IMG/VR virus record: IMGVR_UViG_3300046328_000221 | Coordinates: 1 to 64,000 of that record | Strand: one strand, 5' to 3' | Source: a virus | Length of the DNA stretch: 64,000 nucleotides | Part shown: piece after piece, positions 1 to 64,000 of the stretch | How the letters are laid out: each line of letters opens with the position of its first letter | Numbering within the stretch: the first letter of the stretch is position 1 | The notes under the pieces: generated by a model | What the model was told of the DNA's origin: nothing | The model's database searches: none | The model's input: only the letters and a program-made list of their open reading frames with translations | Made by a program: the position numbers and the translations under genes

Positions 1-273
1 TCATTTGTTCTCTCCCTTGATAAGAGCAATCAGATGTTCTCCGTACCAGTTTTCAAAGTCTCCACAGGTGCAGCCAACAAAACCACCTTCAATACCTGCT
101 TCTGGCTCATGCGACTCCATCAGTCCAAAAATGCGTTCACGCTCATTGGTAATTGTCTTAGCTTTATATTTTGCTAACCAAAGGTCAAACATTCGGTTTG
201 CGTAAGTGCTATCTACTCTTTCGGCTGAGTATGCGTCACGCACATCTGCTGTTTTTGGTATAAGGTCACTCAT
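1..273 (-). CDS. hypothetical early protein (CxC motif; C-terminal LIALIKGENK shared with neighbour)
   Basis: ORF track; ATGA overlap with upstream ORF; tail ERIFGLME...LIKGENK resembles ERIIKLLE...LIKGETK of 270..518. Confidence 0.7.
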   Translation of the reverse strand: MSDLIPKTADVRDAYSAERVDSTYANRMFDLWLAKYKAKTITNERERIFGLMESHEPEAGIEGGFVGCTCGDFENWYGEHLIALIKGENK

Positions 274-518
274 TTTGTTTCTCCCTTGATAAGTTCAAGT
301 GCTAGGTTGATGCCGTCTTTAAGCGACCAAGCACCATCTTCTTCATAGTAGGCACCCTCAATGCTTTCTAAAAGTTTGATAATCCGCTCCTCGGCGTGTT
401 TCACACCTAACTGAAACTCTGATACCCCACAACATTCGCAAGGTTCGGTGAACTCTTTTGGTGGGTTATTGATGATGTTGTAAATGTGTGTGTCTTTGTT
501 GTTGTTATTTATACTCAT
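270..518 (-). CDS. hypothetical early protein (CECC motif)
   Basis: ORF track; overlapping starts/stops with neighbours. Confidence 0.7.
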   Translation of the reverse strand: MSINNNNKDTHIYNIINNPPKEFTEPCECCGVSEFQLGVKHAEERIIKLLESIEGAYYEEDGAWSLKDGINLALELIKGETK

Positions 519-736
519 TTCTTTTCCTCCGCTTTCCAGGTATCAATAAGGTCAATTGCCTCACAAAAACAAAAACCCTTTGTGTTGTGAGTTCCAATTG
601 TGCATTTGTTATTTTCTCGTAGCATTGCCATCAATTCCTCCTTGGCATACTCTGTGCCATTGAAAAACCCTGTATTGTATTCAGCCTCAATTGCTTTGCC
701 AATTACTTTGTTTTGTTCTTTTGTAAACTCAGACAT
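515..736 (-). CDS. hypothetical early protein
   Basis: ORF track; AAGGAG RBS upstream. Confidence 0.7.
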   Translation of the reverse strand: MSEFTKEQNKVIGKAIEAEYNTGFFNGTEYAKEELMAMLRENNKCTIGTHNTKGFCFCEAIDLIDTWKAEEKK

Positions 737-830
737 TTGTTTTCTCCTTACGGTAATCCATCCACTTGAAAAGCAGAATCAGCGGTGAAGCAAGGTATAG
801 CCCTGCAACCATTCCCCATAGAAATGTCAT
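729..830 (-). CDS. small membrane peptide (MTFLWGMVAGLYLASPLILLFKW...)
   Basis: Read manually; 33 aa, one hydrophobic helix; ATGA overlap with 827..967. Confidence 0.55.
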   Translation of the reverse strand: MTFLWGMVAGLYLASPLILLFKWMDYRKEKTNV

Positions 831-967
831 TCTGCAATCTCCTCTGGAAATAGAAAGTCCAAGAAACCCAATACTGCATCTTCTGCTAAGGCTTTATCTT
901 CTGGTGACTTCCAGTATGTCTTATTAATGTAATCGTATGCTTGTTCTGCTATTTGTTTTTCATTCAT
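827..967 (-). CDS. hypothetical early protein (46 aa, MNEKQIAEQAYD...)
   Basis: Read manually; preceded by ACCCTAAAAGAA leader motif and TGTCATAAT -10. Confidence 0.6.
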   Translation of the reverse strand: MNEKQIAEQAYDYINKTYWKSPEDKALAEDAVLGFLDFLFPEEIAE

Positions 968-1011
968 ATTGGGTTCCGTTCTTTTAGGGTTTATACTATT
1001 ATGACAGAGAC

Positions 1012-1530
1012 TTAGGCGTTTGTCAACTCTGATTTGAAAGAATTTAGATAAATTTCTGCGGTAGGTAGTTCATCTAAACTAAATGATTCCTCAAAGCCAT
1101 TCCACTTAGTAGTAAACTTACGTGTAGAGAAATCAATAGTATATACACCCTCACAGAATAGATCGTCATTCTCAAACTCTGATTCGTCCTGGAGAGGAAT
1201 AGTTGCATTAGAATAAACTAATACCCTCAAGATATCGCAGCCAGTATCTCTAGTTAGACTAGGATACATAATAGAAAAGTCTTGACCTTGCTCAAATGTC
1301 ATCATATCTTCATCATTTACAAATGGCTTAGAGAGTTCTGCAAGTTCTTCCTGTGTAGCAAATCTTGCCTTGACCAATGATTTCTCAATCTTATCAAGCA
1401 TCTTGTGTTCTGAAATGAAATCTAGAATCCTGGTTCCAGTATATGAAGGGTAGCCATCCCATTGGCCATACTGTGCAACACGAGTACGTCCAGTAGAGTC
1501 AATCACCTTAGTTAGATTGCGAGTTCCCAT
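1012..1530 (-). CDS. conserved phage protein (MGTR...YGQWDGYPSYTG type)
   Basis: ORF track; start moved to ATG at 1530 after AGAAAGG RBS; QWDGYP motif typical of phage early proteins. Confidence 0.75.
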   Translation of the reverse strand: MGTRNLTKVIDSTGRTRVAQYGQWDGYPSYTGTRILDFISEHKMLDKIEKSLVKARFATQEELAELSKPFVNDEDMMTFEQGQDFSIMYPSLTRDTGCDILRVLVYSNATIPLQDESEFENDDLFCEGVYTIDFSTRKFTTKWNGFEESFSLDELPTAEIYLNSFKSELTNA

Positions 1531-1649
1531 TGGAAACCTTTCTTTAGGGTTTTTTCGATACTCAATTCTCTCACAGATTCTGGGAAAAGTCAAGTACTAT
1601 CGTAATTGTTTTTTCTATCGTAATTATCTTATTATTATGTAAAGTGAGG

Positions 1650-1676
1650 CCGACCACATTCGATCAGCTTTGTCAA
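1650..1676 (-). repeat. TTGACA-N15-GGTCGG element E1
   Basis: plus strand CCGACC 1650-1655, 15 nt, TGTCAA 1671-1676. Confidence 0.85.
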
Positions 1677-1680
1677 TAGA

Positions 1681-1710
1681 AAAACCCCCAGAGTTTCCTC
1701 TGAGGGCTAA
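1681..1710 (-). terminator. intrinsic terminator
   Basis: minus strand CCCTCAGAG-GAAA-CTCTGGGGG then U-tract, just after stop of 1722..2738. Confidence 0.75.
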
Positions 1711-1721
1711 TCTATTTTTGA

Positions 1722-2738
1722 CTAAGCCATTACGACCTGACGAACAACTTTCATTAGGCGGTTCTTTTCAGCATTGGTCATTGGGTCAAAACCACTAGCA
1801 CTTGCCAAGATAGATTCGTTAGAACCCTTACGCCCATTGCGATACCAATCCAAGCGTTCCGTTAGAGCGTTATAAGCACCCCAAGCAGTTCCTGAAATGG
1901 TGTCGTTGAATTGACCAACATAAATGTCATTGAGCAAGTCAATCTTAGTTGCGTGTTTGGTGTTTGACGCTTTTGCGTTTTCATCTTTTGGAGCAGGATA
2001 AGCAAGTTCAACAATCTTGTCGAATTGTGCTTTGGTAATTTCTGTTTCAATCATCTCATTAGCCATAGCAGAAAACTCGTCAATGTATTTGTGAGCCAAG
2101 CCCAACGCTTCACGAGCAACAGCAATCTTGCCCTCTGCTGTCTGTGTGTGTCTAATCTTGAATGTCTGCTTAGGAGCGTTCTTGCCCTTTAGAGAAGTCA
2201 AAGCCAAGTTTAGAGTGTTAGCACAAACAACACGAACAGGAGTGATACTTGCCTGAATAGCAATCGAACCGTCGTGTGAAGTATTGACAAGCAAGTAGTT
2301 GTCAATCTTATCAGCAACGCCATTTGGGTCAAGGGTAATTGAATTGGTCAATGCGATAGCACCAAAGACAACACGCCCACCACGAATAGAGCCAGCAGTT
2401 TCCCAACGTCCACCACCGTCTAGCAGGTTATCACCAAACGAGAATAGGTCTTCGTTCTGTAATGGAACATAGCGTTCACCAACGACACCAAGAATGTCAT
2501 TTGTGCTACGGTCAAAAGGGTTAGTCCTAGTCACGAATGAATAGTTCTTGTCGCTGTTGAAACCCTCTGGAGTTTCTACGTCCTCAAGGCGAACGTTCCA
2601 ATCGTTTAGTTTTGCCAAAGACAACATCTGTGCTGTGTCTACCTCATCAGCAAAGACTGTTCCCAATCCATGCCAAGCAGGTTGGCGAAGTGAAGCAAAT
2701 GCTGTTTCGCCGTTTACTGTTTCTAAGTCGTGAGCCAT
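1722..2738 (-). CDS. DUF932-like phage/plasmid protein
   Basis: MAHDLET start; PAWHGLG, VGERYVPLQN, WETAGSIRGGRVVF, NTSHDGS, TPVRVVCANTL, GTAWGAYNALTE motifs. Confidence 0.85.
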   Translation of the reverse strand: MAHDLETVNGETAFASLRQPAWHGLGTVFADEVDTAQMLSLAKLNDWNVRLEDVETPEGFNSDKNYSFVTRTNPFDRSTNDILGVVGERYVPLQNEDLFSFGDNLLDGGGRWETAGSIRGGRVVFGAIALTNSITLDPNGVADKIDNYLLVNTSHDGSIAIQASITPVRVVCANTLNLALTSLKGKNAPKQTFKIRHTQTAEGKIAVAREALGLAHKYIDEFSAMANEMIETEITKAQFDKIVELAYPAPKDENAKASNTKHATKIDLLNDIYVGQFNDTISGTAWGAYNALTERLDWYRNGRKGSNESILASASGFDPMTNAEKNRLMKVVRQVVMA

Positions 2739-2780
2739 AGGAGCCAACTTTCTTTTTAGGGGTGAATGTTTAGTAAGACT

Positions 2781-2809
2781 ATTATCCCACGAACCACTGA
2801 CAATGTCAA
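2781..2809 (-). promoter_or_regulatory. sigma70-type promoter with internal TGTC box
   Basis: minus strand TTGACA-17nt-GATAAT, with TGTC 12 nt before the -10. Confidence 0.75.
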
Positions 2810-2854
2810 GCGTATTTAGATAATTATTTGGGGAAAAATAGATCGTGTCGTAAC

Positions 2855-2881
2855 TTGACATCTGATCCAAGATCTGGTCGG
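2855..2881 (+). repeat. TTGACA-N15-GGTCGG element E2
   Basis: TTGACA 2855-2860, GGTCGG 2876-2881. Confidence 0.85.
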
Positions 2882-2892
2882 CCCCGAAGGGG

Positions 2893-2920
2893 GGCCAGTT
2901 TTACATCATGGCCAGGATGT
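2893..2920 (-). ncRNA. candidate H-type RNA pseudoknot
   Basis: minus strand ACAUC-CU-GGCCA-U-GAUGU-AAAAC-UGGCC gives two interlocking 5-bp stems. Confidence 0.45.
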
Positions 2921-2929
2921 TTCATACCA

Positions 2930-3103
2930 CTATGAAAATAGTGGACGTGTTAGTTTTTCAAGGTTATCTAGTTTATCAATATACTCTTCAAGTACATCAC
3001 GCATGTACCCTGCACTAACGTGTGCACTGTGGCTTGCAATATATTCATCGTGAAGCTCCACAGAATATTGTCTAATTAGTTTATTTAGTTTACGTTTACT
3101 CAT
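2930..3103 (-). CDS. hypothetical early protein
   Basis: ORF track; start moved to MSKRKLN. Confidence 0.6.
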   Translation of the reverse strand: MSKRKLNKLIRQYSVELHDEYIASHSAHVSAGYMRDVLEEYIDKLDNLEKLTRPLFS

Positions 3104-3281
3104 CTTCTTCTTCCTCATCTGGAACCTCTTCAACATCAATAGAGACAACATCTTGATATGTGATATCGCTATCCATGCTGTCTCCCCATGATTCCCATGC
3201 TAGGGCTTCTGCTGCTTCTTTAGATTCCGCTTCAATCTCTCCAGCAAATTCAATTGTCATTTCAATATAAAACTTTGGCAT
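3096..3281 (-). CDS. small acidic early protein
   Basis: ORF track; EIEAESKEAAEALA motif common in small phage proteins. Confidence 0.7.
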   Translation of the reverse strand: MPKFYIEMTIEFAGEIEAESKEAAEALAWESWGDSMDSDITYQDVVSIDVEEVPDEEEEDE

Positions 3282-3484
3282 TAATCCATCTCTCCGTCGT
3301 AGTATTTGTGTGAACAGTCAACACACATCTTTAGTTCTTCAAACCATATGTCATGGTCAACAGGTGTTTGGCAATAGACACAAGGTCGTGTCTCTGTGTA
3401 TTTATATTCTTGGTCACCCTCGCAAATATCGCAAAAGGGATTACAGTCAAAGCCACCTTCGTGGACTGGGCATTCAATCATCAT
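3281..3484 (-). CDS. Cys-rich (Zn-binding) early protein, probably leaderless
   Basis: CPVH..CNPFCDIC..CVYC..CVDC; ATG 7 nt after TAGAAT -10. Confidence 0.7.
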   Translation of the reverse strand: MMIECPVHEGGFDCNPFCDICEGDQEYKYTETRPCVYCQTPVDHDIWFEELKMCVDCSHKYYDGEMD

Positions 3485-3515
3485 ACCCACAATTCTATCC
3501 TGAGCCTCTGACATT

Positions 3516-3704
3516 TTAGCAACTCCCATCTGTAGGAATACGTTCTTCTGGTACGCCCATCATACGCAATACAGTTTGAGTTCTTTCAATAACACCCTGT
3601 ATATAATCACCCATTGGGTCGTTTATGGAAAGGGTATCAAGTTCAGGAATCAATTCTTCAAGGTCAATAATCAACCTATTGATAATAGCCTCATTACTCA
3701 TCAT
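3516..3704 (-). CDS. hypothetical early protein
   Basis: ORF track; start shortened to MMSNEAI. Confidence 0.6.
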   Translation of the reverse strand: MMSNEAIINRLIIDLEELIPELDTLSINDPMGDYIQGVIERTQTVLRMMGVPEERIPTDGSC

Positions 3705-3873
3705 AGCCATGTCCGTTCTGTAGAATGTAAATAAATTCAAGGGCCTCAAGGAATCCTTCATTGTATTTTCTATCCATAGTGTGGTCTATGTCATAGCCAG
3801 ATAGTTCTTCATTGTTGACAGACATTGCTAAAGATAGACGAGCCAACTCAATTTGCTTTTCTAATTCATTCAT
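3694..3873 (-). CDS. hypothetical early protein, probably leaderless
   Basis: MNELEKQ start 7 nt after TACAAT -10. Confidence 0.6.
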   Translation of the reverse strand: MNELEKQIELARLSLAMSVNNEELSGYDIDHTMDRKYNEGFLEALEFIYILQNGHGYDE

Positions 3874-3904
3874 AGATACCATTGTAGTCATACCCTCTGA
3901 CATT

Positions 3905-4099
3905 TTAGTCCTCCCACTCAGATACATCTTGGCCATTCAAAACGGCATTGGCATAATCGTAGCGGTCGTTATCGCTCAGGGTACCTAGTAGTTCCATCTG
4001 CTCCTCAGTGAAAGCGTCGTGGTCAGCAATAATAATCTTGCCACCACCATAGTTGCCATCCTCAGAAAAGTACAAACCATCGTATTCAACATAAGCCAT
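3905..4099 (-). CDS. small acidic early protein
   Basis: ORF track; AAGGAG RBS. Confidence 0.7.
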   Translation of the reverse strand: MAYVEYDGLYFSEDGNYGGGKIIIADHDAFTEEQMELLGTLSDNDRYDYANAVLNGQDVSEWED

Positions 4100-4215
4100 T
4101 AGTTATTCTCCTTTACGCAATCGCATTCTTGAACCATTAGTTTACCATTGACCACTGACACTACACCAAACTCATTACAGGTTTCGCAAAAGTGGATAGA
4201 CAAATTGCCTTGCAT
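4099..4215 (-). CDS. small Zn-ribbon-like protein (CETC...CDC)
   Basis: start moved to MQGNLS after AGAAAGG RBS. Confidence 0.6.
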   Translation of the reverse strand: MQGNLSIHFCETCNEFGVVSVVNGKLMVQECDCVKENN

Positions 4216-4315
4216 AGGGGTTCCTTTCTTTATACCTCTATTGTATAACAGGGGTACGACATTTTGGGGAACGTAAAGGGCGTGTCTTAAAGTTGTTATT
4301 GTTTTGTTATCTGAG

Positions 4316-4342
4316 CCGACCACAAAATGGATCAGTTGTCAA
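4316..4342 (-). repeat. TTGACA-N15-GGTCGG element E3
   Basis: CCGACC 4316-4321, TGTCAA 4337-4342. Confidence 0.85.
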
Positions 4343-4364
4343 GCTGCCAAGATCAGGGCAAAAG

Positions 4365-4395
4365 AAAAACCCCTACCATTTCTGATAGGGGCTAA
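4365..4395 (-). terminator. intrinsic terminator, paralogous to 1681-1710
   Basis: minus strand GCCCCTATCA-GAAA-TGGTAGGGGT then U-tract; same AGATTAGCCC lead-in. Confidence 0.75.
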
Positions 4396-4406
4396 TCTTA
4401 TTTTAT

Positions 4407-4853
4407 TTAGATAAGGTCAATCACAGCAGAGTATGAACTTGCTGAAACTTCCTCTTGGGTAGTCATACGCAAGATACGCAAGTTGCGTTCTAGGATTTCC
4501 TTACGAGTTGTGTATTCACGACCAAAACTTTCTTTCTGATTTGGGCGTGTTGGTTCTGTTGGCTTGGTTGGGAAACCTAGCACATCAGTATCAAACTCAA
4601 CAGAGATAGAGTTGTAGCGGTATGAAGAGGTTAGACGAGCAGGTGAAGAACTATCAGTTCCAATGTTGTCAGGGTTGCTTAGGGCTTCCTTAGCCTTAGT
4701 CAATACCTCAGCCTCATACGCCTTTACTTCTTCCTTGTATGTCTTTACTGCCTCAGAGTAGTTAGCAACCTCTTCGTCAATCTTAGCAATAGACTTCTCA
4801 ATGTCAGCGATTAGAGATGAGGTTGGGATTTTTACAGACAGGGTTCTAGCCAT
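4407..4853 (-). CDS. coiled-coil early protein
   Basis: ORF track; ACCCCTAAAAGAAAG leader and TGTC promoter upstream. Confidence 0.8.
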   Translation of the reverse strand: MARTLSVKIPTSSLIADIEKSIAKIDEEVANYSEAVKTYKEEVKAYEAEVLTKAKEALSNPDNIGTDSSSPARLTSSYRYNSISVEFDTDVLGFPTKPTEPTRPNQKESFGREYTTRKEILERNLRILRMTTQEEVSASSYSAVIDLI

Positions 4854-5007
4854 AATTAGACTTCTTTCTTTTAGGGGTATTTGTTTATTACTTGATTATT
4901 GTATCAGAGGGGTCTGACATTTTAGTTGCTAGGTGAGAGCCTTACATCTACTTCTAGAATAACTCATCTTGTGCTTTGTAGAAACCTAACAAACTAAAAT
5001 TAGTTTA

Positions 5008-5154
5008 TTACTTTACAGTAGTCCAGCGGTCTTGTCCGTTCACCAAAAGGCGAACACGAGCAGAACCAGACTTGTTCTTTACGATTTCCTGAATTGTTCC
5101 TACAACGCCAGACTTAGCGGTGGTGAACTGTGAGCCAACAGTTAGAGTGTTCAT
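5008..5154 (-). CDS. small beta-barrel (SH3-like) protein MNTLTVGSQFTTAKSGVVGTIQEIV...RWTTVK
   Basis: Read manually; 48 aa; AGAAG RBS; downstream of TTGACA-17-TATAAT promoter. Confidence 0.7.
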   Translation of the reverse strand: MNTLTVGSQFTTAKSGVVGTIQEIVKNKSGSARVRLLVNGQDRWTTVK

Positions 5155-5228
5155 TTTTGCTTCTTTCCGATACAGAGTATCTTGTTTGCTAGTGATTTCT
5201 AGTTATTTACAACTTTTGTTGTATCTCT

Positions 5229-5257
5229 ATTATAGGGCTACCCTACGACATTGTCAA
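5229..5257 (-). promoter_or_regulatory. consensus sigma70 promoter with TGTC box
   Basis: minus strand TTGACA-ATGTCGTAGGGTAGCCC-TATAAT. Confidence 0.85.
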
Positions 5258-5325
5258 GTGTTTTGGCATAATTTCTTTTGTGGATTTTCACAAACTTTTT
5301 GGGGATTTTTTGTGCGTGTCGTAAG

Positions 5326-5352
5326 TTGACTGGGGATCAAGAATGTGGTCGG
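5326..5352 (+). repeat. TTGACT-N15-GGTCGG element E4
   Basis: TTGACT 5326-5331, GGTCGG 5347-5352. Confidence 0.85.
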
Positions 5353-5356
5353 CCCC

Positions 5357-5505
5357 CTATCGCCAATTAAAAATTACAGCAAGAATAATTATTCCAACTA
5401 GAATAAAGAATGGTCCTGCAAAAATTATGCAGCCTAAGTCCATTGCTCCTATTGCAGGATAATCACTATCGCTATTGTCAACACTACCCATAAAAAGTAC
5501 TCCAT
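5357..5505 (-). CDS. two tandem tiny hydrophobic peptides (5449..5505 MEYFLWVVLTIAIVIILQ; 5357..5443 MDLGCIIFAGPFFILVGIIILAVIFNWR)
   Basis: Read manually; co-oriented, each one transmembrane length; AGGAG before the second. Confidence 0.45.
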
Positions 5506-5506
5506 C

Positions 5507-5698
5507 CTATTTACCATTATCCCATACAACTTCTGAACAGTCAACACACTCAATTGCAATATTGATACCGCCATAAGTCACTGCGGTTAGGTCATGGTGA
5601 AAGTGTTCTTTTACACGTCCCTCTATCCAATCACTCTCATATCGCATACCTGCACTAAACACTTCTGGATTTTCTTGGTAGGCCTTCAACTTTTCCAT
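5507..5698 (-). CDS. hypothetical early protein (NIAIECVDCSEVV)
   Basis: ORF track; TAATG coupling to upstream gene. Confidence 0.7.
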   Translation of the reverse strand: MEKLKAYQENPEVFSAGMRYESDWIEGRVKEHFHHDLTAVTYGGINIAIECVDCSEVVWDNGK

Positions 5699-6219
5699 TA
5701 CTCTGCACTTCCTCTAATGATAATCCAAATAAGTGCCTGCATTGAGCGTGGTGTCATTCCAAATTCGAATGCAACCTTTTTTACTGCATTAGCCAATTCG
5801 TTATAGGTTGACTGATTAGGTGTTTTCTTTTCAATACCAACTGCTCTCAACATCCATACGTCAATTACTACGGCCTGCTCATCACCTGCAATAGCCTTAG
5901 CGAATGCATTAGTTTTCATTCCCTTTAGTGCACTGAATCCCATAGTCAAAGAATTGTTAGCCATAGTCATGTTGTTTTTGAATCCTGGTACATGTTCACC
6001 TAGTGAGAAACTAATAGCCTTAGTGACATTGGCAGACCAACGTTCACGAGGTGAGAATGCACTAACAACACTTGCACCAACTTCAAGATAGGTGTCTAGG
6101 TTCCTTGCAACTTCAAGTGCAACCTTTTCTGCGTCAACATACCATTTACTGGCCTGCTCTACTTGTCCAAAGGTTGCCTTGCTTACTAGTGCACGATAGA
6201 TTTCTACGTAGTTAGTCAT
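5698..6219 (-). CDS. conserved phage protein with SAFSP..W..N / KTNAF / VVIDVW motifs, possibly HhH-GPD glycosylase-related
   Basis: ORF track; VVIDVWMLR and C-terminal 'QALIW' resemble the HhH-GPD catalytic region; function inferred. Confidence 0.6.
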   Translation of the reverse strand: MTNYVEIYRALVSKATFGQVEQASKWYVDAEKVALEVARNLDTYLEVGASVVSAFSPRERWSANVTKAISFSLGEHVPGFKNNMTMANNSLTMGFSALKGMKTNAFAKAIAGDEQAVVIDVWMLRAVGIEKKTPNQSTYNELANAVKKVAFEFGMTPRSMQALIWIIIRGSAE

Positions 6220-6273
6220 GGTGACTTCTTTCTTTAGGGGTTGATAAGATAAGTTTACTACAGGGGTACGACA

Positions 6274-6396
6274 TTATAGGAATTCGAATGGATCCCGATC
6301 TTGGAATATTTCCTCAAAGTCATAGAGTGAGTACGCTTCTGGATTAGCGTAGTAGTCTTGCAAAGCTTCTTTTATTTCCTCTGCTTGTTCATCCAT
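6274..6396 (-). CDS. small acidic protein (40 aa)
   Basis: Read manually; GAGG RBS; stop abuts next TGTC promoter box. Confidence 0.6.
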   Translation of the reverse strand: MDEQAEEIKEALQDYYANPEAYSLYDFEEIFQDRDPFEFL

Positions 6397-6397
6397 G

Positions 6398-6697
6398 TTA
6401 GTATTCCTCTCCGCTTATGAATCCCTCAATACGAGTATTCTCAACAACCTGCATTGCGGTCACTTCAATACTTCCGTCACGATTACGAACTTGGAAGTCA
6501 CCAATTTTTGGCAGGGTAAGCATACGATAGTAGTCACCGTCATCATAGGCGTGAATCGCTTCAACACATACGTCAACCATTTCAATTGGAATAGGTGGAT
6601 AACAATTTCCTCTAAGGTGCATGCCAACTGCATCTCTCAAGGTCACGTTAGGGAATAGGTCATTGTCTTGAATCTCTGCTACAAAGTTGCTGCCCAT
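6398..6697 (-). CDS. hypothetical early protein (HLRGNCYPPIP)
   Basis: ORF track. Confidence 0.75.
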   Translation of the reverse strand: MGSNFVAEIQDNDLFPNVTLRDAVGMHLRGNCYPPIPIEMVDVCVEAIHAYDDGDYYRMLTLPKIGDFQVRNRDGSIEVTAMQVVENTRIEGFISGEEY

Positions 6698-6792
6698 TAG
6701 TATCCTGCCTTCTCTAGAATTGATAGAATTTGTTCAATAGTGTCGCTATCAAGGTTATCAATAGCCGCTTCGTTGATTACGTTTTCAAACAT
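6697..6792 (-). CDS. small acidic protein (31 aa)
   Basis: Read manually; TTGACA-17-TATACT promoter at 6824-6852. Confidence 0.6.
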   Translation of the reverse strand: MFENVINEAAIDNLDSDTIEQILSILEKAGY

Positions 6793-6838
6793 GCAACTCA
6801 TTTCTTTTGGGGTTATTAGTATTAGTATAAACTATTTG

Positions 6839-6991
6839 TTAGTAATTGTCAAGGGCCTTACGCTTATTTTCTGAGCGTGTCCCCTTGTATTTTTTAGGCA
6901 CGACAACTTGCTTCTTGCCAGCCTTTAGCATAGAGTGGAATAACGCTTGGCTCTCTGCCTTGCGTCTTGCTTCATTTCTTTTACCTAACAT
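6839..6991 (-). CDS. small basic protein (50 aa), probably leaderless
   Basis: Read manually; K/R-rich; ATG 6 nt after TAAGAT -10. Confidence 0.6.
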   Translation of the reverse strand: MLGKRNEARRKAESQALFHSMLKAGKKQVVVPKKYKGTRSENKRKALDNY

Positions 6992-7057
6992 ACAACTATC
7001 TTAGCATTACCCTATGACATTTTGGGAAATTGGGGCAAATTTCTTAATTAACGTAAT

Positions 7058-7107
7058 TTGACATTTGATCAAAAATGGGGCCGACCACACCTGCCAGCTT
7101 TTGTCAA
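7058..7107. repeat. element E5, double-armed: TTGACA-N17-CCGACC-N15-TGTCAA
   Basis: inverted TTGACA/TGTCAA arms around the asymmetric core. Confidence 0.85.
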
Positions 7108-7125
7108 GCCAGCAAGTGGGTGTGT

Positions 7126-7239
7126 CTAAAACGGTGGGGTATCTTTTTCAATCCAACCTGCCATTTTCCAAAGAATGTATCCCTGCATTATGTTGAAAGC
7201 CAAAGATAGAATTAGTGCTAGTGTTAGAATGTTTTCCAT
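7126..7239 (-). CDS. small membrane peptide (37 aa)
   Basis: Read manually; MENILTLALILSLAFNIMQGYILW. Confidence 0.55.
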   Translation of the reverse strand: MENILTLALILSLAFNIMQGYILWKMAGWIEKDTPPF

Positions 7240-7409
7240 TAGTTCCCCTTTACAGCATTACGGAATCGAATCTCATCAAAGCGTGAGTTATCATTTTTGA
7301 ACATAGAAACAAAATCACTAACCATTTTTGAAAATAATGCTGGGTGTGTTTTGTCGCTTGCGTAGTTTAGAATCTTTGCGGTTTCGACATAGTCTTTGCG
7401 TGTCATCAT
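7239..7409 (-). CDS. conserved small phage protein (MTRKDY...NSRFDEIRF)
   Basis: Read manually; MTRKDY and NxRFD motifs recur in phage early proteins; AAGGA RBS. Confidence 0.75.
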   Translation of the reverse strand: MMTRKDYVETAKILNYASDKTHPALFSKMVSDFVSMFKNDNSRFDEIRFRNAVKGN

Positions 7410-7421
7410 TATTTTCTATCC

Positions 7422-7574
7422 TTAGTTTTTGTGAGCGAGTGAAAAGGTAAAGTAGCCCTCAAAGTGTGGGCTTGGGATTTTGTGGTGAAACATAGGCATT
7501 AGGTTTAGGTTGTTAGCCATTAGACCCAATCCACCGCATACCTCGCAAGGTGTTAGTTCTTCATCTGAATACAT
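7422..7574 (-). CDS. small protein with CEVCGGLG motif
   Basis: Read manually; AAGGG RBS; TGTC promoter upstream. Confidence 0.55.
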   Translation of the reverse strand: MYSDEELTPCEVCGGLGLMANNLNLMPMFHHKIPSPHFEGYFTFSLAHKN

Positions 7575-7623
7575 AGGTTTTCCCTTCTTAGTTGTTTTTA
7601 GTTTAGCATTACCCTACGACATT

Positions 7624-7767
7624 TTAGAATGTCTTGTTTAGGTGTAGGTTCACCCATTTTTGCCACATAGGGCCAGGCATATCGTTAGGCTTTACCCCTG
7701 CGTGAATGACCTTTAGCATTTTGTTGTAAAAGTCTTTTTCTGATTCTGTCATTCTTGGCTTTGGCAT
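7624..7767 (-). CDS. hypothetical early protein (47 aa)
   Basis: Read manually; AGAAAGGG RBS; own TGTC promoter. Confidence 0.6.
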   Translation of the reverse strand: MPKPRMTESEKDFYNKMLKVIHAGVKPNDMPGPMWQKWVNLHLNKTF

Positions 7768-7819
7768 TAGTTGCCCTTTCTTTGTTTGTTAGTTTATTTT
7801 AGCAGAGGGGTCTGACATT

Positions 7820-7984
7820 TTAGCGGTAGCCATAGCCTAGGTATTCTGCGAAATCAACAGGGTCTAAGTCTAGGTAAGTGATAGCACTAGCCAACGGCAT
7901 TAGTCCGTCAAGTTCATCACAGGTAGGGCATACAACAGTATCGCTAGTGAAAACACCCTCGCAGTAAACACACATTTTATCCAT
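7820..7984 (-). CDS. Zn-ribbon protein (CVYC...CPTC)
   Basis: Read manually; GAAAGG RBS; own TGTC promoter. Confidence 0.65.
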   Translation of the reverse strand: MDKMCVYCEGVFTSDTVVCPTCDELDGLMPLASAITYLDLDPVDFAEYLGYGYR

Positions 7985-8108
7985 TAGTTTTCCTTTCATC
8001 TGATAGTTCTACATTACCATAGGGGTCTGACATTTATGGCACAAACACGCCTTTTTTCTTTGTAAGTTTCTACAAACTTTTTTGGAGGTTTCTTACAATG
8101 ATCTTAAG

Positions 8109-8129
8109 TTATCCACAGAGTTATCCACA
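8109..8129 (+). promoter_or_regulatory. tandem DnaA boxes
   Basis: TTATCCACA at 8109-8117 and 8121-8129, 3-nt spacer. Confidence 0.7.
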
Positions 8130-8132
8130 GGA

Positions 8133-8159
8133 CCGACCAGGTTTCCCTGGATTTGTCAA
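8133..8159 (-). repeat. TTGACA-N15-GGTCGG element E6
   Basis: CCGACC 8133-8138, TGTCAA 8154-8159. Confidence 0.85.
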
Positions 8160-8230
8160 TAGTCTCCCTCATAGATTGAATATTCCTCAGAGCCACAGCC
8201 ACAGCATGGACGGTCTTCGCACGAGCACAT
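8156..8230 (-). CDS. Cys-rich micro-peptide MCSCEDRPCCGCGSEEYSIYEGDY
   Basis: Read manually; GAAAGG RBS and own TGTC promoter. Confidence 0.6.
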   Translation of the reverse strand: MCSCEDRPCCGCGSEEYSIYEGDY

Positions 8231-8275
8231 AGTTTTCCTTTCGATTAAAATAAGATTAGCAGAGACATACGACAT

Positions 8276-8502
8276 TTAGTCGAATGCCCACTGGGAAGCA
8301 TACATCTCCCCAATCATCTCCTCGTGAGCAATCCGTGCCTGAGCACGGTCAGAAGCAGCCTGCTCCTCTGGGGTAAGGATTTCCTCCTCCCAGAAGTCAT
8401 CTAGGTCCCAACCGAAATCTTGTGCCATATCTTCCATTACTGCTCTCCTTCTGATAGAAATTCCTGAACATCTTCATCTGTAAAATCACCGTATCTAGCC
8501 AT
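8276..8502 (-). CDS. two coupled acidic micro-proteins (8437..8502, 21 aa; 8276..8437, 53 aa)
   Basis: Read manually; TAATG overlap; AAGGAG RBS; first ORF leaderless after TAAGTT -10. Confidence 0.55.
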
Positions 8503-8580
8503 AAGATAAACTTAGCACACACCTACGACAATTACAACACGACACGCCAGAATTGGGAGAAATTTTTAAAGCTTCTTAAC

Positions 8581-8629
8581 TTGACAAACTGTGATCTTTG
8601 GGGTCGGCTCCTTTCGGAGTTTTTGTCAA
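8581..8629. repeat. element E7, double-armed: TTGACA-N15-GGTCGG-N16-TGTCAA, with an internal CTCC-TTTC-GGAG hairpin
   Basis: direct reading. Confidence 0.85.
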
Positions 8630-8641
8630 ATCGACACGCCG

Positions 8642-9066
8642 TTAGAAGGGCAATCCATTTTTCTTTATGTCAATGACCATCTCAACTAAAAAGCCAATGG
8701 TTATGATTACGATTACTGTTTGAAAAATTGCGGTAAGCATTAGATTAGTTCCTTATCGTTGATTAGCATTATGTCAATGAGGGTGATTAGTTCCTCAAGT
8801 TCTGAGATAGGTAGTTTATTTTCATTCATAGCATTATCCTAACATAGAGGGCTGACAATTATAGCCAAGCCATTACTGAGAAAGTTCCTAGAGCGATAGC
8901 CCCAAGGGTAGCAAGCAAGTAGATCCACATAGCATTACCTTTCTTAGTTATTGTAAGTGTAGCAGGATACACAGACATTCTTGCCGTTATCCTTGATGAT
9001 TGTTAGAACACGACCTTCGCAAATCTCGCAACGGTCTGTCTTTGTTATTACCTTTAGTGAATTCAT
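8642..9066 (-). CDS. four micro-ORFs (8944..9066 CEIC/CVSC Zn-ribbon; 8859..8930 TM peptide; 8740..8829; 8642..8740 TM peptide)
   Basis: Read manually; RBSs or leaderless starts; TGTC promoters between them. Confidence 0.55.
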
Positions 9067-9164
9067 CTGGAATTCCTTTCTTTATCTATACCTATAACCT
9101 ATCACAGGGGTATGACAATGTCAAGAGTATTTGAGGAAATTTTTATAACAAACATATAACATAG

Positions 9165-9185
9165 TTATACACACCCTGTGGATAA
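9165..9185. promoter_or_regulatory. inverted DnaA box pair
   Basis: TTATACACA-ccc-TGTGGATAA. Confidence 0.7.
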
Positions 9186-9187
9186 GT

Positions 9188-9212
9188 CCGGCCAGGATCC
9201 TGAAAAAGTCAA
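9188..9212 (-). repeat. variant element E8 (TTGACT-N13-GGCCGG)
   Basis: CCGGCC 9188-9193, AGTCAA 9207-9212; followed by ATCGACACGCCG as at E7. Confidence 0.6.
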
Positions 9213-9369
9213 ATCGACACGCCGTGTTTTATGAAAGATTAATTAAGTTAACATTAAATAACGAAATGATAACAAAGGGTCAAAACAGGGCAAAAAGGGC
9301 AATAAATGTCAGACCCCCCTGTTAGTGTATTAGTAGATAAAGAAATATATAAAAGAAATGAGGTCAGAA

Positions 9370-9516
9370 ATGACAGTTAAGATTTACAAGACAGATGGTT
9401 CATTCTACTACCAGTGGTTGGACCGTGATGAAGTTAGAATGCTACCTCGCATTACTAAGCAATACACTAGCCTAACAAAGGTTGGACTTATCAAGGGGTT
9501 CAGTATCTCTCGCTAA
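9370..9516 (+). CDS. hypothetical early protein (48 aa)
   Basis: Read manually; GAGG RBS; TGTC promoter at 9305. Confidence 0.6.
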   Translation: MTVKIYKTDGSFYYQWLDRDEVRMLPRITKQYTSLTKVGLIKGFSISR

Positions 9517-9567
9517 TTGTCAGGGGTATCTGATACAGTATTACTAAATAGATAAGGATAAAACATT

Positions 9568-9765
9568 ATGGATAAAACACTAGGTCAGATTACAGATGAA
9601 ATTTACAACGCTGTAAAAAACTTTCACACTGCCTCTATGGGCAACGATAGAAAAGAAATAGAAAATGCTCAGGCAGAATACGCAGGTATGATTTCTATCT
9701 ATGGAACTAAAGCAGTTGCCGATGTAGTAGAATTTTACAACGAAACAGTTATTAGAAGGGCTTAG
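9568..9765 (+). CDS. hypothetical early protein
   Basis: ORF track; AAGGA RBS; TGTC promoter at 9516. Confidence 0.7.
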   Translation: MDKTLGQITDEIYNAVKNFHTASMGNDRKEIENAQAEYAGMISIYGTKAVADVVEFYNETVIRRA

Positions 9766-9768
9766 AAA

Positions 9769-9855
9769 ATGATTACACTTACATTCGAAACTTGGGAAGA
9801 GTTTGACCAAGCAATCGCAGGTATTGCTAGTTTAGAAATTGAGATAACAAAATAA
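9769..9855 (+). CDS. micro-protein MITLTFETWEEFDQAIAGIASLEIEITK
   Basis: Read manually; AAGGG RBS. Confidence 0.55.
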   Translation: MITLTFETWEEFDQAIAGIASLEIEITK

Positions 9856-10013
9856 AAGACTTGGGGGGCGTATAGTCCCTGAGTGCGGACTATAATTTTT
9901 GATAATTGTCTGCCAGATCGTGTATCATACATCAGCTCTACATTCACAGATTTAGTAATTTTCATTTCTGAAAACATATTCAGATTTCTGAATTTCTATG
10001 GTATACTATATAC

Positions 10014-10541
10014 ATGAAGCAATGTACAAAATGTCATCAAACAAAAGATTTTTCAGAATTTCACAAAAAATCTAAACTTCCAGGTGGACTAGCATATCAC
10101 TGTAAATCCTGTGTACGTGAATATGATATGAAAGAGCATGATCCTAAAAGAGTTATGCCTAGAAAGCTTAAAGCTGATTTAGTTCATTGTCGTAAATGTA
10201 ATCAATATTTAGATAAGTCAAAATTTTGGGGGCAGCTAACATATTGCAAAGAATGTTCTAAACTAGTAGGACATTCTGCAAACCTAAAAAGATTTGGCCT
10301 TACAGTAGAAGACTATATTGACCTAGAAAGATCACAAAATGGTGTATGTGCTATTTGCAAAGATCCAGAAATAAATAAAAGACGTTTATCTGTTGATCAT
10401 AATCATTCATGTTGTCCAGGTAGTGGTTCTTGTGGAAAATGTATTAGAGGACTTTTGTGTTCAAATTGCAATACATTTCTTGGAAATGCCAAAGACAATG
10501 TTGAAATATTAAAAGCTGCTATAAGATATTTGCAAAAGTAA
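10014..10541 (+). CDS. Endonuclease VII-family nuclease with N-terminal Zn fingers (probable homing endonuclease)
   Basis: CAIC...LSVDHNH...IRGLLCSNCNTFLG motif; two CxxC repeats; leaderless TGGTATACT promoter. Confidence 0.85.
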   Translation: MKQCTKCHQTKDFSEFHKKSKLPGGLAYHCKSCVREYDMKEHDPKRVMPRKLKADLVHCRKCNQYLDKSKFWGQLTYCKECSKLVGHSANLKRFGLTVEDYIDLERSQNGVCAICKDPEINKRRLSVDHNHSCCPGSGSCGKCIRGLLCSNCNTFLGNAKDNVEILKAAIRYLQK

Positions 10542-10574
10542 AATATTTTTCAGATTTTGCGGTATACTAATTAC

Positions 10575-10628
10575 ATGACTGATTGTAACTGTAGCTGCAA
10601 TGGATCTTGTCCATGCAAGCCTAATTAA
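10575..10628 (+). CDS. metallothionein-like micro-peptide MTDCNCSCNGSCPCKPN
   Basis: Read manually; 5 Cys in 17 aa; ATG 6 nt after TATACT -10. Confidence 0.5.
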   Translation: MTDCNCSCNGSCPCKPN

Positions 10629-10780
10629 AGACTAGATAATTAACTAGTTCATAAAACATATACATCCACATAAATGCAACGGTAGATGCAAAGATAACCC
10701 ATAACGTATTTTTAATCATTGTAGCTCCATGCAAATAGAAATATAACAATAACCACACATGTTGTAATAAACCCTATCAT
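10621..10780 (-). CDS. two tiny membrane peptides (10712..10780; 10621..10719)
   Basis: Read manually; coupled to 10780..10950 by TAATG overlap. Confidence 0.45.
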
Positions 10781-10950
10781 TACGATATGCCAAACTCTTT
10801 AAGCTTAATATGTACAAGTTTTACTGATACATTAAGTTCTTTAGCGATCTCGCCAACTTCTTTTCCTTGTACAATATATGCATTACGTAGCCAATCTTCT
10901 TGCTGATGTGGCTTTGTATCTCTAAATGCGTTAGTTTCTTTGTTTTCCAT
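10780..10950 (-). CDS. small HTH DNA-binding protein
   Basis: WLRNAYIVQGKEVGEIAKELNVSVKLVHIKLKEFGI; AAGGAG RBS; TTGACA-17-TACACT promoter; similar to 62041..62193. Confidence 0.7.
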   Translation of the reverse strand: MENKETNAFRDTKPHQQEDWLRNAYIVQGKEVGEIAKELNVSVKLVHIKLKEFGIS

Positions 10951-11044
10951 AGTCTCTCCTTAATGAATGTAAAGTGTATCACATATATGATGGTTTGTCA
11001 AATATTTGTCGGTACATAAGCAGCACAGCTGCTCTGATGAAACA

Positions 11045-11251
11045 TCACCATTTGCCAACAGGACAAGTAGCTTGACGTAATGTAGATTTCAATTGCATAA
11101 AACATCCGCACTTGGTGCATTTCATCAAATTCTTATTAAGAGCAGGACATTCCATACATATAGCCAAACGCTCTTCTTTTAAATCTTTATCTGATCTTGG
11201 TTGTCTTGGATCAAATAAATCTAAAAACTCAACATCTCCGTTATCCTTCAT
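11045..11251 (-). CDS. Cys-rich protein (RLAICMECP..CTKCGCF..ATCPVGKW)
   Basis: ORF track; conserved-looking Cys pattern. Confidence 0.7.
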   Translation of the reverse strand: MKDNGDVEFLDLFDPRQPRSDKDLKEERLAICMECPALNKNLMKCTKCGCFMQLKSTLRQATCPVGKW

Positions 11252-11259
11252 TATTAAAT

Positions 11260-12010
11260 GATATCACATTCTTGCGAGGATAGTTCCTATGGGGATTTGG
11301 GTATGGGTTTTGTTAAGTTATACCCCGAAAGTTTAAAATCCTGTCTATGGGGCATACAAGGCTTTGCAGAAGTATTAATCGATATCACATTTATTGGATG
11401 GGACATCCATATTTTATGTTTATGGGGATTTGGGATCTCTATATCACGCCGACGAATAAATCCGAAGAGCTTTATATCAAAGTTATCCACATATATAATC
11501 AGGCTGTTAATAACTTTTAAAAACTATATTATAATTAAATCATTATGACTATTGAAGCTTGGATAGGTACCATAGTTGGTATATCTACAATAATCACATC
11601 AGCCACGCTTGGCATTAGATGGTTAGTCAAACATTATTTCGCAGAGATCAAGCACGAACTAAAACCTAATGGTGGTTCGTCAATAAAAGATCAGGTTAAT
11701 AGAGTAGAAAAAGACATAGTTGATTTAAAGAATCAAAACATAAAAGGTGAAGAATATCACGAAAAACTAGATAATAAAATTGATCACCTAACAGAGCTTT
11801 TTATTCAATACGTATCTCGCCAGAAGTAAAACTGCGAAAACTTAAAACCCATTATATTATTATATATATAAAACTATCTAACTATATTTAATATATCTTA
11901 TATCTTTTATCTAATATATATTTATATATAATACACCTTGTTTAAAAAATATTCCCATAATTCATGTTAAATCTATGTTAAATCTTTGTAACAATTCTGA
12001 AACAATTGAA
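11260..12010. other. candidate replication origin region
   Basis: TATGGGGATTTGGG repeats at 11288 and 11421; DnaA box 11483-11491; extremely AT-rich 11850-11960; 11-bp phased repeats 11964-12007. Confidence 0.4.
11545..11829 (+). CDS. single-TM plus coiled-coil membrane protein (possible lysis accessory)
   Basis: N-terminal hydrophobic helix; ELKPNGGSSIKDQVNR motif common in actinophage membrane proteins. Confidence 0.7.
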   Translation: MTIEAWIGTIVGISTIITSATLGIRWLVKHYFAEIKHELKPNGGSSIKDQVNRVEKDIVDLKNQNIKGEEYHEKLDNKIDHLTELFIQYVSRQK

Positions 12011-12028
12011 ATATGATATAATTTATTA

Positions 12029-12076
12029 AACTAGCATTCAGGATAGTCTCTCAACCCACCATTCTGAGTGCTAGTT
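12029..12076 (+). ncRNA. candidate small hairpin RNA with C/U-rich loop
   Basis: 16-bp stem with two G-U pairs (favours + strand RNA); 16-nt loop AGUCUCUCAACCCACC; TGATATAAT -10 at 12014-12022. Confidence 0.6.
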
Positions 12077-12103
12077 CTATTTATATGGTATAATTTGATT
12101 ACT

Positions 12104-12487
12104 ATGACTAATTGCTGCCCAGATATTGTTGGTGCCAATCCAGTAAGTTTTCAATGGGTTGTTACAAGAGGAGACACCTCTCCACTTCGTGTATATTTTT
12201 ATGAGCCAGATGAAGTATCTTTCTTTGATATGACAGGTTGGGACTTTACTTCAACTGCCTATGACTTTAAGAATGACATATCTGATGAATTAGAGATTTC
12301 TGTTGGTGAAGGCTATGTTGATATTACAGCTCCAGCAAGCATTACAGGGTATTGGGGTACAGGATATGCCACTACCGTTGCAGAATTAGCATTTGATCTC
12401 CAGGTAACATTAACTGACGATTCCGTTTGGACCTCAGTAATTGGAACCATTAAGGTTCTTGGAGACGTAACAGGAGGAAGTTTATAA
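12104..12487 (+). CDS. virion structural protein (BppU-like N-terminal domain)
   Basis: VTRGDT motif; paralog of 15214; start after TGGTATAAT. Confidence 0.65.
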   Translation: MTNCCPDIVGANPVSFQWVVTRGDTSPLRVYFYEPDEVSFFDMTGWDFTSTAYDFKNDISDELEISVGEGYVDITAPASITGYWGTGYATTVAELAFDLQVTLTDDSVWTSVIGTIKVLGDVTGGSL

Positions 12488-14361
12488 TGGCCACACCAAT
12501 TATTAAAATTGTACCTATGCCAGGCATACAGGTTGCTGGACCAGCAGGAGTTAATGGAGTCGGAGTACCAACTGGAGGATCAGAAGGTCAAGTTCTTGCA
12601 AAAGCATCAAACAATAACTATGATACTGAATGGGTAAATGCTGGTGGCAGTGGAGTAAGCTCCACAGTTCCTTTTGAGCTAACAGATACTAATAACGATG
12701 TCCTTTTGAGCATTACTCAAACTAACGTTGGAACCACTCGTATTGAAACACCACAAGATGATCTTTCTCTTCGTTCTGCAAGAGATATTACTCTTTATCC
12801 TGGAAGTGATGGACCTGGAAAGGTTTACATTGGATGGGGAGATGCTCAATATACACCAAACTCAGGAAATGAAGTTGCAACTAAAGGCTACGTTGATGAT
12901 GCAACTGGTGCAAGTGCAGTCAAGTACCGTGTTTGGGGCTACCCAACAAATGATGCAATTGCTATTATGCCAACCACCGACAACGAGTCAATCGCACTCA
13001 AATCAAGTGATGCTGCTGCGATTCGTTGGCACGTTCGTAATAACACTGGCTCTATGCAACTTCTTTCGGCTACAGTAACTGCTGGTGATGGATACCAAGT
13101 TATCTTTACCATTAATGAGCAAAACTCAGTTCCTGCTACTGGTGCTGGGAAGTACTACCAGATTAACTGCCCAAATAACTCTGCTTATAATGGTGCTTTT
13201 ATTGCTATATCAGCAACTACGACTACACTCACTTTTATATATGAAAGTGATCCAGGAGTCTTTGACCCTACAGATGCATCTATATCTCAACCATCTGTCT
13301 ACTCACAGTTTGAGGTAGATTCAGATGGTGCTCATGTCAAGATTGCTGACTGGACTTCTGGTCCAGGAGGTTATAGCCAGCAGTGGGACTTTACAAAAGA
13401 GGGTGCAATTCATTTCCCATATGGACCATCAAACCAAAGAACAGGTTATGGAGATGTTCTAAGATTTGCAACATCATTTGATCAGTCAATCATTACTGGA
13501 GCACCTGCTACAGAAGGAACTCCTAATGCTAATCGCCTAGTTATTGCTGGACAAGATGGCTATGATGGAACAGGCTATGATGGAGAAGGTGGAGACATTT
13601 ATCTATGGGCTGGTATCGGTGGAGGAACCACTGGTGGTGGTGGAGACATAAAAATTGATGCTGGTAATGGTGCTGTAGATGGTAATGGTGGCTATGTTAA
13701 GATCCGTGGTGGATACTCTGAAACTGTTAATGGTGGATATGTAAACATTGATGCTGGAGATTCAAACACTGGTAGCGGAGGATATGTAAACATTAGAGCT
13801 GGTGAAAATATCAATGGAACAGGCTCTGGTGGACAGGTTTATATTCAAGGTGGTTATAGTGCTGATCCTACACTTGGTGGAGACGTTCATATAGAAACTT
13901 CTCAGTCTGGAAAAATTGTATTAGCTGGTGCTGGCGGAGAGTTCTTGAATGACGCTACTGTATCAAATAATCAGATTGCAACTATTGGACACGTAGCTAC
14001 AGCAAAAAGTACTTTTGAGCGAATCAATGTTTACTATGAGACACCTGTATCAGTAGATCTATCTCACGTTGGTTCTCTGCTATATGCAGCTGTAGCAGGA
14101 GATACTTTTGCAACATATCAAATTCCTACTAATGCATCAGTTGCGTTTCCCATCGGATCTGAAATTAAGTTTGCTACTAATGGAGGCTCTGTCTGGTTCA
14201 TCTCTGCTATAGATACCGAGATAACTACGCTAATTGGAGAAGGCAGTAATGGATACACTGGAATAAACTACAATTTTATTGTTCCAACCAACTCAACTGC
14301 AACTCTTCTAAAAGTTGATACTGATCGTTGGATTCTTTCTGGACTAAGACTTACAGACTAA
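12487..14361 (+). CDS. glycine-rich tail fibre-like protein
   Basis: PTGGSEGQVLAKASNNNYDTEW motif; GGxVxIxAG repeats; C-terminal TIPTNASVAFPIG...DRWILSG domain. Confidence 0.75.
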   Translation: MATPIIKIVPMPGIQVAGPAGVNGVGVPTGGSEGQVLAKASNNNYDTEWVNAGGSGVSSTVPFELTDTNNDVLLSITQTNVGTTRIETPQDDLSLRSARDITLYPGSDGPGKVYIGWGDAQYTPNSGNEVATKGYVDDATGASAVKYRVWGYPTNDAIAIMPTTDNESIALKSSDAAAIRWHVRNNTGSMQLLSATVTAGDGYQVIFTINEQNSVPATGAGKYYQINCPNNSAYNGAFIAISATTTTLTFIYESDPGVFDPTDASISQPSVYSQFEVDSDGAHVKIADWTSGPGGYSQQWDFTKEGAIHFPYGPSNQRTGYGDVLRFATSFDQSIITGAPATEGTPNANRLVIAGQDGYDGTGYDGEGGDIYLWAGIGGGTTGGGGDIKIDAGNGAVDGNGGYVKIRGGYSETVNGGYVNIDAGDSNTGSGGYVNIRAGENINGTGSGGQVYIQGGYSADPTLGGDVHIETSQSGKIVLAGAGGEFLNDATVSNNQIATIGHVATAKSTFERINVYYETPVSVDLSHVGSLLYAAVAGDTFATYQIPTNASVAFPIGSEIKFATNGGSVWFISAIDTEITTLIGEGSNGYTGINYNFIVPTNSTATLLKVDTDRWILSGLRLTD

Positions 14362-14933
14362 GTTGTCTTTAGTATTGTTCTAAAAGTAACGTTTGAGTAG
14401 TTACCAGCAAAACTATTAATATTTTCAATTCTAGTAGCATGTCCATGTTTCGGGGCATGAATCATCTTGCCATTACCAATATAAACACCAACGTGGTAAG
14501 CATCGCTATTTCCCTTATAGTGAAATACGACTAGATCTCCAGGCTTTGGATCTTTAGTCTGAACTCCAGAAGTATCCTGCTTAGATGCACGATGCTCTAG
14601 CTCAATACCAACCTGCTCATAAAACCACATTGTAAGTCCAGAACAGTCCCAGCCAGCTGGCGTAGCACCTGAGAATACATACCATGTTTTATTTACATGG
14701 CTGCTTAACTTTTTAATTGCTTTGGTTACTTTAAGAGTATTTTCTTGAAGTTTCATTTCATGCAGCATCTTAGCCTTTGCTTGGGCTTTAAGCTCAGCTT
14801 TGTGGATCATAGCTACTGATACGTGATCTCCACGAACAGTTTGGGGTAATGTAGATCCTTGGGCAGTTCCAGCAGTAATACTACCAGTTGCCAGTGTAAA
14901 AATTGTGGTTCCTATTAGCAATAATTCTTTCAT
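14358..14933 (-). CDS. secreted NlpC/P60 peptidoglycan endopeptidase
   Basis: signal peptide; YVFSG..PAGWDCSGLT, PGDLVVF, HVGVYIGNGKMIHA catalytic motifs. Confidence 0.9.
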   Translation of the reverse strand: MKELLLIGTTIFTLATGSITAGTAQGSTLPQTVRGDHVSVAMIHKAELKAQAKAKMLHEMKLQENTLKVTKAIKKLSSHVNKTWYVFSGATPAGWDCSGLTMWFYEQVGIELEHRASKQDTSGVQTKDPKPGDLVVFHYKGNSDAYHVGVYIGNGKMIHAPKHGHATRIENINSFAGNYSNVTFRTILKTT

Positions 14934-15005
14934 AAATTACTACCTCCTTTTTATTCTTTTCGTTGTTACGGTACCAGCATCAGTACCTTGGCGACAATAT
15001 TTTTA

Positions 15006-15083
15006 TTAGTGCGATAGCAATAAATATGTCTGTTGCTGAGAGTTAGTATTGATTTCTACTTTGTTGTTACTCTGCTTAATCAT
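15006..15083 (-). CDS. 25-aa upstream peptide in the NlpC/P60 leader (MIKQSNNKVEINTNSQQQTYLLLSH)
   Basis: AAGGAGG RBS; TGGTATAAT promoter and AACTTCTT-GCAA-AAGAAGTT hairpin upstream. Confidence 0.5.
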   Translation of the reverse strand: MIKQSNNKVEINTNSQQQTYLLLSH

Positions 15084-15213
15084 TTGTCCTCCTTAGAACA
15101 AAAACTTCTTTTGCAAGAAGTTAGATATCAATTATACCATTGTTTACCTTCCGTTTTAAGTCTCATATATTTTATTGAAATAAAATTATCAATTATGGTA
15201 TAATTAAGACATT

Positions 15214-15606
15214 ATGGCTAGAACTTCTGGATACAATGTTGGTGCAATTCCACCTCAAGTTACATGGACAGTCGTTCGTGGAGATACCGCTTCATTTAAG
15301 GTATATGTAACAGATGATGCTAAGCAGCCACTAAATATTCCAGACTGGACAATCTCTATGAAGATTAAGCGTCCAAACTTACTGTCGGATGCTGGAGTAA
15401 TTACAGATGATGCAACACTAAAGTTTACCCTAACTCCAGAACAAGATCCAGATGACTTGCCTGGAGAATTTACAGTTTTTCTATCTGATACAGAGTCTGT
15501 AGAGTTAGCAACAGGAGATATTTTTGATATCCAGCTATCACAGGTAGGAACTGTATGGACAGTTGCCCAGGGTAAAATGATTATCCTGGAAGATGTAACT
15601 GACTAA
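15214..15606 (+). CDS. virion structural protein (BppU-like)
   Basis: VVRGDT motif; paralog of 12104. Confidence 0.65.
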   Translation: MARTSGYNVGAIPPQVTWTVVRGDTASFKVYVTDDAKQPLNIPDWTISMKIKRPNLLSDAGVITDDATLKFTLTPEQDPDDLPGEFTVFLSDTESVELATGDIFDIQLSQVGTVWTVAQGKMIILEDVTD

Positions 15607-15917
15607 TGGCTCAAGCTGTAATTAGAGATTCTAAAAATAATGTTTTACAAAATTTAGCAGATAAATCTGCCAGGAATACAAAGATATCCCCTATTGATCA
15701 TAATTCAGTAGTTATAGATATAAGCAATAAGACAAAAAATGTTAAAGCAAAAAACTACCCTATTACTAAGATAAATGATATTGTCAGAAATGTAGCAATT
15801 AATCAGGTATTGCCTTTTAGGATTAAGTTTACAACAGTTACTATTCCAGGATATGGTCCAAACAACCCTGCACCAATTGGAATTGCTGTTATTGGAGTAA
15901 ATAATTATATCCTATAA
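15606..15917 (+). CDS. hypothetical structural protein
   Basis: ORF track; TAATG coupling. Confidence 0.6.
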   Translation: MAQAVIRDSKNNVLQNLADKSARNTKISPIDHNSVVIDISNKTKNVKAKNYPITKINDIVRNVAINQVLPFRIKFTTVTIPGYGPNNPAPIGIAVIGVNNYIL

Positions 15918-15950
15918 AATGGTATAATTATAGTTTAGGGGAAGTGAACC

Positions 15951-17816
15951 GTGACTACAAATAGCAAGAACTTTAAAGTTAAGAATGGCTTAGATGCCAC
16001 TGGAACCATAACTGGCCTTGACTTGGTATCTACTGCATCTTCTGGTAATGAAGGTGGAGAGATTCGTCTTGCTACCGCTGCAACTGGGTCAACCCTTACA
16101 GCAGGCACAGTTACTATTGATGTTTTTCAAAACAAGCTTCGTATTTTTGAAACAGGTGGAACTAATCGTGGAGCATACATTGACCTGTCTGCTGCAACTA
16201 CTGGAGTAGGATCAAACCTTTTATCTGGCGGCGGTGCTGGAACTGTAACAAGCATTACAGCAGGAACTACAGGGCTAACTGGTGGCACCATCACCTCATC
16301 TGGAACTATTGATATTGATACTACAAAAGTACCAAGACTTTTAACAAACACAAATACTTTTGCTGCAAGCACGGGTGCAACAACACTTATAGTAAAACAA
16401 GGTGCAACACAAAGCACTACAAGCTTGCAAGAATGGCAGGATAGTGCTGGAACTATTTTATCAAAAATTAGCTCAAGCGGTGCACTCAATGCCACATCAA
16501 TTAGTAACACGGCAAATACTGGTCCTGTAATTACACTTTCATCAAATCAGTTAAGAATTGATACTAGAGCCGTTGGTTCGGTTGGTCTTATTGTGAAGGG
16601 CACAGCTTCTCAAACAGCCTCACTACAAGAGTGGCAGGATTCTACTGGGACATTAATGTCCTATATAGATTCATCTGGAAGTTTCAAGGTGGGTCCGACA
16701 GGTACATATGCCTCAATCGGTTCAACTGGAACTATTGGTATGTCATATGGGACAATTAATGGCAACCTTGGTGGAACCATGTTGTCCATTACTTCTAACA
16801 ACGTAGCAAATGCTGGAATAAAGATAAAGTCAATTGCCAGTCAAACTGCCAACATGGTAGAAATTTTAAATAGTACTGGAACTACAGTTGTATCTAAAAT
16901 CGACACTACTGGAAATATTACTGGCGCTTCATTTGTAAAGACCAGTGGAACATCAACTCAGTTCCTAAAGGCAGATGGTTCTGTAGATTCATCTACATAC
17001 TTAACTTCAGCAGTAACATCAATTGCTGGAACAACTAATCAAATAGCAGTTTCAGGAGCTACTGGATCTGTCACGTTATCTCTTCCAACTGCAGTTACAG
17101 TAGATACTATTAATGTTACTACTCTAAATGTTTCGGGTACTCAAAATATTTTTGATGTTACAAACCTATCAGTAACAGACTCTTTAATTTATCTAGCAGA
17201 TAGTCAATTTGATGCAGATGTTCTTGATATTGGTATTTATGGAGCATACGGAGATGCAGGTGCTGGACATTTCCATACTGGATTAGTCCGTGATGCTACT
17301 GACGGTATTTGGAAATTAGTTTCTGGAACACCTGAGCCAGCTAGCAATGTTGTTAATTTTACTGGTGCAACGTATGACACGTTACTTGCAGGATCATTTA
17401 AGAAAAATGGTGGTACATCAAGTGAATTCCTAAAAGCAGATGGTTCTGTAGATAGTAGCACATATTTGACTACAGGAAATGCATCTTCTACATATGCACC
17501 ACTAGTATCTCCATCTTTCACAACGCCATCTCTGGGTGAAGCAACCGCTACCTCTATCAATAGCACGACTATTCCATCAAGTGCTACCTTAATTACCACT
17601 ACTTCTGGAACTGCATTATTAGCAGCAGATATTGCTGGAGGAACCGCTGGTCAAATTCCATATCAGTCTGCAGCAGACACAACTGTGTTTATAGCTACTG
17701 GAACTGCTGGACAGGTTTTAACATCAAATGGAACATCTGCTCCTACTTGGAGTACTCCATCTGCTTCTGTAGCCAGCACAGATTTCTCTCCGATCTTTAT
17801 GATGATGGGGGCTTAA
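15951..17816 (+). CDS. tail fibre-like protein
   Basis: S/T/G-rich; internal repeats LQEWQDS and FLKADGSVDSSTYLT; GTAGQVLTSNGT motif; N-terminus KNFKVKNGL like 26561. Confidence 0.75.
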   Translation: MTTNSKNFKVKNGLDATGTITGLDLVSTASSGNEGGEIRLATAATGSTLTAGTVTIDVFQNKLRIFETGGTNRGAYIDLSAATTGVGSNLLSGGGAGTVTSITAGTTGLTGGTITSSGTIDIDTTKVPRLLTNTNTFAASTGATTLIVKQGATQSTTSLQEWQDSAGTILSKISSSGALNATSISNTANTGPVITLSSNQLRIDTRAVGSVGLIVKGTASQTASLQEWQDSTGTLMSYIDSSGSFKVGPTGTYASIGSTGTIGMSYGTINGNLGGTMLSITSNNVANAGIKIKSIASQTANMVEILNSTGTTVVSKIDTTGNITGASFVKTSGTSTQFLKADGSVDSSTYLTSAVTSIAGTTNQIAVSGATGSVTLSLPTAVTVDTINVTTLNVSGTQNIFDVTNLSVTDSLIYLADSQFDADVLDIGIYGAYGDAGAGHFHTGLVRDATDGIWKLVSGTPEPASNVVNFTGATYDTLLAGSFKKNGGTSSEFLKADGSVDSSTYLTTGNASSTYAPLVSPSFTTPSLGEATATSINSTTIPSSATLITTTSGTALLAADIAGGTAGQIPYQSAADTTVFIATGTAGQVLTSNGTSAPTWSTPSASVASTDFSPIFMMMGA

Positions 17817-17819
17817 TCC

Positions 17820-19007
17820 ATGGCAATATATTATTCAGTCTTAGGACAGGTACAGCCAACAAGCACTGCAGAAACAGACTTATATCGTCCACAAGGATCT
17901 GCAATCGTTTCTACTTTGGCAATTACCAATACTTCAGATTATCAATCAAATGCTAGCGTATATATAAATACTGGATCTACTCTTTCAGATGCAATTAACT
18001 GGGTTCCTATAAATGCAAATATAGGAACTAATATTATTTATACTGTTGCTTATAAAAATGGTCTTTATTTTGCTGCTAGCAGTAACGGTGTCTATTCAAC
18101 CTCTACAGATGCCGTTGTATGGACTACAAGAAGTATGCCAGTAGGTACAAATATTATTAAAGGTATTGCTTATGGAGCAGGGGTCTATGTCGCTGTTGCT
18201 CAATCAGCAGCTGCCTCATCAACAGATGGCATTACTTGGGTAACTCGAAATATTGGTTTGGGCGGTATTGCTAATACGGTAATCTTTTCAAATGGGCTAT
18301 TTATTGCAGCAGGGTCTGGACCCTCCATTGGCAATATGAAAATTTCTACAGATGGAATTACGTGGACACCAAGATTTGTCCCTGGAACCACGATAACAGA
18401 AATTCTTTATGAAAATGGCATATATATTGCATCTGCATATCAAGGTGTGGTATATACATCTACAGACTCTATTACCTGGTCAACCCGTGACACTGGTATT
18501 GGAACAAGCGATATTCTTGCTATGGGATATGGAAATGGTATCTTTGTTGTTGGAGCTAGGAATAGAGCAGTGGCCACATCTACAGACGGAATTACTTGGA
18601 CAACTCGTAATCCTAATTTAACCACTGTAGGTAATATTAATGAAATTAGTTTTGGAAACAACACATATATAATAGTTGCAGATACTGGTAATATATCTAC
18701 CTCAACAGATGCAGTAACTTGGTCGCTCCGCACATCTAATTTTGGAACATCAAATATTAATTCAATATCTTACAATGATGGACTATTCTTAGCTGGAGGA
18801 GCAGGAGGTACAATGAGAGCTAGTTTTGGTGGTAACTATGATGCATCATCTAGTTCAAATGCTATTTTATATAATACTCCAATTTCTCCAAAATCAACGG
18901 TACCTTTAACAATAGGAATTGCTTTAGAAAACACAAATAAGATATCTGTGCAGTCAAGTATGCCAAACACTTTAACCTTTAATGTATTTGGGAGCGAGAC
19001 AATATAA
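17820..19007 (+). CDS. Asp-box (STDGITW) beta-propeller protein within a split scaffold domain
   Basis: about 7 repeats of 40 aa; termini homologous to 20218..20571. Confidence 0.8.
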   Translation: MAIYYSVLGQVQPTSTAETDLYRPQGSAIVSTLAITNTSDYQSNASVYINTGSTLSDAINWVPINANIGTNIIYTVAYKNGLYFAASSNGVYSTSTDAVVWTTRSMPVGTNIIKGIAYGAGVYVAVAQSAAASSTDGITWVTRNIGLGGIANTVIFSNGLFIAAGSGPSIGNMKISTDGITWTPRFVPGTTITEILYENGIYIASAYQGVVYTSTDSITWSTRDTGIGTSDILAMGYGNGIFVVGARNRAVATSTDGITWTTRNPNLTTVGNINEISFGNNTYIIVADTGNISTSTDAVTWSLRTSNFGTSNINSISYNDGLFLAGGAGGTMRASFGGNYDASSSSNAILYNTPISPKSTVPLTIGIALENTNKISVQSSMPNTLTFNVFGSETI

Positions 19008-20218
19008 TGGCAACTTTATACAAAGTTTTAGGAATAGCAACACCAGTAGGAAATACAATCCTCACTGGACCATATGCACCAGCAGAATCCATAATATCTT
19101 CTTTAGTAATTTGCAATACTACATCAAATATAGCTAAAGCCAATGTTTATATTCAAAAATTTGGAGATGCTATTACTTGGACTACTCGTAACTCAAGCTT
19201 TGGAACAACTGGAATTACTGCTCTAACCTATCCAAATGATATTTCAATTGATCCAATATTTGTAGCAGGAGGTGCTAGCGGAACCCTAGCTACCTCAACA
19301 GATGGAATTACTTGGACTCTTAGAAATTCTGGATTTGGAGCTAACGCAATTTCGGCTTTAGCTTATGCAAGCTATTCAGGAACTTACATTGCAGCTGGAG
19401 CTTCAGGTACGTTATCTACAAGTAATGGCGGTATTGTGTGGACCACCCGTACCTCCACTTTTGGAACTACTGCAATTAATGCTTTAACTTCTGGCAATTT
19501 TATACTAGTAGCTGCTGGAGCAGCTGGCCAAATTAGAACATCTAGCGATAATGGGATTACTTGGGTAACAAGAACATCTAATTTTGGAACATCATCAATA
19601 AATGCACTAACTTTTGGAAATGGAATCTATGTAGCAGCAGGTGCTGGTGGTGCCATAAGAACTTCAACAGATTCAATTACCTGGACTACTAGACTTTCTG
19701 GCACAACAGCAAGCTTTGCTTCTCTAACATATGGAAATGGTATATATGTAGCTGGTACATCAACTGGGGTTCTAGTTACATCTACCGATTCAATTACATG
19801 GTCTACAAGATCTGCAAACTTTGGAACATCTGCAATCTCTGCATTAATATATAATGATATTTCTGGTATTTATGTTGCTGCAGGGTCAGGTGCAGCTAAT
19901 GCACAAATGTCTACCTCAACAGATGGTATTACTTGGACTACTAGAAGCATCACTCTAGCATCTAATACCGCTACTGCATTAACTTATGGAAATTCTGGAG
20001 GAACCTACCTTGTTGCAGGAGCTAGCGGTAGCTTGTCAATGTCTGGAAATTATACTACTGGAATAACAACACAGATATTGTCAAACTACAGTATTCAGCC
20101 AAATGACACAAAAGTACTAACTTTGGGAATTACTTTAGACTCTAATGACTATATTACAGTTAACTCATCAATAAATTCTGCACTTACCTTTACTGCTTTT
20201 GGAAGTGAGATTTCATAA
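19007..20218 (+). CDS. Asp-box beta-propeller protein within a split scaffold domain
   Basis: same architecture as 17820. Confidence 0.8.
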   Translation: MATLYKVLGIATPVGNTILTGPYAPAESIISSLVICNTTSNIAKANVYIQKFGDAITWTTRNSSFGTTGITALTYPNDISIDPIFVAGGASGTLATSTDGITWTLRNSGFGANAISALAYASYSGTYIAAGASGTLSTSNGGIVWTTRTSTFGTTAINALTSGNFILVAAGAAGQIRTSSDNGITWVTRTSNFGTSSINALTFGNGIYVAAGAGGAIRTSTDSITWTTRLSGTTASFASLTYGNGIYVAGTSTGVLVTSTDSITWSTRSANFGTSAISALIYNDISGIYVAAGSGAANAQMSTSTDGITWTTRSITLASNTATALTYGNSGGTYLVAGASGSLSMSGNYTTGITTQILSNYSIQPNDTKVLTLGITLDSNDYITVNSSINSALTFTAFGSEIS

Positions 20219-20571
20219 TGGCAACTACATATAAAATTTTAGGTCAGTCTACACCAGTAGTAACTTTTGCGACTAATCTTACTGCTGGGCTAATAACACT
20301 ATTTTCACAATCTTGTGTAGTATCGACTGTAACAATAACAAACACAACACCTTTGCCAGTAGTATATAGTATTTATATTGCTAGAAATGGATCTTCTACA
20401 ACAAATGAGTCTACTGCATTAATATATCGTCAAACTATAAATCCATATGATATAATTCCATTAACGATGGGAATCACTTTGGGATTTATAACTGGATCAG
20501 ATAATATCTATGTTCAATCAGAAACAGCCTCAGCACTAACCTTTATGGCATTTGGGAGCAAAATTAGCTAA
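20218..20571 (+). CDS. stand-alone scaffold domain (MATTYKILGQ...LTFMAFGSKIS)
   Basis: matches joined N- and C-termini of 17820 and 19007. Confidence 0.75.
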   Translation: MATTYKILGQSTPVVTFATNLTAGLITLFSQSCVVSTVTITNTTPLPVVYSIYIARNGSSTTNESTALIYRQTINPYDIIPLTMGITLGFITGSDNIYVQSETASALTFMAFGSKIS

Positions 20572-22634
20572 TGTCGATTAATGAGCTTGGTGTTAAAGTT
20601 TCTGGATCTTCAATTGGATCTGTTGGGACAATATTCTCAAAAGTCTATAACGGAACTTTTGATAGAAAAGTTTATAATGAATATGTAGATATTCCTACTG
20701 GAGAATATTCTATTTATATAAATACCCAAGGCACAGAAGGAAATACAACGGTAGACCTATCTGACTCACAGGGAATAGAGCAAAAAAGGTATACAGTTGC
20801 AAATAACACATCAACTACTGACTATTTTTATTTTAAAGAAGTTGTAGACACTGTCCCTTTTAATAGTCTTTCAGCATGGACTACCAGAGCTTCTAATATA
20901 TCAAGTTCAAAACCTATAGCATATTCTGGAAATCTGTATGTTATTGGAGGCTCTACTGGTCAGTTATCAACATCTACAGATACTATTACTTGGGTAACTC
21001 GCAATGCGAACTTTGCAACATCTTCAATAAATGCAATTACTTTTGGAAATGGAATTTTTGTTGCAGGTGGTGCAGCAGGATGGCTCACCACATCCACAGA
21101 TGGAATTACTTGGACAACTCGTGCAGCAAACTTTGCAACATCAGCAATTAATGCTTTGATTTTTGGAAATGGAATTTTTGTTGCAGGCGGTGCAGGTGGA
21201 CTAATCAGAACTTCCACAGATGGAATAACTTGGACTACTAGAACAAATAGCATGAACATCAACGCAGTTCAAGGTCTTGCTTATGGCAATGGAATTTATG
21301 TAGCTGCTGGTGCTTCTGGAAATATCTCTACTTCCACAGATGGAATAACTTGGACTACCAGATATACAAACTTTGGTACATCAACAATAAATGCAGTTAC
21401 TTTTGGAAATGAGATTTTCTTAGCTGGAGGAGCAGGAGGAGCTTTAGTTACTTCGACAAATGGAATAACTTGGACACAAAGAAACAGCTCTTCGGGAAAT
21501 GTGGATATTGCTGGTCTAGCATATGGAAATGGAACATACTTTTTATCAAACACTAGTGGATTTGTAAATGCCTCAACAGATGGAATTACTTGGAGTACAA
21601 GTAGTGCACCATTATTATCAGGAGGCCCACTACTATTTGGACCACATGGACTAGTCTCTATAGGAAATCTAGCTTCAGGTATAATTGCAACAGCTCAATT
21701 ACAAAGATCACAATTATCAAATGTATCTACAACATTAGCAGATACTGGAGTTTGGACTACCCGTACAGTAAACTTTGGAACGTCTACAGTACAATATCTA
21801 ACATATGGTAATGGATTATACCTTGCTGGAAGCTCTGGTGGATTAATCTCAACATCTGTAGACTCTGCTACTTGGACAACACGTGTATCTGGTTTTACAA
21901 CTGCACAAACAGTGTATGGGATAACTTATGGAAACGGACTCTATGTCGCAGTCGGTGGTCAGACATCAACCTCTTCTAACATTTCTACTTCTACAAACGG
22001 AACCACTTGGACAACTAGATCACATGCTTTTGCAACTAATGCCATTCTTTCAGTATGCTATGGCGGAGGTTTGTATGTTGCAGGTGCTCAGGGCGGACTT
22101 CTAGCTACCTCAACCGATGGAATTACCTGGACTACAAGAAGTGCTAACTTATCCACCAACCAGGTTCAGGCTCTTTTTTATAATAATGGACTATACCTTG
22201 CAGCAGGGGCAACAAACACGTTATCGACCTCAACCGATGGAATTACCTGGACTACAAGAAGCGTCACTGGAACTATAGCATCTATTACTTTTGGAAATGG
22301 TAAATATCTAGCTACTGCTGGAACTGGATCAATTATAACATCTACGGATGGAATAGCTTGGACAATATCTACACCCCCAATCTTTCTTAGCTCAAATCTT
22401 TTTTCATCAACATATGCTAATGGATATTATCACGTATCTGGTGTCAACGGAAATATTTTTATTTCATCTGATCTAACATATTGGTCAAAACGTGAAGTAA
22501 GTCTTGGAACAAACACTGTTCAGTCACTTACCTATGGAAATGGAATATTTTTGGCTGGTGGTCTTGGAGGGGTACTGTCAACAAGAACTCAAGGAAAAGT
22601 TTTAGTTCAAATATCTAAGTTAGGGACAGTGTAA
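20571..22634 (+). CDS. double Asp-box beta-propeller protein
   Basis: two blocks of STDGITWTTR repeats. Confidence 0.8.
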   Translation: MSINELGVKVSGSSIGSVGTIFSKVYNGTFDRKVYNEYVDIPTGEYSIYINTQGTEGNTTVDLSDSQGIEQKRYTVANNTSTTDYFYFKEVVDTVPFNSLSAWTTRASNISSSKPIAYSGNLYVIGGSTGQLSTSTDTITWVTRNANFATSSINAITFGNGIFVAGGAAGWLTTSTDGITWTTRAANFATSAINALIFGNGIFVAGGAGGLIRTSTDGITWTTRTNSMNINAVQGLAYGNGIYVAAGASGNISTSTDGITWTTRYTNFGTSTINAVTFGNEIFLAGGAGGALVTSTNGITWTQRNSSSGNVDIAGLAYGNGTYFLSNTSGFVNASTDGITWSTSSAPLLSGGPLLFGPHGLVSIGNLASGIIATAQLQRSQLSNVSTTLADTGVWTTRTVNFGTSTVQYLTYGNGLYLAGSSGGLISTSVDSATWTTRVSGFTTAQTVYGITYGNGLYVAVGGQTSTSSNISTSTNGTTWTTRSHAFATNAILSVCYGGGLYVAGAQGGLLATSTDGITWTTRSANLSTNQVQALFYNNGLYLAAGATNTLSTSTDGITWTTRSVTGTIASITFGNGKYLATAGTGSIITSTDGIAWTISTPPIFLSSNLFSSTYANGYYHVSGVNGNIFISSDLTYWSKREVSLGTNTVQSLTYGNGIFLAGGLGGVLSTRTQGKVLVQISKLGTV

Positions 22635-23833
22635 TGGCAATATCTGACATATCAAATACTAAAAGTTTATATAACCCAACTGGCGGATCTGGATTAGTTT
22701 TTTCTAAAATTATCTATGGTCCATGGAATCCAAATGCCTCAACATTGTCATATAGTATGACTAATCCAATGTCCTCTGGAAATTATATTGTGTATGGTGC
22801 AAAAACTCAGGGAGCAAATCCATTGGTAGTATCCGTCTTGGATCAGTCTGGAGCACTACTCGGATCATACACCCTTCCATTATTATCATCTGGAGCAACA
22901 AACACACTTATAGATATTCCAAATATGGCATCTACAGTAACAGCAACATATACTGGGACAGCCTGGACTACTAGAACCTCTGGATTTGGTGTCTCAGCAA
23001 TACTTGCGTTATCTTACTTTAATGGCCTATTTGTTGCAGGAGGTGCAGGTGGAGCACTAACCACTTCAACAGATGGAACTACTTGGACAGCAAGAACATC
23101 AACTTTTGGAACATCTCAAATTCAAGCTCTTACCTATGGAAATGGATTCTTTGTTGCAGGAGGGGCAGGCGGCCAGATCAGAACTTCTACAGATGGTATC
23201 ACATGGGTAACAAGAACTGCTAACTTTGCTACTAATGCTATCAATGCTCTTACTTATGGAAATGGTCTTTATGTGGCTGGTGGCAACTTTGGACAATTAA
23301 CGATATCAACAGATGCTATTACATGGGTAACTAGAAATGCAAATTTTTCAGCATTATCTGGAATCAATGCTCTTGCTTATGGTAATGGAGTATTCCTTGC
23401 AGGTGGCTCAGCAGGATGGCTTACCACATCTACAGATGGAATTACGTGGACTACTAGAAATGCAAACTTTTCTTCTGGAAATGATATCCTATCTATTACC
23501 TATTTCAATGGATTATATATAGCAACTGGTCAATCTGGAAATCTTACAACTTCTACAGACACCATTACATGGGTAACTAGGTCATCAGTAATTGGCGGTA
23601 GCATTTCTGCTAGTGCTTATGCAAAAGAATCATATGTGATTGCTGGATCCTCTGGACTTATGGCTACTTCAACAGACGGAATAACTTGGACATCAAGAAA
23701 TGCAAATTTTGCAACATCTACGATAAATGCTATAACTTTTGGAAATAACATATTTGTGGCTGGTGGTGCAGGAGCATGGATGACTACCAACGAAACTGGA
23801 TTTTCTGGAATTTTTCAAATTTATCAAATATAG
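22634..23833 (+). CDS. Asp-box beta-propeller protein
   Basis: 40-aa repeats; N-terminus similar to 20571. Confidence 0.8.
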   Translation: MAISDISNTKSLYNPTGGSGLVFSKIIYGPWNPNASTLSYSMTNPMSSGNYIVYGAKTQGANPLVVSVLDQSGALLGSYTLPLLSSGATNTLIDIPNMASTVTATYTGTAWTTRTSGFGVSAILALSYFNGLFVAGGAGGALTTSTDGTTWTARTSTFGTSQIQALTYGNGFFVAGGAGGQIRTSTDGITWVTRTANFATNAINALTYGNGLYVAGGNFGQLTISTDAITWVTRNANFSALSGINALAYGNGVFLAGGSAGWLTTSTDGITWTTRNANFSSGNDILSITYFNGLYIATGQSGNLTTSTDTITWVTRSSVIGGSISASAYAKESYVIAGSSGLMATSTDGITWTSRNANFATSTINAITFGNNIFVAGGAGAWMTTNETGFSGIFQIYQI

Positions 23834-23870
23834 CTAGACAAAGTCACTTGATAGTGCTATAATCATATTT

Positions 23871-24545
23871 ATGACAAAACCACATGTAAATTTAATTATT
23901 GCAACTCCTGGCCATTCTATGATGACTAGTTACGTTCGTAGCCTATTGGCTGCTACCCAACTTTTATCATCAAAGGGGATTACCTGGGCGTGGAGTTCTG
24001 AATATTCTTCTCACGTAGCAGATGCTCGTGAAATGACCATGAACGGTGATAATCAAAATGATCCTTCAGAAATGCGACCATTTAAGGGAGAGATTACATA
24101 TGATAAGATCCTTTGGATTGATTCTGACATTGCTTTTGCCCCTGAAGATGTTATTAAAATGTATGAATCAGATTATGATGTAGTTTCTGGTGCATACTTG
24201 CTGGCTTCTGGAGAATGTGTAGTCTACAAAGAACTATTTGGGCAAGGATATTCATTTGAAGAAGTAAAGAAAATGACTAAGCCCGTCAAGGTATTTGGAG
24301 CTGGATTTGGATTTCTTTGCGTAAAGCAGGGCATCTTTGAGAAGCTAACTCGTCCATGGTTTCAGTCTCCAATGGCATCTAAAACTATGTCTAACGGAGA
24401 AACCTTTACTTTCCCAATCATGGGCGAAGACCTTTCGTGGTGCAAACGTGTAAATGACTTAGGTTACGAGATTTGGTTTGATCCATCAGTCAAGGTAACA
24501 CACCATAAAATGATGAAGTTAACTTGGGATGGAATTCTTCCATAA
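23871..24545 (+). CDS. GT-A-fold glycosyltransferase
   Basis: ILWIDSDI (DxD), GAGFGFLCVK, GEDLSWC, DPSVKVTHHK. Confidence 0.8.
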   Translation: MTKPHVNLIIATPGHSMMTSYVRSLLAATQLLSSKGITWAWSSEYSSHVADAREMTMNGDNQNDPSEMRPFKGEITYDKILWIDSDIAFAPEDVIKMYESDYDVVSGAYLLASGECVVYKELFGQGYSFEEVKKMTKPVKVFGAGFGFLCVKQGIFEKLTRPWFQSPMASKTMSNGETFTFPIMGEDLSWCKRVNDLGYEIWFDPSVKVTHHKMMKLTWDGILP

Positions 24546-25501
24546 TGTTTATTAGTGATCTAACACCAAAAATTATAAATATTCCTCAGTTTCAGTATGA
24601 TCCAAACCAGTCTGGTGGAACAGAATATATGGCAAAGAATGTTTTAGTTAATATTCTTCCAGATTTACCCAAGTTTAAAAATTATGATTGCATAGTTATT
24701 CCTGGAATATTTGATCACAAAATTAATACTGGAAAGCAAAGACTTATTTGGCTGCACAATTACCCATATGAATTCTTTGAGGGGCAGATTGAGCTTTTAA
24801 AATCTATCATTAGGGAAGAGCGAACCAAATATGTTATTGCTGTTTCAGAAACTCAAAAAAAACGACTAGTAGATTATTTTGAGTTACCAGAAGAAAAAAT
24901 CTATGTGCTTCCAAATGCCATCTACCCATTGCCAACTAATTTAAATAAATTTAATAATGTAGACAACATTGAATTAATTCATCTTTCTTCTCCAGAACGA
25001 GGTATGGAAATTCTTCTTACAGCATTAAAGTATACAAAAAAAGAGTTTATCCTACGTATATTTAATAGCTATTACCCTGGTATGAACGAAGAATTTAAAG
25101 ATCTAATTGATGATAATAGGGTTATTTTTTATGGTAAAACTCCTCAAAAAACTTTATTTAAATACTTTGCTAACGCACATATTCATGCCTATCCATCTAC
25201 ACATCCAGAGACTTTTTGCTTATCACAGGTAGAGGCTATGAGTGCTGGATGTCTTAATGTATTTAGTACACCAGAAAACGCATCCTTGACAGATATAACA
25301 AACGGCTTTGGAATTAATGCTAAGTTAGGGTATAATAATTTAGAAGAAGATGCAAAGAAATTTGCTAAATCTCTAGATCAAGCAATTGATTTAATAAAAA
25401 GCAACAAGTTTAATCCAGAAGAAGAGATTAGCTATGCTAATAATACCTTTTCCTGGGAGGCAGCAAAAGAAAATTGGACCAAGTTCCACGAACTACTATA
25501 G
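24545..25501 (+). CDS. GT-B (GT4-like) glycosyltransferase
   Basis: GGTE, WLHN, AVSE, SSPERG, YPSTHPETFCLSQVEAMSAG; ATG at 24545. Confidence 0.85.
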   Translation: MFISDLTPKIINIPQFQYDPNQSGGTEYMAKNVLVNILPDLPKFKNYDCIVIPGIFDHKINTGKQRLIWLHNYPYEFFEGQIELLKSIIREERTKYVIAVSETQKKRLVDYFELPEEKIYVLPNAIYPLPTNLNKFNNVDNIELIHLSSPERGMEILLTALKYTKKEFILRIFNSYYPGMNEEFKDLIDDNRVIFYGKTPQKTLFKYFANAHIHAYPSTHPETFCLSQVEAMSAGCLNVFSTPENASLTDITNGFGINAKLGYNNLEEDAKKFAKSLDQAIDLIKSNKFNPEEEISYANNTFSWEAAKENWTKFHELL

Positions 25502-25509
25502 GAGATAAA

Positions 25510-26073
25510 ATGGCATCATCATCAAGAGAAGGCAAGCCTGAGACTCGTCAATGGATTAAAGACAACAATATTAAGACTATCTTAGATATTGGACCTGGAA
25601 TTGGCAACTATTCAGACCTACTCAAGTATGGTCGCCTAGAAGATCCCGATAAAGGATATTCGGAATATCCAGTAATGAATGATATTTTTATTGACAAAAT
25701 TGATGCTGTGGAGATATGGGAGCCATATGTTGAAATGTTTGGTCTTAGAGATAAGTACAATGCTATTAATATATCTGCAGCACAAGACTGGACTGACTGG
25801 AACTATGACCTTGTAATTTTTGGAGATGTTCTAGAGCATATGACAAAAGAAGATGCCATCAAGGTCTGGGAAAGATGTTCTAAACAGGCAAAACATGCAA
25901 TCATATCTATTCCTATTATTCATCACCCACAAGGTCCATCGGATGGAAATCCATACGAAACTCATCTAAAAGAAGACTGGACAACACAAGAGGTTCTAGA
26001 AACTTTTAAAGGAATTCATAGCCATGAAGAATATCATATCGTAGGCGTTTTTTATGCCACCTTCAATAACTAA
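25510..26073 (+). CDS. class I SAM-dependent methyltransferase
   Basis: ILDIGPGIG, YDLVIFGDVLEH; GGAG RBS before ATG 25510. Confidence 0.85.
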   Translation: MASSSREGKPETRQWIKDNNIKTILDIGPGIGNYSDLLKYGRLEDPDKGYSEYPVMNDIFIDKIDAVEIWEPYVEMFGLRDKYNAINISAAQDWTDWNYDLVIFGDVLEHMTKEDAIKVWERCSKQAKHAIISIPIIHHPQGPSDGNPYETHLKEDWTTQEVLETFKGIHSHEEYHIVGVFYATFNN

Positions 26074-26098
26074 ACTAATATCATGATATAATTGGCCT

Positions 26099-26545
26099 AT
26101 GGCTAAAATTTCTATCAATGACTTAAAAGATAAGTTTGAAACAGGGGATAGACCAACTGGAGCAGATTACTCTGATCTAATTGATACCCTTATATCTCAG
26201 GCTACAGATTTAGGGACAAATGGTAATAATGACCTAGAAATATCGGGTATTGAGAATGTCACTGTTCTTGAGACTTTAGTAGCTTCTGAATGGCGTATAG
26301 TAAAATACCTAGTATCAATTTCAAAAACTTCTAATGGTGATAATAAATTTTATGCTACAGAGATTTCCATTCTTATTGACGGTACGAATATAAACGTTAG
26401 TGAGTATGGTGTTATAGACAACGATGGGGATATTGGAACCGTTGATGTCTCAAGGAGTGGGGATAACATTCAATTAATTATTACCCCCAATCCTGCAGTT
26501 AAGCCAGTTACCGTGCGATTTGCTCGTATGGGACTTAAGGCGTAA
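26099..26545 (+). CDS. virion structural protein
   Basis: FETGDRPT..DYSDLIDT motif; C-terminus like the C-terminal domain of 26561 (DGTN..VSEYG). Confidence 0.65.
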   Translation: MAKISINDLKDKFETGDRPTGADYSDLIDTLISQATDLGTNGNNDLEISGIENVTVLETLVASEWRIVKYLVSISKTSNGDNKFYATEISILIDGTNINVSEYGVIDNDGDIGTVDVSRSGDNIQLIITPNPAVKPVTVRFARMGLKA

Positions 26546-26560
26546 ACAAGGAGATGGAAA

Positions 26561-28990
26561 ATGGCAACAGTAAATAAAGACTTTAGACTCAAAAATGGTC
26601 TGGTAGTAGGAGGACTAACCACTTCTGGTGTGGTGCTTACAAACTCTACTGGACAGATCTCAAGTATTGCAACACTTGGTAATTCTTACCTAACAAATTC
26701 AAGCCTCACAGTTAATGGAACATCGATTGCTCTAGGATCATCTGCGACCATTACTGCAAATACTACAAACTCGTTAGTAATTAAGGCAGATTCTGGAACC
26801 ACTGAAGGAACAGATTTATATACCTTTAACGGTTCTGCAGCAAAAACACTAAATTTTATTGCTGGTACTGGAATTAGCATTTCAAAGGCATCTGGATCAT
26901 TAACAATTAATGCTACAAGTGCAGGAACGGTAACATCAGTAACTGGAACTTCTCCAGTAGTATCCTCTGGTGGATCTACCCCTGCAATTTCTCTTGCTTC
27001 TGGATATGGAGATACTCAAAATCCTTTTGCATCTAAGACTGCAAACTATTTCTTAGCTGCTCCAAATGGATCTGCTGGTTCACCAGTATTCCGTGCAATT
27101 GTTGCTGCTGATATTCCAACTCTTAACCAGAATACAACTGGTTCAGCTGGATCGGTAGCAAACTCTCTTACAATTGGAACTGGTCTTTCAGGAACATCTT
27201 ATAATGGTTCTTCTGCCGTCACAATTGCTGCAGTGTCTGGATCAACATCTGTTGCAGGTATTCTACAGCTTACAGATAGCACTTCTTCTACAAGCACTAC
27301 TACTGCTGCTACACCAAACAGCGTAAAAACTGCCTATGACCTAGCAAATGCTGCAGTTCCAAAGTCTGGTGGAACCATGACTGGTACACTAACACTTTCT
27401 GCAGATCCTACATCAGCAATGCATGCTGCTACTAAGCAGTATGTTGATGGAGTAGCTCAAGGTGTAAATGCTCACGATGCTGTTCAGTATGCAACTACAG
27501 GAACAATTGCTGGTGCCTATACAGCAGGATCTGCAGGTGCTGATGGCGGTACTGGTGTTGGAGCAACAATTACTTACACATCAACAGGAACAACCACACT
27601 TGATAGCGGAGCTTCTCCACTAGCACTTAATGATCGTGTTCTTGTTAAAGATGGTATAACTGCTGATCCTGGAACTGGTTCAAAAGCTAACGGTATTTAC
27701 TATGTAAGTACCGCTGGTGCTACTGGTGTAGCTACAGTTCTTACCCGTGCACTAGACTACGATAACTCCATTGCTGGAGATATTATGACTGGTGACTTGG
27801 TCTATGTTATTGCTGGATCATCAAATGGAGGAATTCAGTACTTGATGAATGTTTCAGGTACTGCAACTACACCAGCTAAGGGTATTAAGATTGATACAGA
27901 CTCAATTACCTTTACACAGTTCTCTGGAGCAACATCAACACTTGCTGGTAACGGTCTTGTTGCTACTGGTAATACATTCAACGTTGTTGGAACTGCAAAT
28001 AGAATTTCTGTCACATCAGACGCTATTGACATTGCATCAACATATGTTGGTCAATCAACCATTACTACATTGGGAACAGTTGCTACTGGTACATGGAATG
28101 CTACAACTATCGGTACAACAAAGGGTGGTACAGGACTAACATCATTCACATCTGGTGGAGCAGTATATGCCACATCTACATCAGCACTTACTACTGGAAC
28201 ACTTCCTGTAGCATCTGGTGGTACTGGAATTACATCATTTGGTACTGGAGTAGCAACTGCTCTTGGAAATAACACAGGTGGAGCTGGTGGTCTAGTAACC
28301 TTCAGCGGTGCCATGGGAACTCCAACATCAATTACATTAACTAATGGAACAGGACTTCCAGTAGCAACTGGTATTTCTGGTCTTGGAACTGGTGTTGCTA
28401 CTGCTCTAGCAGTCAACGTAGGTTCTTCAGGTGCAGTAGTTGTAAATGGTGGAGCATTGGGAACTCCTTCAGGTGGTACACTTACAAATGCAACTGGCCT
28501 ACCAGTAGCAACTGGTATTAGTGGACTAGGAACTGGAGTTGCCACATTCCTTGCAACACCATCATCTGCTAACCTTGCATCCGCAGTAACAGATGAAACT
28601 GGTACTGGTGCTCTTGTATTTGCTGGCAGCCCAGCTCTAACTGGAACAGTAACTCTAAATGCTATTGCAGGTCAAGTTACAGCATCTGGAAGCACTACAG
28701 GAACAACCGCTCTTACTCTATCAACAGTATACTCATCATCAACATATACTGGTGGGGAGTTCTTGGTCAAGGCTGTTAATGGGTCAAATATTGAAATCAT
28801 AAAGGTTCTAGTAATTTCTGATGGAACTAATTTCTATGTAACTCAGTATGGAGATGTATCAATTAGCTCATCTCTAGTAGATGTTGACTTCTCATATTCA
28901 ACTGCAAATGTTGATATGGTAGTTACTCCAGTAGCAGGATCTACAGGAACAACATCTGTAAAGGTATCTGGAACTCTAATAGCTGCCTAG
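26561..28990 (+). CDS. long tail fibre-like protein
   Basis: AATPNSVKTAYD, AATKQYVD, DRVLVK..NGIY motifs; internal TGLPVATGISGLGTGVAT repeat. Confidence 0.8.
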   Translation: MATVNKDFRLKNGLVVGGLTTSGVVLTNSTGQISSIATLGNSYLTNSSLTVNGTSIALGSSATITANTTNSLVIKADSGTTEGTDLYTFNGSAAKTLNFIAGTGISISKASGSLTINATSAGTVTSVTGTSPVVSSGGSTPAISLASGYGDTQNPFASKTANYFLAAPNGSAGSPVFRAIVAADIPTLNQNTTGSAGSVANSLTIGTGLSGTSYNGSSAVTIAAVSGSTSVAGILQLTDSTSSTSTTTAATPNSVKTAYDLANAAVPKSGGTMTGTLTLSADPTSAMHAATKQYVDGVAQGVNAHDAVQYATTGTIAGAYTAGSAGADGGTGVGATITYTSTGTTTLDSGASPLALNDRVLVKDGITADPGTGSKANGIYYVSTAGATGVATVLTRALDYDNSIAGDIMTGDLVYVIAGSSNGGIQYLMNVSGTATTPAKGIKIDTDSITFTQFSGATSTLAGNGLVATGNTFNVVGTANRISVTSDAIDIASTYVGQSTITTLGTVATGTWNATTIGTTKGGTGLTSFTSGGAVYATSTSALTTGTLPVASGGTGITSFGTGVATALGNNTGGAGGLVTFSGAMGTPTSITLTNGTGLPVATGISGLGTGVATALAVNVGSSGAVVVNGGALGTPSGGTLTNATGLPVATGISGLGTGVATFLATPSSANLASAVTDETGTGALVFAGSPALTGTVTLNAIAGQVTASGSTTGTTALTLSTVYSSSTYTGGEFLVKAVNGSNIEIIKVLVISDGTNFYVTQYGDVSISSSLVDVDFSYSTANVDMVVTPVAGSTGTTSVKVSGTLIAA

Positions 28991-29002
28991 TATTAAAACT
29001 AA

Positions 29003-29035
29003 TGCCCCTCCTGAAATATGGAGGGGTATTTTTTA
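29003..29035 (+). terminator. intrinsic terminator
   Basis: GCCCCTCC...GGAGGGGT plus T-tract. Confidence 0.75.
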
Positions 29036-29105
29036 TATTTATACTTTTAAAAACATGCTCAATATGCTATAATAAACATACACATATCATAGAAAGGCGA
29101 TCAAT

Positions 29106-29342
29106 ATGTCAAACTTTGACTTTGGATCACTACTATCAGTAGAACAGAAGAAGAATCTTCTAGAGAACCGTATCACTCAGTTTGCTGCAGATGCTTACCA
29201 GGCATCTCTAAATTCAGAAACAATTCAGAAGGTAAATCCTGAAAGCGAAGAGCTTCCTAAGATTGAGGAATCTTTAAAACTGCTTGAGGCTGCAATTAAA
29301 ACTCACCAAAAAGCACTATCAGAACTTCCTGCAACTGAATAA
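29106..29342 (+). CDS. small coiled-coil protein
   Basis: ORF track; AGAAAGG RBS. Confidence 0.7.
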   Translation: MSNFDFGSLLSVEQKKNLLENRITQFAADAYQASLNSETIQKVNPESEELPKIEESLKLLEAAIKTHQKALSELPATE

Positions 29343-29440
29343 TTCTAAATAAATCTAATAGGCAAACAGGATAAAACTTGTTTGTCTATTATTTTTTTAT
29401 GGTAATTGTAATAATAGTTTTTTGATAATGTGGTATACTT

Positions 29441-29848
29441 ATGGTTATGAATATGGATAATTTGCCACTTTTCGGTCAAGAAGAACCAAGAATGCCTGGA
29501 CAAATAGGTAAAACAAAGATACAGGTCATTGAAGAAGCATTCTCAAATGCTGGAATCTATGTTTGGAAAACTACATCTGGTAAAGTATTCACTGACGGAG
29601 ATGGGAATGCATTGAGCATTGAGTCAATGAAGGGTGATCAGTCCAAGATTCAAGAACTTAAAGATGCTGCAAAATATTGGGGTGCTCCAGAAGGAGAGCC
29701 AATGTTCTTCGCAAATGTGAGAAAAATCTCTGATGAAGAGTATAGTGAGCAGCAAGATAGAATGGCACAGGGACTAATCCCAAGCATGAATGACCTAGGT
29801 GCTGTTATGGCTGCTAAGAAGACATTGGAGATGTACGGCGATGAGTAA
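29441..29848 (+). CDS. hypothetical protein upstream of portal
   Basis: ORF track. Confidence 0.7.
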   Translation: MVMNMDNLPLFGQEEPRMPGQIGKTKIQVIEEAFSNAGIYVWKTTSGKVFTDGDGNALSIESMKGDQSKIQELKDAAKYWGAPEGEPMFFANVRKISDEEYSEQQDRMAQGLIPSMNDLGAVMAAKKTLEMYGDE

Positions 29849-31445
29849 TATTGAAAAGATCTATACACCAGCTAGAATTGATGAAGCTGTTGTTGCTGAA
29901 AATCCATTTAAAGATTCTGATCCATTTATTAAAAACTGGGAAGATCTAAAATCTCTTAATGGGCTAGATAACAACTTTAAGCGTCGTGCTGCACGTATCT
30001 CAAAGATGACATACTCAGATGGATACCTTGATTCAGCTCACGCAGTTCAGTCATCAACTTCGGGGGACTCAAAGTCAAAGGCATTGAATCCAGGAACAAT
30101 ATACAGAAATGCCTATGGACTATTTGATGTAATTACTCCACCATATAACCTATATGAACTTGCAAGCTACTATGATACTTCATTTGCTAACCACGCAGCT
30201 ATTGATGCAAAGGTAGAAAATACTGTTGGCCTAGGATATGATTTTGTTGTATCTGACAGAACAACTCTAAAACTAGAATCTTCAGCAGATCCAGAAGCGG
30301 TAGGTCGTGCACGTAATCGTATTGAAAGACTAAAGATCCAGCTTCGTGATTGGCTAGAAAATCTTAATCAGGATGAGAGCTTTACCAGTATTATGGAAAA
30401 GGTCTTCACTGATGTTCACTCAGTAGGAAATGGATATATTGAAATTGGTAGAACCTTAACTGGTGATATTGGTTACATTGGTCACATTCCTGCTACAACA
30501 ATTCGTGTACGTCGTATGCGAGATGGGTTCGTTCAGATCATTGCGAATAAGGTTGTTTACTTCCGCAATTTTGGAGCAAAGAATCCAAACCCTGTTACAA
30601 CTGATAATCGCCCAAATGAAATTATCCACATTAAAGAATATTCACCTCTAAACACATTCTATGGAGTTCCAGATGTTATTGCTGCGATGCCATCATTACT
30701 CGGAGATGCTCTGGCATCACAGTATAACATTGACTATTTCACCAACAAGGCTGTTCCACGTTACATTGTAACTCTTAAGGGTGCACAACTTACATCAGAA
30801 GCAGAAGATAAACTATTTAGATTCTTGCAGACTGGACTAAAGGGTCAAAATCACCGTACACTTTATATTCCACTTCCTGGTGATTCAGATACAAATAAGG
30901 TTGAGTTCAAGATGGACCCAATTGAAAGTGGAATCCAAGAAGGATCATTTAAGGAATATAGAAAGCAGAATCGTGACGACATCCTAGTTGCTCACCAGGT
31001 ACCGCTTTCAAAGCTTGGTGGATCAGACTCTTCTCAGATTGCTGCTTCTCTTGCACAAGATCGTACATTTAAAGAGCAGGTTGCTAGACCAGCACAACGT
31101 AATCTTGAAAAGATTCTAAACAAGATCTTCCGTGAGAAGACAGATGTTGTAGAGCTTAAGTTTAATGAGCTTACACTTACAGACGAACTTGCACAATCTC
31201 AGATTCTTACTAACTATGTTAAGAATCAGATTATGGTTCCTAATGAGGCTCGTGCTATTATTAATCTTCCAGAAAGAAGCGATGGGGATAGCCCAGTAGT
31301 CCCAACAGCTAGACAGGCTGCAGACTCAAATGCTAACAACCAACAGAACAGATCAAGAGATGCTCAACGCCAACAGGCTCAGGCTGACAATACTGCAACA
31401 GTTTCTGGTAGGAATCCAAAAGGAGAGGGTAGATCTTCAAACTAA
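29841..31445 (+). CDS. portal protein
   Basis: GNGYIEI, EIIHIK, FYGVP, ILVAHQVP, PNEAR motifs; position before protease; ATG 29841. Confidence 0.9.
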   Translation: MSNIEKIYTPARIDEAVVAENPFKDSDPFIKNWEDLKSLNGLDNNFKRRAARISKMTYSDGYLDSAHAVQSSTSGDSKSKALNPGTIYRNAYGLFDVITPPYNLYELASYYDTSFANHAAIDAKVENTVGLGYDFVVSDRTTLKLESSADPEAVGRARNRIERLKIQLRDWLENLNQDESFTSIMEKVFTDVHSVGNGYIEIGRTLTGDIGYIGHIPATTIRVRRMRDGFVQIIANKVVYFRNFGAKNPNPVTTDNRPNEIIHIKEYSPLNTFYGVPDVIAAMPSLLGDALASQYNIDYFTNKAVPRYIVTLKGAQLTSEAEDKLFRFLQTGLKGQNHRTLYIPLPGDSDTNKVEFKMDPIESGIQEGSFKEYRKQNRDDILVAHQVPLSKLGGSDSSQIAASLAQDRTFKEQVARPAQRNLEKILNKIFREKTDVVELKFNELTLTDELAQSQILTNYVKNQIMVPNEARAIINLPERSDGDSPVVPTARQAADSNANNQQNRSRDAQRQQAQADNTATVSGRNPKGEGRSSN

Positions 31446-31500
31446 CAATTTTACCACTAAATTGTAACATTTGTAAAAAAGGGTCTATAATAATAATAGT

Positions 31501-32751
31501 ATGTCTATATCTAAAGCCCACTGGAATACGGAGGGAGACAATGTTCGTCTCTCTATGCCGTTTAGCAAGGTCGATGCGGAGCGTCGCATCGTCTCTGGTT
31601 TTGCCACACTTGACAACATAGATCGTCAAAAGGATATCGTTACAGCAGAAGCTTCTCTTGAGGCATTCTCAAAGTTTCGTGGTAACATTCGTGAAATGCA
31701 CCAACCACTAGCAGTTGGCAAAATGGTTTCATTCAAAGAAGACAAGTACTTTGACCCTGAGACAAAGAAGTTCTATTCAGGTGTATACGTATCAGCATAT
31801 GTTTCTAAGGGTGCTCAGGACACATGGGAAAAGGTTCTAGATGGAACTCTATCAGGATTCTCTATTGGTGGCAAGATGAACACCTGGGATGACGCATATG
31901 ACGAAAAGATGGATTGTGCAATTCGTGTTATTAAGGCATATGACCTCACAGAACTATCTTTGGTAGATAGCCCAGCAAATCAGTTTGCAAGTATTCTTTC
32001 TGTAGAAAAGGTAAACGGAGTTGATACCCTAAAGGGTGAAGCCGTTGATACTATTATTGAAAATGTTTTCTATGACAAAGACTCTGGTCTTGTAATGTTG
32101 TCAGAAAACGAAGTTGAGGTAAGCCCTACTTCTGGGATACCAATGACTAACATAGGTTTCGTTGAGAAAAATGATAACGAAAAAACAGATATGATAAAGT
32201 TCTTAATTGATAGTGCTAAAGGCATTAACACAGTTGAGATTAATAAGGAGGCAAACACTATGACAGATGAAAACGTAAATGTTGACAATGTTGAAGTCGC
32301 TCCAGAGGCAGATGCCGTAGTTGAAGAAACTACTACAGATGTTGTTGAGAAGTCAGACACAGTCGAGACTTCAGATGCAGCTGAAGAAGTAGTTGTAGAA
32401 ATTCCTGCAACTGAAGAGGTATCTCAGTCAGAAGAAGTAGAAGCTGAAAAAGCTGATGCAATTGCTGACTTAAAGAATACACTTACATCAGCCTTTAGCG
32501 ATATTACTGCAGTAGTTAAATCACTTAGTGAAGAAGTTGCTGCACTAAAGAAGTCAAACGAATTATCAGCTGCAAAACTTGCAGATGCTGAGGGAGACTT
32601 TGAAAATCTTGGAAAGCGTATCGATGCAGTTGAGGCTGATACTGCTTTCCGTAAGTCTGGCGATCTCGGAGAGATTGTACAGGAACCAGCAATGGTTGAA
32701 AAATCAGTATGGGGCGGACGTTTCCTCACAACATCCGATCTACTAAAGTAA
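31501..32751 (+). CDS. prohead protease (HK97 type) fused to acidic scaffold region
   Basis: RIVSGFAT, IREMHQ, GFSIGG, ELSLVDSPAN; acidic coiled-coil C-terminus. Confidence 0.9.
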   Translation: MSISKAHWNTEGDNVRLSMPFSKVDAERRIVSGFATLDNIDRQKDIVTAEASLEAFSKFRGNIREMHQPLAVGKMVSFKEDKYFDPETKKFYSGVYVSAYVSKGAQDTWEKVLDGTLSGFSIGGKMNTWDDAYDEKMDCAIRVIKAYDLTELSLVDSPANQFASILSVEKVNGVDTLKGEAVDTIIENVFYDKDSGLVMLSENEVEVSPTSGIPMTNIGFVEKNDNEKTDMIKFLIDSAKGINTVEINKEANTMTDENVNVDNVEVAPEADAVVEETTTDVVEKSDTVETSDAAEEVVVEIPATEEVSQSEEVEAEKADAIADLKNTLTSAFSDITAVVKSLSEEVAALKKSNELSAAKLADAEGDFENLGKRIDAVEADTAFRKSGDLGEIVQEPAMVEKSVWGGRFLTTSDLLK

Positions 32752-32780
32752 ATCAAAAGAATCACTTGGAGGTGAAAATA

Positions 32781-33875
32781 ATGTCGGAAGAAATAATCAA
32801 AAACAATCCTGCTCCAACCAGCTATCCTAATGCGGATGGTGGTTTTGCTGCAGGTGGTATTGGGGGAGTTGACTCTCCAGCCTTTGCGTTCCTGGGAAAT
32901 ACAGCAACAGCAGAGTTCGGAGAAACTAGCGGTCCAAACGCAGTTAACCCATCATTTACCGAAAGCCCAAATTACCCAGGTGCTGGTATCCTACGTCCTG
33001 ATCAAGCTCGTCGTTTTATCGACTATGTTTGGGATGCTACCACACTTGCTAATGATGGTCGTCGTGTAACAATGCGAGCTAACACAATGGAACTTGAGAA
33101 AGTTAACGTTGGAGAGCGTGTTGTACGTGCTGCAAATCAGGGTGATGCATCATTCACAAACGCTGGAGCAACTTTCAGCAAGGTAGAGCTTACCACAAAG
33201 AAGCTACGCCTTGACTGGGAAGTTTCAGCAGAAGCACTAGAAGACAACATTGAAGGTGGTGCTCTTGAGGATCACATAGTACGTCTTATGACTACTGCTT
33301 TTGGTAATGACATCGAAGATCTAGCGATCAACGGTGACACCGATTCAGCAGATGCGTTCCTTGGCATCATGGACGGTTTCAACAAGAAGATTGCAGCAGA
33401 TGGTTTCGGTAACGAAGCTGTTGTATCTGCAGGTTCAAACTGGACCGTAGAAGACATGCAGAAGCTTATCCTTGCCTTGCCTCGCCGTTACCGTGCGATT
33501 CAGTCAGGACTTAAGTTCTATGCAGGATCAGACACATTTGCTAACATCGTAAAGAACAACGGTACCGTATTTGATTCAATTGGATCAACTGAGGCTGCTC
33601 GTGGATCATACCTTGGAGGAATCGATCAGACTTTCGGAAACGCTCGTCAGACTCGTGTTCTAGGTATTCCAGTTCTAGAGGTTCCTTACTACCCTGCGGA
33701 TTATGTAGACCTTACATTCCCACAGAACCGCATCTGGGGCTTCCAGCGTGACATCACTGTAAACCGCTTCTATGTTCCTAAGAAGGACACAATTGAGTAC
33801 ACCGTATTCGTACGTTTTGGTATCAATTGGGAAGAGCAGGATGCAGTTGCATGGGCAGCAAAGCCAGCTTCATAA
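32781..33875 (+). CDS. major capsid protein
   Basis: GGAGG RBS; ALEDNIEG, FGNDIEDLAINGD; after protease; followed by terminator. Confidence 0.9.
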   Translation: MSEEIIKNNPAPTSYPNADGGFAAGGIGGVDSPAFAFLGNTATAEFGETSGPNAVNPSFTESPNYPGAGILRPDQARRFIDYVWDATTLANDGRRVTMRANTMELEKVNVGERVVRAANQGDASFTNAGATFSKVELTTKKLRLDWEVSAEALEDNIEGGALEDHIVRLMTTAFGNDIEDLAINGDTDSADAFLGIMDGFNKKIAADGFGNEAVVSAGSNWTVEDMQKLILALPRRYRAIQSGLKFYAGSDTFANIVKNNGTVFDSIGSTEAARGSYLGGIDQTFGNARQTRVLGIPVLEVPYYPADYVDLTFPQNRIWGFQRDITVNRFYVPKKDTIEYTVFVRFGINWEEQDAVAWAAKPAS

Positions 33876-33899
33876 TTTGAAGTAGGTAACACCCTTTGA

Positions 33900-33931
33900 G
33901 GGGGGCAGGACTAACCTCCTGCTCCCCTTTA
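33900..33931 (+). terminator. intrinsic terminator
   Basis: GGGGGCAGGA...TCCTGCTCCCC-TTT. Confidence 0.7.
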
Positions 33932-33971
33932 TTAATTAATCTGTTATAATATTACTTAAGGAGGCATAACT

Positions 33972-34418
33972 ATGTCAGAAAAAAATGAGATTGAAACATC
34001 ATTAGATTTTCTACCAGAAGGAGAAGTCCTTGTCCCAGAAGAAGTTCTAGAAGAACTGTCTAAGATTGTAGAAAATACCGATAAGCCAGTTGAGGCTAAA
34101 GAATCAGAAGTTAATGAAAACGTTATTTCGCTAGAGAAGCCAGAAGTTACTGGCCCAGGTCTTGCTCCAGTGGCATCAGGTGCTATTGGAAGTACACAGG
34201 TAAAGGCACGTCCAAAGCCAGAGTCAAAGACAAAGGCAAAGAAAGCTGATGTAGAGAAGGTTGCTATTCATTCTAGTCGCAATGTGACTTGGGATGGCGT
34301 TGGTAAGGTAAACATTGGCTACAACATTGTTACTGAAGATCAAGCAGCAAAGTGGCTAGAAAGAAACCACATTAGACTTGCAACACCAGAAGAAGTTGCC
34401 AAGGAGTTTATCCAATAA
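33972..34418 (+). CDS. hypothetical head-associated protein
   Basis: ORF track; C-terminal IRLATPEEV motif. Confidence 0.6.
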   Translation: MSEKNEIETSLDFLPEGEVLVPEEVLEELSKIVENTDKPVEAKESEVNENVISLEKPEVTGPGLAPVASGAIGSTQVKARPKPESKTKAKKADVEKVAIHSSRNVTWDGVGKVNIGYNIVTEDQAAKWLERNHIRLATPEEVAKEFIQ

Positions 34419-35347
34419 TGGAAATCCTAAGAGTTCCACCATATCCAATTATAACAACCTGGGATGTCCCAGAGGCAAACCATGCATATACAATTTATAT
34501 TGAAGATGTGGTGGATCACTCTTATGAAACACTAGACGTTATCTCATCAGGCGGATCAACCGTTGACTATATTCTTCCACGAGCAAAGGTTCAGTTTGAC
34601 CGTGATTTTGTTTTTAGAATTCACGATACAGATATTAATGGAGAAATCGTTGTAGATTCAAACCTAACAGTTTATCGTCCATATGTAGATCCAAACACTC
34701 TTGGAACAACAGCTTCAGAAATAGCAGAATATAAAAAATTAGAGATAGTCGCTAGATCAATTATTGACTCATATCTTGGAAATGACTCAGCCAATGGAGA
34801 GGGTTTCTATAACCACAAGCTGGTCCTTCAGACAGTTGGACAAGGAACTGACTATATTCCAATGTGGCATAATCCAAAGAAGATTCTAAAGGCGTATGAG
34901 AATAACGTTCTTGTGTATGACTCAGAAACTCCAGAAACAAACATCTATACATATGTAATCTCACCAGATAACTCTGCAATTATGCGATATGAGGCTGACC
35001 TTTATAATAGGCTTGAGCAAGCTCCAGCTAGAGTTCCTGCAGGGACTGGAGATCTGGGGTATTATGGAAGAGCTGGAGCAACATTCCCAAGAGGAAATGA
35101 CTATACTTTTGTCCTTGATGTAGGATACAAAGCAATTCCACCAGATGTAGAAATAGCAACAACCATGCTAATTGATGATCTTAAGTGTGGAAGAAATGAC
35201 TATTACAATAGATTTGTTACTCAATACAGCACAGACCAATTCGATATTAAGTTTAGTGCACAAATGTTAGAGGGTACGGGGAATATGGTAGTAGATAAGA
35301 TTCTTAATGGATATAAGGGATCTGTTATCAAACCAGGATTGATCTAA
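34418..35347 (+). CDS. head-tail adaptor protein
   Basis: synteny; GYKAIPPDVEIAT motif. Confidence 0.6.
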   Translation: MEILRVPPYPIITTWDVPEANHAYTIYIEDVVDHSYETLDVISSGGSTVDYILPRAKVQFDRDFVFRIHDTDINGEIVVDSNLTVYRPYVDPNTLGTTASEIAEYKKLEIVARSIIDSYLGNDSANGEGFYNHKLVLQTVGQGTDYIPMWHNPKKILKAYENNVLVYDSETPETNIYTYVISPDNSAIMRYEADLYNRLEQAPARVPAGTGDLGYYGRAGATFPRGNDYTFVLDVGYKAIPPDVEIATTMLIDDLKCGRNDYYNRFVTQYSTDQFDIKFSAQMLEGTGNMVVDKILNGYKGSVIKPGLI

Positions 35348-35793
35348 TGATATGCGAAACCACAGACTTTATGTACCCACTCCTTGCGGATATTTACTAT
35401 CCAATAGTTGAGCAAGGTGGATTTGGCAATATCAAAAAGCAATGGATTCTTGACAGAACCGTTGCCTGCTCATTTAATCCAGCTGGTAGAAAATTTAAGC
35501 AAGACCTTCAGATTAATCCAAATATTACACTAGACAATATCCTTGTTGGTAGAACAAGATCTGATATCCTATCTTCAAATCGTGAAGATCTAAATGCTAT
35601 GACTAATGTTATTATTACAAATATTCGTGATAGATTTGGTAATAGGATCTATAATGAGTCATCTGGTATCCGTAAAGGAAAGTCCACAATCTTTGAAATT
35701 TCAACCTTTAGTCCAATTGTTGGAGCCTTTGGCTCAACAGAATACTACAAGATTGTCCTAGCTCGTTCAGAAAACCAGGGTGCTGATATTTAA
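35347..35793 (+). CDS. head-tail stopper-like protein
   Basis: synteny and size. Confidence 0.5.
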   Translation: MICETTDFMYPLLADIYYPIVEQGGFGNIKKQWILDRTVACSFNPAGRKFKQDLQINPNITLDNILVGRTRSDILSSNREDLNAMTNVIITNIRDRFGNRIYNESSGIRKGKSTIFEISTFSPIVGAFGSTEYYKIVLARSENQGADI

Positions 35794-36464
35794 TGCTAAG
35801 ACTTGACGATAAACAATTTTTTAGAGAGATGAATAATATCATGGAATACTCTGTAGGGTATCTAGATGGAATTCATCAGGGTAAACAAAAGTTTCTTGGA
35901 AGCATTGGTAGCAGTGTGATTGAGACACTAAAGACATACATAGACTCAAGTGCAAGAGTTGATCCCCAAATGTTGCACCATGTCTATGAATGGAATCAAA
36001 CAGGCAGCCCCTCAGCAAGATTATTTGATATTGAATATACTATTAGTAATTTAGGATTATCTTTTAAATCAAGCTTTACCCAATCATCATCTGTCAAAGA
36101 TGGATCAACTACCCCATTCTACAATAAGGCAATGATCATGGAAAATGGTATCCCAGTTACCATTAAGCCAAAGAATGCTAGTATCCTATCCTTCAATGTT
36201 GATGGAGAACAGGTTTTTACAAAGGGACCAATTGAGGTTTCAAATCCAGGTGGTGACATGGTTCAAGGAAGTTTTGAGAACGTCTTTGATGAATTCTTTA
36301 ATAGATATTTCACACAGGCATTCCTTTCTTCAAGTGGAATATCTTCATATCTAAAGAGTCCAGTTTTATATAAAAAGAATTTAGTAGCAGGCAAGTCATT
36401 AGGCAAGTCTGCTGGAGTATCTACAGGATACCGCTGGATCGCTAACGCAGGAGTTGTTATTTAA
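35793..36464 (+). CDS. neck/tail completion protein
   Basis: synteny; MENGIPVTIKPKNA..LSF motif. Confidence 0.5.
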   Translation: MLRLDDKQFFREMNNIMEYSVGYLDGIHQGKQKFLGSIGSSVIETLKTYIDSSARVDPQMLHHVYEWNQTGSPSARLFDIEYTISNLGLSFKSSFTQSSSVKDGSTTPFYNKAMIMENGIPVTIKPKNASILSFNVDGEQVFTKGPIEVSNPGGDMVQGSFENVFDEFFNRYFTQAFLSSSGISSYLKSPVLYKKNLVAGKSLGKSAGVSTGYRWIANAGVVI

Positions 36465-37024
36465 TGGCTATTTACTATCCACCAGCATTTATTAATGCAT
36501 ATCTTCAAGACAAGATAAACGAGCACTTCACTGAAAATCCAATAGCTGGATTTGACCCAAGTGTTCTAAATCCAAGCAAAACTTTCCCATTCTTTCCAAC
36601 AACCCCAACGGATATAAACTCACTATTTGAGACATTCTCAACTGGAAATGGCCAGTTTGCGGTATTTGACAGAATGTTTAAAATGCGTAGATTACCATTC
36701 CCACACATAAAGTCAGAGCAGTTACTATACTACTTCTATGCTACTGGAACAAACCCAATCCCATTTATGGTTGAGATTGCTCAAAAGGTACAGGACCTAC
36801 TTGATAGCGAAGATGAGTCTGCACAGGATCTAAATGACTGGGCAAAGGCCAAGCAGTCATCATCCACCCCACTTACTGATGACAACGGAGTAAAGCTTCC
36901 GCTGCCATTCTTCCACAGAATCAAGGTCTATCAATTACAGGAAACTAGGGATGTAGTCAACTTTGGAACTGCCAGAACCTTTGCTGGTAATAAGATGATT
37001 ATTGACTATGACTGGCATAAGTAA
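36464..37024 (+). CDS. tail terminator-like protein
   Basis: synteny before major tail protein. Confidence 0.5.
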   Translation: MAIYYPPAFINAYLQDKINEHFTENPIAGFDPSVLNPSKTFPFFPTTPTDINSLFETFSTGNGQFAVFDRMFKMRRLPFPHIKSEQLLYYFYATGTNPIPFMVEIAQKVQDLLDSEDESAQDLNDWAKAKQSSSTPLTDDNGVKLPLPFFHRIKVYQLQETRDVVNFGTARTFAGNKMIIDYDWHK

Positions 37025-37099
37025 TAGTTTAAAAAAGCTGTTATACTTAGTTTGAGGAAACACGCCCATTATTTCTATAGAAAAAAGAGGTGAAAAAAT

Positions 37100-37744
37100 A
37101 TGCCATATACACGTGGTTCAAGTACCAACATTATAGTTGGTGCTGCAGCACTATTTACATACGAGGCAGGGACTCTAACAGAGGCTGACCTACCAGCGTA
37201 TGCAAATGGTGTTTCATACAAGGATACTCTGACAGCAGATACAGATTTCCGTAACGTTGGATATACAAGTAATGGTCTAGAGCTTATGTTCCAGCCTGAC
37301 TTCGGAGAAGTTAGAGTTGATCAGGTTCTTGATGTTGCTAAGTTGTACAAGCAGGGTATGCAGGTTAACCTAAATACCACATTTGCTGAATCAACACTAG
37401 AAAACCTATTGTTTGCAATTGCAGGAAAAGATGAAGATCTTACTTCAGCAACTGGAACAGGTATTGGTGCAGGCTCAAGCCAGCTAAACCTATCAGCAGG
37501 AGACATCGGAGAATGTCCTGTTGAGCGTGGTCTAGTTGCAGTTGGTCCAGGTACAGGAGACTGTGCAGTTGGATCTTCTAAGGAACGAGTTTATGCTGCT
37601 TACCGTGCGTTGTCAATTGAGAGCGTAACAGTATCAGCCAAGCGTGACGAAGCAACTCAGTTTGCAGTGTCATTCCGCTTGCTACCAAATGACACAGCTT
37701 CATACGGTAAGATCGTTGATCGTACCATCCCAGCTGCATCATAA
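37100..37744 (+). CDS. major tail tube protein
   Basis: NIIVGAA, VGYTSNGLEL, VDQ, FAESTLENL motifs; followed by terminator. Confidence 0.85.
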   Translation: MPYTRGSSTNIIVGAAALFTYEAGTLTEADLPAYANGVSYKDTLTADTDFRNVGYTSNGLELMFQPDFGEVRVDQVLDVAKLYKQGMQVNLNTTFAESTLENLLFAIAGKDEDLTSATGTGIGAGSSQLNLSAGDIGECPVERGLVAVGPGTGDCAVGSSKERVYAAYRALSIESVTVSAKRDEATQFAVSFRLLPNDTASYGKIVDRTIPAAS

Positions 37745-37764
37745 TCTACAACTTAATACTGCAG

Positions 37765-37800
37765 AACCGTCTAGTTTAACTACTAGGCGGTTTTGTTTTT
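37765..37800 (+). terminator. intrinsic terminator
   Basis: ACCGTCTAGT...ACTAGGCGGT-TTTGTTTTT. Confidence 0.7.
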
Positions 37801-37814
37801 GGTATACTTATAGG

Positions 37815-38504
37815 ATGGCCACAGAAGTATACAAATCAGCAACGGTACATCTAATAGATGGTACTGAGCTATACATTACCCCATTAAAAATAAAATACTT
37901 ACGTGAAGTCATGGACACCTTTGAAGCGGTAAAAAGATCAAAGAATGATAACGAAGCTATTTCCTGGCTGTCTGAATGTACCAGAATAGCCATGAAGCAA
38001 TACTACCCTAAGATAAAGACAATAGAGGATTTAGAAGATAGCGTTGATATTGAAACACTGTATAGGATATTGGATATTGCTGCAGGAATAAAGATAGACC
38101 AGGAAAAGACAGAAGAGACAGTACAAGAGCAAGCAGCAGAAAGCGGTCCTGGCTGGGAAAAGTTTGATCTAGCAAAGCTGGAGTCTGAGGTATTTTTGCT
38201 GGGTATCTGGAAAGATTACGAAGAACTAGAAGCATCTCTATCAATGCCAGAGCTATCTGCTATTTTGGAATCAAAAAGAGATTTAGATTATAAAGAAAAG
38301 AGATTTCTAGCAAGTATCCAAGGAGTTGATCTTGATGAACAGACTGGAAATAACGAACCAAATGCCTGGGAAAAGATGAAGGCCAAAGTATTCAGCAATG
38401 GTAAAACAGAAAATCCAAATGATGTAGTATCTCTACAAGGACAGAATGCAGTAAAAGCTGGTTTTGGTATTGGCATGGGATTAGACTACGAAGATCTTGG
38501 ATAA
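37815..38504 (+). CDS. tail assembly chaperone, long (GT-like) form
   Basis: between tail tube and tape measure; N-half homologous to 38555; leaderless start. Confidence 0.7.
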   Translation: MATEVYKSATVHLIDGTELYITPLKIKYLREVMDTFEAVKRSKNDNEAISWLSECTRIAMKQYYPKIKTIEDLEDSVDIETLYRILDIAAGIKIDQEKTEETVQEQAAESGPGWEKFDLAKLESEVFLLGIWKDYEELEASLSMPELSAILESKRDLDYKEKRFLASIQGVDLDEQTGNNEPNAWEKMKAKVFSNGKTENPNDVVSLQGQNAVKAGFGIGMGLDYEDLG

Positions 38505-38554
38505 AATAAGTTATTTATGCTATAATTGATTAACCTAACAGGAGGAAAAATAAA

Positions 38555-38872
38555 ATGGCAACAACAACGCACCAAGAAAAAACAATCGTATTGTTTGATG
38601 GACAAGAAATCAAAATTAGACCACTAAAAATTTCACTTTTACGTGAATTCCTAAAGACATTTGAGGCTATCGAAGAAATTTCTGAAGATAACGACAAGTC
38701 TATGGATGAGCTTATTAAGTGTGTACAGATTGCTTTTAAGCAGTACAAACCAGAATTGGCAGAAGATGCCAAGGCACTGGAAGATCTACTAGATCTACCA
38801 ACTGTCTATGAGATTATTGGAGAAGCATCTGGAAACAGACTAGGTGATTCATCTCTATTGAATAATCTATAA
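38555..38872 (+). CDS. tail assembly chaperone, short (G-like) form
   Basis: DGQEIKIRPLKISLLRE matches DGTELYITPLKIKYLRE of 37815. Confidence 0.7.
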   Translation: MATTTHQEKTIVLFDGQEIKIRPLKISLLREFLKTFEAIEEISEDNDKSMDELIKCVQIAFKQYKPELAEDAKALEDLLDLPTVYEIIGEASGNRLGDSSLLNNL

Positions 38873-38894
38873 AATGTAAAGAGGGTGTATATGA

Positions 38895-41800
38895 ATGGCT
38901 GAAGATATTCAGTCCAACATTAGAGTCAATATTGACACTAATCAAGCTTTGGCAAACATTAAACTTTTGCAAAGAGAGCTTTCAGCCTTTCATACATCTT
39001 TTGCTAAGGGGTCAGCCACTGCCGTTGCTGCCTCAAGACAATTTCAGCAAGAGTTAATTAATGATGTTAACGCCACTGGAAAATTTAGTGCCCAATTCAA
39101 AACGGTAAAAACCTCTACAGAATCTTTCACTACAGCCCTTGAAAAGAACAAGCTCTCAATGGGAGAGTACTTCCGCTATGCTGGTGGAGCATCAAGATCA
39201 TTTGGAAAGCTCTTCAAAACAGAGTTTGACACTATAAATAAGGTAGCTCGTGAACGTGTTAAAGACCTTCAAACCCAATATATCAAGATGGGTCGTGACG
39301 CAAACGGGGCAATGAAGGCTATTGCTATTCGTCCACTTACTCTAGATATGGAGAGTCTAGGAACAAAAACAGCAATTGCAGCACAGAAACAGGCATTGCT
39401 GAATCAGCTTCTAAAACAAGGATCTACGAATCTTCTAAACTTCGGTAAGAATACCCAGTGGGCTGGTCGTCAGCTTATGATTGGTTTTACTATTCCACTA
39501 ACAATGCTAGGTACTGCTGCTGCCAAAACCTTCATGGACATGGAAAAGCAAGCAATTGCGTTTAAGCGTGTTTATGGAGATATGCTTACAACATCTTCGG
39601 AAACAGAAAAGGCCCTAAAGGATGTTCAAAATCTTGCAGTTGAGTTTACAAAGTATGGAGTAGCAGTAGCAGATACCATGGAGCTTGCGGCAAAGGCAGC
39701 AGCGACAGGCAAGACTGGTGCAGACCTTATTGCTCAAGTAAGCCAGGCGACTAGGCTATCTGTTCTTGGTGGAGTAGATCAGCAGCAAGCACTTGAGGCA
39801 ACTATATCTTTGACAGATGCATTTGGAACATCTGCAGATGCCTTAGCTGGAAAAATTAACTTCCTTAACGCAGTTGAAAACCAGACTGTAACATCTATTG
39901 AGGACCTAACAATAGCTATTCCAAAAGCTGGTCCAGTTGTAAAGCAGCTTGGTGGAAACGTTGAAGACCTAACCTTCTTCCTTACAGCAATGCGTGAGGG
40001 TGGGATTAACGCATCAGAAGGTGCTAACGCCCTTAAGTCTGGTCTTGCATCTATGATTAACCCAACAGCAAAGGCATCTGAATTCCTTGCTGGATTTGGG
40101 GTAAATCTAAAAGGTATTGTAGAGGCAAATAAGGGAGACGTCAAGTCAACAGTCATTGAGTTTGCAAAAGCTTTAGACACACTTGATCCACTAAATCGTG
40201 CTCGTGCTATTGAGCAACTATTTGGCAAGTTTCAATTTTCTCGTATTTCTACATTGTTTAAGAATGTAATAGATGAGGGAACTCAGGCAGGCAGAGTTCT
40301 TGAATTAACAAATACATCAAACATTCAACTTGCAGCATTGTCACAAAAAGAGTTGCAGAGAATATCAGAGTCTCCAATGTTTAAATTTCAAAAGGCTGTA
40401 GAAGACCTAAAGAAGTCATTGGCCCCAGTTGGAGAAGAATTCCTGAAGGCAGTAACGCCACTGATTAATTTTGGAACAGATGTCTTAAAAAAGTTTAATG
40501 ATCTTGACTCAGGAGCAAAAGCCTTCATTACGAATCTTATTGGAGGTCTGGGAGTTGTTGGTCCAGTAGCCCTGATGACGTTTGGTCTATTGGCTAACGG
40601 AATTGCAAACCTTATCAAAGGCTTTGTGTTTATTAAAAATGTATTCAATAGAGCTGGAACTGCATCAACAGAGCTAGGCCAACAAACAGCATACATGTCT
40701 GCTGCTCAGATTGAGGCTTCGGCAGTTGCAGCATCTTTAAATCAAACACACAGCAAGCTTATACAGACATTTAACTTAGAAGCAGGAGCACTAAACTCAC
40801 TAACAACAGCGTACAATCGCTCACTATCCTCAATGTCTGCCTTCACTGGTGTTCCAAGAGGAACTGGAAAGTCAACAAAGAAGTTTGCTGCTGGAGGGAT
40901 GGTTCCAGGGTCTGGCAGTGGAGACATTGTTCCATCATTGCTTACCCCTGGCGAATTTGTTGTAAACAAAAAGGCTGCAAGTCAAAACATGCTGGCACTA
41001 AATGCTCTAAATTCTGGTAAAATTTCTAGGTTCGCAAGGGGTGGCAGAGTTGGCTCTGGACCATCTGGCCGTGTTGGAAAATCGCTAATAACTCTACCAA
41101 TTGACTATAAGACAAATGTCTCGAATCAATCTGGTGCATTGAATATGTCAGACATCACGCCAGATGCAGCATCACTATCATACATGTATGCAGATGAAAT
41201 ACTTAAGCAGTCTAAGACCTCTGCTGGAGCAGTTTCTAGAGAGATAATCCAGTGGGAGCAAATAAATAAAAAAGCTATCGATGAGGCGACAAATGCAGTG
41301 AATGCTGGAACCCCTGCTGCAGAGGCCTTTAAAGATCTATCAGACAAATTTGTTTCTGATATGGAATCTGCAAATGGTCCAGTAAAGAAGTTTTCAGATA
41401 CTGCTAGATCAATGCTACCACAAATTGAGGCAGATTTTAGAGAGGCACAGGCAGCAGCAAACTCAATGGGCCTAAATCTTAGGTCTGGAGCAGATACCGC
41501 AAAACTAGCAGAAAAAATGCCGAACAATCTCCTAGCTCAGGGAATGAATACCCCAGGAAACTTTGGAAGACTGTCTAGGGTTAGGGGGGCAGCAGCACAG
41601 ATATTCGGAGGCGGTAGCAAGAACTTTGGAAAAACTGGCACTCCAGCATTTATGATGACAAAGGGTCTAGATACAAAGTCTATAGCCTATGGAACTATGA
41701 TGACTCAAGAGCACATAGCTGTAACAAAGCTTCAGGAAGAAAACAGAAAAGCTCTAGCTGGAATAAGAACCCAAACAACCAAATTTGCCCAAGCAGTTCC

Positions 41801-44030
41801 AAAAGAAACCGTTTCCGCAATAGAAGAAGTCACTCGTCAGGCATCTCCATCTAAAGAAGCATATAATGCTGGAGCAAACATTGGTATTGGTGCAATAAAT
41901 GGTATCAAGTCAACTCAAGGACAAGCAGTTACAGCTGGAGAATCTCTTGCAACAGCTACCCAATCTGGAGCTAGACGTGCATCTCAGGGACAGACAAACT
42001 ATGATCTACTAAACCTTCCAATGCAGGGACCAGCAAAACCAACATTTAGACAAAAGGTTGGATCAAAGATTAGTTCTGGCATAAGGTCAGCAGCCAACAT
42101 GAAAGTCGGAGACTTGTCTGGTGGAAAGCTGGCTGGTCTTGGTGCAGCAGCATCTATGGCAACATTTGCTCTATCTGGAATGGGCGGCACAGTTGGACAA
42201 GTAGCAAACGCCATTCTTCCAGTCGTGAGCATTTTTAGCTTACTTGGCCCGCTGTTGACTGGTTTTGCAGCATCTCTAGGATTAGCCTCATTACCACTAC
42301 TACCGATAATTGCTGGTCTTGCTGGCTTAGCAGCAGTTGTTGGGGTATCAGCATTTGCTATAAACCAAGCGAATGAAGCTAAGAAAAAAGAATTAGAACA
42401 AATTAATGCTTCAGCAGACGCATACAAGTATGCAACAAAGGCAGTATCAGAATTTGCAACTTTGAGTGGTACGGCCACCAAGCCAACGCTAATGGATCTT
42501 TCCAAAGAAAGCTTTAAGTCTGATGTAACTGGAAAAAACCTAAATGATATTCAAACACTTTTGGCAAGCGATGAGTTTACTAATCCAGAATCTCAAATAT
42601 TTAAAATGATTACGGCTCTTAAAAAAACTACTGACGTTCAAGCAAAGGCTTTTGTTTCAGCATATGCTCAGCAACTAGTTGCTTCTGGAATAGGGGAAGC
42701 CGAAGTTGATGCTAGCATTAAGGCAATTCAATCAGCAGCAGGCAAAAAAGATTTAAATATAGATTTTGCATCAGTTAATATAAATACCAAGACTGGAAGA
42801 GAAAATCTTCTTAAATCTATTGAGGAAGCTACATCAAATATTACAAAAAACAAAAAGCTAAAAAGAAGAGATGGAACAACTGTTCTAGATCCTATAGCGA
42901 CCGCAAAAAGAACAGCCGATGTAAAGTCAGCAGCATCTGCATTATCATTCTCGTTTGCAAATATTAACTCTCAGTTCTCAACTGGTGCAATATCGGGCAA
43001 TGTCTATAATTCAATGATATCGGGTATCACAAAAAGCCTCAAGGGAATGACGGACCAAGCCTTGGCTGGACGTATTCTAAAAACAATGTTTTCTGACATA
43101 AGCCCTGCAGCAGCTAGCTTTGCAGCTGGCTTTGATTCCATGACAGATAAAGTAAAAATCTTTACAATAGTCTCTCTTGCAGGTGCAGATGCTTTGGCAA
43201 GTCTGCAAGACTCTTTTGCTAGAATGGGTCCAATTGCAGATCCAAAGCAAAGGGCATCTTTGATAAAGTATACTCTAGACAAATCCTTAAAAGATGCAAA
43301 AGCATTTGGAAAAGCCTTTGATAAGATTACTGGCACAGGGAGCACTGGCACTGGATCTGGAACTGGTGGGACAGTCGCAAATACCTCAGCCCTAGAAAAA
43401 CAACTTGACACATTGAAGAAAAAGCTTGAATCTCTAAGGAGTATAAATGCAGAACTCAAGAGACAGCAAGATTTTGAAATGGCTCAGCAAAAGAGAATTC
43501 AGGATATGAAGCAAGACTTTATCTCTGGTAACTACCTAGCTGCATCTATGAAGCGTCAAGAAATGGCCTATGCTCAACAGAATTATAACAAAGAGTCTGA
43601 AACCATATCTCTAGAAAAGAAGATTTCAGATCTTGAAGCACGAATTGCTGCAAAAAAGAATACTGGAAGAGCTTCTGGTGGAATGGTTTATCCAGGAATG
43701 GCTATGGGAGGACTAATCTCTGGTCCAGGAACTGGAACCTCAGACTCAATTACTGCAAAACTAAACTTTGCTAGTGGTGGTCAGATCAATGTTTCTAATG
43801 GAGAATATATCACTCGTGCTGCTTCTGTAAGACAGTATGGAACTGACTTTATGAACTCTGTAAACAATGGATCATATAATCCAGGAGCATACTCTGGCGA
43901 TTCAGTGTATAATGTTAATATGACAATTAATGGCGGTAATGCAAATGCTGATCAAATTGCATCAGCAGTAATGAAGAAACTTGATGTTATTGCTACCAAG
44001 AATAATAAGACAAACAAGGTTAGAGTTTAA
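38895..44030 (+). CDS. tape measure protein
   Basis: 1711 aa, helical and Ala-rich; TP901-type core; FAAGG..GSGDIVPSLLTPGEFVV motifs. Confidence 0.9.
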   Translation: MAEDIQSNIRVNIDTNQALANIKLLQRELSAFHTSFAKGSATAVAASRQFQQELINDVNATGKFSAQFKTVKTSTESFTTALEKNKLSMGEYFRYAGGASRSFGKLFKTEFDTINKVARERVKDLQTQYIKMGRDANGAMKAIAIRPLTLDMESLGTKTAIAAQKQALLNQLLKQGSTNLLNFGKNTQWAGRQLMIGFTIPLTMLGTAAAKTFMDMEKQAIAFKRVYGDMLTTSSETEKALKDVQNLAVEFTKYGVAVADTMELAAKAAATGKTGADLIAQVSQATRLSVLGGVDQQQALEATISLTDAFGTSADALAGKINFLNAVENQTVTSIEDLTIAIPKAGPVVKQLGGNVEDLTFFLTAMREGGINASEGANALKSGLASMINPTAKASEFLAGFGVNLKGIVEANKGDVKSTVIEFAKALDTLDPLNRARAIEQLFGKFQFSRISTLFKNVIDEGTQAGRVLELTNTSNIQLAALSQKELQRISESPMFKFQKAVEDLKKSLAPVGEEFLKAVTPLINFGTDVLKKFNDLDSGAKAFITNLIGGLGVVGPVALMTFGLLANGIANLIKGFVFIKNVFNRAGTASTELGQQTAYMSAAQIEASAVAASLNQTHSKLIQTFNLEAGALNSLTTAYNRSLSSMSAFTGVPRGTGKSTKKFAAGGMVPGSGSGDIVPSLLTPGEFVVNKKAASQNMLALNALNSGKISRFARGGRVGSGPSGRVGKSLITLPIDYKTNVSNQSGALNMSDITPDAASLSYMYADEILKQSKTSAGAVSREIIQWEQINKKAIDEATNAVNAGTPAAEAFKDLSDKFVSDMESANGPVKKFSDTARSMLPQIEADFREAQAAANSMGLNLRSGADTAKLAEKMPNNLLAQGMNTPGNFGRLSRVRGAAAQIFGGGSKNFGKTGTPAFMMTKGLDTKSIAYGTMMTQEHIAVTKLQEENRKALAGIRTQTTKFAQAVPKETVSAIEEVTRQASPSKEAYNAGANIGIGAINGIKSTQGQAVTAGESLATATQSGARRASQGQTNYDLLNLPMQGPAKPTFRQKVGSKISSGIRSAANMKVGDLSGGKLAGLGAAASMATFALSGMGGTVGQVANAILPVVSIFSLLGPLLTGFAASLGLASLPLLPIIAGLAGLAAVVGVSAFAINQANEAKKKELEQINASADAYKYATKAVSEFATLSGTATKPTLMDLSKESFKSDVTGKNLNDIQTLLASDEFTNPESQIFKMITALKKTTDVQAKAFVSAYAQQLVASGIGEAEVDASIKAIQSAAGKKDLNIDFASVNINTKTGRENLLKSIEEATSNITKNKKLKRRDGTTVLDPIATAKRTADVKSAASALSFSFANINSQFSTGAISGNVYNSMISGITKSLKGMTDQALAGRILKTMFSDISPAAASFAAGFDSMTDKVKIFTIVSLAGADALASLQDSFARMGPIADPKQRASLIKYTLDKSLKDAKAFGKAFDKITGTGSTGTGSGTGGTVANTSALEKQLDTLKKKLESLRSINAELKRQQDFEMAQQKRIQDMKQDFISGNYLAASMKRQEMAYAQQNYNKESETISLEKKISDLEARIAAKKNTGRASGGMVYPGMAMGGLISGPGTGTSDSITAKLNFASGGQINVSNGEYITRAASVRQYGTDFMNSVNNGSYNPGAYSGDSVYNVNMTINGGNANADQIASAVMKKLDVIATKNNKTNKVRV

Positions 44031-44710
44031 TGGCATATCCAATAGAAGCTGGTATTCAGCTTGCCCTAAATAATACCCCTACAACGGCTACATATGCCTC
44101 TGATGGGGCTTTGGGTGCTACTTCTGTAGTTATTGGTGCGTCTAACTCAAATATCGTTGTAGGCCAAACTGTGACTGGTACTGGCTTTGCTGCTAATACT
44201 CTAGTTACCAGCATTGATGGAACAACTATAAACTTTTCTCCAGCCACAACTGCCCAAGTAGCTGGAACAATAACCTTTAGCACCACTTGGTATAAACTTA
44301 CAGATCACAATAGATCAGAAATTAGTATCCAGCCAGAGCTAATTGAGAAATCTCAAAGAATGGCTAATGGAACTATGCGTAAATATGTTGTAGCAAAGAA
44401 GCACAATATCTCTACATCGTGGGACTTCCTACCAGCAAAAACTATCCTAGCAGTTGATGGAAACTATGCAGCAGCATGGCTAGAAGCTTTTTATAATGCT
44501 AACTGTGGGATTCCAATTTTTGTAAAAGTTGTAAAGGCTAAAGATACTGCGGTAAGTCTAGGACAGTTGCCATTAGACTCTACATTTGCAACTGCTCAAA
44601 ACTCAAGCACAATATACGAAGTGTTCATGACTGGATTCTCAAATACAGTTAGATATAGAACAACTACATCAGACTATGTTAATATGAGCATAGAGTTTAC
44701 AGAGGTATAA
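44030..44710 (+). CDS. distal tail (Dit-like) protein with inserted beta domain
   Basis: follows tape measure; RMANGTMRKYVV; VGQTVTGTGFAANTLVT insert. Confidence 0.6.
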   Translation: MAYPIEAGIQLALNNTPTTATYASDGALGATSVVIGASNSNIVVGQTVTGTGFAANTLVTSIDGTTINFSPATTAQVAGTITFSTTWYKLTDHNRSEISIQPELIEKSQRMANGTMRKYVVAKKHNISTSWDFLPAKTILAVDGNYAAAWLEAFYNANCGIPIFVKVVKAKDTAVSLGQLPLDSTFATAQNSSTIYEVFMTGFSNTVRYRTTTSDYVNMSIEFTEV

Positions 44711-47700
44711 TGTTAAATACAGTAGACTCCTCAGTATTCCTGAATTCTAAATACATCAACATGAAGCCAGTAGTCTCTGCTGAGTGGAATAATAACCTAT
44801 ACAATTCTCCATACGTTGTTGTATCTGGAAATGCTGCTTTTAATCCATCAGATATTTCATATTATGGATCACTATCAACCAAAACACTTTCATCTGTAAG
44901 TTCTGGATCAGAGTATGCTAAAGAAAACTTTGTTACTAATAGTTTTCCTTTAGATGCTGGAGCTAGTACTTCTACTGTAGCTTTTAGATACTCTGGCACT
45001 TTAGCAGCAGGAGAAGCATATAAAATAGTAATGTATGTTAAAACTAACAGCATTTATCCAGTATTGCTAAATACTAATATTGCTGGGTACTCCGCAAAGT
45101 CAAAAGAAATTGATTCTTTAAATTGGACAAAAATAGAGACATATGCTTCCTGGGATTCAAATGTAACGCCAACATCCCTTGACTTTATAATAAACGCATC
45201 CAACATTGTGACATATAATACTAGTGCTAATATCTACATAACATTACCAGAAGTTTATAAGATAACAAGATTTGATTATGAAAATGGATCATTGTGGTCA
45301 GCATATAGTCCATTCAAAATTTTTAGACCAGGAGAATCATATGTATCTTCTGGAAATGCAGATATATCATATCCAGTTAATTTTAGAAGAGCTACTAAAG
45401 GACTTAAGAGTGGACAGACCTATCAAGATATGCCAATTAGTCCTCTAGTTAATAATCCAAAATTCTTTTTAGCATCACCTCCAGTGGGAATATATAAAAC
45501 TGGGGTAGCTAATGATACAATGCCATATCAATATTTTGTATCATCTGATCAATCAGCTGAGAAGATTATCACTGCAAAATATGAAAAAACTGTATATTGT
45601 AATAAACTTGTTTTAAAATTTAACACACTAATGTCTACACCAACAGTAACAGTAAGCCTTGATGGATCAAGTATTGGGTCCTTTACTCCAGACTCAACAG
45701 GTCTTTTGGTTCTATACTATAGTGGTTCTAGTTGGAGCACTACAAAATGGGCATCTAGTATAACGCCTAGATTTTCGAAAACTGGAACAATGTCTCCAGC
45801 ATATAAAGAGTTTAACAAGATTTCTATAAATCAGATATCCTCGTCTGTAAGCTCTTCATTCTCATCATATTCTTCATTAACCTCTGAAATGACAAGATTG
45901 CAGCTAATTGAAGTATCCCCTAGACTTGAAATAGATTTGACGGATCTTGTTCTAAATGTCTCTATAAATAAGTCATTAGATAGCAAGAATAGCTATGTCC
46001 CAATATCTTCTATTAATTCAAATGATGCGTCAATTGAAATTTCAGCAATACCTCTAACAAGCTCTACTGGACCAATTCCATTATTTTCAAATGAATCTAA
46101 TCTAACAAACACTGTATTAAAAAATATGTTAACCAAAAACGTTAAGTTTTATATTAGCTTCTTGTTGTCAGAAGCAAGCTCCCCAGCAATCTCTACACAA
46201 GACTACTATATTCCTGCAGGAGTTTTTTATTCAGAGTCCTGGTCAGAAAGCGATGTGTCGTCAGTCTCAGTTCAGGCATATGACATAACAAGATATTTGC
46301 AAACAACTCCAGTACCAGATTATGTAGCAAACAAGAAAAGTGTGTTTGATATAATCTCAAACATTTTAGACCTGTCTGGATTTACAGACTATGACTATGA
46401 CTCACTATATAATGTCTGTAATGATCCTGTGCTACCACTAGATCTTGCATACTACTATTGCAACTCTAAAGATTCAACAATAGTAGAGGCTCTATCTGAA
46501 ATATTCTTAGCCTATCAAATCGGGGCATATATTGATGAATATGGGATAATGAAGTTCCTAAGTCTAAGTAATATTATGTCCAATACAGGAACAACCATAA
46601 GCATCAGTGATTCAAACATCATTGATGGTGGATATTCTATTCAAACAAATGCAAAACCTGGGAAAATATCTTTAAGATATCAACCACCAAAAATTAAGCA
46701 GTCACTCTCACTACAAAATACTGCAAGTCCAGATATGAAAAACTCTCCATCTTTCATATATGCAACATCAAATGATGTTGTTTGGTCACAGCAAAACCTA
46801 GACTCTGTTGGATTTAACTATCTAAGTAAGTCTATGTCAGCAAATAGCAATAGTTTTACTTTAGATAAACGTGACCTACTAGATATTTTTCACACATATT
46901 CATTAAATAGTAATGGGTATGCTGCAATTGAAAATGAAATAGTTTCTTTTGTTTATAAAGAATATAACATAAAGACCCATGATTATGTTGAAGGTGTATC
47001 TGGACATCAGGAAACTGTTTCTGTCAAGAGCGATATAGAGTTAGCTTATGAGATAAATAGGTTTATAAGAAAATATCCAATAACCATAAGAAAGATTGAT
47101 AGTGTTATTACTGATGTTATTGGGACTGGAGATTTAGTGTCATATGTGTCAGATAATGATTTTGTTATTGGAGACAGCGTTAGTATTGTTGGGGTTACTC
47201 CAGCAGTATATAATATCATTGGGACAATTGTAGATCGTGATCCAACATATTTTTCTATTAAAAATACTGCAGTTGGAACCTTTAACTCAGCAGCATCACT
47301 AAATGCAATGGCTATTGCCAAAACTGATTATGACGTAACCATAGAGCCTACAGGAAACATTAACAATGTTCAAAGAGGCGTTTTCAATACAAAGGTGTCA
47401 GAACACAATATTCTTGAAACAACCATAGAAAGTAAGGGTCTTACTCAGGCAAGAGTATCTTCTTCTAACGTAATATCTACTGGAAATATCGATGCAACTG
47501 TTTTATCTGAAAGTTCTTACCCAGATATAGATAAAAATAGCTATTCTAAAATTGCTGTTAGATCTTCAACATTAATAGATAAGGTATTAATATACTCAGA
47601 TACAGATAGAGATTCTGGAAATCAATTAGATACTATTACTGAAAAATATCTAGGCTACCAGACATACATGACAAAATTTAATTTTAACTATGATGTAAAG

Positions 47701-49335
47701 CTTGGTTCAGCTGGGTTATTCTTTAATCTTGATTCAGACCTAACAATGACTAATTCGTATTTTGTAGAAATTACACAATACTACAAATCTACAAAAACTA
47801 CACTTGACGGCTATGGAAATCCAACAAAAGTATATGGATATTTGTGTACCGTTTATTACATTAATTCTTCAAATGAAAAAATTATTGTTGGCTATTCAGA
47901 TATAAGTTCAATTGTGGCATCTATTGTATTTAATTTTCCAAAAGTTATGACAAAAACAACAGACTCCTATACTGGTATAGTTTCATATAAAAACGATTTA
48001 ACTGTAGAGACTCCATTCATTCTAAAAGTAGCCCACAGCATAGAAGAAAACGTTCTTGGGAATGTAGCCACTGATGGAGATAGGGTTCTAAGAGTATTTT
48101 TAAATAATATAGAGATATCTGGCTGGCAGGTTCCAATAAACGGAAGCTCTGTAGCCATTACTGGAGCTACCGTTGACTACGAGTTTCACAAAACAACTTA
48201 TTCATTTTCTGGAACCAAGCCATCAGATTTTATAGCTGGAAATTCCGTAACAATATCTGGAATAAATCCAACAGAGTTAAATGGAACTTTTGTAATTTAT
48301 GCAACAACAAGCAGTTCCTTTACAATAAATCAAATAGTTTCTTCAAGTGCATACATTTCTGACGGTACCGCAGTAATTGTAGATACAATTAATGAAACAA
48401 GCTACAAGACAATAGATGTAAACTCAACATCTAAAATTAGAAAGAAGCTAGTCTTACCACACCAAATTTCAGAAAATACTATTTTTGGAATTTTTGCCAG
48501 TGCCAATCCATTAATGGATAATGGAGTCACAGCCGATAACTTAAATATTTGCACATTTTCAGAGATATATGCAACCCAGTCTGATCTAAAAGAGCATTCC
48601 GTAAACTATTTCTTTCAGGATAGGAGATTCTTAAACGCATCTCTTCAGGGACAAAATTTAATGGAAAAAACATACTGTATGCAAACTAAGCCAGAAGTTA
48701 TTGGAATAAACTACTATGATGTTCAATATACAACACCAGCAGCAGTCTCTGTCGATGTTCTTCCAATTGAATATTCTTGGTACTATTTCCCAGGAAATAT
48801 GCCAGAAGATCAAAAATGGTATCAAAGACAGTTTGTTAGCGAAACATCTGTATCCTACTCAACACCAATTAATACTGGATTTAGAGCAAAAATGATAATT
48901 GTCAATAATGCACCACACATGGTTTTCTTGAATAAAGAATCTGATGAACTTAATCAATTTACGGTTAGACTAAATCTATGGACACATGAAATCATAGCTC
49001 AATCTGATCAAGAAATTATCGAAAAGAGTGTCAGTGATTCTAATAGTTCTGAGGTTGCACAAATAGATTCAGAATGGATTCAGTCAAAACAGGCTGCAAA
49101 CAGAATGCTCTCTACAATAAATTCTGGACTAGACGGATTTTCTAAAAATACAACAATTCAAATATTTGGAAATCCATTAATTCAGGTGGGAGATGTTGTT
49201 AGTCTAACATATACTCTAAACGGAATCAATCAGCAAAAATATACAGTACACTCTGTAAATCATTCATTTGATAATGGATTAAGCACAACCTTAGTACTAA
49301 ATACCATTAAGAAGGGAATTAGCTATAGTGTCTAA
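44710..49335 (+). CDS. large tail tip/hub protein
   Basis: 1541 aa after Dit; YIDEYGIMKF; C-terminal GNPLIQVGDVV motif. Confidence 0.7.
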   Translation: MLNTVDSSVFLNSKYINMKPVVSAEWNNNLYNSPYVVVSGNAAFNPSDISYYGSLSTKTLSSVSSGSEYAKENFVTNSFPLDAGASTSTVAFRYSGTLAAGEAYKIVMYVKTNSIYPVLLNTNIAGYSAKSKEIDSLNWTKIETYASWDSNVTPTSLDFIINASNIVTYNTSANIYITLPEVYKITRFDYENGSLWSAYSPFKIFRPGESYVSSGNADISYPVNFRRATKGLKSGQTYQDMPISPLVNNPKFFLASPPVGIYKTGVANDTMPYQYFVSSDQSAEKIITAKYEKTVYCNKLVLKFNTLMSTPTVTVSLDGSSIGSFTPDSTGLLVLYYSGSSWSTTKWASSITPRFSKTGTMSPAYKEFNKISINQISSSVSSSFSSYSSLTSEMTRLQLIEVSPRLEIDLTDLVLNVSINKSLDSKNSYVPISSINSNDASIEISAIPLTSSTGPIPLFSNESNLTNTVLKNMLTKNVKFYISFLLSEASSPAISTQDYYIPAGVFYSESWSESDVSSVSVQAYDITRYLQTTPVPDYVANKKSVFDIISNILDLSGFTDYDYDSLYNVCNDPVLPLDLAYYYCNSKDSTIVEALSEIFLAYQIGAYIDEYGIMKFLSLSNIMSNTGTTISISDSNIIDGGYSIQTNAKPGKISLRYQPPKIKQSLSLQNTASPDMKNSPSFIYATSNDVVWSQQNLDSVGFNYLSKSMSANSNSFTLDKRDLLDIFHTYSLNSNGYAAIENEIVSFVYKEYNIKTHDYVEGVSGHQETVSVKSDIELAYEINRFIRKYPITIRKIDSVITDVIGTGDLVSYVSDNDFVIGDSVSIVGVTPAVYNIIGTIVDRDPTYFSIKNTAVGTFNSAASLNAMAIAKTDYDVTIEPTGNINNVQRGVFNTKVSEHNILETTIESKGLTQARVSSSNVISTGNIDATVLSESSYPDIDKNSYSKIAVRSSTLIDKVLIYSDTDRDSGNQLDTITEKYLGYQTYMTKFNFNYDVKLGSAGLFFNLDSDLTMTNSYFVEITQYYKSTKTTLDGYGNPTKVYGYLCTVYYINSSNEKIIVGYSDISSIVASIVFNFPKVMTKTTDSYTGIVSYKNDLTVETPFILKVAHSIEENVLGNVATDGDRVLRVFLNNIEISGWQVPINGSSVAITGATVDYEFHKTTYSFSGTKPSDFIAGNSVTISGINPTELNGTFVIYATTSSSFTINQIVSSSAYISDGTAVIVDTINETSYKTIDVNSTSKIRKKLVLPHQISENTIFGIFASANPLMDNGVTADNLNICTFSEIYATQSDLKEHSVNYFFQDRRFLNASLQGQNLMEKTYCMQTKPEVIGINYYDVQYTTPAAVSVDVLPIEYSWYYFPGNMPEDQKWYQRQFVSETSVSYSTPINTGFRAKMIIVNNAPHMVFLNKESDELNQFTVRLNLWTHEIIAQSDQEIIEKSVSDSNSSEVAQIDSEWIQSKQAANRMLSTINSGLDGFSKNTTIQIFGNPLIQVGDVVSLTYTLNGINQQKYTVHSVNHSFDNGLSTTLVLNTIKKGISYSV

Positions 49336-49876
49336 ATATAAATCACCGTTTTCTGTCAGCCATAGACAGCCAATAATTATAGACCCAAAAGATCCTCGCA
49401 GCAATAACATTGATAGGTATAGATCTAGAATAGGATCAGAAGTTATTCTGGCAAAGCCAAAAGATCAGCCAATAGGTATGGTCGACAGCCCAGGTAGAGC
49501 AATTCCAATAAATTATTATGCAAATGTGACAATTCACCAAACATATAACAATTTACCACATCAACTTTTGCTTATTCGTAGATATTTGGAAAGCCCTTTA
49601 TCAATAGAGGATCTAGCAGAAGAGACAACTACCTTCTGTGTATTAGATGAGGGAGGATTTGATATTGATTTTGATCCCATTTATCCAGATCAAAATGGAG
49701 GCAATTTAGTTATCTATGTTCCAAAAATACCAGGATTTTCGACAAGTCCAACATATAGCTATACAATATCTAATTCAGCAAATGCAGAATGGCTTGCTAC
49801 ATACAACGTAGGAAATAAGTGGGAATTTACCTTCCATGTACATGGAGATGTTGATATTTCTATGACTGTGATATAA
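49328..49876 (+). CDS. hypothetical tail-associated protein
   Basis: ORF track. Confidence 0.55.
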   Translation: MSKYKSPFSVSHRQPIIIDPKDPRSNNIDRYRSRIGSEVILAKPKDQPIGMVDSPGRAIPINYYANVTIHQTYNNLPHQLLLIRRYLESPLSIEDLAEETTTFCVLDEGGFDIDFDPIYPDQNGGNLVIYVPKIPGFSTSPTYSYTISNSANAEWLATYNVGNKWEFTFHVHGDVDISMTVI

Positions 49877-49895
49877 TTAAACATTAAGGAGAAAA

Positions 49896-50342
49896 ATGCC
49901 ATACGTACAAATATCTGATCCAAATATCATTGACCTAGCCTCATGGCATCAGGTTATTAATGTTGTTAATCAACATAGTGATGCTATTGCAGCATTAACA
50001 AATAATTTTGGACTATCTTGGAGTCCAGACTATGACGGAGACGACTGGTCCTCAGCTTTTGACTTTGGATCACAGATTATTGTTTATGGTAGATCAAGAG
50101 TTAATGGTACTGTTGATAATACTACAACAATTAGTCAAACAATAAACTTTACACAGCCATTTTCTGCTAAGCCAGTAGTTACTGCAACCGTATACACAGG
50201 AACAGAAAGTAGATATGATGCAGTTGCGACAACTATGGATCAGACAACTTCAAGTTTTACATTGAGAGTAACTAATCTTCCTGCAACAGTAACTGTGGAT
50301 ACGTATGTGACCGTAAACTGGATTGCAATCGGTCCTAAGTAA
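49896..50342 (+). CDS. minor tail protein with H-type-lectin-like C-terminus
   Basis: INFTQPFSAKPVVTAT...VNWIAIG. Confidence 0.65.
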   Translation: MPYVQISDPNIIDLASWHQVINVVNQHSDAIAALTNNFGLSWSPDYDGDDWSSAFDFGSQIIVYGRSRVNGTVDNTTTISQTINFTQPFSAKPVVTATVYTGTESRYDAVATTMDQTTSSFTLRVTNLPATVTVDTYVTVNWIAIGPK

Positions 50343-50368
50343 TCCTATAACTTAAACTAGGCTTAATT

Positions 50369-50911
50369 ATGGCTAATAGAAAAGGCAGCATATCTGATGA
50401 AGGCTATAATGAGTCTACAATAATTCCTGGTAACAAAAAAGTATGGTTTTTAAATGGAGATTTAGTTCGTATTCATCACCTAAATAGATCTAATGGCATC
50501 ATGTCTGTCTATAATATTATAAAAGATCAGATTGAAAGTTGCCTAATTGCTGATTTTAAAAAGAATCGTGAACGTGCTTTTACAGTTGGAGAAACTGCAC
50601 AACTGGTAAATCGTCACAAAAAATATATGCCTTCATTAGTAAAAAGAGGCATAATCCCAGAGCCTACTGGCTCACAAAAAGGTGGGGCACGAGGCTGGCA
50701 GGTAAGAAGCTATTACTCAGAATCTCAAGTAAGAGAAATTCGTGATATACTTGCTTCCTACCATATTGGTCAACCAAGGAAAGATGGTCTTATTACTAAC
50801 AATATGACACCATCAAAACAGGAGTTGACACGTCGTATGGGAGATGGTATACTAACTTATACGAGAACAGAAGATGGAAGATTTATACCAGTTTGGTCTG
50901 AATCTATATAA
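50369..50911 (+). CDS. MerR-like HTH DNA-binding protein
   Basis: FTVGETAQLVNRH...GIIPEP...RSYYSESQV. Confidence 0.65.
   Translation: MANRKGSISDEGYNESTIIPGNKKVWFLNGDLVRIHHLNRSNGIMSVYNIIKDQIESCLIADFKKNRERAFTVGETAQLVNRHKKYMPSLVKRGIIPEPTGSQKGGARGWQVRSYYSESQVREIRDILASYHIGQPRKDGLITNNMTPSKQELTRRMGDGILTYTRTEDGRFIPVWSESI
50825..50853 (+). promoter_or_regulatory. consensus sigma70 promoter of the replication operon
   Basis: TTGACA-17nt-TATACT with extended TG, inside 3' end of 50369. Confidence 0.8.
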
Positions 50912-50929
50912 CCGTTGAAAGGGTTGAGA

Positions 50930-51127
50930 ATGTCAGAAGACAGTACAAAAGTAAACGTAGCATTGGGCTACACGCTAAATCTAGGAAACTTTCAGTCATT
51001 GCGTATTGATCTAGGAGTCCAGGACTCTAAGCGAGATGGAGAGACAACCGCAGAAGCGTTTGACCGTATCTATTCATTCGTTGAGGCAAAGCTACACGAC
51101 AAGATTAAAGAGAATCAAGAAGACTAA
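50930..51127 (+). CDS. conserved small phage protein (LGYTLNLGNFQSLRIDLG)
   Basis: ATG 50930 after GAAAGGGTTGAGA; TAATG-coupled to next gene. Confidence 0.75.
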   Translation: MSEDSTKVNVALGYTLNLGNFQSLRIDLGVQDSKRDGETTAEAFDRIYSFVEAKLHDKIKENQED

Positions 51128-51438
51128 TGGCTGTAGAACGCAAAGACCGAATGGCTTTGCTTTCACGCTATAGCAAATTCCATACTGCTAAGTATGAACA
51201 AAAGCCGTTACTAAATCTAAATGTGGAACAATGGGCATCAGATGCTCTTATTGAATCCTATACTTTACCTTTTTGCTATGATCTGCTAGAATATTATTTC
51301 AAGGTAGCACAAAGTCCAACATGGAAATATTTTGCTAACTATGCTGACAAAATTATTGATGCAAGAGCAGAACAAGAACAAGATTCTAAGGAGAGAGCTG
51401 AGCGACGCAAGTTAGCTCAACAGTGGTTAAATGAATAA
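51127..51438 (+). CDS. hypothetical protein (possible helicase loader)
   Basis: overlaps the DnaB-like start; function inferred from position only. Confidence 0.55.
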   Translation: MAVERKDRMALLSRYSKFHTAKYEQKPLLNLNVEQWASDALIESYTLPFCYDLLEYYFKVAQSPTWKYFANYADKIIDARAEQEQDSKERAERRKLAQQWLNE

Positions 51439-52651
51439 TACAGAAGCTAAACTAATATCCGCAGTACTACAGGATAAGCAGATCCATGTTTTGCTACAAG
51501 CAAATGTGGAAACCTTGTTGCGTACTCATAATGATATTTGGACCTTTATTCGAAACTACTCAGAAAATAATGGATCTCTCCCACCAACTAATCTTGTAGT
51601 AGAAAAGTTCCGTGACTTTTCCCCAGTCGATGGGGTAGGTGCAACCAAACATCACCTAGAAGAGCTACAGGTAGAATACCTAAACGATAGCATGAAAGAT
51701 ATTCTTCGTAATGCTGCCTCAGAGGTTCAAGCTGGTCAGGGATCAAAGGCACTAGAAGAACTAATTACTAAAACCTCAGAGCTTAAGAAAAACACCTCAA
51801 CCATCCGTGACATTGATGCTACTGATCTTGAAGATGCTGTTGCATACTACCAAAACGTTCAACGCCAAATGGAGATTGGATCTATTGGTATTAAGACTGG
51901 TCTTGCTGGATTTGACAACTACCTACCATCTGGTATTATGCCAGGGCAGCTGGGCGTGTTTCTAGCCTATCCAGGTATTGGTAAATCTTGGATGGCTCTA
52001 TACTTTGCGGTACAGGCATGGAAACAGGGTAAGTCACCACTAATCATCTCACTTGAAATGAGTGAGACAGAAGTTCGTAACCGTGTATTTACAATTATGG
52101 GTGCAGGTCTGTGGTCACACCGTAAGTTATCTAATGGACAGATTGAGATCGATGATCTAAAGCGTTGGCACGAAAAGGATCTTGCTGGTAAGCCAGAGTT
52201 CCACATTATCTCAAATGATTCAGGTGGTGAAGTTACACCATCAGTTATTCGTGGAAAGATTGATCAGTATAAGCCAGATCTAATTATTGTAGACTACCTA
52301 CAGTTGATGAGTCCAAACCAGAAGTCTGAAAATGAGACTGTCCGTATGAAGAACCTTTCTCGTGAGCTAAAGCTAATGGCGATTGGTGAAGAGATGCCTA
52401 TCATTGCAATCTCCTCAGCGACACCAGATGATGTTAATAAGTTGGATACCGTTCCTACTCTAGGCCAGACTGCCTGGAGCCGTCAGATCGCTTACGACGC
52501 TGACTGGGTTTTAGCTCTGGGTCGTGCCACAAACTCTGATATCATTGAGTGTGTATTCCGTAAAAACCGTAATGGATTTATGGGAGAGTTCCTAGTGCAA
52601 GCAGACTTTGATAAAGGCTGGTACAAGTATAAAGACTTTGAAGATAAGTAG
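51431..52651 (+). CDS. dnaB: DnaB-like replicative helicase
   Basis: AYPGIGKS Walker A, ISLEM, IIVDYLQLM, KNRNG. Confidence 0.92.
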   Translation: MNNTEAKLISAVLQDKQIHVLLQANVETLLRTHNDIWTFIRNYSENNGSLPPTNLVVEKFRDFSPVDGVGATKHHLEELQVEYLNDSMKDILRNAASEVQAGQGSKALEELITKTSELKKNTSTIRDIDATDLEDAVAYYQNVQRQMEIGSIGIKTGLAGFDNYLPSGIMPGQLGVFLAYPGIGKSWMALYFAVQAWKQGKSPLIISLEMSETEVRNRVFTIMGAGLWSHRKLSNGQIEIDDLKRWHEKDLAGKPEFHIISNDSGGEVTPSVIRGKIDQYKPDLIIVDYLQLMSPNQKSENETVRMKNLSRELKLMAIGEEMPIIAISSATPDDVNKLDTVPTLGQTAWSRQIAYDADWVLALGRATNSDIIECVFRKNRNGFMGEFLVQADFDKGWYKYKDFEDK

Positions 52652-52663
52652 TTATAATGGAGT

Positions 52664-53008
52664 ATGGCCAGCTATCACCATCGACCAATTAAAAAGTTTT
52701 ATTTGGATGGAGTAATCAATGATGATTCAGTGCTTGGAAGATTAAAAATTGAATACATAAGATTGTTAATATCTGAAATGAAACTTTTGGGATATGTTCC
52801 AAGACTTGACATTGATCCAGACTTTACAATACAATATAATGATACAAAAGAATATTTTGAATTTAAATTATCAATACATGGGGTTTACACAGGGAAGAAA
52901 AAGAGCGAATGCATAACGGGAATAGACGGAACAACAGCGGTATATACACAAAAGAGCAAATCAAGCGTGTCCTTGCAGGAGCAGGAATCACGATTGAATC
53001 AGAAATAG
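52664..53008 (+). CDS. hypothetical protein
   Basis: ORF track; leaderless after TATAAT. Confidence 0.6.
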   Translation: MASYHHRPIKKFYLDGVINDDSVLGRLKIEYIRLLISEMKLLGYVPRLDIDPDFTIQYNDTKEYFEFKLSIHGVYTGKKKSECITGIDGTTAVYTQKSKSSVSLQEQESRLNQK

Positions 53009-53853
53009 ACTCTGACTATATCATTTTCTGCCCATTCCATAATAACTATCGCACCCCAGCAGGTGAAGTTGATAAAACTAGTGGTATATTCTTTTGCTTT
53101 TCTTGTCAAAAAGCTACAGACCTAGTTGAACTAATTATGTTTACTTCAGCTAGAACTTACTTTGAATCAGTTCGTTTTATTAAAAGTAAGCAGCAAGAGG
53201 GTAATCTAGAGCAAGAAATTGTAAGCAAGTTAATTCAAAAGCCAGACTATGTTCAATTTGATGAACTAACGATTAAGAGACTAAACAATCAGGCCCTAGA
53301 GTCTCCTCGTGCTATGAGATATTTTAGCGGAAGATTGATAACAGAAGACTCTGTAAAGAAGTTTGTACTGGGCTTTTCTGAAAAGCAGGACATGGTAACT
53401 ATTCCAGTTCACTCTCCAGATGGTATGGAGATCGGCTTTGTTGGTAGATCTATTGAGGGTAAAGAGTTTAAGAATACCCCAGGACTACCAAAGAGCAAAA
53501 CCCTATTTAATCTTAATAGAACTAAGGCATCAAGCAAGGTGTATGTAGTAGAATCATCCTTTGATGCTATTCGTTTAGATCAATGTGGATTCCCAGCGGT
53601 AGCAACCCTGGGAGCTAATGTATCAAATATACAAATAGAACTTCTTCAAAAATACTTTAATAACATTATAGTTATTGCAGATAATGATGAAGCTGGTGGT
53701 AACATGAAGGATAGGCTTATTGAAAGACTAGGATCTCGTGTAACTGTCATAAAACTAGATAAACAATATAAAGACATAGGAGATATGGAAGATGCAGATA
53801 TTAAAAAGTTTGACTTTTCATTTGACAAATCTATATCATCTATGTTAAACTAA
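52909..53853 (+). CDS. dnaG: DNA primase (Zn finger plus TOPRIM)
   Basis: CPFH..CFSC; VVESSFDA; ADNDEAG; KDIGD. Confidence 0.9.
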   Translation: MHNGNRRNNSGIYTKEQIKRVLAGAGITIESEIDSDYIIFCPFHNNYRTPAGEVDKTSGIFFCFSCQKATDLVELIMFTSARTYFESVRFIKSKQQEGNLEQEIVSKLIQKPDYVQFDELTIKRLNNQALESPRAMRYFSGRLITEDSVKKFVLGFSEKQDMVTIPVHSPDGMEIGFVGRSIEGKEFKNTPGLPKSKTLFNLNRTKASSKVYVVESSFDAIRLDQCGFPAVATLGANVSNIQIELLQKYFNNIIVIADNDEAGGNMKDRLIERLGSRVTVIKLDKQYKDIGDMEDADIKKFDFSFDKSISSMLN

Positions 53854-53878
53854 TATACCGCTAAATAAGGAGAAAAAC

Positions 53879-54532
53879 ATGAGCGTAATTAAAGGGCTAA
53901 AAGATATCAACGCACTACTTGATAAGCCAAAATATGAAAGCACAGGATCAAAGGTTCGCTGGGTAAAGCTAGTTGACGGACAATCTGCAAAGGTTCGTTT
54001 TGTTGAAGAACTAGATTCAGATTCAGCAAACTATTCAGAAGACCGTGGTCTATCTGTAGTAATTTCAGAACACACAAATCCAAAGGACTACAAGCGTAAG
54101 GCTGCCTGTACTATTGATTCAGAAGGCCGTTGCTACGGTTGTGAGATGGCTCGCAAGGAGCCAAAGTCAGGATGGCGTTCACGCCTACGTTTCTACTGCA
54201 ATGTTCTAGTAGACGATGGCACAGAAGATCCATACGTTGCTGTATGGTCACAGGGTATTTCAAAGCAGTCTGCTTTTAATAATATTCGTGAGTATGCACT
54301 AGATACTGGATCTATCTCAAATCTTGAGTGGAAGCTAAAGCGTAACGGGCAGGGAACTGAAACCAACTACACTCTACTACCTAGCAAGCCAGATTCAGAA
54401 CCATTTGCTTGGACAGGTCACGAATTCTTTAACCTTGAGAAGGTTGTTCGTGAAGTCCCTTATGCAGAACAGGAACAGTTCTACTTTGGTTTTGACGCAC
54501 CATCAATTACTTCAGGTAACACTGACTGGTAA
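53879..54532 (+). CDS. single-stranded DNA-binding protein (gp32-like, Zn-binding)
   Basis: KVRFVE, C..CYGC, KRNGQGTETNY; between primase and polymerase. Confidence 0.7.
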   Translation: MSVIKGLKDINALLDKPKYESTGSKVRWVKLVDGQSAKVRFVEELDSDSANYSEDRGLSVVISEHTNPKDYKRKAACTIDSEGRCYGCEMARKEPKSGWRSRLRFYCNVLVDDGTEDPYVAVWSQGISKQSAFNNIREYALDTGSISNLEWKLKRNGQGTETNYTLLPSKPDSEPFAWTGHEFFNLEKVVREVPYAEQEQFYFGFDAPSITSGNTDW

Positions 54533-54648
54533 TCGCTGAGTGAGTGGGGGTAGCTATAATGGCTACCCTCATTTGCCTTACAGGTATTGACAACCTATAG
54601 AAAATATGTCATAATTTTATATATTATAAAAATAACATTAAGGAAAAT

Positions 54649-57600
54649 ATGAGTTACGCAGGGCTTCACGTTCACACGCATTACAGTTTGTTTGACGGAA
54701 TCGCCACCCCACAGGAATATGTGGATCGTGCAGTAGCGTTGGGTATGCCAGCTATTGCAATTACTGACCATGGATCTCTATCTGGTCACCGTGAAATGTA
54801 TCGTGCTGCCAAAGAAGCAGGCATTAAGCCTATCCTTGGCCTTGAGGGGTATATTACTAAAGATCGCCTACATCACGAAGATAAAAAGGCTAACAATGAC
54901 CCACTAGATCTTAACTATAATCACCTTATTATTCTTGCTAAGAATGCCCAGGGATTAGAAAACCTAAATAGACTTAATGAAATTGGTTGGACAGAGGGCT
55001 TTTACAAAAAGCCACGTATTGACTGGAAAGTCCTAGAGCAATACAAAGAAGGTCTAATTATTACATCAGGATGTCTATCTGGTGTCCTAGCTAAGGCTAT
55101 TGAGGCAAATGAGTTTGCATATGCAAAAGACCATATCAAGTGGTGTAAAGAAACTTTCGGTGATGACTACTACATTGAGGTAATGCCACACAATCCTCCA
55201 GAGATTAACAAGGCTCTTCTTGAACTTGCAGATGAATTTGGGGTATCTCCAGTAGTAACACCAGACTGTCACCACTCAGACCCATCTCAGAAAGAAATTC
55301 AAGAGCTAAAACTAATTCTTAATACCTATTCTAATCAGGTACAAAAGGATGCCAGCTATGATGGCTCTAAGAAGTATGAAAACTTGATGGATAAGCTTGA
55401 CTACCTATATGGTGCAGATCGTCAAATGTCATTTAATAAGTTTGAGATTCACCTATTGTCAGATGCAGAGATGCGTAGTGCCATGGAAGCCCAGGGTATT
55501 GACCGTGAAGACATGTACCAGGCCACTCTTGATATCGTAGCTAAAATTGAAGACTACGACATTAAAGACCATGCAGATCTCTTGCCTGTTCAGTATAAAG
55601 ATCCAGACAAAGAGTTGTATGAACTAGCTATAGTTGGATTGGCTGATCGTGGTCTTGAAGGTAAGCAGGAATATCTAGATCGTCTAGATGAAGAACTTAA
55701 GGTAATCAAAGATAAGAACTTTGGGCCATATTTCCTTGTTGTACGAAGCATGATTGCTTGGGCTAAAAAGGAAGACATTATGGTTGGTCCAGGTCGTGGT
55801 TCTGCTGCAGGTTCGCTGCTTTGCTATGCCCTAGGAATTACAGATATTGATCCAATTCAACATGGACTTTTGTTCTTCCGTTTTATTAACCCAGAACGTA
55901 ATGACTTCCCAGATATCGATACAGATATCCAGGATTCACGTCGTGAAGAAGTAAAGGATTACCTTGTTCGTCAGTATCGCCACGTTGCTTCTATTGCAAC
56001 ATTTCTTGAATTTAAGGGCAAGGGTATGGTTCGTGATATTGCTCGTACACTTAATATTCCGCTACCAGATGTCAACAAAGTTCTAAAGCTAGTTGATGAT
56101 TGGGATGATTACTGTAACTCAAAATCAACTGCTGAGTTCCGTGAAAAGTATCCAGAGATTGAGCTATATGGCGAACAGCTACGTGGTCGTATTCGTGGAA
56201 CTGGTATTCACGCTGCAGGTGTTGTTACATCTAAGGAGCCTATCTTTAGATTTGCACCTATGGAAACTCGCACGGCACCAGGAACTAAGGAACGCATTCC
56301 AGTAGTAGCAGTAGACATGGCAGAGGCAGAGCGTATTGGTCTAATTAAAATCGATGCTCTTGGTCTAAAGACTCTATCAGTTCTTCAAGATACTCTAAAG
56401 ATTATCGAAGAGCGAGATGGCAAAAAGATTGAGCTTCTAAAGATTGATATGGAAGACAAGAATGTATACTCTATGCTATCTGACGGATATACAAAGGGTG
56501 TGTTCCAATGTGAAGCTACTCCATATACTAACTTGCTAGTTAAGATGGGTGTCAAGAACTTTGCAGAACTTGCTGCATCTAATGCTCTAGTTCGTCCAGG
56601 TGCTGCTAATACTATTGGTAAAGACTACATTGCTCGTAAGCATGGCAAGCAGAATATCTCATATCACCACCAAGTAATGAAAGCATTTACTGCTGAAACT
56701 TATGGATGTATCCTATACCAGGAACAGGTTATGCAGGCTTGTACCGAACTTGGTGGGATGACTATGGCAGAGGCCGATAAGGTTCGTAAGATCATTGGTA
56801 AGAAGAAGGATGCCCGTGAATTTGACGCATATCGTGATCAATTTGTTACTGGGGCATCTAGATTCCTACGCCCAGAGGTCGCAGAAGAGCTGTGGACGGA
56901 CTTTGAGGCCCACGCTGGGTACTCTTTCAACAAGTCTCACGCTGTGGCTTATTCGACGCTCTCATACTGGACCGCTTGGTTGAAGTACTATTACCCAATT
57001 GAGTTTATGTATTCATTGCTTAAGAATGAGAAGGATAAGGATGCTCGTACAGAGTATCTAATTGAAGCAAAGCGTATGGGTATTCCAGTTCGTCTACCAC
57101 ACATCAATGAGTCAGACATTGACTTTAAGATTGAGGGTAAGGGAATTCGTTTCGGACTATCAGCTATTAAGTTTATTAGTGATAACATTGCTAGTAAGTA
57201 TATTGCAGCCCGTCCATTTGCTTCTTATAAAGAGGTTGAAGACTTTACTTTTGGCAAGGGCAATGGAGTTAACAGTCGTGCTCTAAATGCTATGCGTGTT
57301 GTTGGTGCAGTTACTTTTGAGGATCAGCCACGTAATGATGAAGAGATTAAAGAAAATCTATACGAATACCTAAACCTACCAGAATTTAATATGTCTGTTC
57401 CTGCTCACTATCATGCATTTATTAATGATGTTGAAGAGTTTGAAGAAAAGGGAGCATACGTTATTATGGGTATGGTCAAGGGAATTAAGCGTGGTAAAGG
57501 TTGGTCACGTGTAGAAATTCTAGACAAGACTGGTAGCGTGGGTATCTTTGATGAAGAGGAAAGTTCAATTGAGGCAGGTAGAACATACATAGTCTTAGCT

Positions 57601-57921
57601 AGTGATAACAGAATTGTCTCAGCAGTTCCAGTAGATGAGATTAAAGGATCAGAATCTGGTCTAGTTAAAATTCTAAATTATCGCATGTTGCCTTTCAAAG
57701 AGGATGAACTGTTTGTGGTATCATTTAAACCTAGAATTACAAAAGCAGGAAAGAAAATGGCAGCACTAGTTTTGGCAGACGTTAGTCGTGAACTACACAG
57801 TGTCACTGTATTTCCTACAGCATTCCCTCAAGCGTACATGAGGATTCAAGAGGGAAGTGCATACAAGTTTAAGCTTGGTAAAACTAAAGATGGAACAACT
57901 ATTATGGAAGAAGTAAAATAA
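54649..57921 (+). CDS. dnaE: DNA polymerase III alpha subunit
   Basis: LHVHTHYSLFDG PHP domain, GPGRGSAAGS, PDIDTD, KIDALGL, YSFNKSHA. Confidence 0.97.
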   Translation: MSYAGLHVHTHYSLFDGIATPQEYVDRAVALGMPAIAITDHGSLSGHREMYRAAKEAGIKPILGLEGYITKDRLHHEDKKANNDPLDLNYNHLIILAKNAQGLENLNRLNEIGWTEGFYKKPRIDWKVLEQYKEGLIITSGCLSGVLAKAIEANEFAYAKDHIKWCKETFGDDYYIEVMPHNPPEINKALLELADEFGVSPVVTPDCHHSDPSQKEIQELKLILNTYSNQVQKDASYDGSKKYENLMDKLDYLYGADRQMSFNKFEIHLLSDAEMRSAMEAQGIDREDMYQATLDIVAKIEDYDIKDHADLLPVQYKDPDKELYELAIVGLADRGLEGKQEYLDRLDEELKVIKDKNFGPYFLVVRSMIAWAKKEDIMVGPGRGSAAGSLLCYALGITDIDPIQHGLLFFRFINPERNDFPDIDTDIQDSRREEVKDYLVRQYRHVASIATFLEFKGKGMVRDIARTLNIPLPDVNKVLKLVDDWDDYCNSKSTAEFREKYPEIELYGEQLRGRIRGTGIHAAGVVTSKEPIFRFAPMETRTAPGTKERIPVVAVDMAEAERIGLIKIDALGLKTLSVLQDTLKIIEERDGKKIELLKIDMEDKNVYSMLSDGYTKGVFQCEATPYTNLLVKMGVKNFAELAASNALVRPGAANTIGKDYIARKHGKQNISYHHQVMKAFTAETYGCILYQEQVMQACTELGGMTMAEADKVRKIIGKKKDAREFDAYRDQFVTGASRFLRPEVAEELWTDFEAHAGYSFNKSHAVAYSTLSYWTAWLKYYYPIEFMYSLLKNEKDKDARTEYLIEAKRMGIPVRLPHINESDIDFKIEGKGIRFGLSAIKFISDNIASKYIAARPFASYKEVEDFTFGKGNGVNSRALNAMRVVGAVTFEDQPRNDEEIKENLYEYLNLPEFNMSVPAHYHAFINDVEEFEEKGAYVIMGMVKGIKRGKGWSRVEILDKTGSVGIFDEEESSIEAGRTYIVLASDNRIVSAVPVDEIKGSESGLVKILNYRMLPFKEDELFVVSFKPRITKAGKKMAALVLADVSRELHSVTVFPTAFPQAYMRIQEGSAYKFKLGKTKDGTTIMEEVK

Positions 57922-58142
57922 TGATTACAGTATATTCAAAACCAGCCTGCGTCCAATGTGAACAGACAAAGAAACTACTAACTAAGAATGGTCTTGAGTT
58001 TGAGACTATCGATATCACAGAAGATCAATCTGCATACGATAAGATCGTAGCAATGGGCTTTCAGGCAGCCCCTGTGGTCATTACAGATGATGATGCATGG
58101 GCAGGATTTAATCCTGTTAAAATTAATGGATTGGTGGCATAA
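57921..58142 (+). CDS. nrdH: NrdH-like glutaredoxin
   Basis: MITVYSKPACVQC, QAAPVV, WAGFNP. Confidence 0.92.
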   Translation: MITVYSKPACVQCEQTKKLLTKNGLEFETIDITEDQSAYDKIVAMGFQAAPVVITDDDAWAGFNPVKINGLVA

Positions 58143-58144
58143 GA

Positions 58145-59149
58145 ATGACTACTATGGAAGAAGCTCTTGCAGCTCTAGATCCACGTATCCGCAAGCGTTT
58201 GTCAAATGGGGTAGGATTTAAGACTGAGTATCAGGCAACGCCTAGCTATGGCTTGAACCGTGCACTAAATGGCGGATTGCCTATGGGTAGACAAGTTCTG
58301 ATTTGGGGATCAAAGTCATCAGCTAAGTCATCTCTATGTCTTCAAATGATTGCTATTGCCCAGCAAGAAGGAAAGCTTTGTGCTTGGATTGATGCAGAGA
58401 TGTCATATTCTGAAGAGTGGGCAAAAGCTCTTGGGGTAGATACAGAACAACTCATTGTGTCTCAGGCACGTACTATTAATGAAATGGTAGATGTGGGAAC
58501 TAACCTGATGAATGCAGGTGTAGACCTAATTGTAGTAGACTCTATTACATCTCTTCTGCCTGCAATTTATTTTGAAAAGGATTCAGATGAACTTAAACAA
58601 TTGGAAAACACTAAGCAAATTGGTGCTGAGTCAAGAGACTTTAGTAACGCTTGGAAAATGCTTAATTACGCAAACAACAAAGTTAAGCCAACGCTTTTTG
58701 TACTTATCAGCCAATCTCGCAATAACATTAGTGCTATGTATACTAGTCAACAGCCTTCTGGTGGTCAAGCTACTAAGTTCTATTCTTCAACTGTTATTAA
58801 ACTCTTCTCGTCTGAATCAGACAACCAGGCTATTAAGGGTAAGATTGCTGTCGGAGATAAGCTTATTGAGGAAAAGGTTGGACGTAAAGTTCGCTGGGAG
58901 GTTCAGTTTTCAAAAACTTCTCCAGCTTTCCAGTCTGGTGAATACGACTTTTATTTCAGGGGCGATGTTGGCATTGATAGCGTTGGTGACCTTGTGGACA
59001 CTGCAGAACTTATGGGTATTGTTAGTCGCACTGGGGCTTGGTATATTCTCCCAGACGGCTCTAAGGTCCAGGGTAGAGAAGCTTTTGTCAACCGTGTTCG
59101 TGAAGATTTAGATCTACAGGATTCAATCAAGGCACAGGTAAATGGCTAA
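58145..59149 (+). CDS. recA: RecA/UvsX-like recombinase
   Basis: GGLPMGR, WIDAE, LIVVDS, GGQATKFYSS, GAWY. Confidence 0.9.
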   Translation: MTTMEEALAALDPRIRKRLSNGVGFKTEYQATPSYGLNRALNGGLPMGRQVLIWGSKSSAKSSLCLQMIAIAQQEGKLCAWIDAEMSYSEEWAKALGVDTEQLIVSQARTINEMVDVGTNLMNAGVDLIVVDSITSLLPAIYFEKDSDELKQLENTKQIGAESRDFSNAWKMLNYANNKVKPTLFVLISQSRNNISAMYTSQQPSGGQATKFYSSTVIKLFSSESDNQAIKGKIAVGDKLIEEKVGRKVRWEVQFSKTSPAFQSGEYDFYFRGDVGIDSVGDLVDTAELMGIVSRTGAWYILPDGSKVQGREAFVNRVREDLDLQDSIKAQVNG

Positions 59150-59321
59150 GTATACAGTATTTCACGGTCAGTTTACTTGCCACGTCTGTAAGACAGAGGT
59201 TAGCTCATTGAGATCATATCCAGATACTAAAGAATTAACCTGGATGTGCTCAGAAAAGCATCTAAGCAAAGTAAATCTGTCATATAAAAAGATTAAGAAG
59301 GACTATGAGCGAGAAAAATGA
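59142..59321 (+). CDS. small Zn-ribbon protein (CHVC...CSEKH)
   Basis: Read manually; 59 aa; overlaps both neighbours. Confidence 0.65.
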   Translation: MAKYTVFHGQFTCHVCKTEVSSLRSYPDTKELTWMCSEKHLSKVNLSYKKIKKDYEREK

Positions 59322-59598
59322 GAGTAAGAGAATAGGTGCTAAACAGCACAAAAACTCTGGTAGAGGGACTCATAAGGGCGATGCTACATGGGAAAACTTT
59401 ACAGTAGACTTCAAAGAGGTTGGTAAATCATTTACCATCAATAAGGAAGTCTGGGCAAAGGCAACAACAGATGCAATTAGAAATGGTAATGATCCAGCCA
59501 TCGTTGTTGTCATAGGATCTGAGGGTATAAAGACAAGACTTGCTTTAATAGAACTATCCTTGCTAGAACAGCTGATTAATGGTATAATAGAAGAATAA
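59305..59598 (+). CDS. PD-(D/E)xK nuclease, Holliday-junction-resolvase-like
   Basis: NSGRG..KGDA..VDFKE. Confidence 0.65.
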   Translation: MSEKNESKRIGAKQHKNSGRGTHKGDATWENFTVDFKEVGKSFTINKEVWAKATTDAIRNGNDPAIVVVIGSEGIKTRLALIELSLLEQLINGIIEE

Positions 59599-59613
59599 CA
59601 CTGGAGACAATAA

Positions 59614-59919
59614 ATGGAACATGAAACAACAACAATAGATAAAGTAAATGGTCTAACAGAAATTGCAGACTTTATGAATGACGAAGAGCTAACTCAAGCT
59701 CTTACTTTCATAGCTAAGATCATCATTAAACCAGATATTCCACTTAATGTCGCCACACTAGAAATCGTTAGACTTCAGGCAATTGCTGCAAAGATGTCTT
59801 TTAAAGCAACTTGGATGACTAACGTAGACAAAGGAGATAGAGCGAAGAAGAATATCTACTATACAGCTGCTGAGGCCATCAATGACCTAGTATCTGCATT
59901 GAAGTATATTACTCGCTAA
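59614..59919 (+). CDS. hypothetical protein
   Basis: ORF track; GGAG RBS. Confidence 0.7.
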   Translation: MEHETTTIDKVNGLTEIADFMNDEELTQALTFIAKIIIKPDIPLNVATLEIVRLQAIAAKMSFKATWMTNVDKGDRAKKNIYYTAAEAINDLVSALKYITR

Positions 59920-59926
59920 TCACATC

Positions 59927-60736
59927 ATGGCAAAAAGTTTACTACAGCAGGTTATGCTAAAGAAGATCGACAACAGTGGTCCATCTTTTATTGACAAGCA
60001 AGCACTAATTGATAAGATTCAATCTGGATACACAGTAAATCGTGTAGACAAGTTTACAACCAAAAAGACATTTGCACCTAGTACTATTGCATATTCTCAT
60101 GGAGAATGTCCTCGTTACTGGTACCTTGCTTTTACTGGTGCTAACTTTACTGATAATGCTGATGCATACGGTGGTGCTAATATGACTGCTGGTACTAAAT
60201 CACATGAGCGTATTCAGGAAGCAATGGGTAATGTCCCTGGCTTCTTAGTCGATTCAGAATTTAAGATTACTTATAATGATCCTCCAATCTTTGGATTTGG
60301 TGATGTCATGCTTAACTGGGAAGGCGAAGAACTTCTTGGTGAAATCAAGACTATGCCAAACGAAGGATTTGAATATCGTAAGCAAGCAGGGAAGCCAAAG
60401 ACTGGCCACCTTGTACAGCTACTTATTTATATGAAGATCAAGAATAAGAATAAAGCCGTATTGATTTATGAAAACAAGAATAATCACGAACTGTTGATTT
60501 TCCCTGTTGAACTTAGTCAGTACTATTTTGAGTGGGTTGAAAATGCATTTGAATGGATGCGAACAGTTCGAAAAGCTTGGGAGAATAAAGAACTTCCAAC
60601 AAAGAACTATCGCTCTAATTCTAAAATCTGTAAGACATGTCCAATTAAGGAAGCATGTGACGCAGCTGGCATTGGGGAGATCAAGATTAAATCTCTGGAG
60701 CCTATAGATGAAAACCAAGCATTGCCAGTGGTGTGA
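59927..60736 (+). CDS. Cas4-like PD-(D/E)xK exonuclease
   Basis: CPR..GTKSH..GDV..EIKT..QLLIY..CKTCP..C (Fe-S Cys pattern). Confidence 0.85.
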   Translation: MAKSLLQQVMLKKIDNSGPSFIDKQALIDKIQSGYTVNRVDKFTTKKTFAPSTIAYSHGECPRYWYLAFTGANFTDNADAYGGANMTAGTKSHERIQEAMGNVPGFLVDSEFKITYNDPPIFGFGDVMLNWEGEELLGEIKTMPNEGFEYRKQAGKPKTGHLVQLLIYMKIKNKNKAVLIYENKNNHELLIFPVELSQYYFEWVENAFEWMRTVRKAWENKELPTKNYRSNSKICKTCPIKEACDAAGIGEIKIKSLEPIDENQALPVV

Positions 60737-60998
60737 TCACACCTTTGAGACTAATATCTCATATCAAATATATTGTTCTTCTGAATGTAGAGAGTCTGCA
60801 ACCAAAGAAAAAATTGCAGCACGGTATCTACAGACTAGAAGGACTAGGCGTAGTGGGAAAAACAGGGTATGTAAATCTTGTGAGCAAAGCTTGTCTATCT
60901 ATAATGATAATGATCTGTGCTTAAACTGTGATGTAAATCCGAAAGATGTTTTAAAAGCATTGAAGGATATTAAAGGATTAGCAAATGGTAAAAATTAG
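60708..60998 (+). CDS. Zn-finger protein
   Basis: CQWC..YCSSEC..CKSC..CLNC. Confidence 0.7.
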   Translation: MKTKHCQWCDHTFETNISYQIYCSSECRESATKEKIAARYLQTRRTRRSGKNRVCKSCEQSLSIYNDNDLCLNCDVNPKDVLKALKDIKGLANGKN

Positions 60999-61560
60999 TG
61001 CTGTTAATGAAAAGCCAAAAGTAGTATGTAGTATTGATGCTAGTACTAACAGTCTGGCATTTGCCATATTCTCCGACCTTTCATTAATAAGCATTGGCAA
61101 GATCAATTTCCAGGGTACTAATACATACGCTAAAGTTGCAGATGCTGCTAAGAAAACGGTATCATTCTTTAAAGAGTTTGAAATTGATGCCATTGTGATT
61201 GAACATACAGTCTTTATGAATAGTCCTAAGACTCAGGCTGATCTAGCATTGGTTCAGGGTGCACTTTTAGGGGCAGCAAGTATCAATAATATTAAAATTG
61301 CTGGTTCAATCAATCCAATTACTTGGCAATCATATATTGGAAATAACAAGCTTACTTCTGCTGAAAAACAGGAGCTTATGAAACAGTACCCAGATAAGTC
61401 AAAAGCCTGGTATACAACCAGAGCTAGAGATATTAGGAAAATAAGAACTATAGATTTCGTAAATACATATTATGACAAAGATATATCTGATAATGATGTT
61501 GCTGATGCTGTTGGTATTGGGCATTGGGCAATTCATAATTGGGGAAAGTTGACAAAGTAG
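60985..61560 (+). CDS. RuvC-like Holliday junction resolvase
   Basis: SIDASTNS, IVIE, DNDVADAVGIG. Confidence 0.8.
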   Translation: MVKISAVNEKPKVVCSIDASTNSLAFAIFSDLSLISIGKINFQGTNTYAKVADAAKKTVSFFKEFEIDAIVIEHTVFMNSPKTQADLALVQGALLGAASINNIKIAGSINPITWQSYIGNNKLTSAEKQELMKQYPDKSKAWYTTRARDIRKIRTIDFVNTYYDKDISDNDVADAVGIGHWAIHNWGKLTK

Positions 61561-61577
61561 TATGATATAATTTTCTT

Positions 61578-62063
61578 ATGGGAAGAAAATTTTATAATGG
61601 ATATAAACAAGGGCTATGGACCATAGTTAACTATCCAGCAAAAAGCAAAAAGGCATTGATGAGATGCAGTTGTGGTTACGAAACTTGGAACTTTTTATCT
61701 AACCTATCTTCTCACAATTCTCAAGGTTGCAGAAAATGCATGTTGCAAACTCCAGCACATAGAACCTATCTTTTAGTTCTTAGAACTGCAAGCAGGAGAT
61801 CAATTAAGTGGAATATTTCAGAAGAGGCCTGGGTCACAATCTCACAACAGGACTGCTTTTACTGTGGAGCTAAGCCGTCTAATATGATTACAGAATATGG
61901 ATACCCATATAATGGATTAGACCGAATTGATTCAAATGGAATCTATGAGTTGACAAATGTAGTTTCCTGCTGTAAGATTTGCAATAGATCAAAAAGTGAT
62001 ATTACACAAGAAGAGTTTTATAGCTGGATAAGGAAAGCCTATGAGCAAATTATATCAAAGTGA
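61578..62063 (+). CDS. HNH endonuclease (probable homing endonuclease)
   Basis: CFYCG..NGLDRIDS..Y..NVVSCC..CNRSK; own leaderless promoter. Confidence 0.85.
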   Translation: MGRKFYNGYKQGLWTIVNYPAKSKKALMRCSCGYETWNFLSNLSSHNSQGCRKCMLQTPAHRTYLLVLRTASRRSIKWNISEEAWVTISQQDCFYCGAKPSNMITEYGYPYNGLDRIDSNGIYELTNVVSCCKICNRSKSDITQEEFYSWIRKAYEQIISK

Positions 62064-62193
62064 AAATTGGCTTCGTAAACGCTATTGGCTAGACAAGAAA
62101 AGTCCAGAAGATATTGCAAAAGAGTGTGGGACAAGCGTAGAGACTATCTATGTTTATCTTGCTAAATTTAAACTTAGGAGATCAAAACGATGA
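62041..62193 (+). CDS. small HTH DNA-binding protein
   Basis: Read manually; WLRKRYWLDKKSPEDIAKECGTSVETIY. Confidence 0.7.
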   Translation: MSKLYQSENWLRKRYWLDKKSPEDIAKECGTSVETIYVYLAKFKLRRSKR

Positions 62194-62444
62194 CTATATT
62201 TTTAAGAGAACCACAGGTGACTCTAGAAAATGGAAAAATTATTCAAAATGGGGATCTTATTAAGATTCGTGGAGAGTATGGACTTAGCTTTAAGTTCCAG
62301 AATCTAACTACCAATCCTAATACTGGTGCTCAATGGATTGACTGTTTTGAGATGTTTCGTGGACATGCTGGGGTACTTAGATCATTTAGATCTGATAGAA
62401 TTAAACGTATACCAAAGAGAAGAGTAAAGAAGAATGTCAACTGA
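62190..62444 (+). CDS. hypothetical protein
   Basis: ORF track; AGGAG RBS. Confidence 0.65.
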   Translation: MTIFLREPQVTLENGKIIQNGDLIKIRGEYGLSFKFQNLTTNPNTGAQWIDCFEMFRGHAGVLRSFRSDRIKRIPKRRVKKNVN

Positions 62445-62967
62445 AGCAGATTTAATTGCACATCTAGATGAAGTAAATAAGGTAGTAGAGAAATATCTAC
62501 AGGGAGCTGAACCTACACAAATATCTAAAGAGCTTGCCCTACCAAGACAAAAGGTAGTCGCTCATCTGAATGAGTGGAAGATGATGGCATCTGATAATGC
62601 TATTATTCGTGCACGTGCCAAGGAAGCTTTAGCAGGAGCAGATACTCACTACAACAAGCTAATACAAAAAGCCTATGAGGTTATGGATGATGCAACTACT
62701 ACTGCTAATCTTGGTGCTAAGAATGGTGCCATCAAACTTGTAATGGATATTGAGAAGACTCGCATCGACATGCTTCAGAAGGCTGGTCTGCTGGAGAATA
62801 AAGAACTTGCAGAAGAGATGCTAGAGATTGAACGTAAGCAAGATGTCCTTGTTGGTATCCTACGTGATATTGCATCTGAATACCCACAGATCCGTGATGA
62901 AATTATGCGTAGACTCTCTAACGTATCTAGAGAGCAGGAAGTGATCACAATTGTCAACAATGTTTAA
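62434..62967 (+). CDS. probable terminase small subunit (N-terminal HTH plus coiled coil)
   Basis: directly precedes and overlaps terminase large subunit. Confidence 0.6.
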   Translation: MSTEADLIAHLDEVNKVVEKYLQGAEPTQISKELALPRQKVVAHLNEWKMMASDNAIIRARAKEALAGADTHYNKLIQKAYEVMDDATTTANLGAKNGAIKLVMDIEKTRIDMLQKAGLLENKELAEEMLEIERKQDVLVGILRDIASEYPQIRDEIMRRLSNVSREQEVITIVNNV

Positions 62968-64000
62968 TGAGTTCTTAGAGGTTCTCAAAAATAATAATTT
63001 CGATGAGACTCCAGTAGATGCTAAAACATTTGTTGAGGGTGAGAATTATCTTGCTCAACCACCACTATCTCAAATTCAATATGACATCGTTGAGGCAATG
63101 AGTCAGATTTATAGACTTGAAGACTTGATTGATATCATGGGTGAAGAAGAGGGTAGACGTTACTATAAAAAGTATACAAAGAATGAAGTAATTCTACAGC
63201 TTGGTAAGGGTAGTGGAAAAGACTTTGTTTCTACTGTTGCTTGTGCATATATTGTTTACAAACTGCTATGCCTTAAAGACCCTGCAAGATATTTTGGTAA
63301 GCCATCTGGGGATGCTATTGATATTATCAATATTGCTATCAATGCTCAGCAGGCTAAGAATGTTTTCTTTAAAGGCTTTAAGACCAAGATTGAAAAATCT
63401 GAATGGTTTGGTGGGAAGTATAATCCAAAGGCTGAATCTATTGAATTTGATAAAGGCATTACAGTTTATTCAGGACACTCTGAACGTGAATCCCATGAAG
63501 GTCTTAACCTGATCCTTGCCGTGCTAGATGAGATCTCTGGTTTTGCTACTGAAGTTGGAACTGGAAACGAACAGGGTAAGACTGCAGACAATATCTACAA
63601 GGCTTTCCGTGCTTCTGTAGACTCTCGTTTCCCAGATCTTGGAAAAGTTGCACTACTATCTTTCCCTCGTTATCCAGGTGACTTTATTTCCCAGAGATAC
63701 GATGCTGTAATTGCAGAGAAAGAAGTTATTACAAAGCATCATAAGTTTATTATGAATGAAGATCTGCCAGCGGATGCAGAAGGTAACTCATTGGAAATTA
63801 GTTGGGATGAAGATACCATTCTTTCTTATAAGTTTCCAGGAATGTTTGCTATCAAGCGTCCTACTTGGATCGTAAATCCAACTCGTAAGATTGATGACTT
63901 TAAGCTTGCATTCTATACAGACCTTGGCGATGCAATGATGCGTTTTGCATGTGTTCCAACCTATTCATCAGATGCATTTTTTAAGCAGATAGATAAGGTT
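62960..64000 (+). CDS. terminase large subunit (truncated at window end)
   Basis: Read manually (absent from track): LGKGSGKD Walker A, AVLDEISG Walker B, LLSFPR coupling motif. Confidence 0.88.
   Translation, partial: MFNEFLEVLKNNNFDETPVDAKTFVEGENYLAQPPLSQIQYDIVEAMSQIYRLEDLIDIMGEEEGRRYYKKYTKNEVILQLGKGSGKDFVSTVACAYIVYKLLCLKDPARYFGKPSGDAIDIINIAINAQQAKNVFFKGFKTKIEKSEWFGGKYNPKAESIEFDKGITVYSGHSERESHEGLNLILAVLDEISGFATEVGTGNEQGKTADNIYKAFRASVDSRFPDLGKVALLSFPRYPGDFISQRYDAVIAEKEVITKHHKFIMNEDLPADAEGNSLEISWDEDTILSYKFPGMFAIKRPTWIVNPTRKIDDFKLAFYTDLGDAMMRFACVPTYSSDAFFKQIDKV

Follow-up and report, generated by a model that had tools for sequence, protein, structure and literature searches.

The DNA analysed here (the window, positions 1 to 64,000 of the 94-kb virus record IMGVR_UViG_3300046328_000221) raises the question of why its early region is poor in the words GATC and AGCT, and why many of the remaining copies lie at a set of short TTGACA-N14-TGGTCGG elements. 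Direct counting within positions 1-9860 revealed 15 GATC (1161, 1662, 2841, 2864, 2871, 4330, 4351, 5335, 6291, 6297, 7067, 8100, 8593, 8922 and 9196), seven AGCT (160, 1666, 3054, 4342, 6364, 7096 and 8570) and one CCGG; the first two numbers are exactly those given in the initial annotation. The single CCGG (9188), noticed earlier as the core of element E8, is the only copy in the full record, which is nearly devoid of CCGG (1), GCGC (1) and CGCG (0). Per 5 kb, GATC occurs 7-9 times within 1-10 kb and about 22 times elsewhere, and AGCT 4 and about 24 times, respectively.

The depleted genes lie on the opposite strand, with skews reversed relative to the rest of the genome. Codon use and strand bias were corrected for by shuffling synonymous codons on the coding strand. 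The block genes contain 8 GATC (27.7 expected, z -5.0), 6 AGCT (37.2 expected, z -6.3) and 7 TTAA (46.6 expected, z -8.2), and these three are the most depleted of 135 tetramer classes. The loss described earlier is thus real and was understated; TTAA, the word most affected, had been missed. Palindromes have a mean z of -3.1, non-palindromes one of +0.2. Against a Markov-2 background, all 16 4-bp palindromes fall below expectation in the block, and 13 of the 14 classes with the strongest depletion are palindromes. Interrupted controls are normal in the block (GANTC 1.14, AGNCT 1.01, TTNAA 0.82), as are the three words in the other genes (56 kb; shuffle ratios of 1.12 for GATC, 0.89 for AGCT and 0.88 for TTAA). 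The depletion is therefore specific to uninterrupted 4-bp palindromes and survives codon and strand correction. The opposite strand and skews of the block, and the existence of relatives free of GATC or AGCT, might suggest that there was no selection at all, only different composition, codon use or strand bias, or recent acquisition from such a lineage. This explanation is extremely improbable: z stays between -5 and -8 in the codon-preserving shuffle, and the G+C content of the block equals that found elsewhere in the genome.

Maximum-likelihood change-point analysis placed the depleted domain (12.3 kb; 3.65 sites/kb inside, 16.2 outside) from record position 90,800 through the 831-bp end repeat of the contig to 9,900. 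Compared with the limits proposed earlier (1-9860), the start had to be moved from position 1 across the contig end. The change points coincide with the ends of a gene block, and the end repeat lies within this block, away from its edges. The main features in the window are as follows.

1..9900, minus strand: part of the palindrome-depleted early block in the window, with small, mostly leftward genes in cassettes (from change point, codon shuffling, Markov expectation and ORF map); beyond position 1 it extends over the contig end to record position ~90,800
1722..2756, minus strand: DUF932 gene (PF06067, phrog_1221); the ORF extends to a TTG at 2870, with homology from about residue 39
2781..2809, minus strand: host-type promoter of the DUF932 cassette (TTGACA, 17 nt, GATAAT; TG before the -10), conserved in relatives
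5698..6219, minus strand: DUF7178 gene, by family match
9871..9899, plus strand: hairpin and T-run on the block's right edge; the first sites outside the block are at 9916 and 9934
10014..10541, plus strand: Endonuclease VII gene, the first outside the block, with many GATC and AGCT

No block protein in the window other than DUF932 and DUF7178 matched a family. Many of the small block proteins have a pI near 4.1. The presence of a WhiB gene indicates an actinobacterial host.

The loss is not uniform within the block. Site density is 1.33 per kb in the promoter-to-stop units (8.3 kb), 17.0 in the spacers between cassettes (1.6 kb) and 16.2 outside the block; the spacer limits were set manually, using ORF stops and predicted -35 boxes, when the site list had already been seen, and an automatic ORF partition gave the same direction, more weakly (1.7 in units and 7.8 per kb in spacers). 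No difference in density between coding and non-coding DNA exists outside the block. The following inter-cassette spacers (unstranded) were delimited.

1594..1721: spacer 1, bounded by the upstream gene's stop and the -35 of the promoter that follows; not depleted; terminator at 1683-1708
2810..2929: spacer 2
4286..4406: spacer 3; terminator at 4368-4393
5258..5356: spacer 4; promoter at 5229-5257
7036..7238: spacer 5
8056..8275: spacer 6
8540..8943: spacer 7
9067..9357: spacer 8, apparently a divergent control region

Undepleted spacers within the same block are a further argument against a lack of selection. Selection seems to protect each early gene unit and not the whole DNA molecule, and the spacers fit either a shielding of their DNA or harmlessness of cuts between cassettes. 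Restriction of the loss to promoter-to-stop units, with untranscribed spacers normal, would also be expected if GAUC, AGCU and UUAA were avoided in early transcripts through a host ribonuclease or RNA pairing. Selection at the mRNA level is nevertheless very improbable, as low counts across the whole class of self-complementary tetramers, combined with normal interrupted forms, are characteristic of dimeric DNA enzymes, the phage's other messages are unpurged, and in sister lineages the same words have been purged from non-coding DNA as well.

The elements that harbor many of the leftover sites, and the DnaA boxes found beside two of them, are listed below.

1650..1676, minus strand: E1, TTGACA-N14-TGGTCGG; AGCT 1666 and GATC 1662 in its spacer
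2855..2881, plus strand: E2, two GATC (2864, 2871) in its spacer; upstream of the DUF932 promoter, orientation opposite to the gene
4316..4342, minus strand: E3, GATC 4330, with AGCT 4342 at its edge
5326..5352, plus strand: E4, GATC 5335
7057..7107, unstranded: E5, two TTGACA arms arranged head to head around one shared GGCCGACC core; GATC 7067 and AGCT 7096
8109..8129, plus strand: pair of perfect DnaA boxes TTATCCACA, 3 bp apart, adjoining the E6 core
8133..8159, minus strand: E6, without internal GATC; the nearest is 8100
8581..8607, plus strand: E7, GATC 8593
9165..9185, unstranded: inverted DnaA-box pair (TTATACACA, 3 bp, TGTGGATAA) adjoining the E8 core
9188..9212, minus strand: E8, a variant with a GGCCGG core and a 12-nt spacer; contains the sole CCGG of the record (9188) and GATC 9196

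The 27-nt elements occupy 2.4% of the region and contain eight of the 15 GATC (p = 6e-10). The association claimed in the initial annotation was borne out, with 11 of 15 GATC within 40 nt of elements (p = 3e-9), at least one per island, and four of seven AGCT (p = 0.002). TTAA behaves likewise (10/16, p = 1.5e-7), as does GGCC (7/15, p = 1.5e-4), the latter because it is part of the GGTCGGCC core; ATAT, TATA, CTAG, CATG, GTAC, ACGT and TGCA were also tested and showed no clustering at elements. GATC in the element spacers is about 15-fold over chance, an excess that is not explained by mere tolerance.

This enrichment bears on the earlier proposal that the island sites are kept on purpose, either as methylation sensors (GATC/AGCT methylation distinguishing incoming from replicated DNA) or as baits that titrate the enzyme. 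GATC occurs at varying offsets in the 14-nt spacer, both here (8/15) and in relatives (14 of 25 unique element spacers, 3.7% expected), and five relatives retain, in the element upstream of DUF932, two GATC spaced 6-7 nt from each other although the surrounding letters differ. However, E6 and the minus-oriented arm of E5 lack GATC, and relatives free of GATC or AGCT retain the elements without those words. The N6/N4, Dam-type and C5 DNA methyltransferases, the three main families, were not found encoded in the record, and the WhiB gene points to an actinobacterial host; Dam/SeqA-type GATC signalling is not known as a trait of Actinobacteria. Of the earlier interpretation, restriction avoidance was indirectly supported by palindrome specificity, codon correction and the relatives, whereas sensors or baits found no support and appear quite improbable.

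The same residual sites may be read in another way, namely that any cut in first-entering DNA is lethal (as in T5) and that the spacer sites are shielded upon entry by bound proteins. Such proteins might be host RNA polymerase at the promoter-like TTGACA-N14-TG sequences, DnaA at the box pairs, or a phage protein that is injected together with the DNA and recognizes the core. Consistent with this, leftover sites concentrate in or beside conserved motifs resembling protein-binding sites, and the sole CCGG of this phage is the E8 core. In relatives, the core changes in concert per lineage (GGTCGGCC, GCGCCC type or GCCGGC), suggesting a phage-encoded reader, and in the L060/L069/L083 clade all CCGG lie in non-coding islands of the block, with none outside. 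On the other hand, the CCGG case is based on three related loci, the binding protein is so far a candidate only, sites are spread beyond the motifs over 100-400 bp spacers at genome-average density, and lineages that purged GATC genome-wide purged the islands too, so that these are not fully safe. We consider such whole-molecule selection with shielding rather unlikely.

The DUF932 gene served as the anchor for finding relatives. As the initial annotation had suggested, the analysis was repeated in these, and the depletion proved to be conserved: it is again limited to the block in most of 29 relatives, while in other lineages GATC or AGCT is missing throughout (7/29 and 13/29 loci, respectively). 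Block density was less than half of the outside density in 20 of 22 loci carrying GATC and in 14 of 16 carrying AGCT, with median block/outside ratios of 0.36 for GATC, 0.35 for AGCT and 0.29 for TTAA. Pooled over 27 loci, the values inside and outside the block were 0.35 and 0.83 (AGCT), 0.41 and 0.92 (GATC), and 0.48 and 0.96 (TTAA). GATC in the blocks of relatives amounts to 0.41 per kb in coding and 3.04 per kb in non-coding DNA. In sister lineages, the same words are purged over the whole 20-kb locus, non-coding DNA included, and presence/absence states are scattered across the DUF932 tree. Such a pattern is expected of words targeted by host restriction systems that vary. Acquisition of the block from a word-free lineage is contradicted by TTAA, which is purged in blocks only and never genome-wide in any lineage, and by the closest relatives (87% DUF932 identity), in which the depletion is likewise block-limited.

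The block might instead avoid an early nuclease of the phage itself that degrades host DNA (cf. A1-dependent degradation in T5); DNA inside the cell during that phase would have to be free of its targets, the rest of the genome entering or replicating after its switch-off. The depletion bounds match the early module, HNH and EndoVII nucleases are encoded by the block and its border, and the problem has been raised for first-step DNA in the T5 literature (PMC10644984, 10.1101/866236). Yet the purge affects at least three unrelated palindromes, with all 16 under-represented, which one nuclease does not explain, and the purged set varies among close relatives, genome-wide in some, which better fits varying host enzymes. 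Moreover, the HNH gene within the block holds five of the seven leftover sites of its segment, and these look as would those of a recent insert. Self-avoidance of this kind is improbable.

We hold, with moderate confidence, that the pattern reflects restriction avoidance in first-exposed early DNA, acting per expression cassette. The 12.3-kb block would be a host-takeover or pre-early module, a string of small genes each with a host-type promoter and terminator; its position is homologous to that of the long terminal repeat in cultured relatives, so this is probably the first DNA to be exposed and read. Hosts of the phage family would have restriction enzymes cutting 4-bp palindromes. Where the phage had no answer to an enzyme, the site would be lost genome-wide (here CCGG, GCGC and CGCG; in sister lineages also GATC and/or AGCT). 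For GATC, AGCT and TTAA the phage apparently has an answer that is effective only after early expression, possibly a delay, as in T5, before the remaining DNA enters, or else an anti-restriction protein made early, so that these words would have been removed only from units transcribed before protection. With selection acting per promoter-to-stop cassette and not per molecule, spacers would hold sites at genome-average density, some of them built into the conserved TTGACA-N14-TGGTCGG elements; these sites may be harmless owing to a spare copy in the terminal repeat or to occupation of the spacers by protein. Restriction avoidance per cassette is favored by the lack of a detected DNA methyltransferase, which leaves none to protect the site-rich 81 kb. 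Counted against it are the location of the contig's 831-bp end repeat inside the block, the excess of GATC in the element spacers, and the lack of any match between block proteins and known anti-restriction families.

The closest cultured systems are phages of cluster BE (Stanwilliamsviridae, e.g. Streptomyces phage Jay2Jay), which have a terminal repeat of ~11 kb (PMC5764925). They share with the present phage the order DUF932 and leftward small genes, nuclease, portal, protease, capsid, tape measure, helicase, primase and DnaE-type polymerase (54-55% identity), but differ in size and G+C content (133 kb and 50%, compared to 94 kb and 39% here). The block is syntenic with the 11,438-bp (11.4-kb) direct terminal repeat of Jay2Jay, in which DUF932 near the end, leftward small genes and then an HNH gene follow in the same order; the HNH gene lies at the inner end of the repeat, a position taken here by the Endonuclease VII gene. 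The repeat is established for Jay2Jay, whereas in the present phage a long terminal repeat is putative. Jay2Jay has no GATC in 66 kb, a purge that is general and not regional; apart from a weak TTAA signal it shows no depletion limited to the repeat, which counts against our reading.

In T5, restriction acts solely via sites in first-step-transfer DNA (PMC10644984), and the injection-stop region contains DnaA-box pairs with 3-bp spacing (10.1101/866236), as does the block here. The pre-early DNA of T5/BF23 resembles the block also in its size (~10-kb terminal repeat), small early genes, host-type promoters and nuclease genes at the border, the block corresponding to the long terminal repeat of cultured kin. 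Synteny with the Jay2Jay repeat and the T5-like box pairs make it plausible, by analogy, that the block is first-entering DNA. No sequence homology between T5/BF23 first-step DNA and the block was detected, the host here is an actinobacterium, no split between units and spacers is reported for T5, and two-step injection, a T5 feature, would apply here only by analogy. In T5 first-step DNA, 4-bp palindromes show a mild loss (0.83 against 0.97; 0.54 in the block here) and 6-bp palindromes none; the paradigm thus shows the pattern less strongly, a further point against our reading.

In Murciavirus, the location of restriction motifs in first-injected DNA decides sensitivity, and the leading region of this and other T7-like phages is variable and encodes anti-defence genes (PMC12455610). 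That case concerns a Type I system, few long motifs and podoviruses. In the present siphovirus-type genome, by contrast, the purge is statistical and extends, over 12 kb, to an entire class of 4-bp words. The Bacillus phage SPO1 carries a host-takeover module of ~26 small early genes, including acidic DNA-mimic-like proteins, in its long terminal repeat (PMC6873191, PMC8208478, PMC10531801). Compared by description, it resembles the block with its many small acidic proteins. SPO1 DNA is modified with hydroxymethyluracil, and we know of no report of comparable site avoidance in this phage.

Rusinov et al. 2018 (PMC6286503) described how phages avoid restriction sites and palindromes genome-wide; in their article a term search found no mention of early or injected regions. 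Such avoidance is matched here by CCGG, GCGC and CGCG, and in Jay2Jay by GATC. Unlike the cases in that study, GATC, AGCT and TTAA are avoided in this phage in one module only, and therein only in gene units.

Recounting over positions 1–9860 reproduced exactly the manual counts of GATC and AGCT from which the initial annotation had proposed that both words are depleted in this early region. The first 10 kb contain 7–9 GATC and 4 AGCT per 5 kb, compared with about 22 and 24, respectively, elsewhere. The depletion is far wider than had been reported. In the depleted block of small genes, every one of the 16 4-bp palindromes falls below its second-order Markov expectation, and 13 of the 14 most depleted among 136 tetramer classes are 4-bp palindromes. 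Palindromes of 6 bp are also halved in the block (8.0 vs 14.8 per kb). The interrupted forms TTNAA (0.82), AGNCT (1.01) and GANTC (1.14) are present there at normal levels, so that only contiguous dyad-symmetric words, the type of target used by Type II enzymes, show the signal.

The influence of codon usage and strand bias, which the initial annotation had named as the correction that might abolish the effect, was examined by shuffling synonymous codons within the block genes on the coding strand (135 tetramer classes). The depletion persisted, and the three most depleted classes were TTAA (7 vs 46.6 expected; z −8.2), AGCT (6 vs 37.2; z −6.3) and GATC (8 vs 27.7; z −5.0). Block genes had a mean z of −3.1 over palindromes and +0.2 over the remaining classes. 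When the shuffle was applied to the other genes (56 kb), it gave ratios of 0.88–1.12 for GATC, AGCT and TTAA, which are thus normal outside the block. Other words are avoided genome-wide: the whole 94 kb contains one CCGG (at 9188, in the variant element E8), one GCGC and no CGCG, compared with codon-aware expectations of 48, 44 and 22 in the 56 kb of genes, and TCGA, GTAC and ACGT are low throughout as well.

A two-rate likelihood scan placed the bounds of the depleted domain at record positions 90,800 and 9,900 (12.3 kb), with a summed GATC, AGCT and TTAA density of 3.65 per kb inside and 16.2 outside. The depletion noted earlier for 1–9860 is therefore retained, but not its start at position 1, as both the leftward genes and the depletion run on across the contig end.

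Features of the block, its surroundings and the rest of the record (record coordinates are marked as such; all others refer to the window)
1–831 (record 93,215–94,045): 831-bp "direct terminal repeat", inside the depleted block
3905–4099, 6274–6396 and 8276–8437, and record 91,691–92,026 and 92,150–92,575, all minus strand: genes of small acidic proteins, pI near 4.1
8109–8129 and 9165–9185: pairs of DnaA boxes spaced by 3 bp, each pair adjoining an element core
Record 75,235–75,408: WhiB gene, above the Pfam cut-off
Record 89,950–90,750 (L091, the DNA left of the block, 950–1750), outside the window: AT-rich non-coding region just left of the block, with DnaA-like boxes and six (GA)TCGTAATG repeats
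Record 90,733: element variant GGTCGG-N-TTGTCAA, after the AT-rich region

The right bound coincides with a hairpin and T-run (9871–9899), just before the site-rich Endonuclease VII gene. The left bound adjoins the AT-rich region, which also contains a strong rightward promoter (TTGACT-17-TATAAT) and a promoter-like sequence duplicated in tandem; this region may serve as an origin, a terminus or an analogue of the injection stop. Its equivalent forms the contig end in four relatives, and the contig of another relative (G004) is broken inside the block. A further relative, G003 (110.9 kb, classed as linear; ends L092 and L093), carries a direct repeat of about 1.3 kb at either end; the two share only about 80% identity, and each is a copy of the AT-rich DnaA-box region. 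Strong host-type promoters were rejected as a marker of the block, being also present at 50–55, 71–75 and 83–91 kb.

The window covers the first 64 kb of the 94,045-bp IMG/VR record, the two ends of which share the 831-bp repeat. This repeat begins exactly at a stop codon, within a run of paralogous small genes. Since the domain spans the contig end, the repeat lies inside it and is unlikely to mark a biological boundary; its appearance is that of an assembly overlap and not of a true genome end. An HNH_3 endonuclease gene inside the block (record 92,644–93,042, minus strand; L091 3645–4043) carries five of the seven GATC, AGCT and TTAA sites of the 90.8–93.2 kb segment, and looks like a recent insert whose purging is incomplete. 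Small rightward ORFs (9358–9855, plus strand) end at the plus-strand terminator at 9871–9899, so that the block seemingly comprises two divergent units around 9.07–9.36 kb, an arrangement resembling the first-step region of T5 and BF23.

No phage record near-identical to this one was found. Its DnaE-type polymerase is 54–55% identical, and its DUF932 protein about 50% identical, to those of Streptomyces phages of clusters BE/BK. The gene order is that of BE/BK phages (small leftward genes, nuclease, portal, protease, capsid, tape measure, tail, helicase/primase, polymerase). Together with the WhiB gene, these features mark the record as an uncultured actinophage of low G+C content (39%) related to Stanwilliamsviridae, an assignment based on gene order, hallmark proteins and signs of an actinobacterial host. 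The group is abundant, and DUF932 proteins related to the query are encoded at more than 400 IMG/VR loci (the best 80 being 65–87% identical).

The homologous module of Streptomyces phage Jay2Jay is an 11,438-bp direct terminal repeat (PMC5764925), in which the DUF932 gene is 1.6 kb away from the terminus, the small genes point leftward and the inner end carries an HNH gene. This synteny suggests that a long repeat may have been collapsed in the present record. Depletion limited to the repeat was not seen in Jay2Jay, except for TTAA (4 vs 11). GATC is instead absent everywhere (none in 66 kb, L085 and L086, vs about 215 expected), and cultured cluster BE phages therefore purge this word genome-wide.

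The comparison with relatives proposed in the initial annotation was carried out on 20 kb from each of 29 loci with enough flanking DNA, and the depletion recurred. Seven loci lack GATC throughout their 20 kb, and in 20 of the 22 others the GATC density in the block was less than half of that outside (median 0.36). AGCT, absent from 13 loci, was block-depleted in 14 of the remaining 16 (median 0.35). TTAA was absent from none of the 29 and block-depleted in 18, and CCGG was absent from 26. Pooled Markov ratios were lower inside than outside for 11 of the 16 palindromes, the exceptions being TCGA and the four palindromes made of G and C only. On the DUF932 tree, presence and absence of GATC, AGCT and GCGC are scattered (in these mosaic phages the gene tree may differ from the genome tree). 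Together with the lack of GATC in Jay2Jay, this scatter shows fast, lineage-specific turnover of the avoided palindromes within the family, which fits host restriction systems of varying specificity.

The remaining sites of the block are unevenly placed. The TTGACW-N14-TGGTCGG elements occur only at 1650–9212, plus the variant at record 90,733. The initial annotation had also claimed that GATC and AGCT cluster at these elements, as proved to be the case: eight of the 15 GATC in 1–9860 lie inside the 27-nt elements, which make up 2.4% of the DNA (p = 6e-10), and 11 of 15 GATC, 4 of 7 AGCT and 10 of 16 TTAA lie within 40 nt of them. Seven of the other palindromes show no such clustering, and that of GGCC is explained by its place in the core. 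Two of the four GATC not near an element belong to a knot of palindromes at 6272–6300 (GATC twice, GGATCC, TTCGAA and GAATTC), directly upstream of the TATAAT box before the DUF7178 gene.

Positions 1–9860 were divided into promoter-to-stop gene cassettes (units; 8,274 bp) and eight spacers between them (1,586 bp). The three words GATC, AGCT and TTAA occur at 1.33/kb in units, 17.0/kb in spacers and 16.2/kb in the rest of the genome, where the limits of units and spacers were drawn by hand with the sites already seen; an automatic partition by ORFs alone gave 1.7/kb in ORFs vs 7.8/kb between them. Site density is alike in coding and non-coding DNA beyond the block. The same split is found in the relatives' blocks, with 0.41 GATC/kb in ORFs and 3.04/kb between ORFs. 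GATC also clusters at GGTCGG cores in those relatives that have them (in locus L009, 7 of 12 near cores; p = 9e-7). Words purged genome-wide are missing from non-coding DNA too, so such DNA can be purged when selection demands. The equal densities of spacers and genome favour neutrality of the spacer sites.

Alignment of the DUF932 upstream region across relatives identified a near-consensus TTGACA-17-GATAAT promoter with a TG at 2781–2809; the element lies 60–110 nt upstream of this real promoter, following the hairpin that closes the preceding gene. The elements are found in either orientation relative to genes, adjoin GTTACGACAC-like boxes, and have TCGGCC or similar at the −10 position, with no TAnnnT 16–18 nt after the −35. 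Lacking a −10 and occurring in both orientations, they are not ordinary (sigma-70/SigA-type) promoters. Within a genome all cores are of one type, and they change in concert from lineage to lineage (GGTCGGCC in this phage, elsewhere a GCGCCC type or GCCGGC/GGCCGG; compared in L010, L012, L018, L025, L027, L048; L060, L069, L083), which suggests a phage-encoded reader or gene conversion. In the GCCGGC/GGCCGG clade, CCGG occurs 7–8 times per locus, always in the block, all but about two copies in non-coding DNA, and never outside, paralleling the lone CCGG of the present record. Elsewhere than in the block, the GGTCGG core is not significantly avoided (1 observed vs 3–5.5 expected).

Restriction avoidance in early DNA, as proposed in the initial annotation, is the best-supported reading of these data: the signal is palindrome-specific, withstands codon correction and recurs in relatives. 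GATC is present in 14 of 25 distinct element spacers of GATC-bearing relatives, at varying offsets, vs 3.7% by chance, and this enrichment, together with the CCGG cores, favours some positive role or protection. The idea that the elements are methylation sensors or restriction baits was not upheld: GATC-free lineages retain elements without GATC, E6, one of the eight elements here, has none inside, and no cognate methyltransferase of the three main families was found in the record, although a host enzyme might act on the DNA. Since the 94-kb record contains no match to these families (PF02086, PF01555 and PF00145), self-methylation is not the protection. The island sites may be either shielded by occupancy or harmless when cut, through a spare terminal-repeat copy.

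Searches of the 21 block ORFs against Pfam and PHROG gave only DUF932, DUF7178, HNH_3 and one weak match to phrog_20551 (unknown function). No homologues of T5 A1, A2 or Dmp were among the matches of these profile scans, and neither the scans nor an Atlas look-up of a 141-aa acidic protein yielded a usable known anti-restriction protein. No functional work on DUF932 was found in the literature searched. The small acidic proteins, in which acidic residues exceed basic ones 4- to 8-fold, have no functionally informative family match and could be DNA mimics; many small, very acidic proteins are likewise found in host-takeover modules.

Studies of T5 and T7-like phages have shown that restriction sites have their greatest effect in first-entering DNA. 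The present family adds a statistically clean, very strong signal covering the whole class of 4-bp targets. It also offers two avoidance states for one word, genome-wide in some sister lineages and block-only in others. Avoidance limited to the block would pay off only if the remainder of the genome has protection while the block is exposed, and the avoidance state may mark the host enzymes that each phage can neutralise after early expression. Selection appears to act on each cassette, guarding the early unit and not the integrity of the molecule, a split that the classical model does not predict and that is directly testable in cultured relatives. The block bounds may also provide a sequence-only way of locating the first-exposed module, and probably the terminal repeat as well, in metagenomic phage genomes.

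A bolder and rather doubtful proposal is that, of a long terminal repeat, the copy entering first is dispensable as DNA and counts only as a set of autonomous expression cassettes. Cuts between cassettes would then be harmless because a spare copy arrives later, and the junctions would consequently be free to carry restriction sites, which may serve as break-and-rejoin points for exchanging cassettes among phages. A phage protein co-evolving with the lineage-specific core (GGTCGGCC, GCGCCC or GCCGGC) would act as its reader. If true, this would constitute a unit-of-selection rule for anti-restriction undescribed for T5 or T7.

Restriction avoidance in early DNA has its closest known counterpart in T5 and BF23, in which the terminal repeat constitutes the first-step-transfer DNA and only targets located there expose the phage to restriction, CRISPR and similar nucleases (PMC10644984; 10.1101/866236). 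In Murciavirus, sensitivity to a Type I system is decided by the first-injected region (PMC12455610). The likenesses to T5, BF23, Murciavirus and Jay2Jay are best taken as parallels, and not as proof of ends, entry order or timing. T5-like phages carry pairs of DnaA boxes 3 bp apart in the first-step region (10.1101/866236); two such pairs are present in this block, and relatives of the present phage have them too. In the window, DnaA boxes are not in excess (8 observed vs 9.7 expected), and only the two 3-bp-spaced pairs are remarkable. These pairs and the AT-rich DnaA-box region (record 89.95–90.75 kb) are the sole sequence parallels to two-step injection. A T5-type region would lie within a direct terminal repeat of about 10 kb at the first-entering end; the end repeat of the present record measures only 831 bp and lies inside the block, and the synteny with Jay2Jay suggests that a longer repeat may have been collapsed. 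In T5 itself (L087, 1–50000), GCGC, the word of the nick consensus, occurs at 5.8/kb in first-step DNA vs 0.85/kb in the next 40 kb, and CGCG at 2.95 vs 0.58/kb. The palindrome loss of T5 first-step DNA is mild (0.83 vs 0.54 in this block). The T5-type pattern, with restriction targets scarce in the block and present elsewhere, is found here in a form stronger than in T5 itself.

Follow-up and report, generated by a model that had tools for sequence, protein, structure and literature searches.

Repeated elements in the linkers of phage early regions are known, PeSLs and operator arrays among them. Stoperators, the sites of L5 gp71 in cluster A mycobacteriophages, are short intergenic sites that occur in many copies, contain the TTGACA complement and are read by a phage protein. 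They are 13-bp single sites, oriented along transcription and distributed genome-wide in temperate phage. The T4-type PeSL consists of a working early promoter and a stem-loop, and modules of this kind recur beside small, functionally uncharacterized early genes (PMC2839356). In T5, nicks are confined to one strand and occur throughout the genome (PMC10644984). The first-step-transfer region of T5-like phages is terminal and carries early, leftward genes; restriction-type sites are depleted in it, and DnaA boxes are paired 3 nt apart (10.1101/866236).

We analyzed a window of 64,000 nucleotides (positions 1 to 64,000 of IMG/VR record IMGVR_UViG_3300046328_000221) from the genome of a 94-kb lake phage of actinobacteria, for which a DNA-similarity search found no close cultured relative. 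The genome has a terminal repeat of 831 bp whose edges match gene ends, and a unitig of precisely this length (831 bases) is present in one sequencing run. A pattern search of the window revealed seven exact TTGACW-N15-GGTCGG matches within 1650-8607, where about zero are expected; not a single match occurred in 100/100 shuffles of the sequence. All seven elements with a fixed 15-nt spacer that an earlier note on this DNA had reported are thus exact (Table 1), and a search allowing one mismatch produced no extra site. The additional variant placed by the same note at 9188(-) is real but degenerate. A ninth core lies at genome position 90733, and the rest of the genome (the other 80 kb) is free of the element. 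As a word, GGTCGG occurs nine times in the 94,045-bp genome: seven times in the exact elements (four on the minus and three on the plus strand, all within 9 kb), once in the ninth element and once in an unrelated place. Strong avoidance of the core word elsewhere in the genome is unsupported by this single copy outside the elements, since CpG words are generally depleted about 4-fold anyway.

Table 1. Copies of the element in the terminal early region and their surroundings (coordinates refer to the window)
Element	Position	Strand	Exact match at	Structure	Surroundings
E1	1650..1676	-	1650(-)	One arm: arm, N15, core	After intrinsic terminator 1683-1708(-); then ATTACGATAG repeats and promoter 1565-1593(-)
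E2	2855..2881	+	2855(+)	One-armed	In gene direction: GC hairpin, CCGACC core, spacer with two GATC, TGTCAA arm, GTTACGACACG; strong promoter of the DUF932 gene (2781-2809, minus strand) downstream; position kept in 8 relatives
E3	4316..4342	-	4316(-)	One-armed	After intrinsic terminator 4368-4393(-)
E4	5326..5352	+	5326(+)	One-armed	Core abuts the stop codon of gene 5357-5491(-); arm toward next promoter (5229-5257, minus strand)
E5	7058..7107	.	7081(-)	Two-armed 50-bp unit; arms 7058-7063 and 7102-7107; core 7081-7086	
E6	8109..8159	-	8133(-)	Arm and core 8133-8159	Place of second arm taken by two perfect DnaA boxes, 3 nt apart (8109-8129)
E7	8581..8629	.	8581(+)	Two-armed; arms 8581-8586 and 8624-8629; core 8602-8607	Small hairpin between core and second arm
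E8	9186..9212	-		Degenerate copy, TTGACT-N15-CCGGAC	Divergent region; core CCGGAC contains the sole CCGG of the genome; abutted by DnaA box 9177-9185

All the copies are located in linkers of 137-202 bp, which separate a stop codon or terminator from the promoter that follows, in agreement with the cassette-boundary position proposed earlier. The linker order is the end of an early transcription unit, the element, and then TTAMGA repeats together with the promoter of the next unit. The core often extends the 3' arm of a terminator-type hairpin. Neither the distance from the element to the next promoter nor its helical phase is fixed; the distances cluster at about 68, 80, 93, 106 and 117, for copies that are not independent because they are orthologues. 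These clusters probably reflect the number of 11-12-bp TTAMGA units. The asymmetric 6-mer and the mixed orientation described in the earlier note were both seen, as were the second, inverted arms of E5 and E7. However, the 6-mer is only the middle of a wider, near-symmetric core of ~13 bp (TGTG-GTCGG-CCCC). Because this core is found in either polarity behind the arm, the 'orientation' of an element is that of a near-symmetric site.

Viewed as a whole, the element is framed like a host sigma-A promoter. A -35 hexamer is followed by a 17-bp spacer with TG or TGTG at its end, and a GC block takes the place of the -10 hexamer (spelled out as arm, N12, TGTG, G, hexamer). Among the 34 non-redundant copies from relatives, TTGACA or TTGACT is invariably present (34/34). 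The spacer falls within the sigma-A range (16-18 bp, with optional TG), and T at spacer position 15 in 28/34 copies gives TG at -15/-14. Real promoters of the same phage share both the -35 hexamer and the TG with the element. The -10 position is where the likeness ends: in this phage it is occupied by TCGGCC, no copy has a TAnnnT -10, and a promoter scan called none of the sites, so that the earlier judgment that these are not ordinary promoters stands. Downstream of TTGACA, all-GC hexamers are restricted to spacers of 13-20 in each lineage, and TAnnnT peaks at exactly 17. The PafBC-type promoters downstream of the elements are weak and lack a -35 hexamer; the early units appear to borrow host PafBC DNA-damage promoters. 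A reading of the element as RNA or as a hairpin was ruled out by the absence of a shared single-strand fold (DNA fold z-scores from -1.95 to +0.79), by the lack of any Rfam family in 1-12500 and by the occurrence in both polarities.

The element is conserved in relatives, as the earlier note had anticipated. We found 34 non-redundant copies with the N15 spacer and only 4 with N14 or N16. At least one arm is present at 42/48 cores. About half of the copies have a second, inverted arm, which makes them pseudo-palindromes of ~50 bp, and the spacing of inverted arms peaks at 36-39 bp (22/39 pairs). GATC is enriched in the spacers (25/34 copies). The core comes in lineage-private versions (GGTCGGCC, GGGCGGCC, GGCGCGGCC and GGTGCGCC), which occupy the same slot and are 1-2 mutations apart. 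Its 6-8-mer is exact across the 34 copies despite diverged spacers and flanks in genomes that are ~75% identical in genes. Its partners are found at fixed distances: the arm at N15, GACACGCC at N6-7 and DnaA boxes at 0-8 nt. In each genome one core is adjoined by a pair of DnaA boxes spaced 3 nt apart, and the layout of arm, core and DnaA boxes seen in E6 recurs in L009, L010, L012 and L016. A genome-wide motif search, which had been suggested earlier, placed the element exclusively in the terminal early region, both here and in two further near-complete relatives, where it is limited to one region of 6.5-9 kb. In two relatives core-word copies are fewer than those of the reversed control.

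Early gene content is mosaic, and the core type shifts together with the set of avoided 4-mer palindromes. One genome (L009) contains two core variants, six copies of one and two of the other, which is easier to reconcile with a tolerant reader or concerted evolution than with a strict reader. In a screen of partial contigs, no early protein encoded within 10 kb varied in step with the core type. Pfam searches found neither a sigma factor nor a helix-turn-helix regulator among the early proteins; the phage encodes a WhiB-family protein and two HNH endonucleases. A copied host-regulon operator was ruled out, as the composite site had only 18 scattered single matches in 596 Gb of prokaryote genomes, which is about the chance level, with no repeated or actinobacterial pattern.

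Related cores exist in cultured phages. We compared the Streptomyces BE-cluster phages Yaboi (NC_048730) and Samisti12 (NC_042012) of the Stanwilliamsviridae, whose DnaE polymerase is ~55% and DUF932 early protein ~52% identical to those of the lake phage. As in the lake phage, their DUF932 gene lies at 1.2-2.6 kb and is encoded by the minus strand. The early region is also alike, with small leftward genes and linkers made up of a terminator hairpin, a private GC core and a promoter. Yaboi has 43 copies of CCGCCCCGG, every one inside the two terminal repeats, with cores 16 or 22-24 nt from the next -35; in Samisti12 the core in early linkers is a 15-bp near-palindrome. The lake phage follows the same plan: each of its long early linkers has a private GC-rich core after the terminator and before the promoter, and these cores are limited to the terminal early region. 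However, the BE-cluster cores lack TTGACA arms, keep a fixed distance to the next -35 and run along transcription in 20/22 copies, and the terminal repeat is 12 kb as compared with 831 bp here. Since the Streptomyces phages have cores without arms, the arms are a lineage add-on. Literature searches found no published description of either the Streptomyces-phage cores or the TTGACW-N15-core element.

Considering the observed anatomy, promoter frame, confinement, conservation and lineage-private cores, we regard the element as probably not a promoter but a control site on which proteins dock. In the specific form that we favor, tentatively and at somewhat less than an even chance, it would be read as duplex DNA, in linkers that lead from terminator to promoter within the terminal early region. 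The ~13-bp GC-rich core would be occupied by a DNA-binding protein that is specific to the lineage and most likely encoded by the phage. One or two TTGACA arms, facing the core in the exact sigma-A frame, would let the RNA polymerase holoenzyme dock as a closed complex, and melting would be blocked because the core takes up the -10 position. The likely job of such a site would be control of the early units, be it shut-off, insulation between units or holding polymerase beside the weak PafBC-type promoters. Both the identity of the core binder and the effect of its binding are what we infer from rigid spacing, the promoter frame, converging arms, private cores, the Streptomyces parallel, confinement and the non-host nature of the site. 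Against this reading, the Pfam searches yielded no sigma factor or helix-turn-helix regulator among the early proteins, none of those within 10 kb follows the core type, L009 has two core variants, and the Streptomyces-phage cores have no arms. Furthermore, an unmeltable block alone leaves the exact within-genome core identity unexplained, a regulator alone leaves the arms unexplained, and the GATC enrichment in spacers is outside what the model explains. An RNA polymerase decoy was ranked last in the earlier note, yet the anatomy agrees best with this idea, since real promoters of the phage have the same arm, 17-bp frame and TG. A bolder version, which we consider unlikely, is a convergent pair of disabled sigma-A promoters that would park host RNA polymerase, facing either way, on an operator private to the phage. 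Such a closed-complex trap would split the first-entering DNA into insulated units or pass polymerase to the neighboring PafBC-type promoters that lack a -35. If true, this would be a phage control element of a previously undescribed class.

Other explanations account for part of the same evidence. The perfect -35 hexamer, spacing and TG might mark real promoters for a modified polymerase, with a phage factor or an unrecognized sigma-like protein taking the GC core as a -10 equivalent. The outcome would be extra sense transcripts, or early-gene shut-off by antisense RNAs from the copies directed against genes. A lineage-specific core is expected for a co-evolving specificity factor, and the WhiB-family protein belongs to a class that binds sigma-A region 4. 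Nevertheless, we consider this improbable: Pfam found no sigma-like gene, two arms on one core would fire at each other, orientation relative to genes is mixed, GC-rich -10 elements melt poorly, and the Streptomyces-phage copies are cores without arms. It is likewise improbable that the sites serve DNA entry in the manner of T5, with a virion-delivered, early or host protein (DnaA included) anchoring, pausing or ratcheting the first-entering DNA. The element is indeed limited to the terminal early region of this phage, where restriction-type palindromes are depleted as in first-entering DNA, and to the terminal repeats in cultured relatives with known ends. DnaA pairs 3 nt apart lie beside one core per genome, as in T5-like first-step-transfer regions (10.1101/866236), and the pair next to E6 is the only specific parallel to such a role. 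Yet a stop signal would need one site and not one per linker, the sites follow transcription-unit boundaries, nothing similar has been described in T5, and the fixed distance from the Yaboi cores to the next -35 points to transcription.

The core might also lack a specific reader altogether, being a GC clamp or part of a tract-less terminator that is homogenized by linker recombination and reshaped by restriction avoidance. The frequent continuation of the terminator-type hairpin into the core, the covariation of core type with the avoided palindromes, the two variants together in one genome and the role of linkers as recombination junctions would all agree with this. It is made improbable by the exactness of the 6-8-mer amid diverged surroundings, by the partners at fixed distances and by the presence of the core in both polarities. 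The least probable is a dedicated recombination, nicking or nuclease site for cassette exchange (a recombinase crossover, a homing-endonuclease target or a T5-type nick), even though inverted arms flank an asymmetric center, the early genes are mosaic and HNH endonucleases are at hand. Strain breakpoints, which we read from assembled contigs, do include the edges of E6 and its DnaA boxes (8109, 8131/8133 and 8159). However, they fall on all conserved linker modules without preference for the element, and the others are at short promoter-only gaps (e.g. 7627, 7783 and 8005). Cassette exchange, as proposed earlier, does occur, but not specially at the element. A site-specific recombinase target is not supported, as the Pfam batches, covering part of the open reading frames, revealed no recombinase family, and the contigs contain no inversion or deletion joint between two elements. 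The nicks suggested in the earlier note fare no better: those of T5 are one-stranded and genome-wide (PMC10644984), whereas the elements are mixed in orientation and all within 9 kb.

The control-site reading, if correct, would offer a handle on the organization and timing of first transcription in a large actinophage family that includes abundant lake phages. Private cores may account for the way early cassettes are swapped and for why co-infecting relatives would escape cross-regulation. Compared with known systems, the linkers resemble PeSLs in being repeated modules of terminator and promoter beside small early genes, with mosaic content and junctions in the modules. Whole linkers carry both parts of the PeSL unit, but the element itself is neither a promoter nor a stem-loop; it adds a third part, the core of which is private to the lineage. 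The terminal, leftward early genes, the depletion of restriction sites and the DnaA pairs 3 nt apart recall the first-step-transfer region of T5-like phages. In T5, however, there is one large non-coding repeat region and no such element (10.1101/866236), while here there is one site per linker. With stoperators the elements share a short site in many copies, the intergenic gaps of an actinophage and the TTGACA complement; they differ in having two or three parts and mixed orientations, in keeping to the early region and in being linked to no known repressor. A promoter frame with a private GC core in place of the -10 hexamer is not among the known linker elements. Cultured Streptomyces phages have a core of the same kind, which makes it testable at the bench.

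The elements, each a TTGACW arm and a GGTCGG core separated by 15 nt, are real, conserved and confined. A pattern search for TTGACW-N15-GGTCGG gave seven matches in the window and none in any shuffle, which bears out all seven exact sites of the earlier note; tolerating one mismatch added no match in the window. The second, inverted arm that the note had described for E5 and E7 is present in both. Its eighth, variant site (E8) also exists, but only as a degenerate copy. The viral contig of which the window forms the first 64 kb is 94,045 bp long, and its two ends are identical over 831 bp. In this whole genome GGTCGG occurs nine times: in the seven elements, in one further element, whose arm lies on the opposite side of the core, and once in an unrelated place.

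Coordinates of the elements and associated features (window or genome numbering unless a locus is named)
Feature	Position	Strand	Remark
Terminal repeat	1-831; 93215-94045		831 bp
TTACGA/TTAAGA units	1565-1625; 2815-2850; 7030-7057		period ~11-12 bp; also in relatives
E1-E7	1650-8629		exact copies
TGTCR-N11-TAnnnT promoters	2466-9518 (2.4-9.5 kb)	mostly minus	20 of 27 genome sites
Possible small pseudoknot	2893-2929	minus	directly 3' of stop codon of gene 2930-3151
E5	7058-7107		two-armed
E6	8109-8159		includes two DnaA boxes
E7	8581-8629		two-armed
E8	9186-9212		core CCGGAC; abuts DnaA box
Perfect DnaA boxes	8109-8129; 9177-9185; 11483		those in the window
Strain-variant breaks	8109; 8131/8133; 8159		E6/DnaA-box edges
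Non-coding island	90083-90781 (L039 8083-8781)		699 bp, outside window; DnaA boxes at 90110, 90131
Further element	90733
Shared 27-mer	L010 5927; L012 5561; L014 4187; G002 14086		identical, spacer included

Related loci (30) were obtained through the neighbouring DUF932 protein. Eight of them carry the motif, with 34 non-redundant N15 copies and four of N14 or N16, and one copy upstream of the DUF932 gene is conserved in position. Two further near-complete genomes (96 and 110 kb) have five and six copies, respectively, each set within one 6.5-9 kb stretch. The spacing of inverted arm pairs peaks sharply at 36-39 bp. Both arms are present at 15 of 48 cores, a single arm at 27 and no arm at six. 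The full unit is therefore an arm, ~15 nt, a core of ~8-13 bp, ~15 nt and an inverted arm. Since a fold check of the strands found no shared single-strand fold, the unit is probably read as duplex DNA. The genes flanking the 27-mer shared by four genomes are only ~70-80% identical; the E6 27-mer also recurs unchanged in L014, where its surroundings differ.

Written as arm, N12, TGTG, G and hexamer, the element has a perfect -35, a 17-bp spacer, TG at -15/-14 (28 of 34 copies) and TCGGCC at the -10 position, in agreement with the note's claim of a perfect -35 without a usable -10. The real promoters of the phage use the same -35 hexamer and 17-bp spacer, often with TG. Across all lineages, TAnnnT after TTGACA peaks at a spacer of exactly 17, and all-GC hexamers after TTGACA occur only at spacers 13-20. 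The -35 arm, frame and TG, combined with a GC hexamer at -10, argue that the element is a promoter that has had its melting element exchanged for another sequence. The two-armed form would then be two half-promoters opposed across one core.

From 9066 down to 1 the genes point leftward. Most early genes are separated by ~50-bp gaps with nothing but a TGTCR-N11-TAnnnT promoter in them, and such a site precedes almost every small early gene. These sites agree with the published PafBC consensus, tGTCgg(N10)tA(N3)T, of promoters without a -35 (PMC8635444). The elements are housed in the seven long linkers (137-202 bp). Following transcription, these run from the stop codon through the element, TTACGA/TTAAGA repeats and often GACACGCC to the next promoter, an order that matches the note's placement between the end of one cassette and the promoter of the next. 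Two linkers have a textbook terminator after the stop codon. Some repeat units read GTTAC-N6-GTTAC, which we take to be the form of sites for actinobacterial OmpR-family response regulators. The possible pseudoknot comprises a stem, the loop CTGGCCAT, a linker ending in AAAAC and TGGCC pairing back to the loop, and its layout is the same in relatives.

Relatives lacking GGTCGG share these linkers, with the slot filled by a different GC core. The core is GGTCGGCC in this genome, GGCGCGGCC in L008, GGTGCGCC followed by a C run in L016 and L017, and TGCGC in L020, while L009 has GGGCGGCC in six linkers and GGTCGG in two. Lineage cores differ by one or two mutations, and the core type shifts together with the lineage's set of avoided 4-mer palindromes. 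Avoidance of GC palindromes is extreme in the 94-kb genome studied here, where GCGC, CGCG and CCGG occur 1, 0 and 1 times (~150 each expected from composition); in L016 GGCC is absent and 13 of 15 GCGC lie within cores. Depletion of GATC and AGCT is restricted to the first 10 kb, where 16 GATC stand against ~44 predicted by the frequency in the remaining genome. Of the 34 elements, 25 have a GATC inside or next to them, and 11 of the 15 GATC sites between 1 and 9212 are in contact with an element or its partner modules. One such module, GACACGCC, stands at a fixed 6-7 nt from the core; another, two DnaA boxes spaced by 3 nt, replaces the second arm at a fixed short distance. The genome has six perfect DnaA boxes versus ~1 expected.

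The host is almost certainly a freshwater actinobacterium, because the phage carries a WhiB gene, PafBC-type promoters, AGAAAGG ribosome-binding sites (read directly from the sequence) and a DnaE polymerase nearest to that of Streptomyces phages, and because every sequencing run containing the sequence is a freshwater metagenome. When ~100 proteins were scanned with Pfam and PHROG, RecA, ribonucleotide reductase, ThyX, primase, helicase and two HNH endonucleases were also revealed; neither a sigma factor nor a Dam-type methylase nor a recombinase was among the hits, and nearly all early proteins are without an assigned family. In the partial contigs of the relatives, no early protein within 10 kb emerged whose occurrence or similarity went along with the type of core.

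As the best-supported reading, we tentatively interpret the element as a protein-binding control site of early transcription units, with a lineage-private core and a disabled sigma-A frame. A specific factor, probably phage-encoded, would bind the core, and the frame would let host polymerase dock but not open DNA. Promoters for a modified polymerase are an unlikely alternative. A role in DNA entry, the note's first choice, is no more probable, even though T5-like first-step-transfer regions have paired DnaA boxes 3 nt apart, in the same arrangement as beside E6. That the core is a GC clamp without a reader seems quite improbable.

Dedicated recombination or nick sites are very unlikely. Strain variants in the same lakes do break at the E6/DnaA-box edges, but equally often at promoter-only gaps, and no contigs joining two elements were found among them, which tells against the recombination sites proposed in the note. 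Exchange at conserved linker modules, as at PeSLs (PMC2839356), is therefore likely a by-product and not the purpose. T5 nicks, also proposed there, are one-stranded and genome-wide (PMC10644984) and do not fit the elements. No Rfam family matched in 1-12500. A host regulon site was rejected because the 17-base form gave only 18 scattered single matches, about the chance number, in 596 Gb of prokaryote genomes.

A stop codon marks the start of the terminal repeat, and the repeat ends 2 nt beyond a second one. The contig start may be a true physical end, since a unitig in one sequencing run comprises exactly the 831 bases of the repeat and the distance between the left end and the DUF932 gene equals that in cultured relatives with mapped ends. 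Near the right end, the non-coding island resembles a replication origin; headed by the ninth core, it contains ~30-bp repeated ATTACGA units and AT-rich repeats.

The best cultured DUF932 homologues occur in Streptomyces BE-cluster phages. Their long terminal repeat contains the gene on the minus strand at 1.2-2.6 kb, matching the position and strand seen here. Motifs, promoters and intergenic repeats go unmentioned in the paper on Coruscant, a BE-cluster phage. In each early linker of Yaboi (NC_048730) a terminator hairpin is followed by CCGCCCCGG, then by A-rich sequence, frequently with GATC, and by a promoter 16 or 22-24 nt on. The two terminal repeats contain all 43 copies of this core 9-mer, and the intervening 107 kb has none. 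In Samisti12 (NC_042012) the corresponding slot is taken by another core, a near-palindrome of 15 bp. Hence the GC core of early linkers is a trait of the family, to which the lake-phage lineages have added the opposed arms.

Follow-up and report, generated by a model that had tools for sequence, protein, structure and literature searches.

Our analysis indicates that positions 12029 to ~12082 of the window (the whole 64,000-nucleotide stretch of viral DNA under study) likely encode a minimal trans-acting antisense small RNA (sRNA) that regulates the replication operon of the phage, a reading to which we assign a probability of approximately 0.66, with both expression of the RNA and repression by it being inferred. 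The sequence-level basis for this reading is shown, consisting of a conserved promoter–hairpin–U-tract layout, covariation within the hairpin stem, and co-variation between the hairpin loop and its distant target; existence as a discrete RNA, repression by pairing, spread of this repression by translational coupling, and timing all remain inferences. A first-pass annotation had already put forward a candidate trans-acting sRNA aimed at the lead start codon of the replication operon, a proposal that the comparative evidence detailed below supports, and its coordinates for the extended -10 element, the hairpin, the loop match, the operon promoter, and the gene chain all held to the base.

The genome containing the window is a 94,045-bp IMG/VR contig with direct terminal repeats and a G+C content of 38.7%. 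Within the window, a leftward early region (position 1 to ~9 kb) is followed by a small rightward gene cluster (~9.9–11.8 kb) and a long rightward structural block (12–50 kb), behind which lies a replication module encoding a 65-aa protein (phrog_5189), a 103-aa protein (phrog_11101), a DnaB-like helicase, a DnaG-like primase, a DNA polymerase III alpha-like protein, and RecA. Among cultured phages, the nearest kin of both the helicase and the 65-aa protein are found in Stanwilliamsviridae Streptomyces phages (41–48% identity, same gene order). A WhiB-family gene (PF02467, 43.6 bits) is located outside the window at G000:C1:75235-75408; carriage of a WhiB gene is a hallmark of actinobacteriophages. 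No integrase matching PF00589 or PF00239 was found in the phage genome, and the public sequencing runs containing the stretch are exclusively freshwater and aquatic DNA metagenomes. Based on the WhiB gene, the lack of an integrase, the Stanwilliamsviridae kinship, the G+C content, and this freshwater/aquatic-only provenance, we take the phage to be virulent and to infect low-GC freshwater Actinobacteria, the host thus being inferred. No RNA run was listed among the public sequencing runs as containing this phage, and transcript evidence of any kind is absent. Searches of GenBank phages with positions 11200-13200 (blastn) and with the 127-aa neighbour protein (tblastn) yielded no match, and a scan for tRNA and tmRNA genes detected none.

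All elements of the putative sRNA locus lie on the plus strand. Its extended -10 promoter, P1 (TGATATAAT, 12014-12022), is called on the basis of its sequence and its conservation in relatives, with the hairpin beginning six bases past it. The predicted sRNA (12029-12084, ~52–56 nt, with both ends inferred rather than mapped) comprises a 5′ arm (12029-12044), an apical loop (AGTCTCTCAACCCACC, 12045-12060), a 3′ arm (12061-12076), and a U-rich tail (12077-12084). The stem contains 16 pairs, two of which are G-U, and encloses a 16-nt loop; the fold has a predicted energy of -21.6 kcal/mol, with z = -4.0 relative to dinucleotide shuffles. Upstream of P1, an AT-rich region at 11964-12007 (given as context only) carries phased boxes of the GTAAC/GAAAC type, with GTTAY..GTTAY motifs being repeated at the same place upstream of the sRNA -10 element in relatives (L002-L052); it is possible, judging from sequence alone, that these boxes constitute a regulator-binding site that replaces a -35 element. 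Downstream of the stem, the U-tract in the window is interrupted (UUCUAUUUAU) and our terminator scan of the window did not call the hairpin, owing to its 16-nt loop (3–8 nt in the usual definition); read-through into the gene beginning at 12104 is therefore possible. A second extended -10 element, P2 (TGGTATAAT, 12086-12094), is conserved in all relatives and is positioned 9 nt before ATG 12104, at the near-leaderless start of the structural gene block.

Within the apical loop, the seed UCUCAACCC (12049-12057) is the exact complement of 50921-50929; i.e., at the DNA level, TCTCAACCC in the loop is the reverse complement of GGGTTGAGA, which sits flush against ATG 50930. The resulting 9-bp loop/target duplex has a predicted energy of -14.1 kcal/mol. 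The first-pass annotation had cautioned that such a 9-mer match is plausible by chance, and this caution held, as five 9-mers complementary to the loop are present in the 94-kb genome; on its own, the match in the window thus proves little. It is for this reason that the case beyond chance has to rest on conservation and co-variation in relatives, and not on the 9-mer of a single genome.

Relatives (47–68% identity) of the downstream gene at 12104-12487 led to the collection of 51 IMG/VR loci, all of which share the same layout, in which a P1 extended -10 element is followed within a few bases by a long hairpin and then a T-run, with P2 lying only a few bases ahead of an ATG. A second, protein-seeded search together with a scan for the loop 14-mer raised the set to 83 distinct versions of the sRNA locus, across which the arrangement reads TGnTATAAT, 3–11 nt, hairpin, T-run, and a second TGnTATAAT. 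A -10 hexamer lies 3–11 nt before the stem in 80 of these 83 versions (with the TG extension in 64), and at least six T residues occur within 10 nt past the stem in 63 of them. In a 43-sequence alignment, double compensatory changes are seen at every one of the 14 consensus stem pairs, with pairing in 96% of cells; this level of covariation was reached by none of 500 shuffles, and slid-partner controls were only 29–48% paired. In contrast to the covarying stem, the loop is nearly invariant across the alignment (GUCUCUCAUACCCAC), measuring 14–25 nt in relatives. A covariance model (R1) built from this alignment detects a single copy in the genome containing the window, at 61 bits. Among loci matching the loop 14-mer exactly, 39 of 80 were full sRNAs according to the covariance model, compared with 0 of 80 for a chance control using the window's own variant 14-mer. 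The model identified no sRNA on 50 fragmentary contigs carrying the target gene, but these stop short of the sRNA locus. One locus (L189, IMGVR_UViG_3300002835_004754) retains P2 and the downstream gene without any hairpin upstream, and is possibly a natural loss, on a contig that does not extend to the replication operon. When the whole window was compared with the Rfam covariance models (6C and every other family), no match attained the gathering score; at E≤5, five sRNA loci returned only spurious microRNA and lncRNA rows.

As inferred from sequence, the locus bears the signature of a small RNA gene: a promoter that abuts the stem, covariation of that stem, an open loop that is conserved, and a U-tract. 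A rival explanation is that the hairpin is only an intrinsic terminator, or a transcript-stabilising structure, for transcription arriving from upstream, that its loop is conserved on unrelated grounds, and that its complementarity to the replication start is coincidental. In favour of this view, a stable stem followed by a T-run is indeed what characterises a Rho-independent terminator, and five chance 9-mers do occur in the genome. Unlike such a terminator, however, the element has a conserved -10 abutting its stem, possesses a far larger and invariant loop (14–25 nt) that termination does not need, and varies in its loop in concert with a distant start region. Nor can the matched changes seen at the same gene in at least three classes, as described below, be put down to coincidence, and we consider the terminator-only explanation very unlikely.

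The gene to which the loop is complementary heads the replication operon. Its promoter (50825-50853, plus strand) consists of TTGACA (50825-50830), a 17-nt spacer, and TATACT (50848-50853) preceded by TGG, all located inside the 3′ end of the ORF at 50369-50911. This promoter is kept in 80 of 84 distinct relatives, in most of which TTGACA-N17-TAnnnT lies ~94–114 nt before the start. Retention of these hexamers within a coding region despite synonymous freedom suggests a possible dual constraint, for both coding and promoter function. Since the conserved promoter sits ~100 nt upstream of the start, ORF 50930 would be the first gene of the transcript, with a leader of ~70 nt. The target site (GGGUUGAGA, 50921-50929) is situated between a Shine-Dalgarno (SD) sequence (AAAGGG, ~50918-50923) and AUG 50930. 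The lead ORF (50930-51127, plus strand) encodes the 65-aa phrog_5189 protein, of unknown function, which is highly conserved, with >600 IMG/VR relatives; an AlphaFold model predicts a beta-hairpin plus helix (pLDDT 85), and a fold search with this protein gave no PDB fold match and nothing informative. The second ORF (51127-51438, plus strand; 103 aa, phrog_11101) begins at an ATG overlapping the lead-ORF stop (TAATG, 51124-51129), and itself overlaps the following ORF, encoding the DnaB-like replicative helicase (51431-52651, plus strand; phrog_19, E 9e-67), by 8 nt (ATGAATAA, 51431-51438), with the primase, polymerase, and RecA genes further downstream. The placement of ORF 50930 first behind a consensus promoter and in a chain with the helicase gene, as originally annotated, was thus confirmed, the chain being borne out by the TAATG and ATGAATAA overlaps. 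Given this chain of overlapping stops and starts (50930, 51127, 51431), translational coupling is plausible, albeit inferred only from the overlaps themselves.

Several further features of this start region were noted. A small mRNA hairpin (AACC-GTTGAAAG-GGTT, 50910-50925) overlaps the SD sequence and part of the target; in many relatives, a TTGAAAG loop is kept between the upstream stop codon and the start while the stems differ (GTTC..GAAC, TACC..GGTA). The possibility that TTG 50924 is the real start, with a CAA in the loop mirroring the start codon, was entertained but dropped, as the SD spacing fits ATG 50930 and the first ATG of some relatives is out of frame. In L053, L066, L070, and L133-L135, the motif TGGGTATGG lies inside codons 1–3 of the phrog_5189 homologue, whose N-terminus reads MGM...; at these loci, the target motif is kept while the first residues of the protein change. 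In the Streptomyces phage Mildred21, the gene order is maintained, but the corresponding gene has an ordinary GAGGAGG-GTG start lacking a similar motif.

Complementarity was assessed in the 33 contigs that hold both the sRNA and an ORF 50930 homologue, with the start region defined as -30 to +12. Covariation of the loop with the ribosome-binding site in relatives had been put forward in the first-pass annotation as a check on its proposal, and the outcome was positive: in 30 of 33 same-genome pairs, the start region contains at least seven contiguous Watson-Crick complements to the loop from its own genome, with at least three compensatory classes. The longest such complement extends to 12 nt (GGGTATGAGAGA in G008). 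The remaining three pairs are weak, with only 5–6 contiguous complements (7 with one G-U in G029). The usual site in relatives is (U)GGGUAUG(AGA), in which AUG is the start codon itself. When 613 start regions drawn from five complete genomes served as controls, 22 of 25 distinct pairs had their cognate match in the top 0–4%, with a further pair at slightly less than 5%. Across the five complete genomes examined, phrog_5189 was the only ortholog family with a complement at the true start in all of them. A genome-wide ranking of targets had likewise been suggested in that annotation; when carried out by raw duplex energy in five genomes, it was dominated by G-rich glycine-codon repeats, such that the cognate site was not the top match and this version of the ranking was uninformative.

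The loops and start regions of these pairs fall into matched classes. In the canonical pair (class A), the loop UCUCAUACCC faces the target GGGUAUGAGA. The pair in the window (class A′; loop UCUCAACCC, target GGGUUGAGA) has lost exactly one base pair relative to the canonical one: its loop is the canonical loop minus one U, its start region is that of the L100 type minus one A, and the missing U and the missing A are partners in the duplex. Class B (loop UACCCCACCC, target GGGUGGGGUA) provides a 10-nt perfect complement in G025, G081, and G083, its loops being of the type CUCUACCCCACCCCAC and its targets reading AUGGGUGGGGUAAUG; in a further variant (G090), CCCCCACCCCCCCC is paired with GGUGGGG. 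Finally, an SD-register class (G038 and G029) uses the 5′ half of its loop, which pairs instead with the SD sequence (GGAGAGACA, GGGAGAC). When loops and targets were exchanged in a cross-class matrix, cognate matches in the three main classes measured 9–12 nt, vs. 4–7 nt between A-type and B-type partners. At least three compensatory classes can thus be counted (those of the window, of class B, and of the SD register in G038). Because common descent links many of the class A pairs, the number of independent events is approximately 4 or 5, and not 33. The later classes incur no look-elsewhere penalty, as the gene in question had been fixed by the first class, and from the cross-class and control frequencies we estimate the joint chance probability of the matched classes to be far below 1e-6. 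That the loop and the target start region change together is shown for the sequences, and we regard this as the decisive evidence for pairing.

Sequences that are complementary on one strand also represent the same duplex site in inverted orientation, and it could be contended that both places are copies of a double-stranded DNA motif bound by a single DNA-binding protein; the target does adjoin replication genes, where sites of origin or regulator binding might be expected. However, one copy is always found in the loop of a covarying stem, a context relevant only in single-stranded nucleic acid, while the other is always found at a start codon or SD sequence. Moreover, the matched segment shifts its position along the loop and has a variable length (7–12 nt), in contrast to what a fixed protein site would show. 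This explanation thus appears very unlikely to us.

Other loop complements were also considered. A candidate second target at 60532-60540 (GTGGGTTGA), within a Cas4-like gene (59927-60736), was rejected as a chance occurrence, given that it falls in conserved Trp-Val codons and has no counterpart in class B. The 269-aa product of this gene carries a C-terminal Cys cluster (CKTCPIKEAC) and resembles Cas4/RecB-type nucleases, as judged by inspection only, with no comparison against a family library. The 9-mer at 71662 sits in a promoter spacer and was likewise discarded, while the likeness of the loop (CUCAUA-CCC) to an initiator tRNA anticodon loop was treated as a by-product of pairing with GGGUAUG. 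In G032 (the contig of L095/L154), a 13-nt perfect loop complement (GGTGGGTATGAGA) is present at ~92355-92367 in sRNA-strand orientation, at an internal ATG of a 121-aa frame, the class B homologue of which has no matching site; this may be either a chance occurrence or a lineage-specific second target. On the minus strand of the window, the start region (AAGGAGAGACTATG) of a 56-aa ORF (10780-10950) is complementary over 9 nt to the 5′ portion of the loop (12044-12052); the only relative in which this family was detected does not share the match.

Complements of this last kind bear on another rival view, in which the RNA acts mainly on host mRNAs, leaving the phage start region as a secondary target or a decoy. 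C/U-rich loops can pair with many purine-rich SD regions, of which the 9-nt match at the 10780-10950 start is an example, and the host genome is unknown. Against this, the phage site tracks changes in the loop, which would be needless were the loop fixed by host targets. We thus hold it to be very unlikely that host mRNAs are the main targets, while acknowledging that such targets would not exclude the main reading.

As to when the sRNA would be made, the window contains 19 copies of the sequence TGNTATAAT, where 5.25 would be expected; positions 1-12013 are free of them, and approximately a dozen immediately precede structural or late ORFs. Several of these end 6–9 nt before an ATG (12086-12104, 15196-15214, 23855-23871, 26084-26099, and 61563-61578), a gap that implies leaderless or near-leaderless mRNAs; leaderless mRNAs are a common feature in Actinobacteria. 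P1 belongs to this same TGnTATAAT class fronting structural genes, and because the class is shared, we infer that sRNA levels would rise with structural-gene transcription.

We thus propose the following model for the antisense sRNA. P1, as its own extended -10 promoter, would drive transcription of the sRNA, with the single long hairpin doubling as terminator and its open C/U-rich apical loop serving as the seed. The partner of this loop would be the translation initiation region of ORF 50930 (the 65-aa lead ORF), 39 kb downstream, with pairing falling between the SD sequence and the AUG in the window and across the AUG itself in most relatives. Pairing would block 30S binding at ORF 50930, and, via the overlap chain, less of the phrog_11101 protein and of the DnaB-like helicase would be translated. 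Expression of the replication genes would in this manner be turned down as structural-gene transcription rises. As for the direction of this effect (shut-down or timing, in the terms of the first-pass annotation), the inference draws solely on where the pairing falls, over the SD/AUG, and on the promoter class shared with the structural genes.

Two alternative forms of logic accept that the pairing is real. In the first, the sRNA would activate or stabilise the replication mRNA, e.g., by opening the hairpin at 50910-50925; in the second, the roles would be reversed: P1 transcripts would continue into the structural operon, with the hairpin as their leader or attenuator, and the replication mRNA would be the regulator acting upon it. 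Co-variation reveals only that two partners interact, and not which of them regulates the other; the weak U-tract in the window may allow P1 transcripts to continue into 12104, and a local mRNA hairpin does overlap the target. On the other hand, pairing covers the AUG in most relatives, which normally blocks initiation, good U-tracts are present in relatives, and the occurrence of P2 between the hairpin and the gene in all relatives means that this gene is not dependent on read-through. Taken together, activation and reversed roles are considered unlikely, and repression of the lead ORF by the sRNA remains our preferred reading.

Lytic phages have so far provided few examples of conserved regulatory RNAs, and we found none described from phages of freshwater Actinobacteria. 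Structure covariation combined with matched evolution of a defined target is also rare for a purely computational sRNA call. The finding suggests that, in a large and globally distributed group of phages, the passage between replication and virion production is controlled at the level of RNA, and the natural orthogonal seed/target pairs represent possible small, chaperone-independent regulators for use in Actinobacteria. A bolder reading, which we deem unlikely, is that the non-cognate loop/target classes (A, the deletion found in the window, B, and B′) constitute specificity or "incompatibility" groups among co-infecting lytic actinophages. Were this so, the sRNA of each phage would silence the replication operon of any relative of the same class, amounting to an RNA-based form of exclusion or competition, comparable to P1/P7 heteroimmunity or plasmid incompatibility, among virulent phages of abundant freshwater Actinobacteria.

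Among known systems, the proposed sRNA bears a likeness to the c4 antisense RNA of phages P1 and P7 and, in its logic, to the CI RNA of phage P4, each being a small phage RNA directed against the ribosome-binding site of the first gene of an operon of its own phage. The c4 RNA pairs in trans with the ribosome-binding-site region of the first gene of such an operon and shuts off the genes downstream, and its specificity classes (P1 vs. P7) likewise stem from matched changes in RNA and target. However, c4 is released from an operon transcript through RNase P cleavage, pairs via two short complementary segments, and acts in lysogenic immunity in temperate phages, whereas the RNA described herein has its own promoter and a putative terminator, forms a single hairpin encoded 39 kb away from the target, comes from a phage lacking an integrase, and bears no sequence relation to c4. 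A parallel can also be drawn with the CopA/CopT-tap-repA system of plasmid R1, where an antisense loop prevents translation of a short lead ORF on which the replication gene depends through translational coupling. Whereas CopA is encoded in cis and matches its target along its full length, the RNA proposed here is trans-encoded and has a 7–12-nt seed, with coupling being inferred. The actinobacterial 6C sRNA binds mRNAs, including that of dnaB, through C-rich loops and without a chaperone (PMC6486639). As with 6C/B11, the present RNA probably operates in the same host clade and would employ a C-rich apical loop on G-rich mRNA without Hfq or ProQ (PMC6486639), and class B loops (CCCCACCCC) resemble those of 6C; unlike the phage sRNA, for which there was no Rfam match, 6C is host-encoded and has several hairpins and many targets. 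In our reading, the phage RNA thus belongs to none of the c4, CopA, or 6C groups, and instead represents a new sRNA family of a known mechanistic kind.
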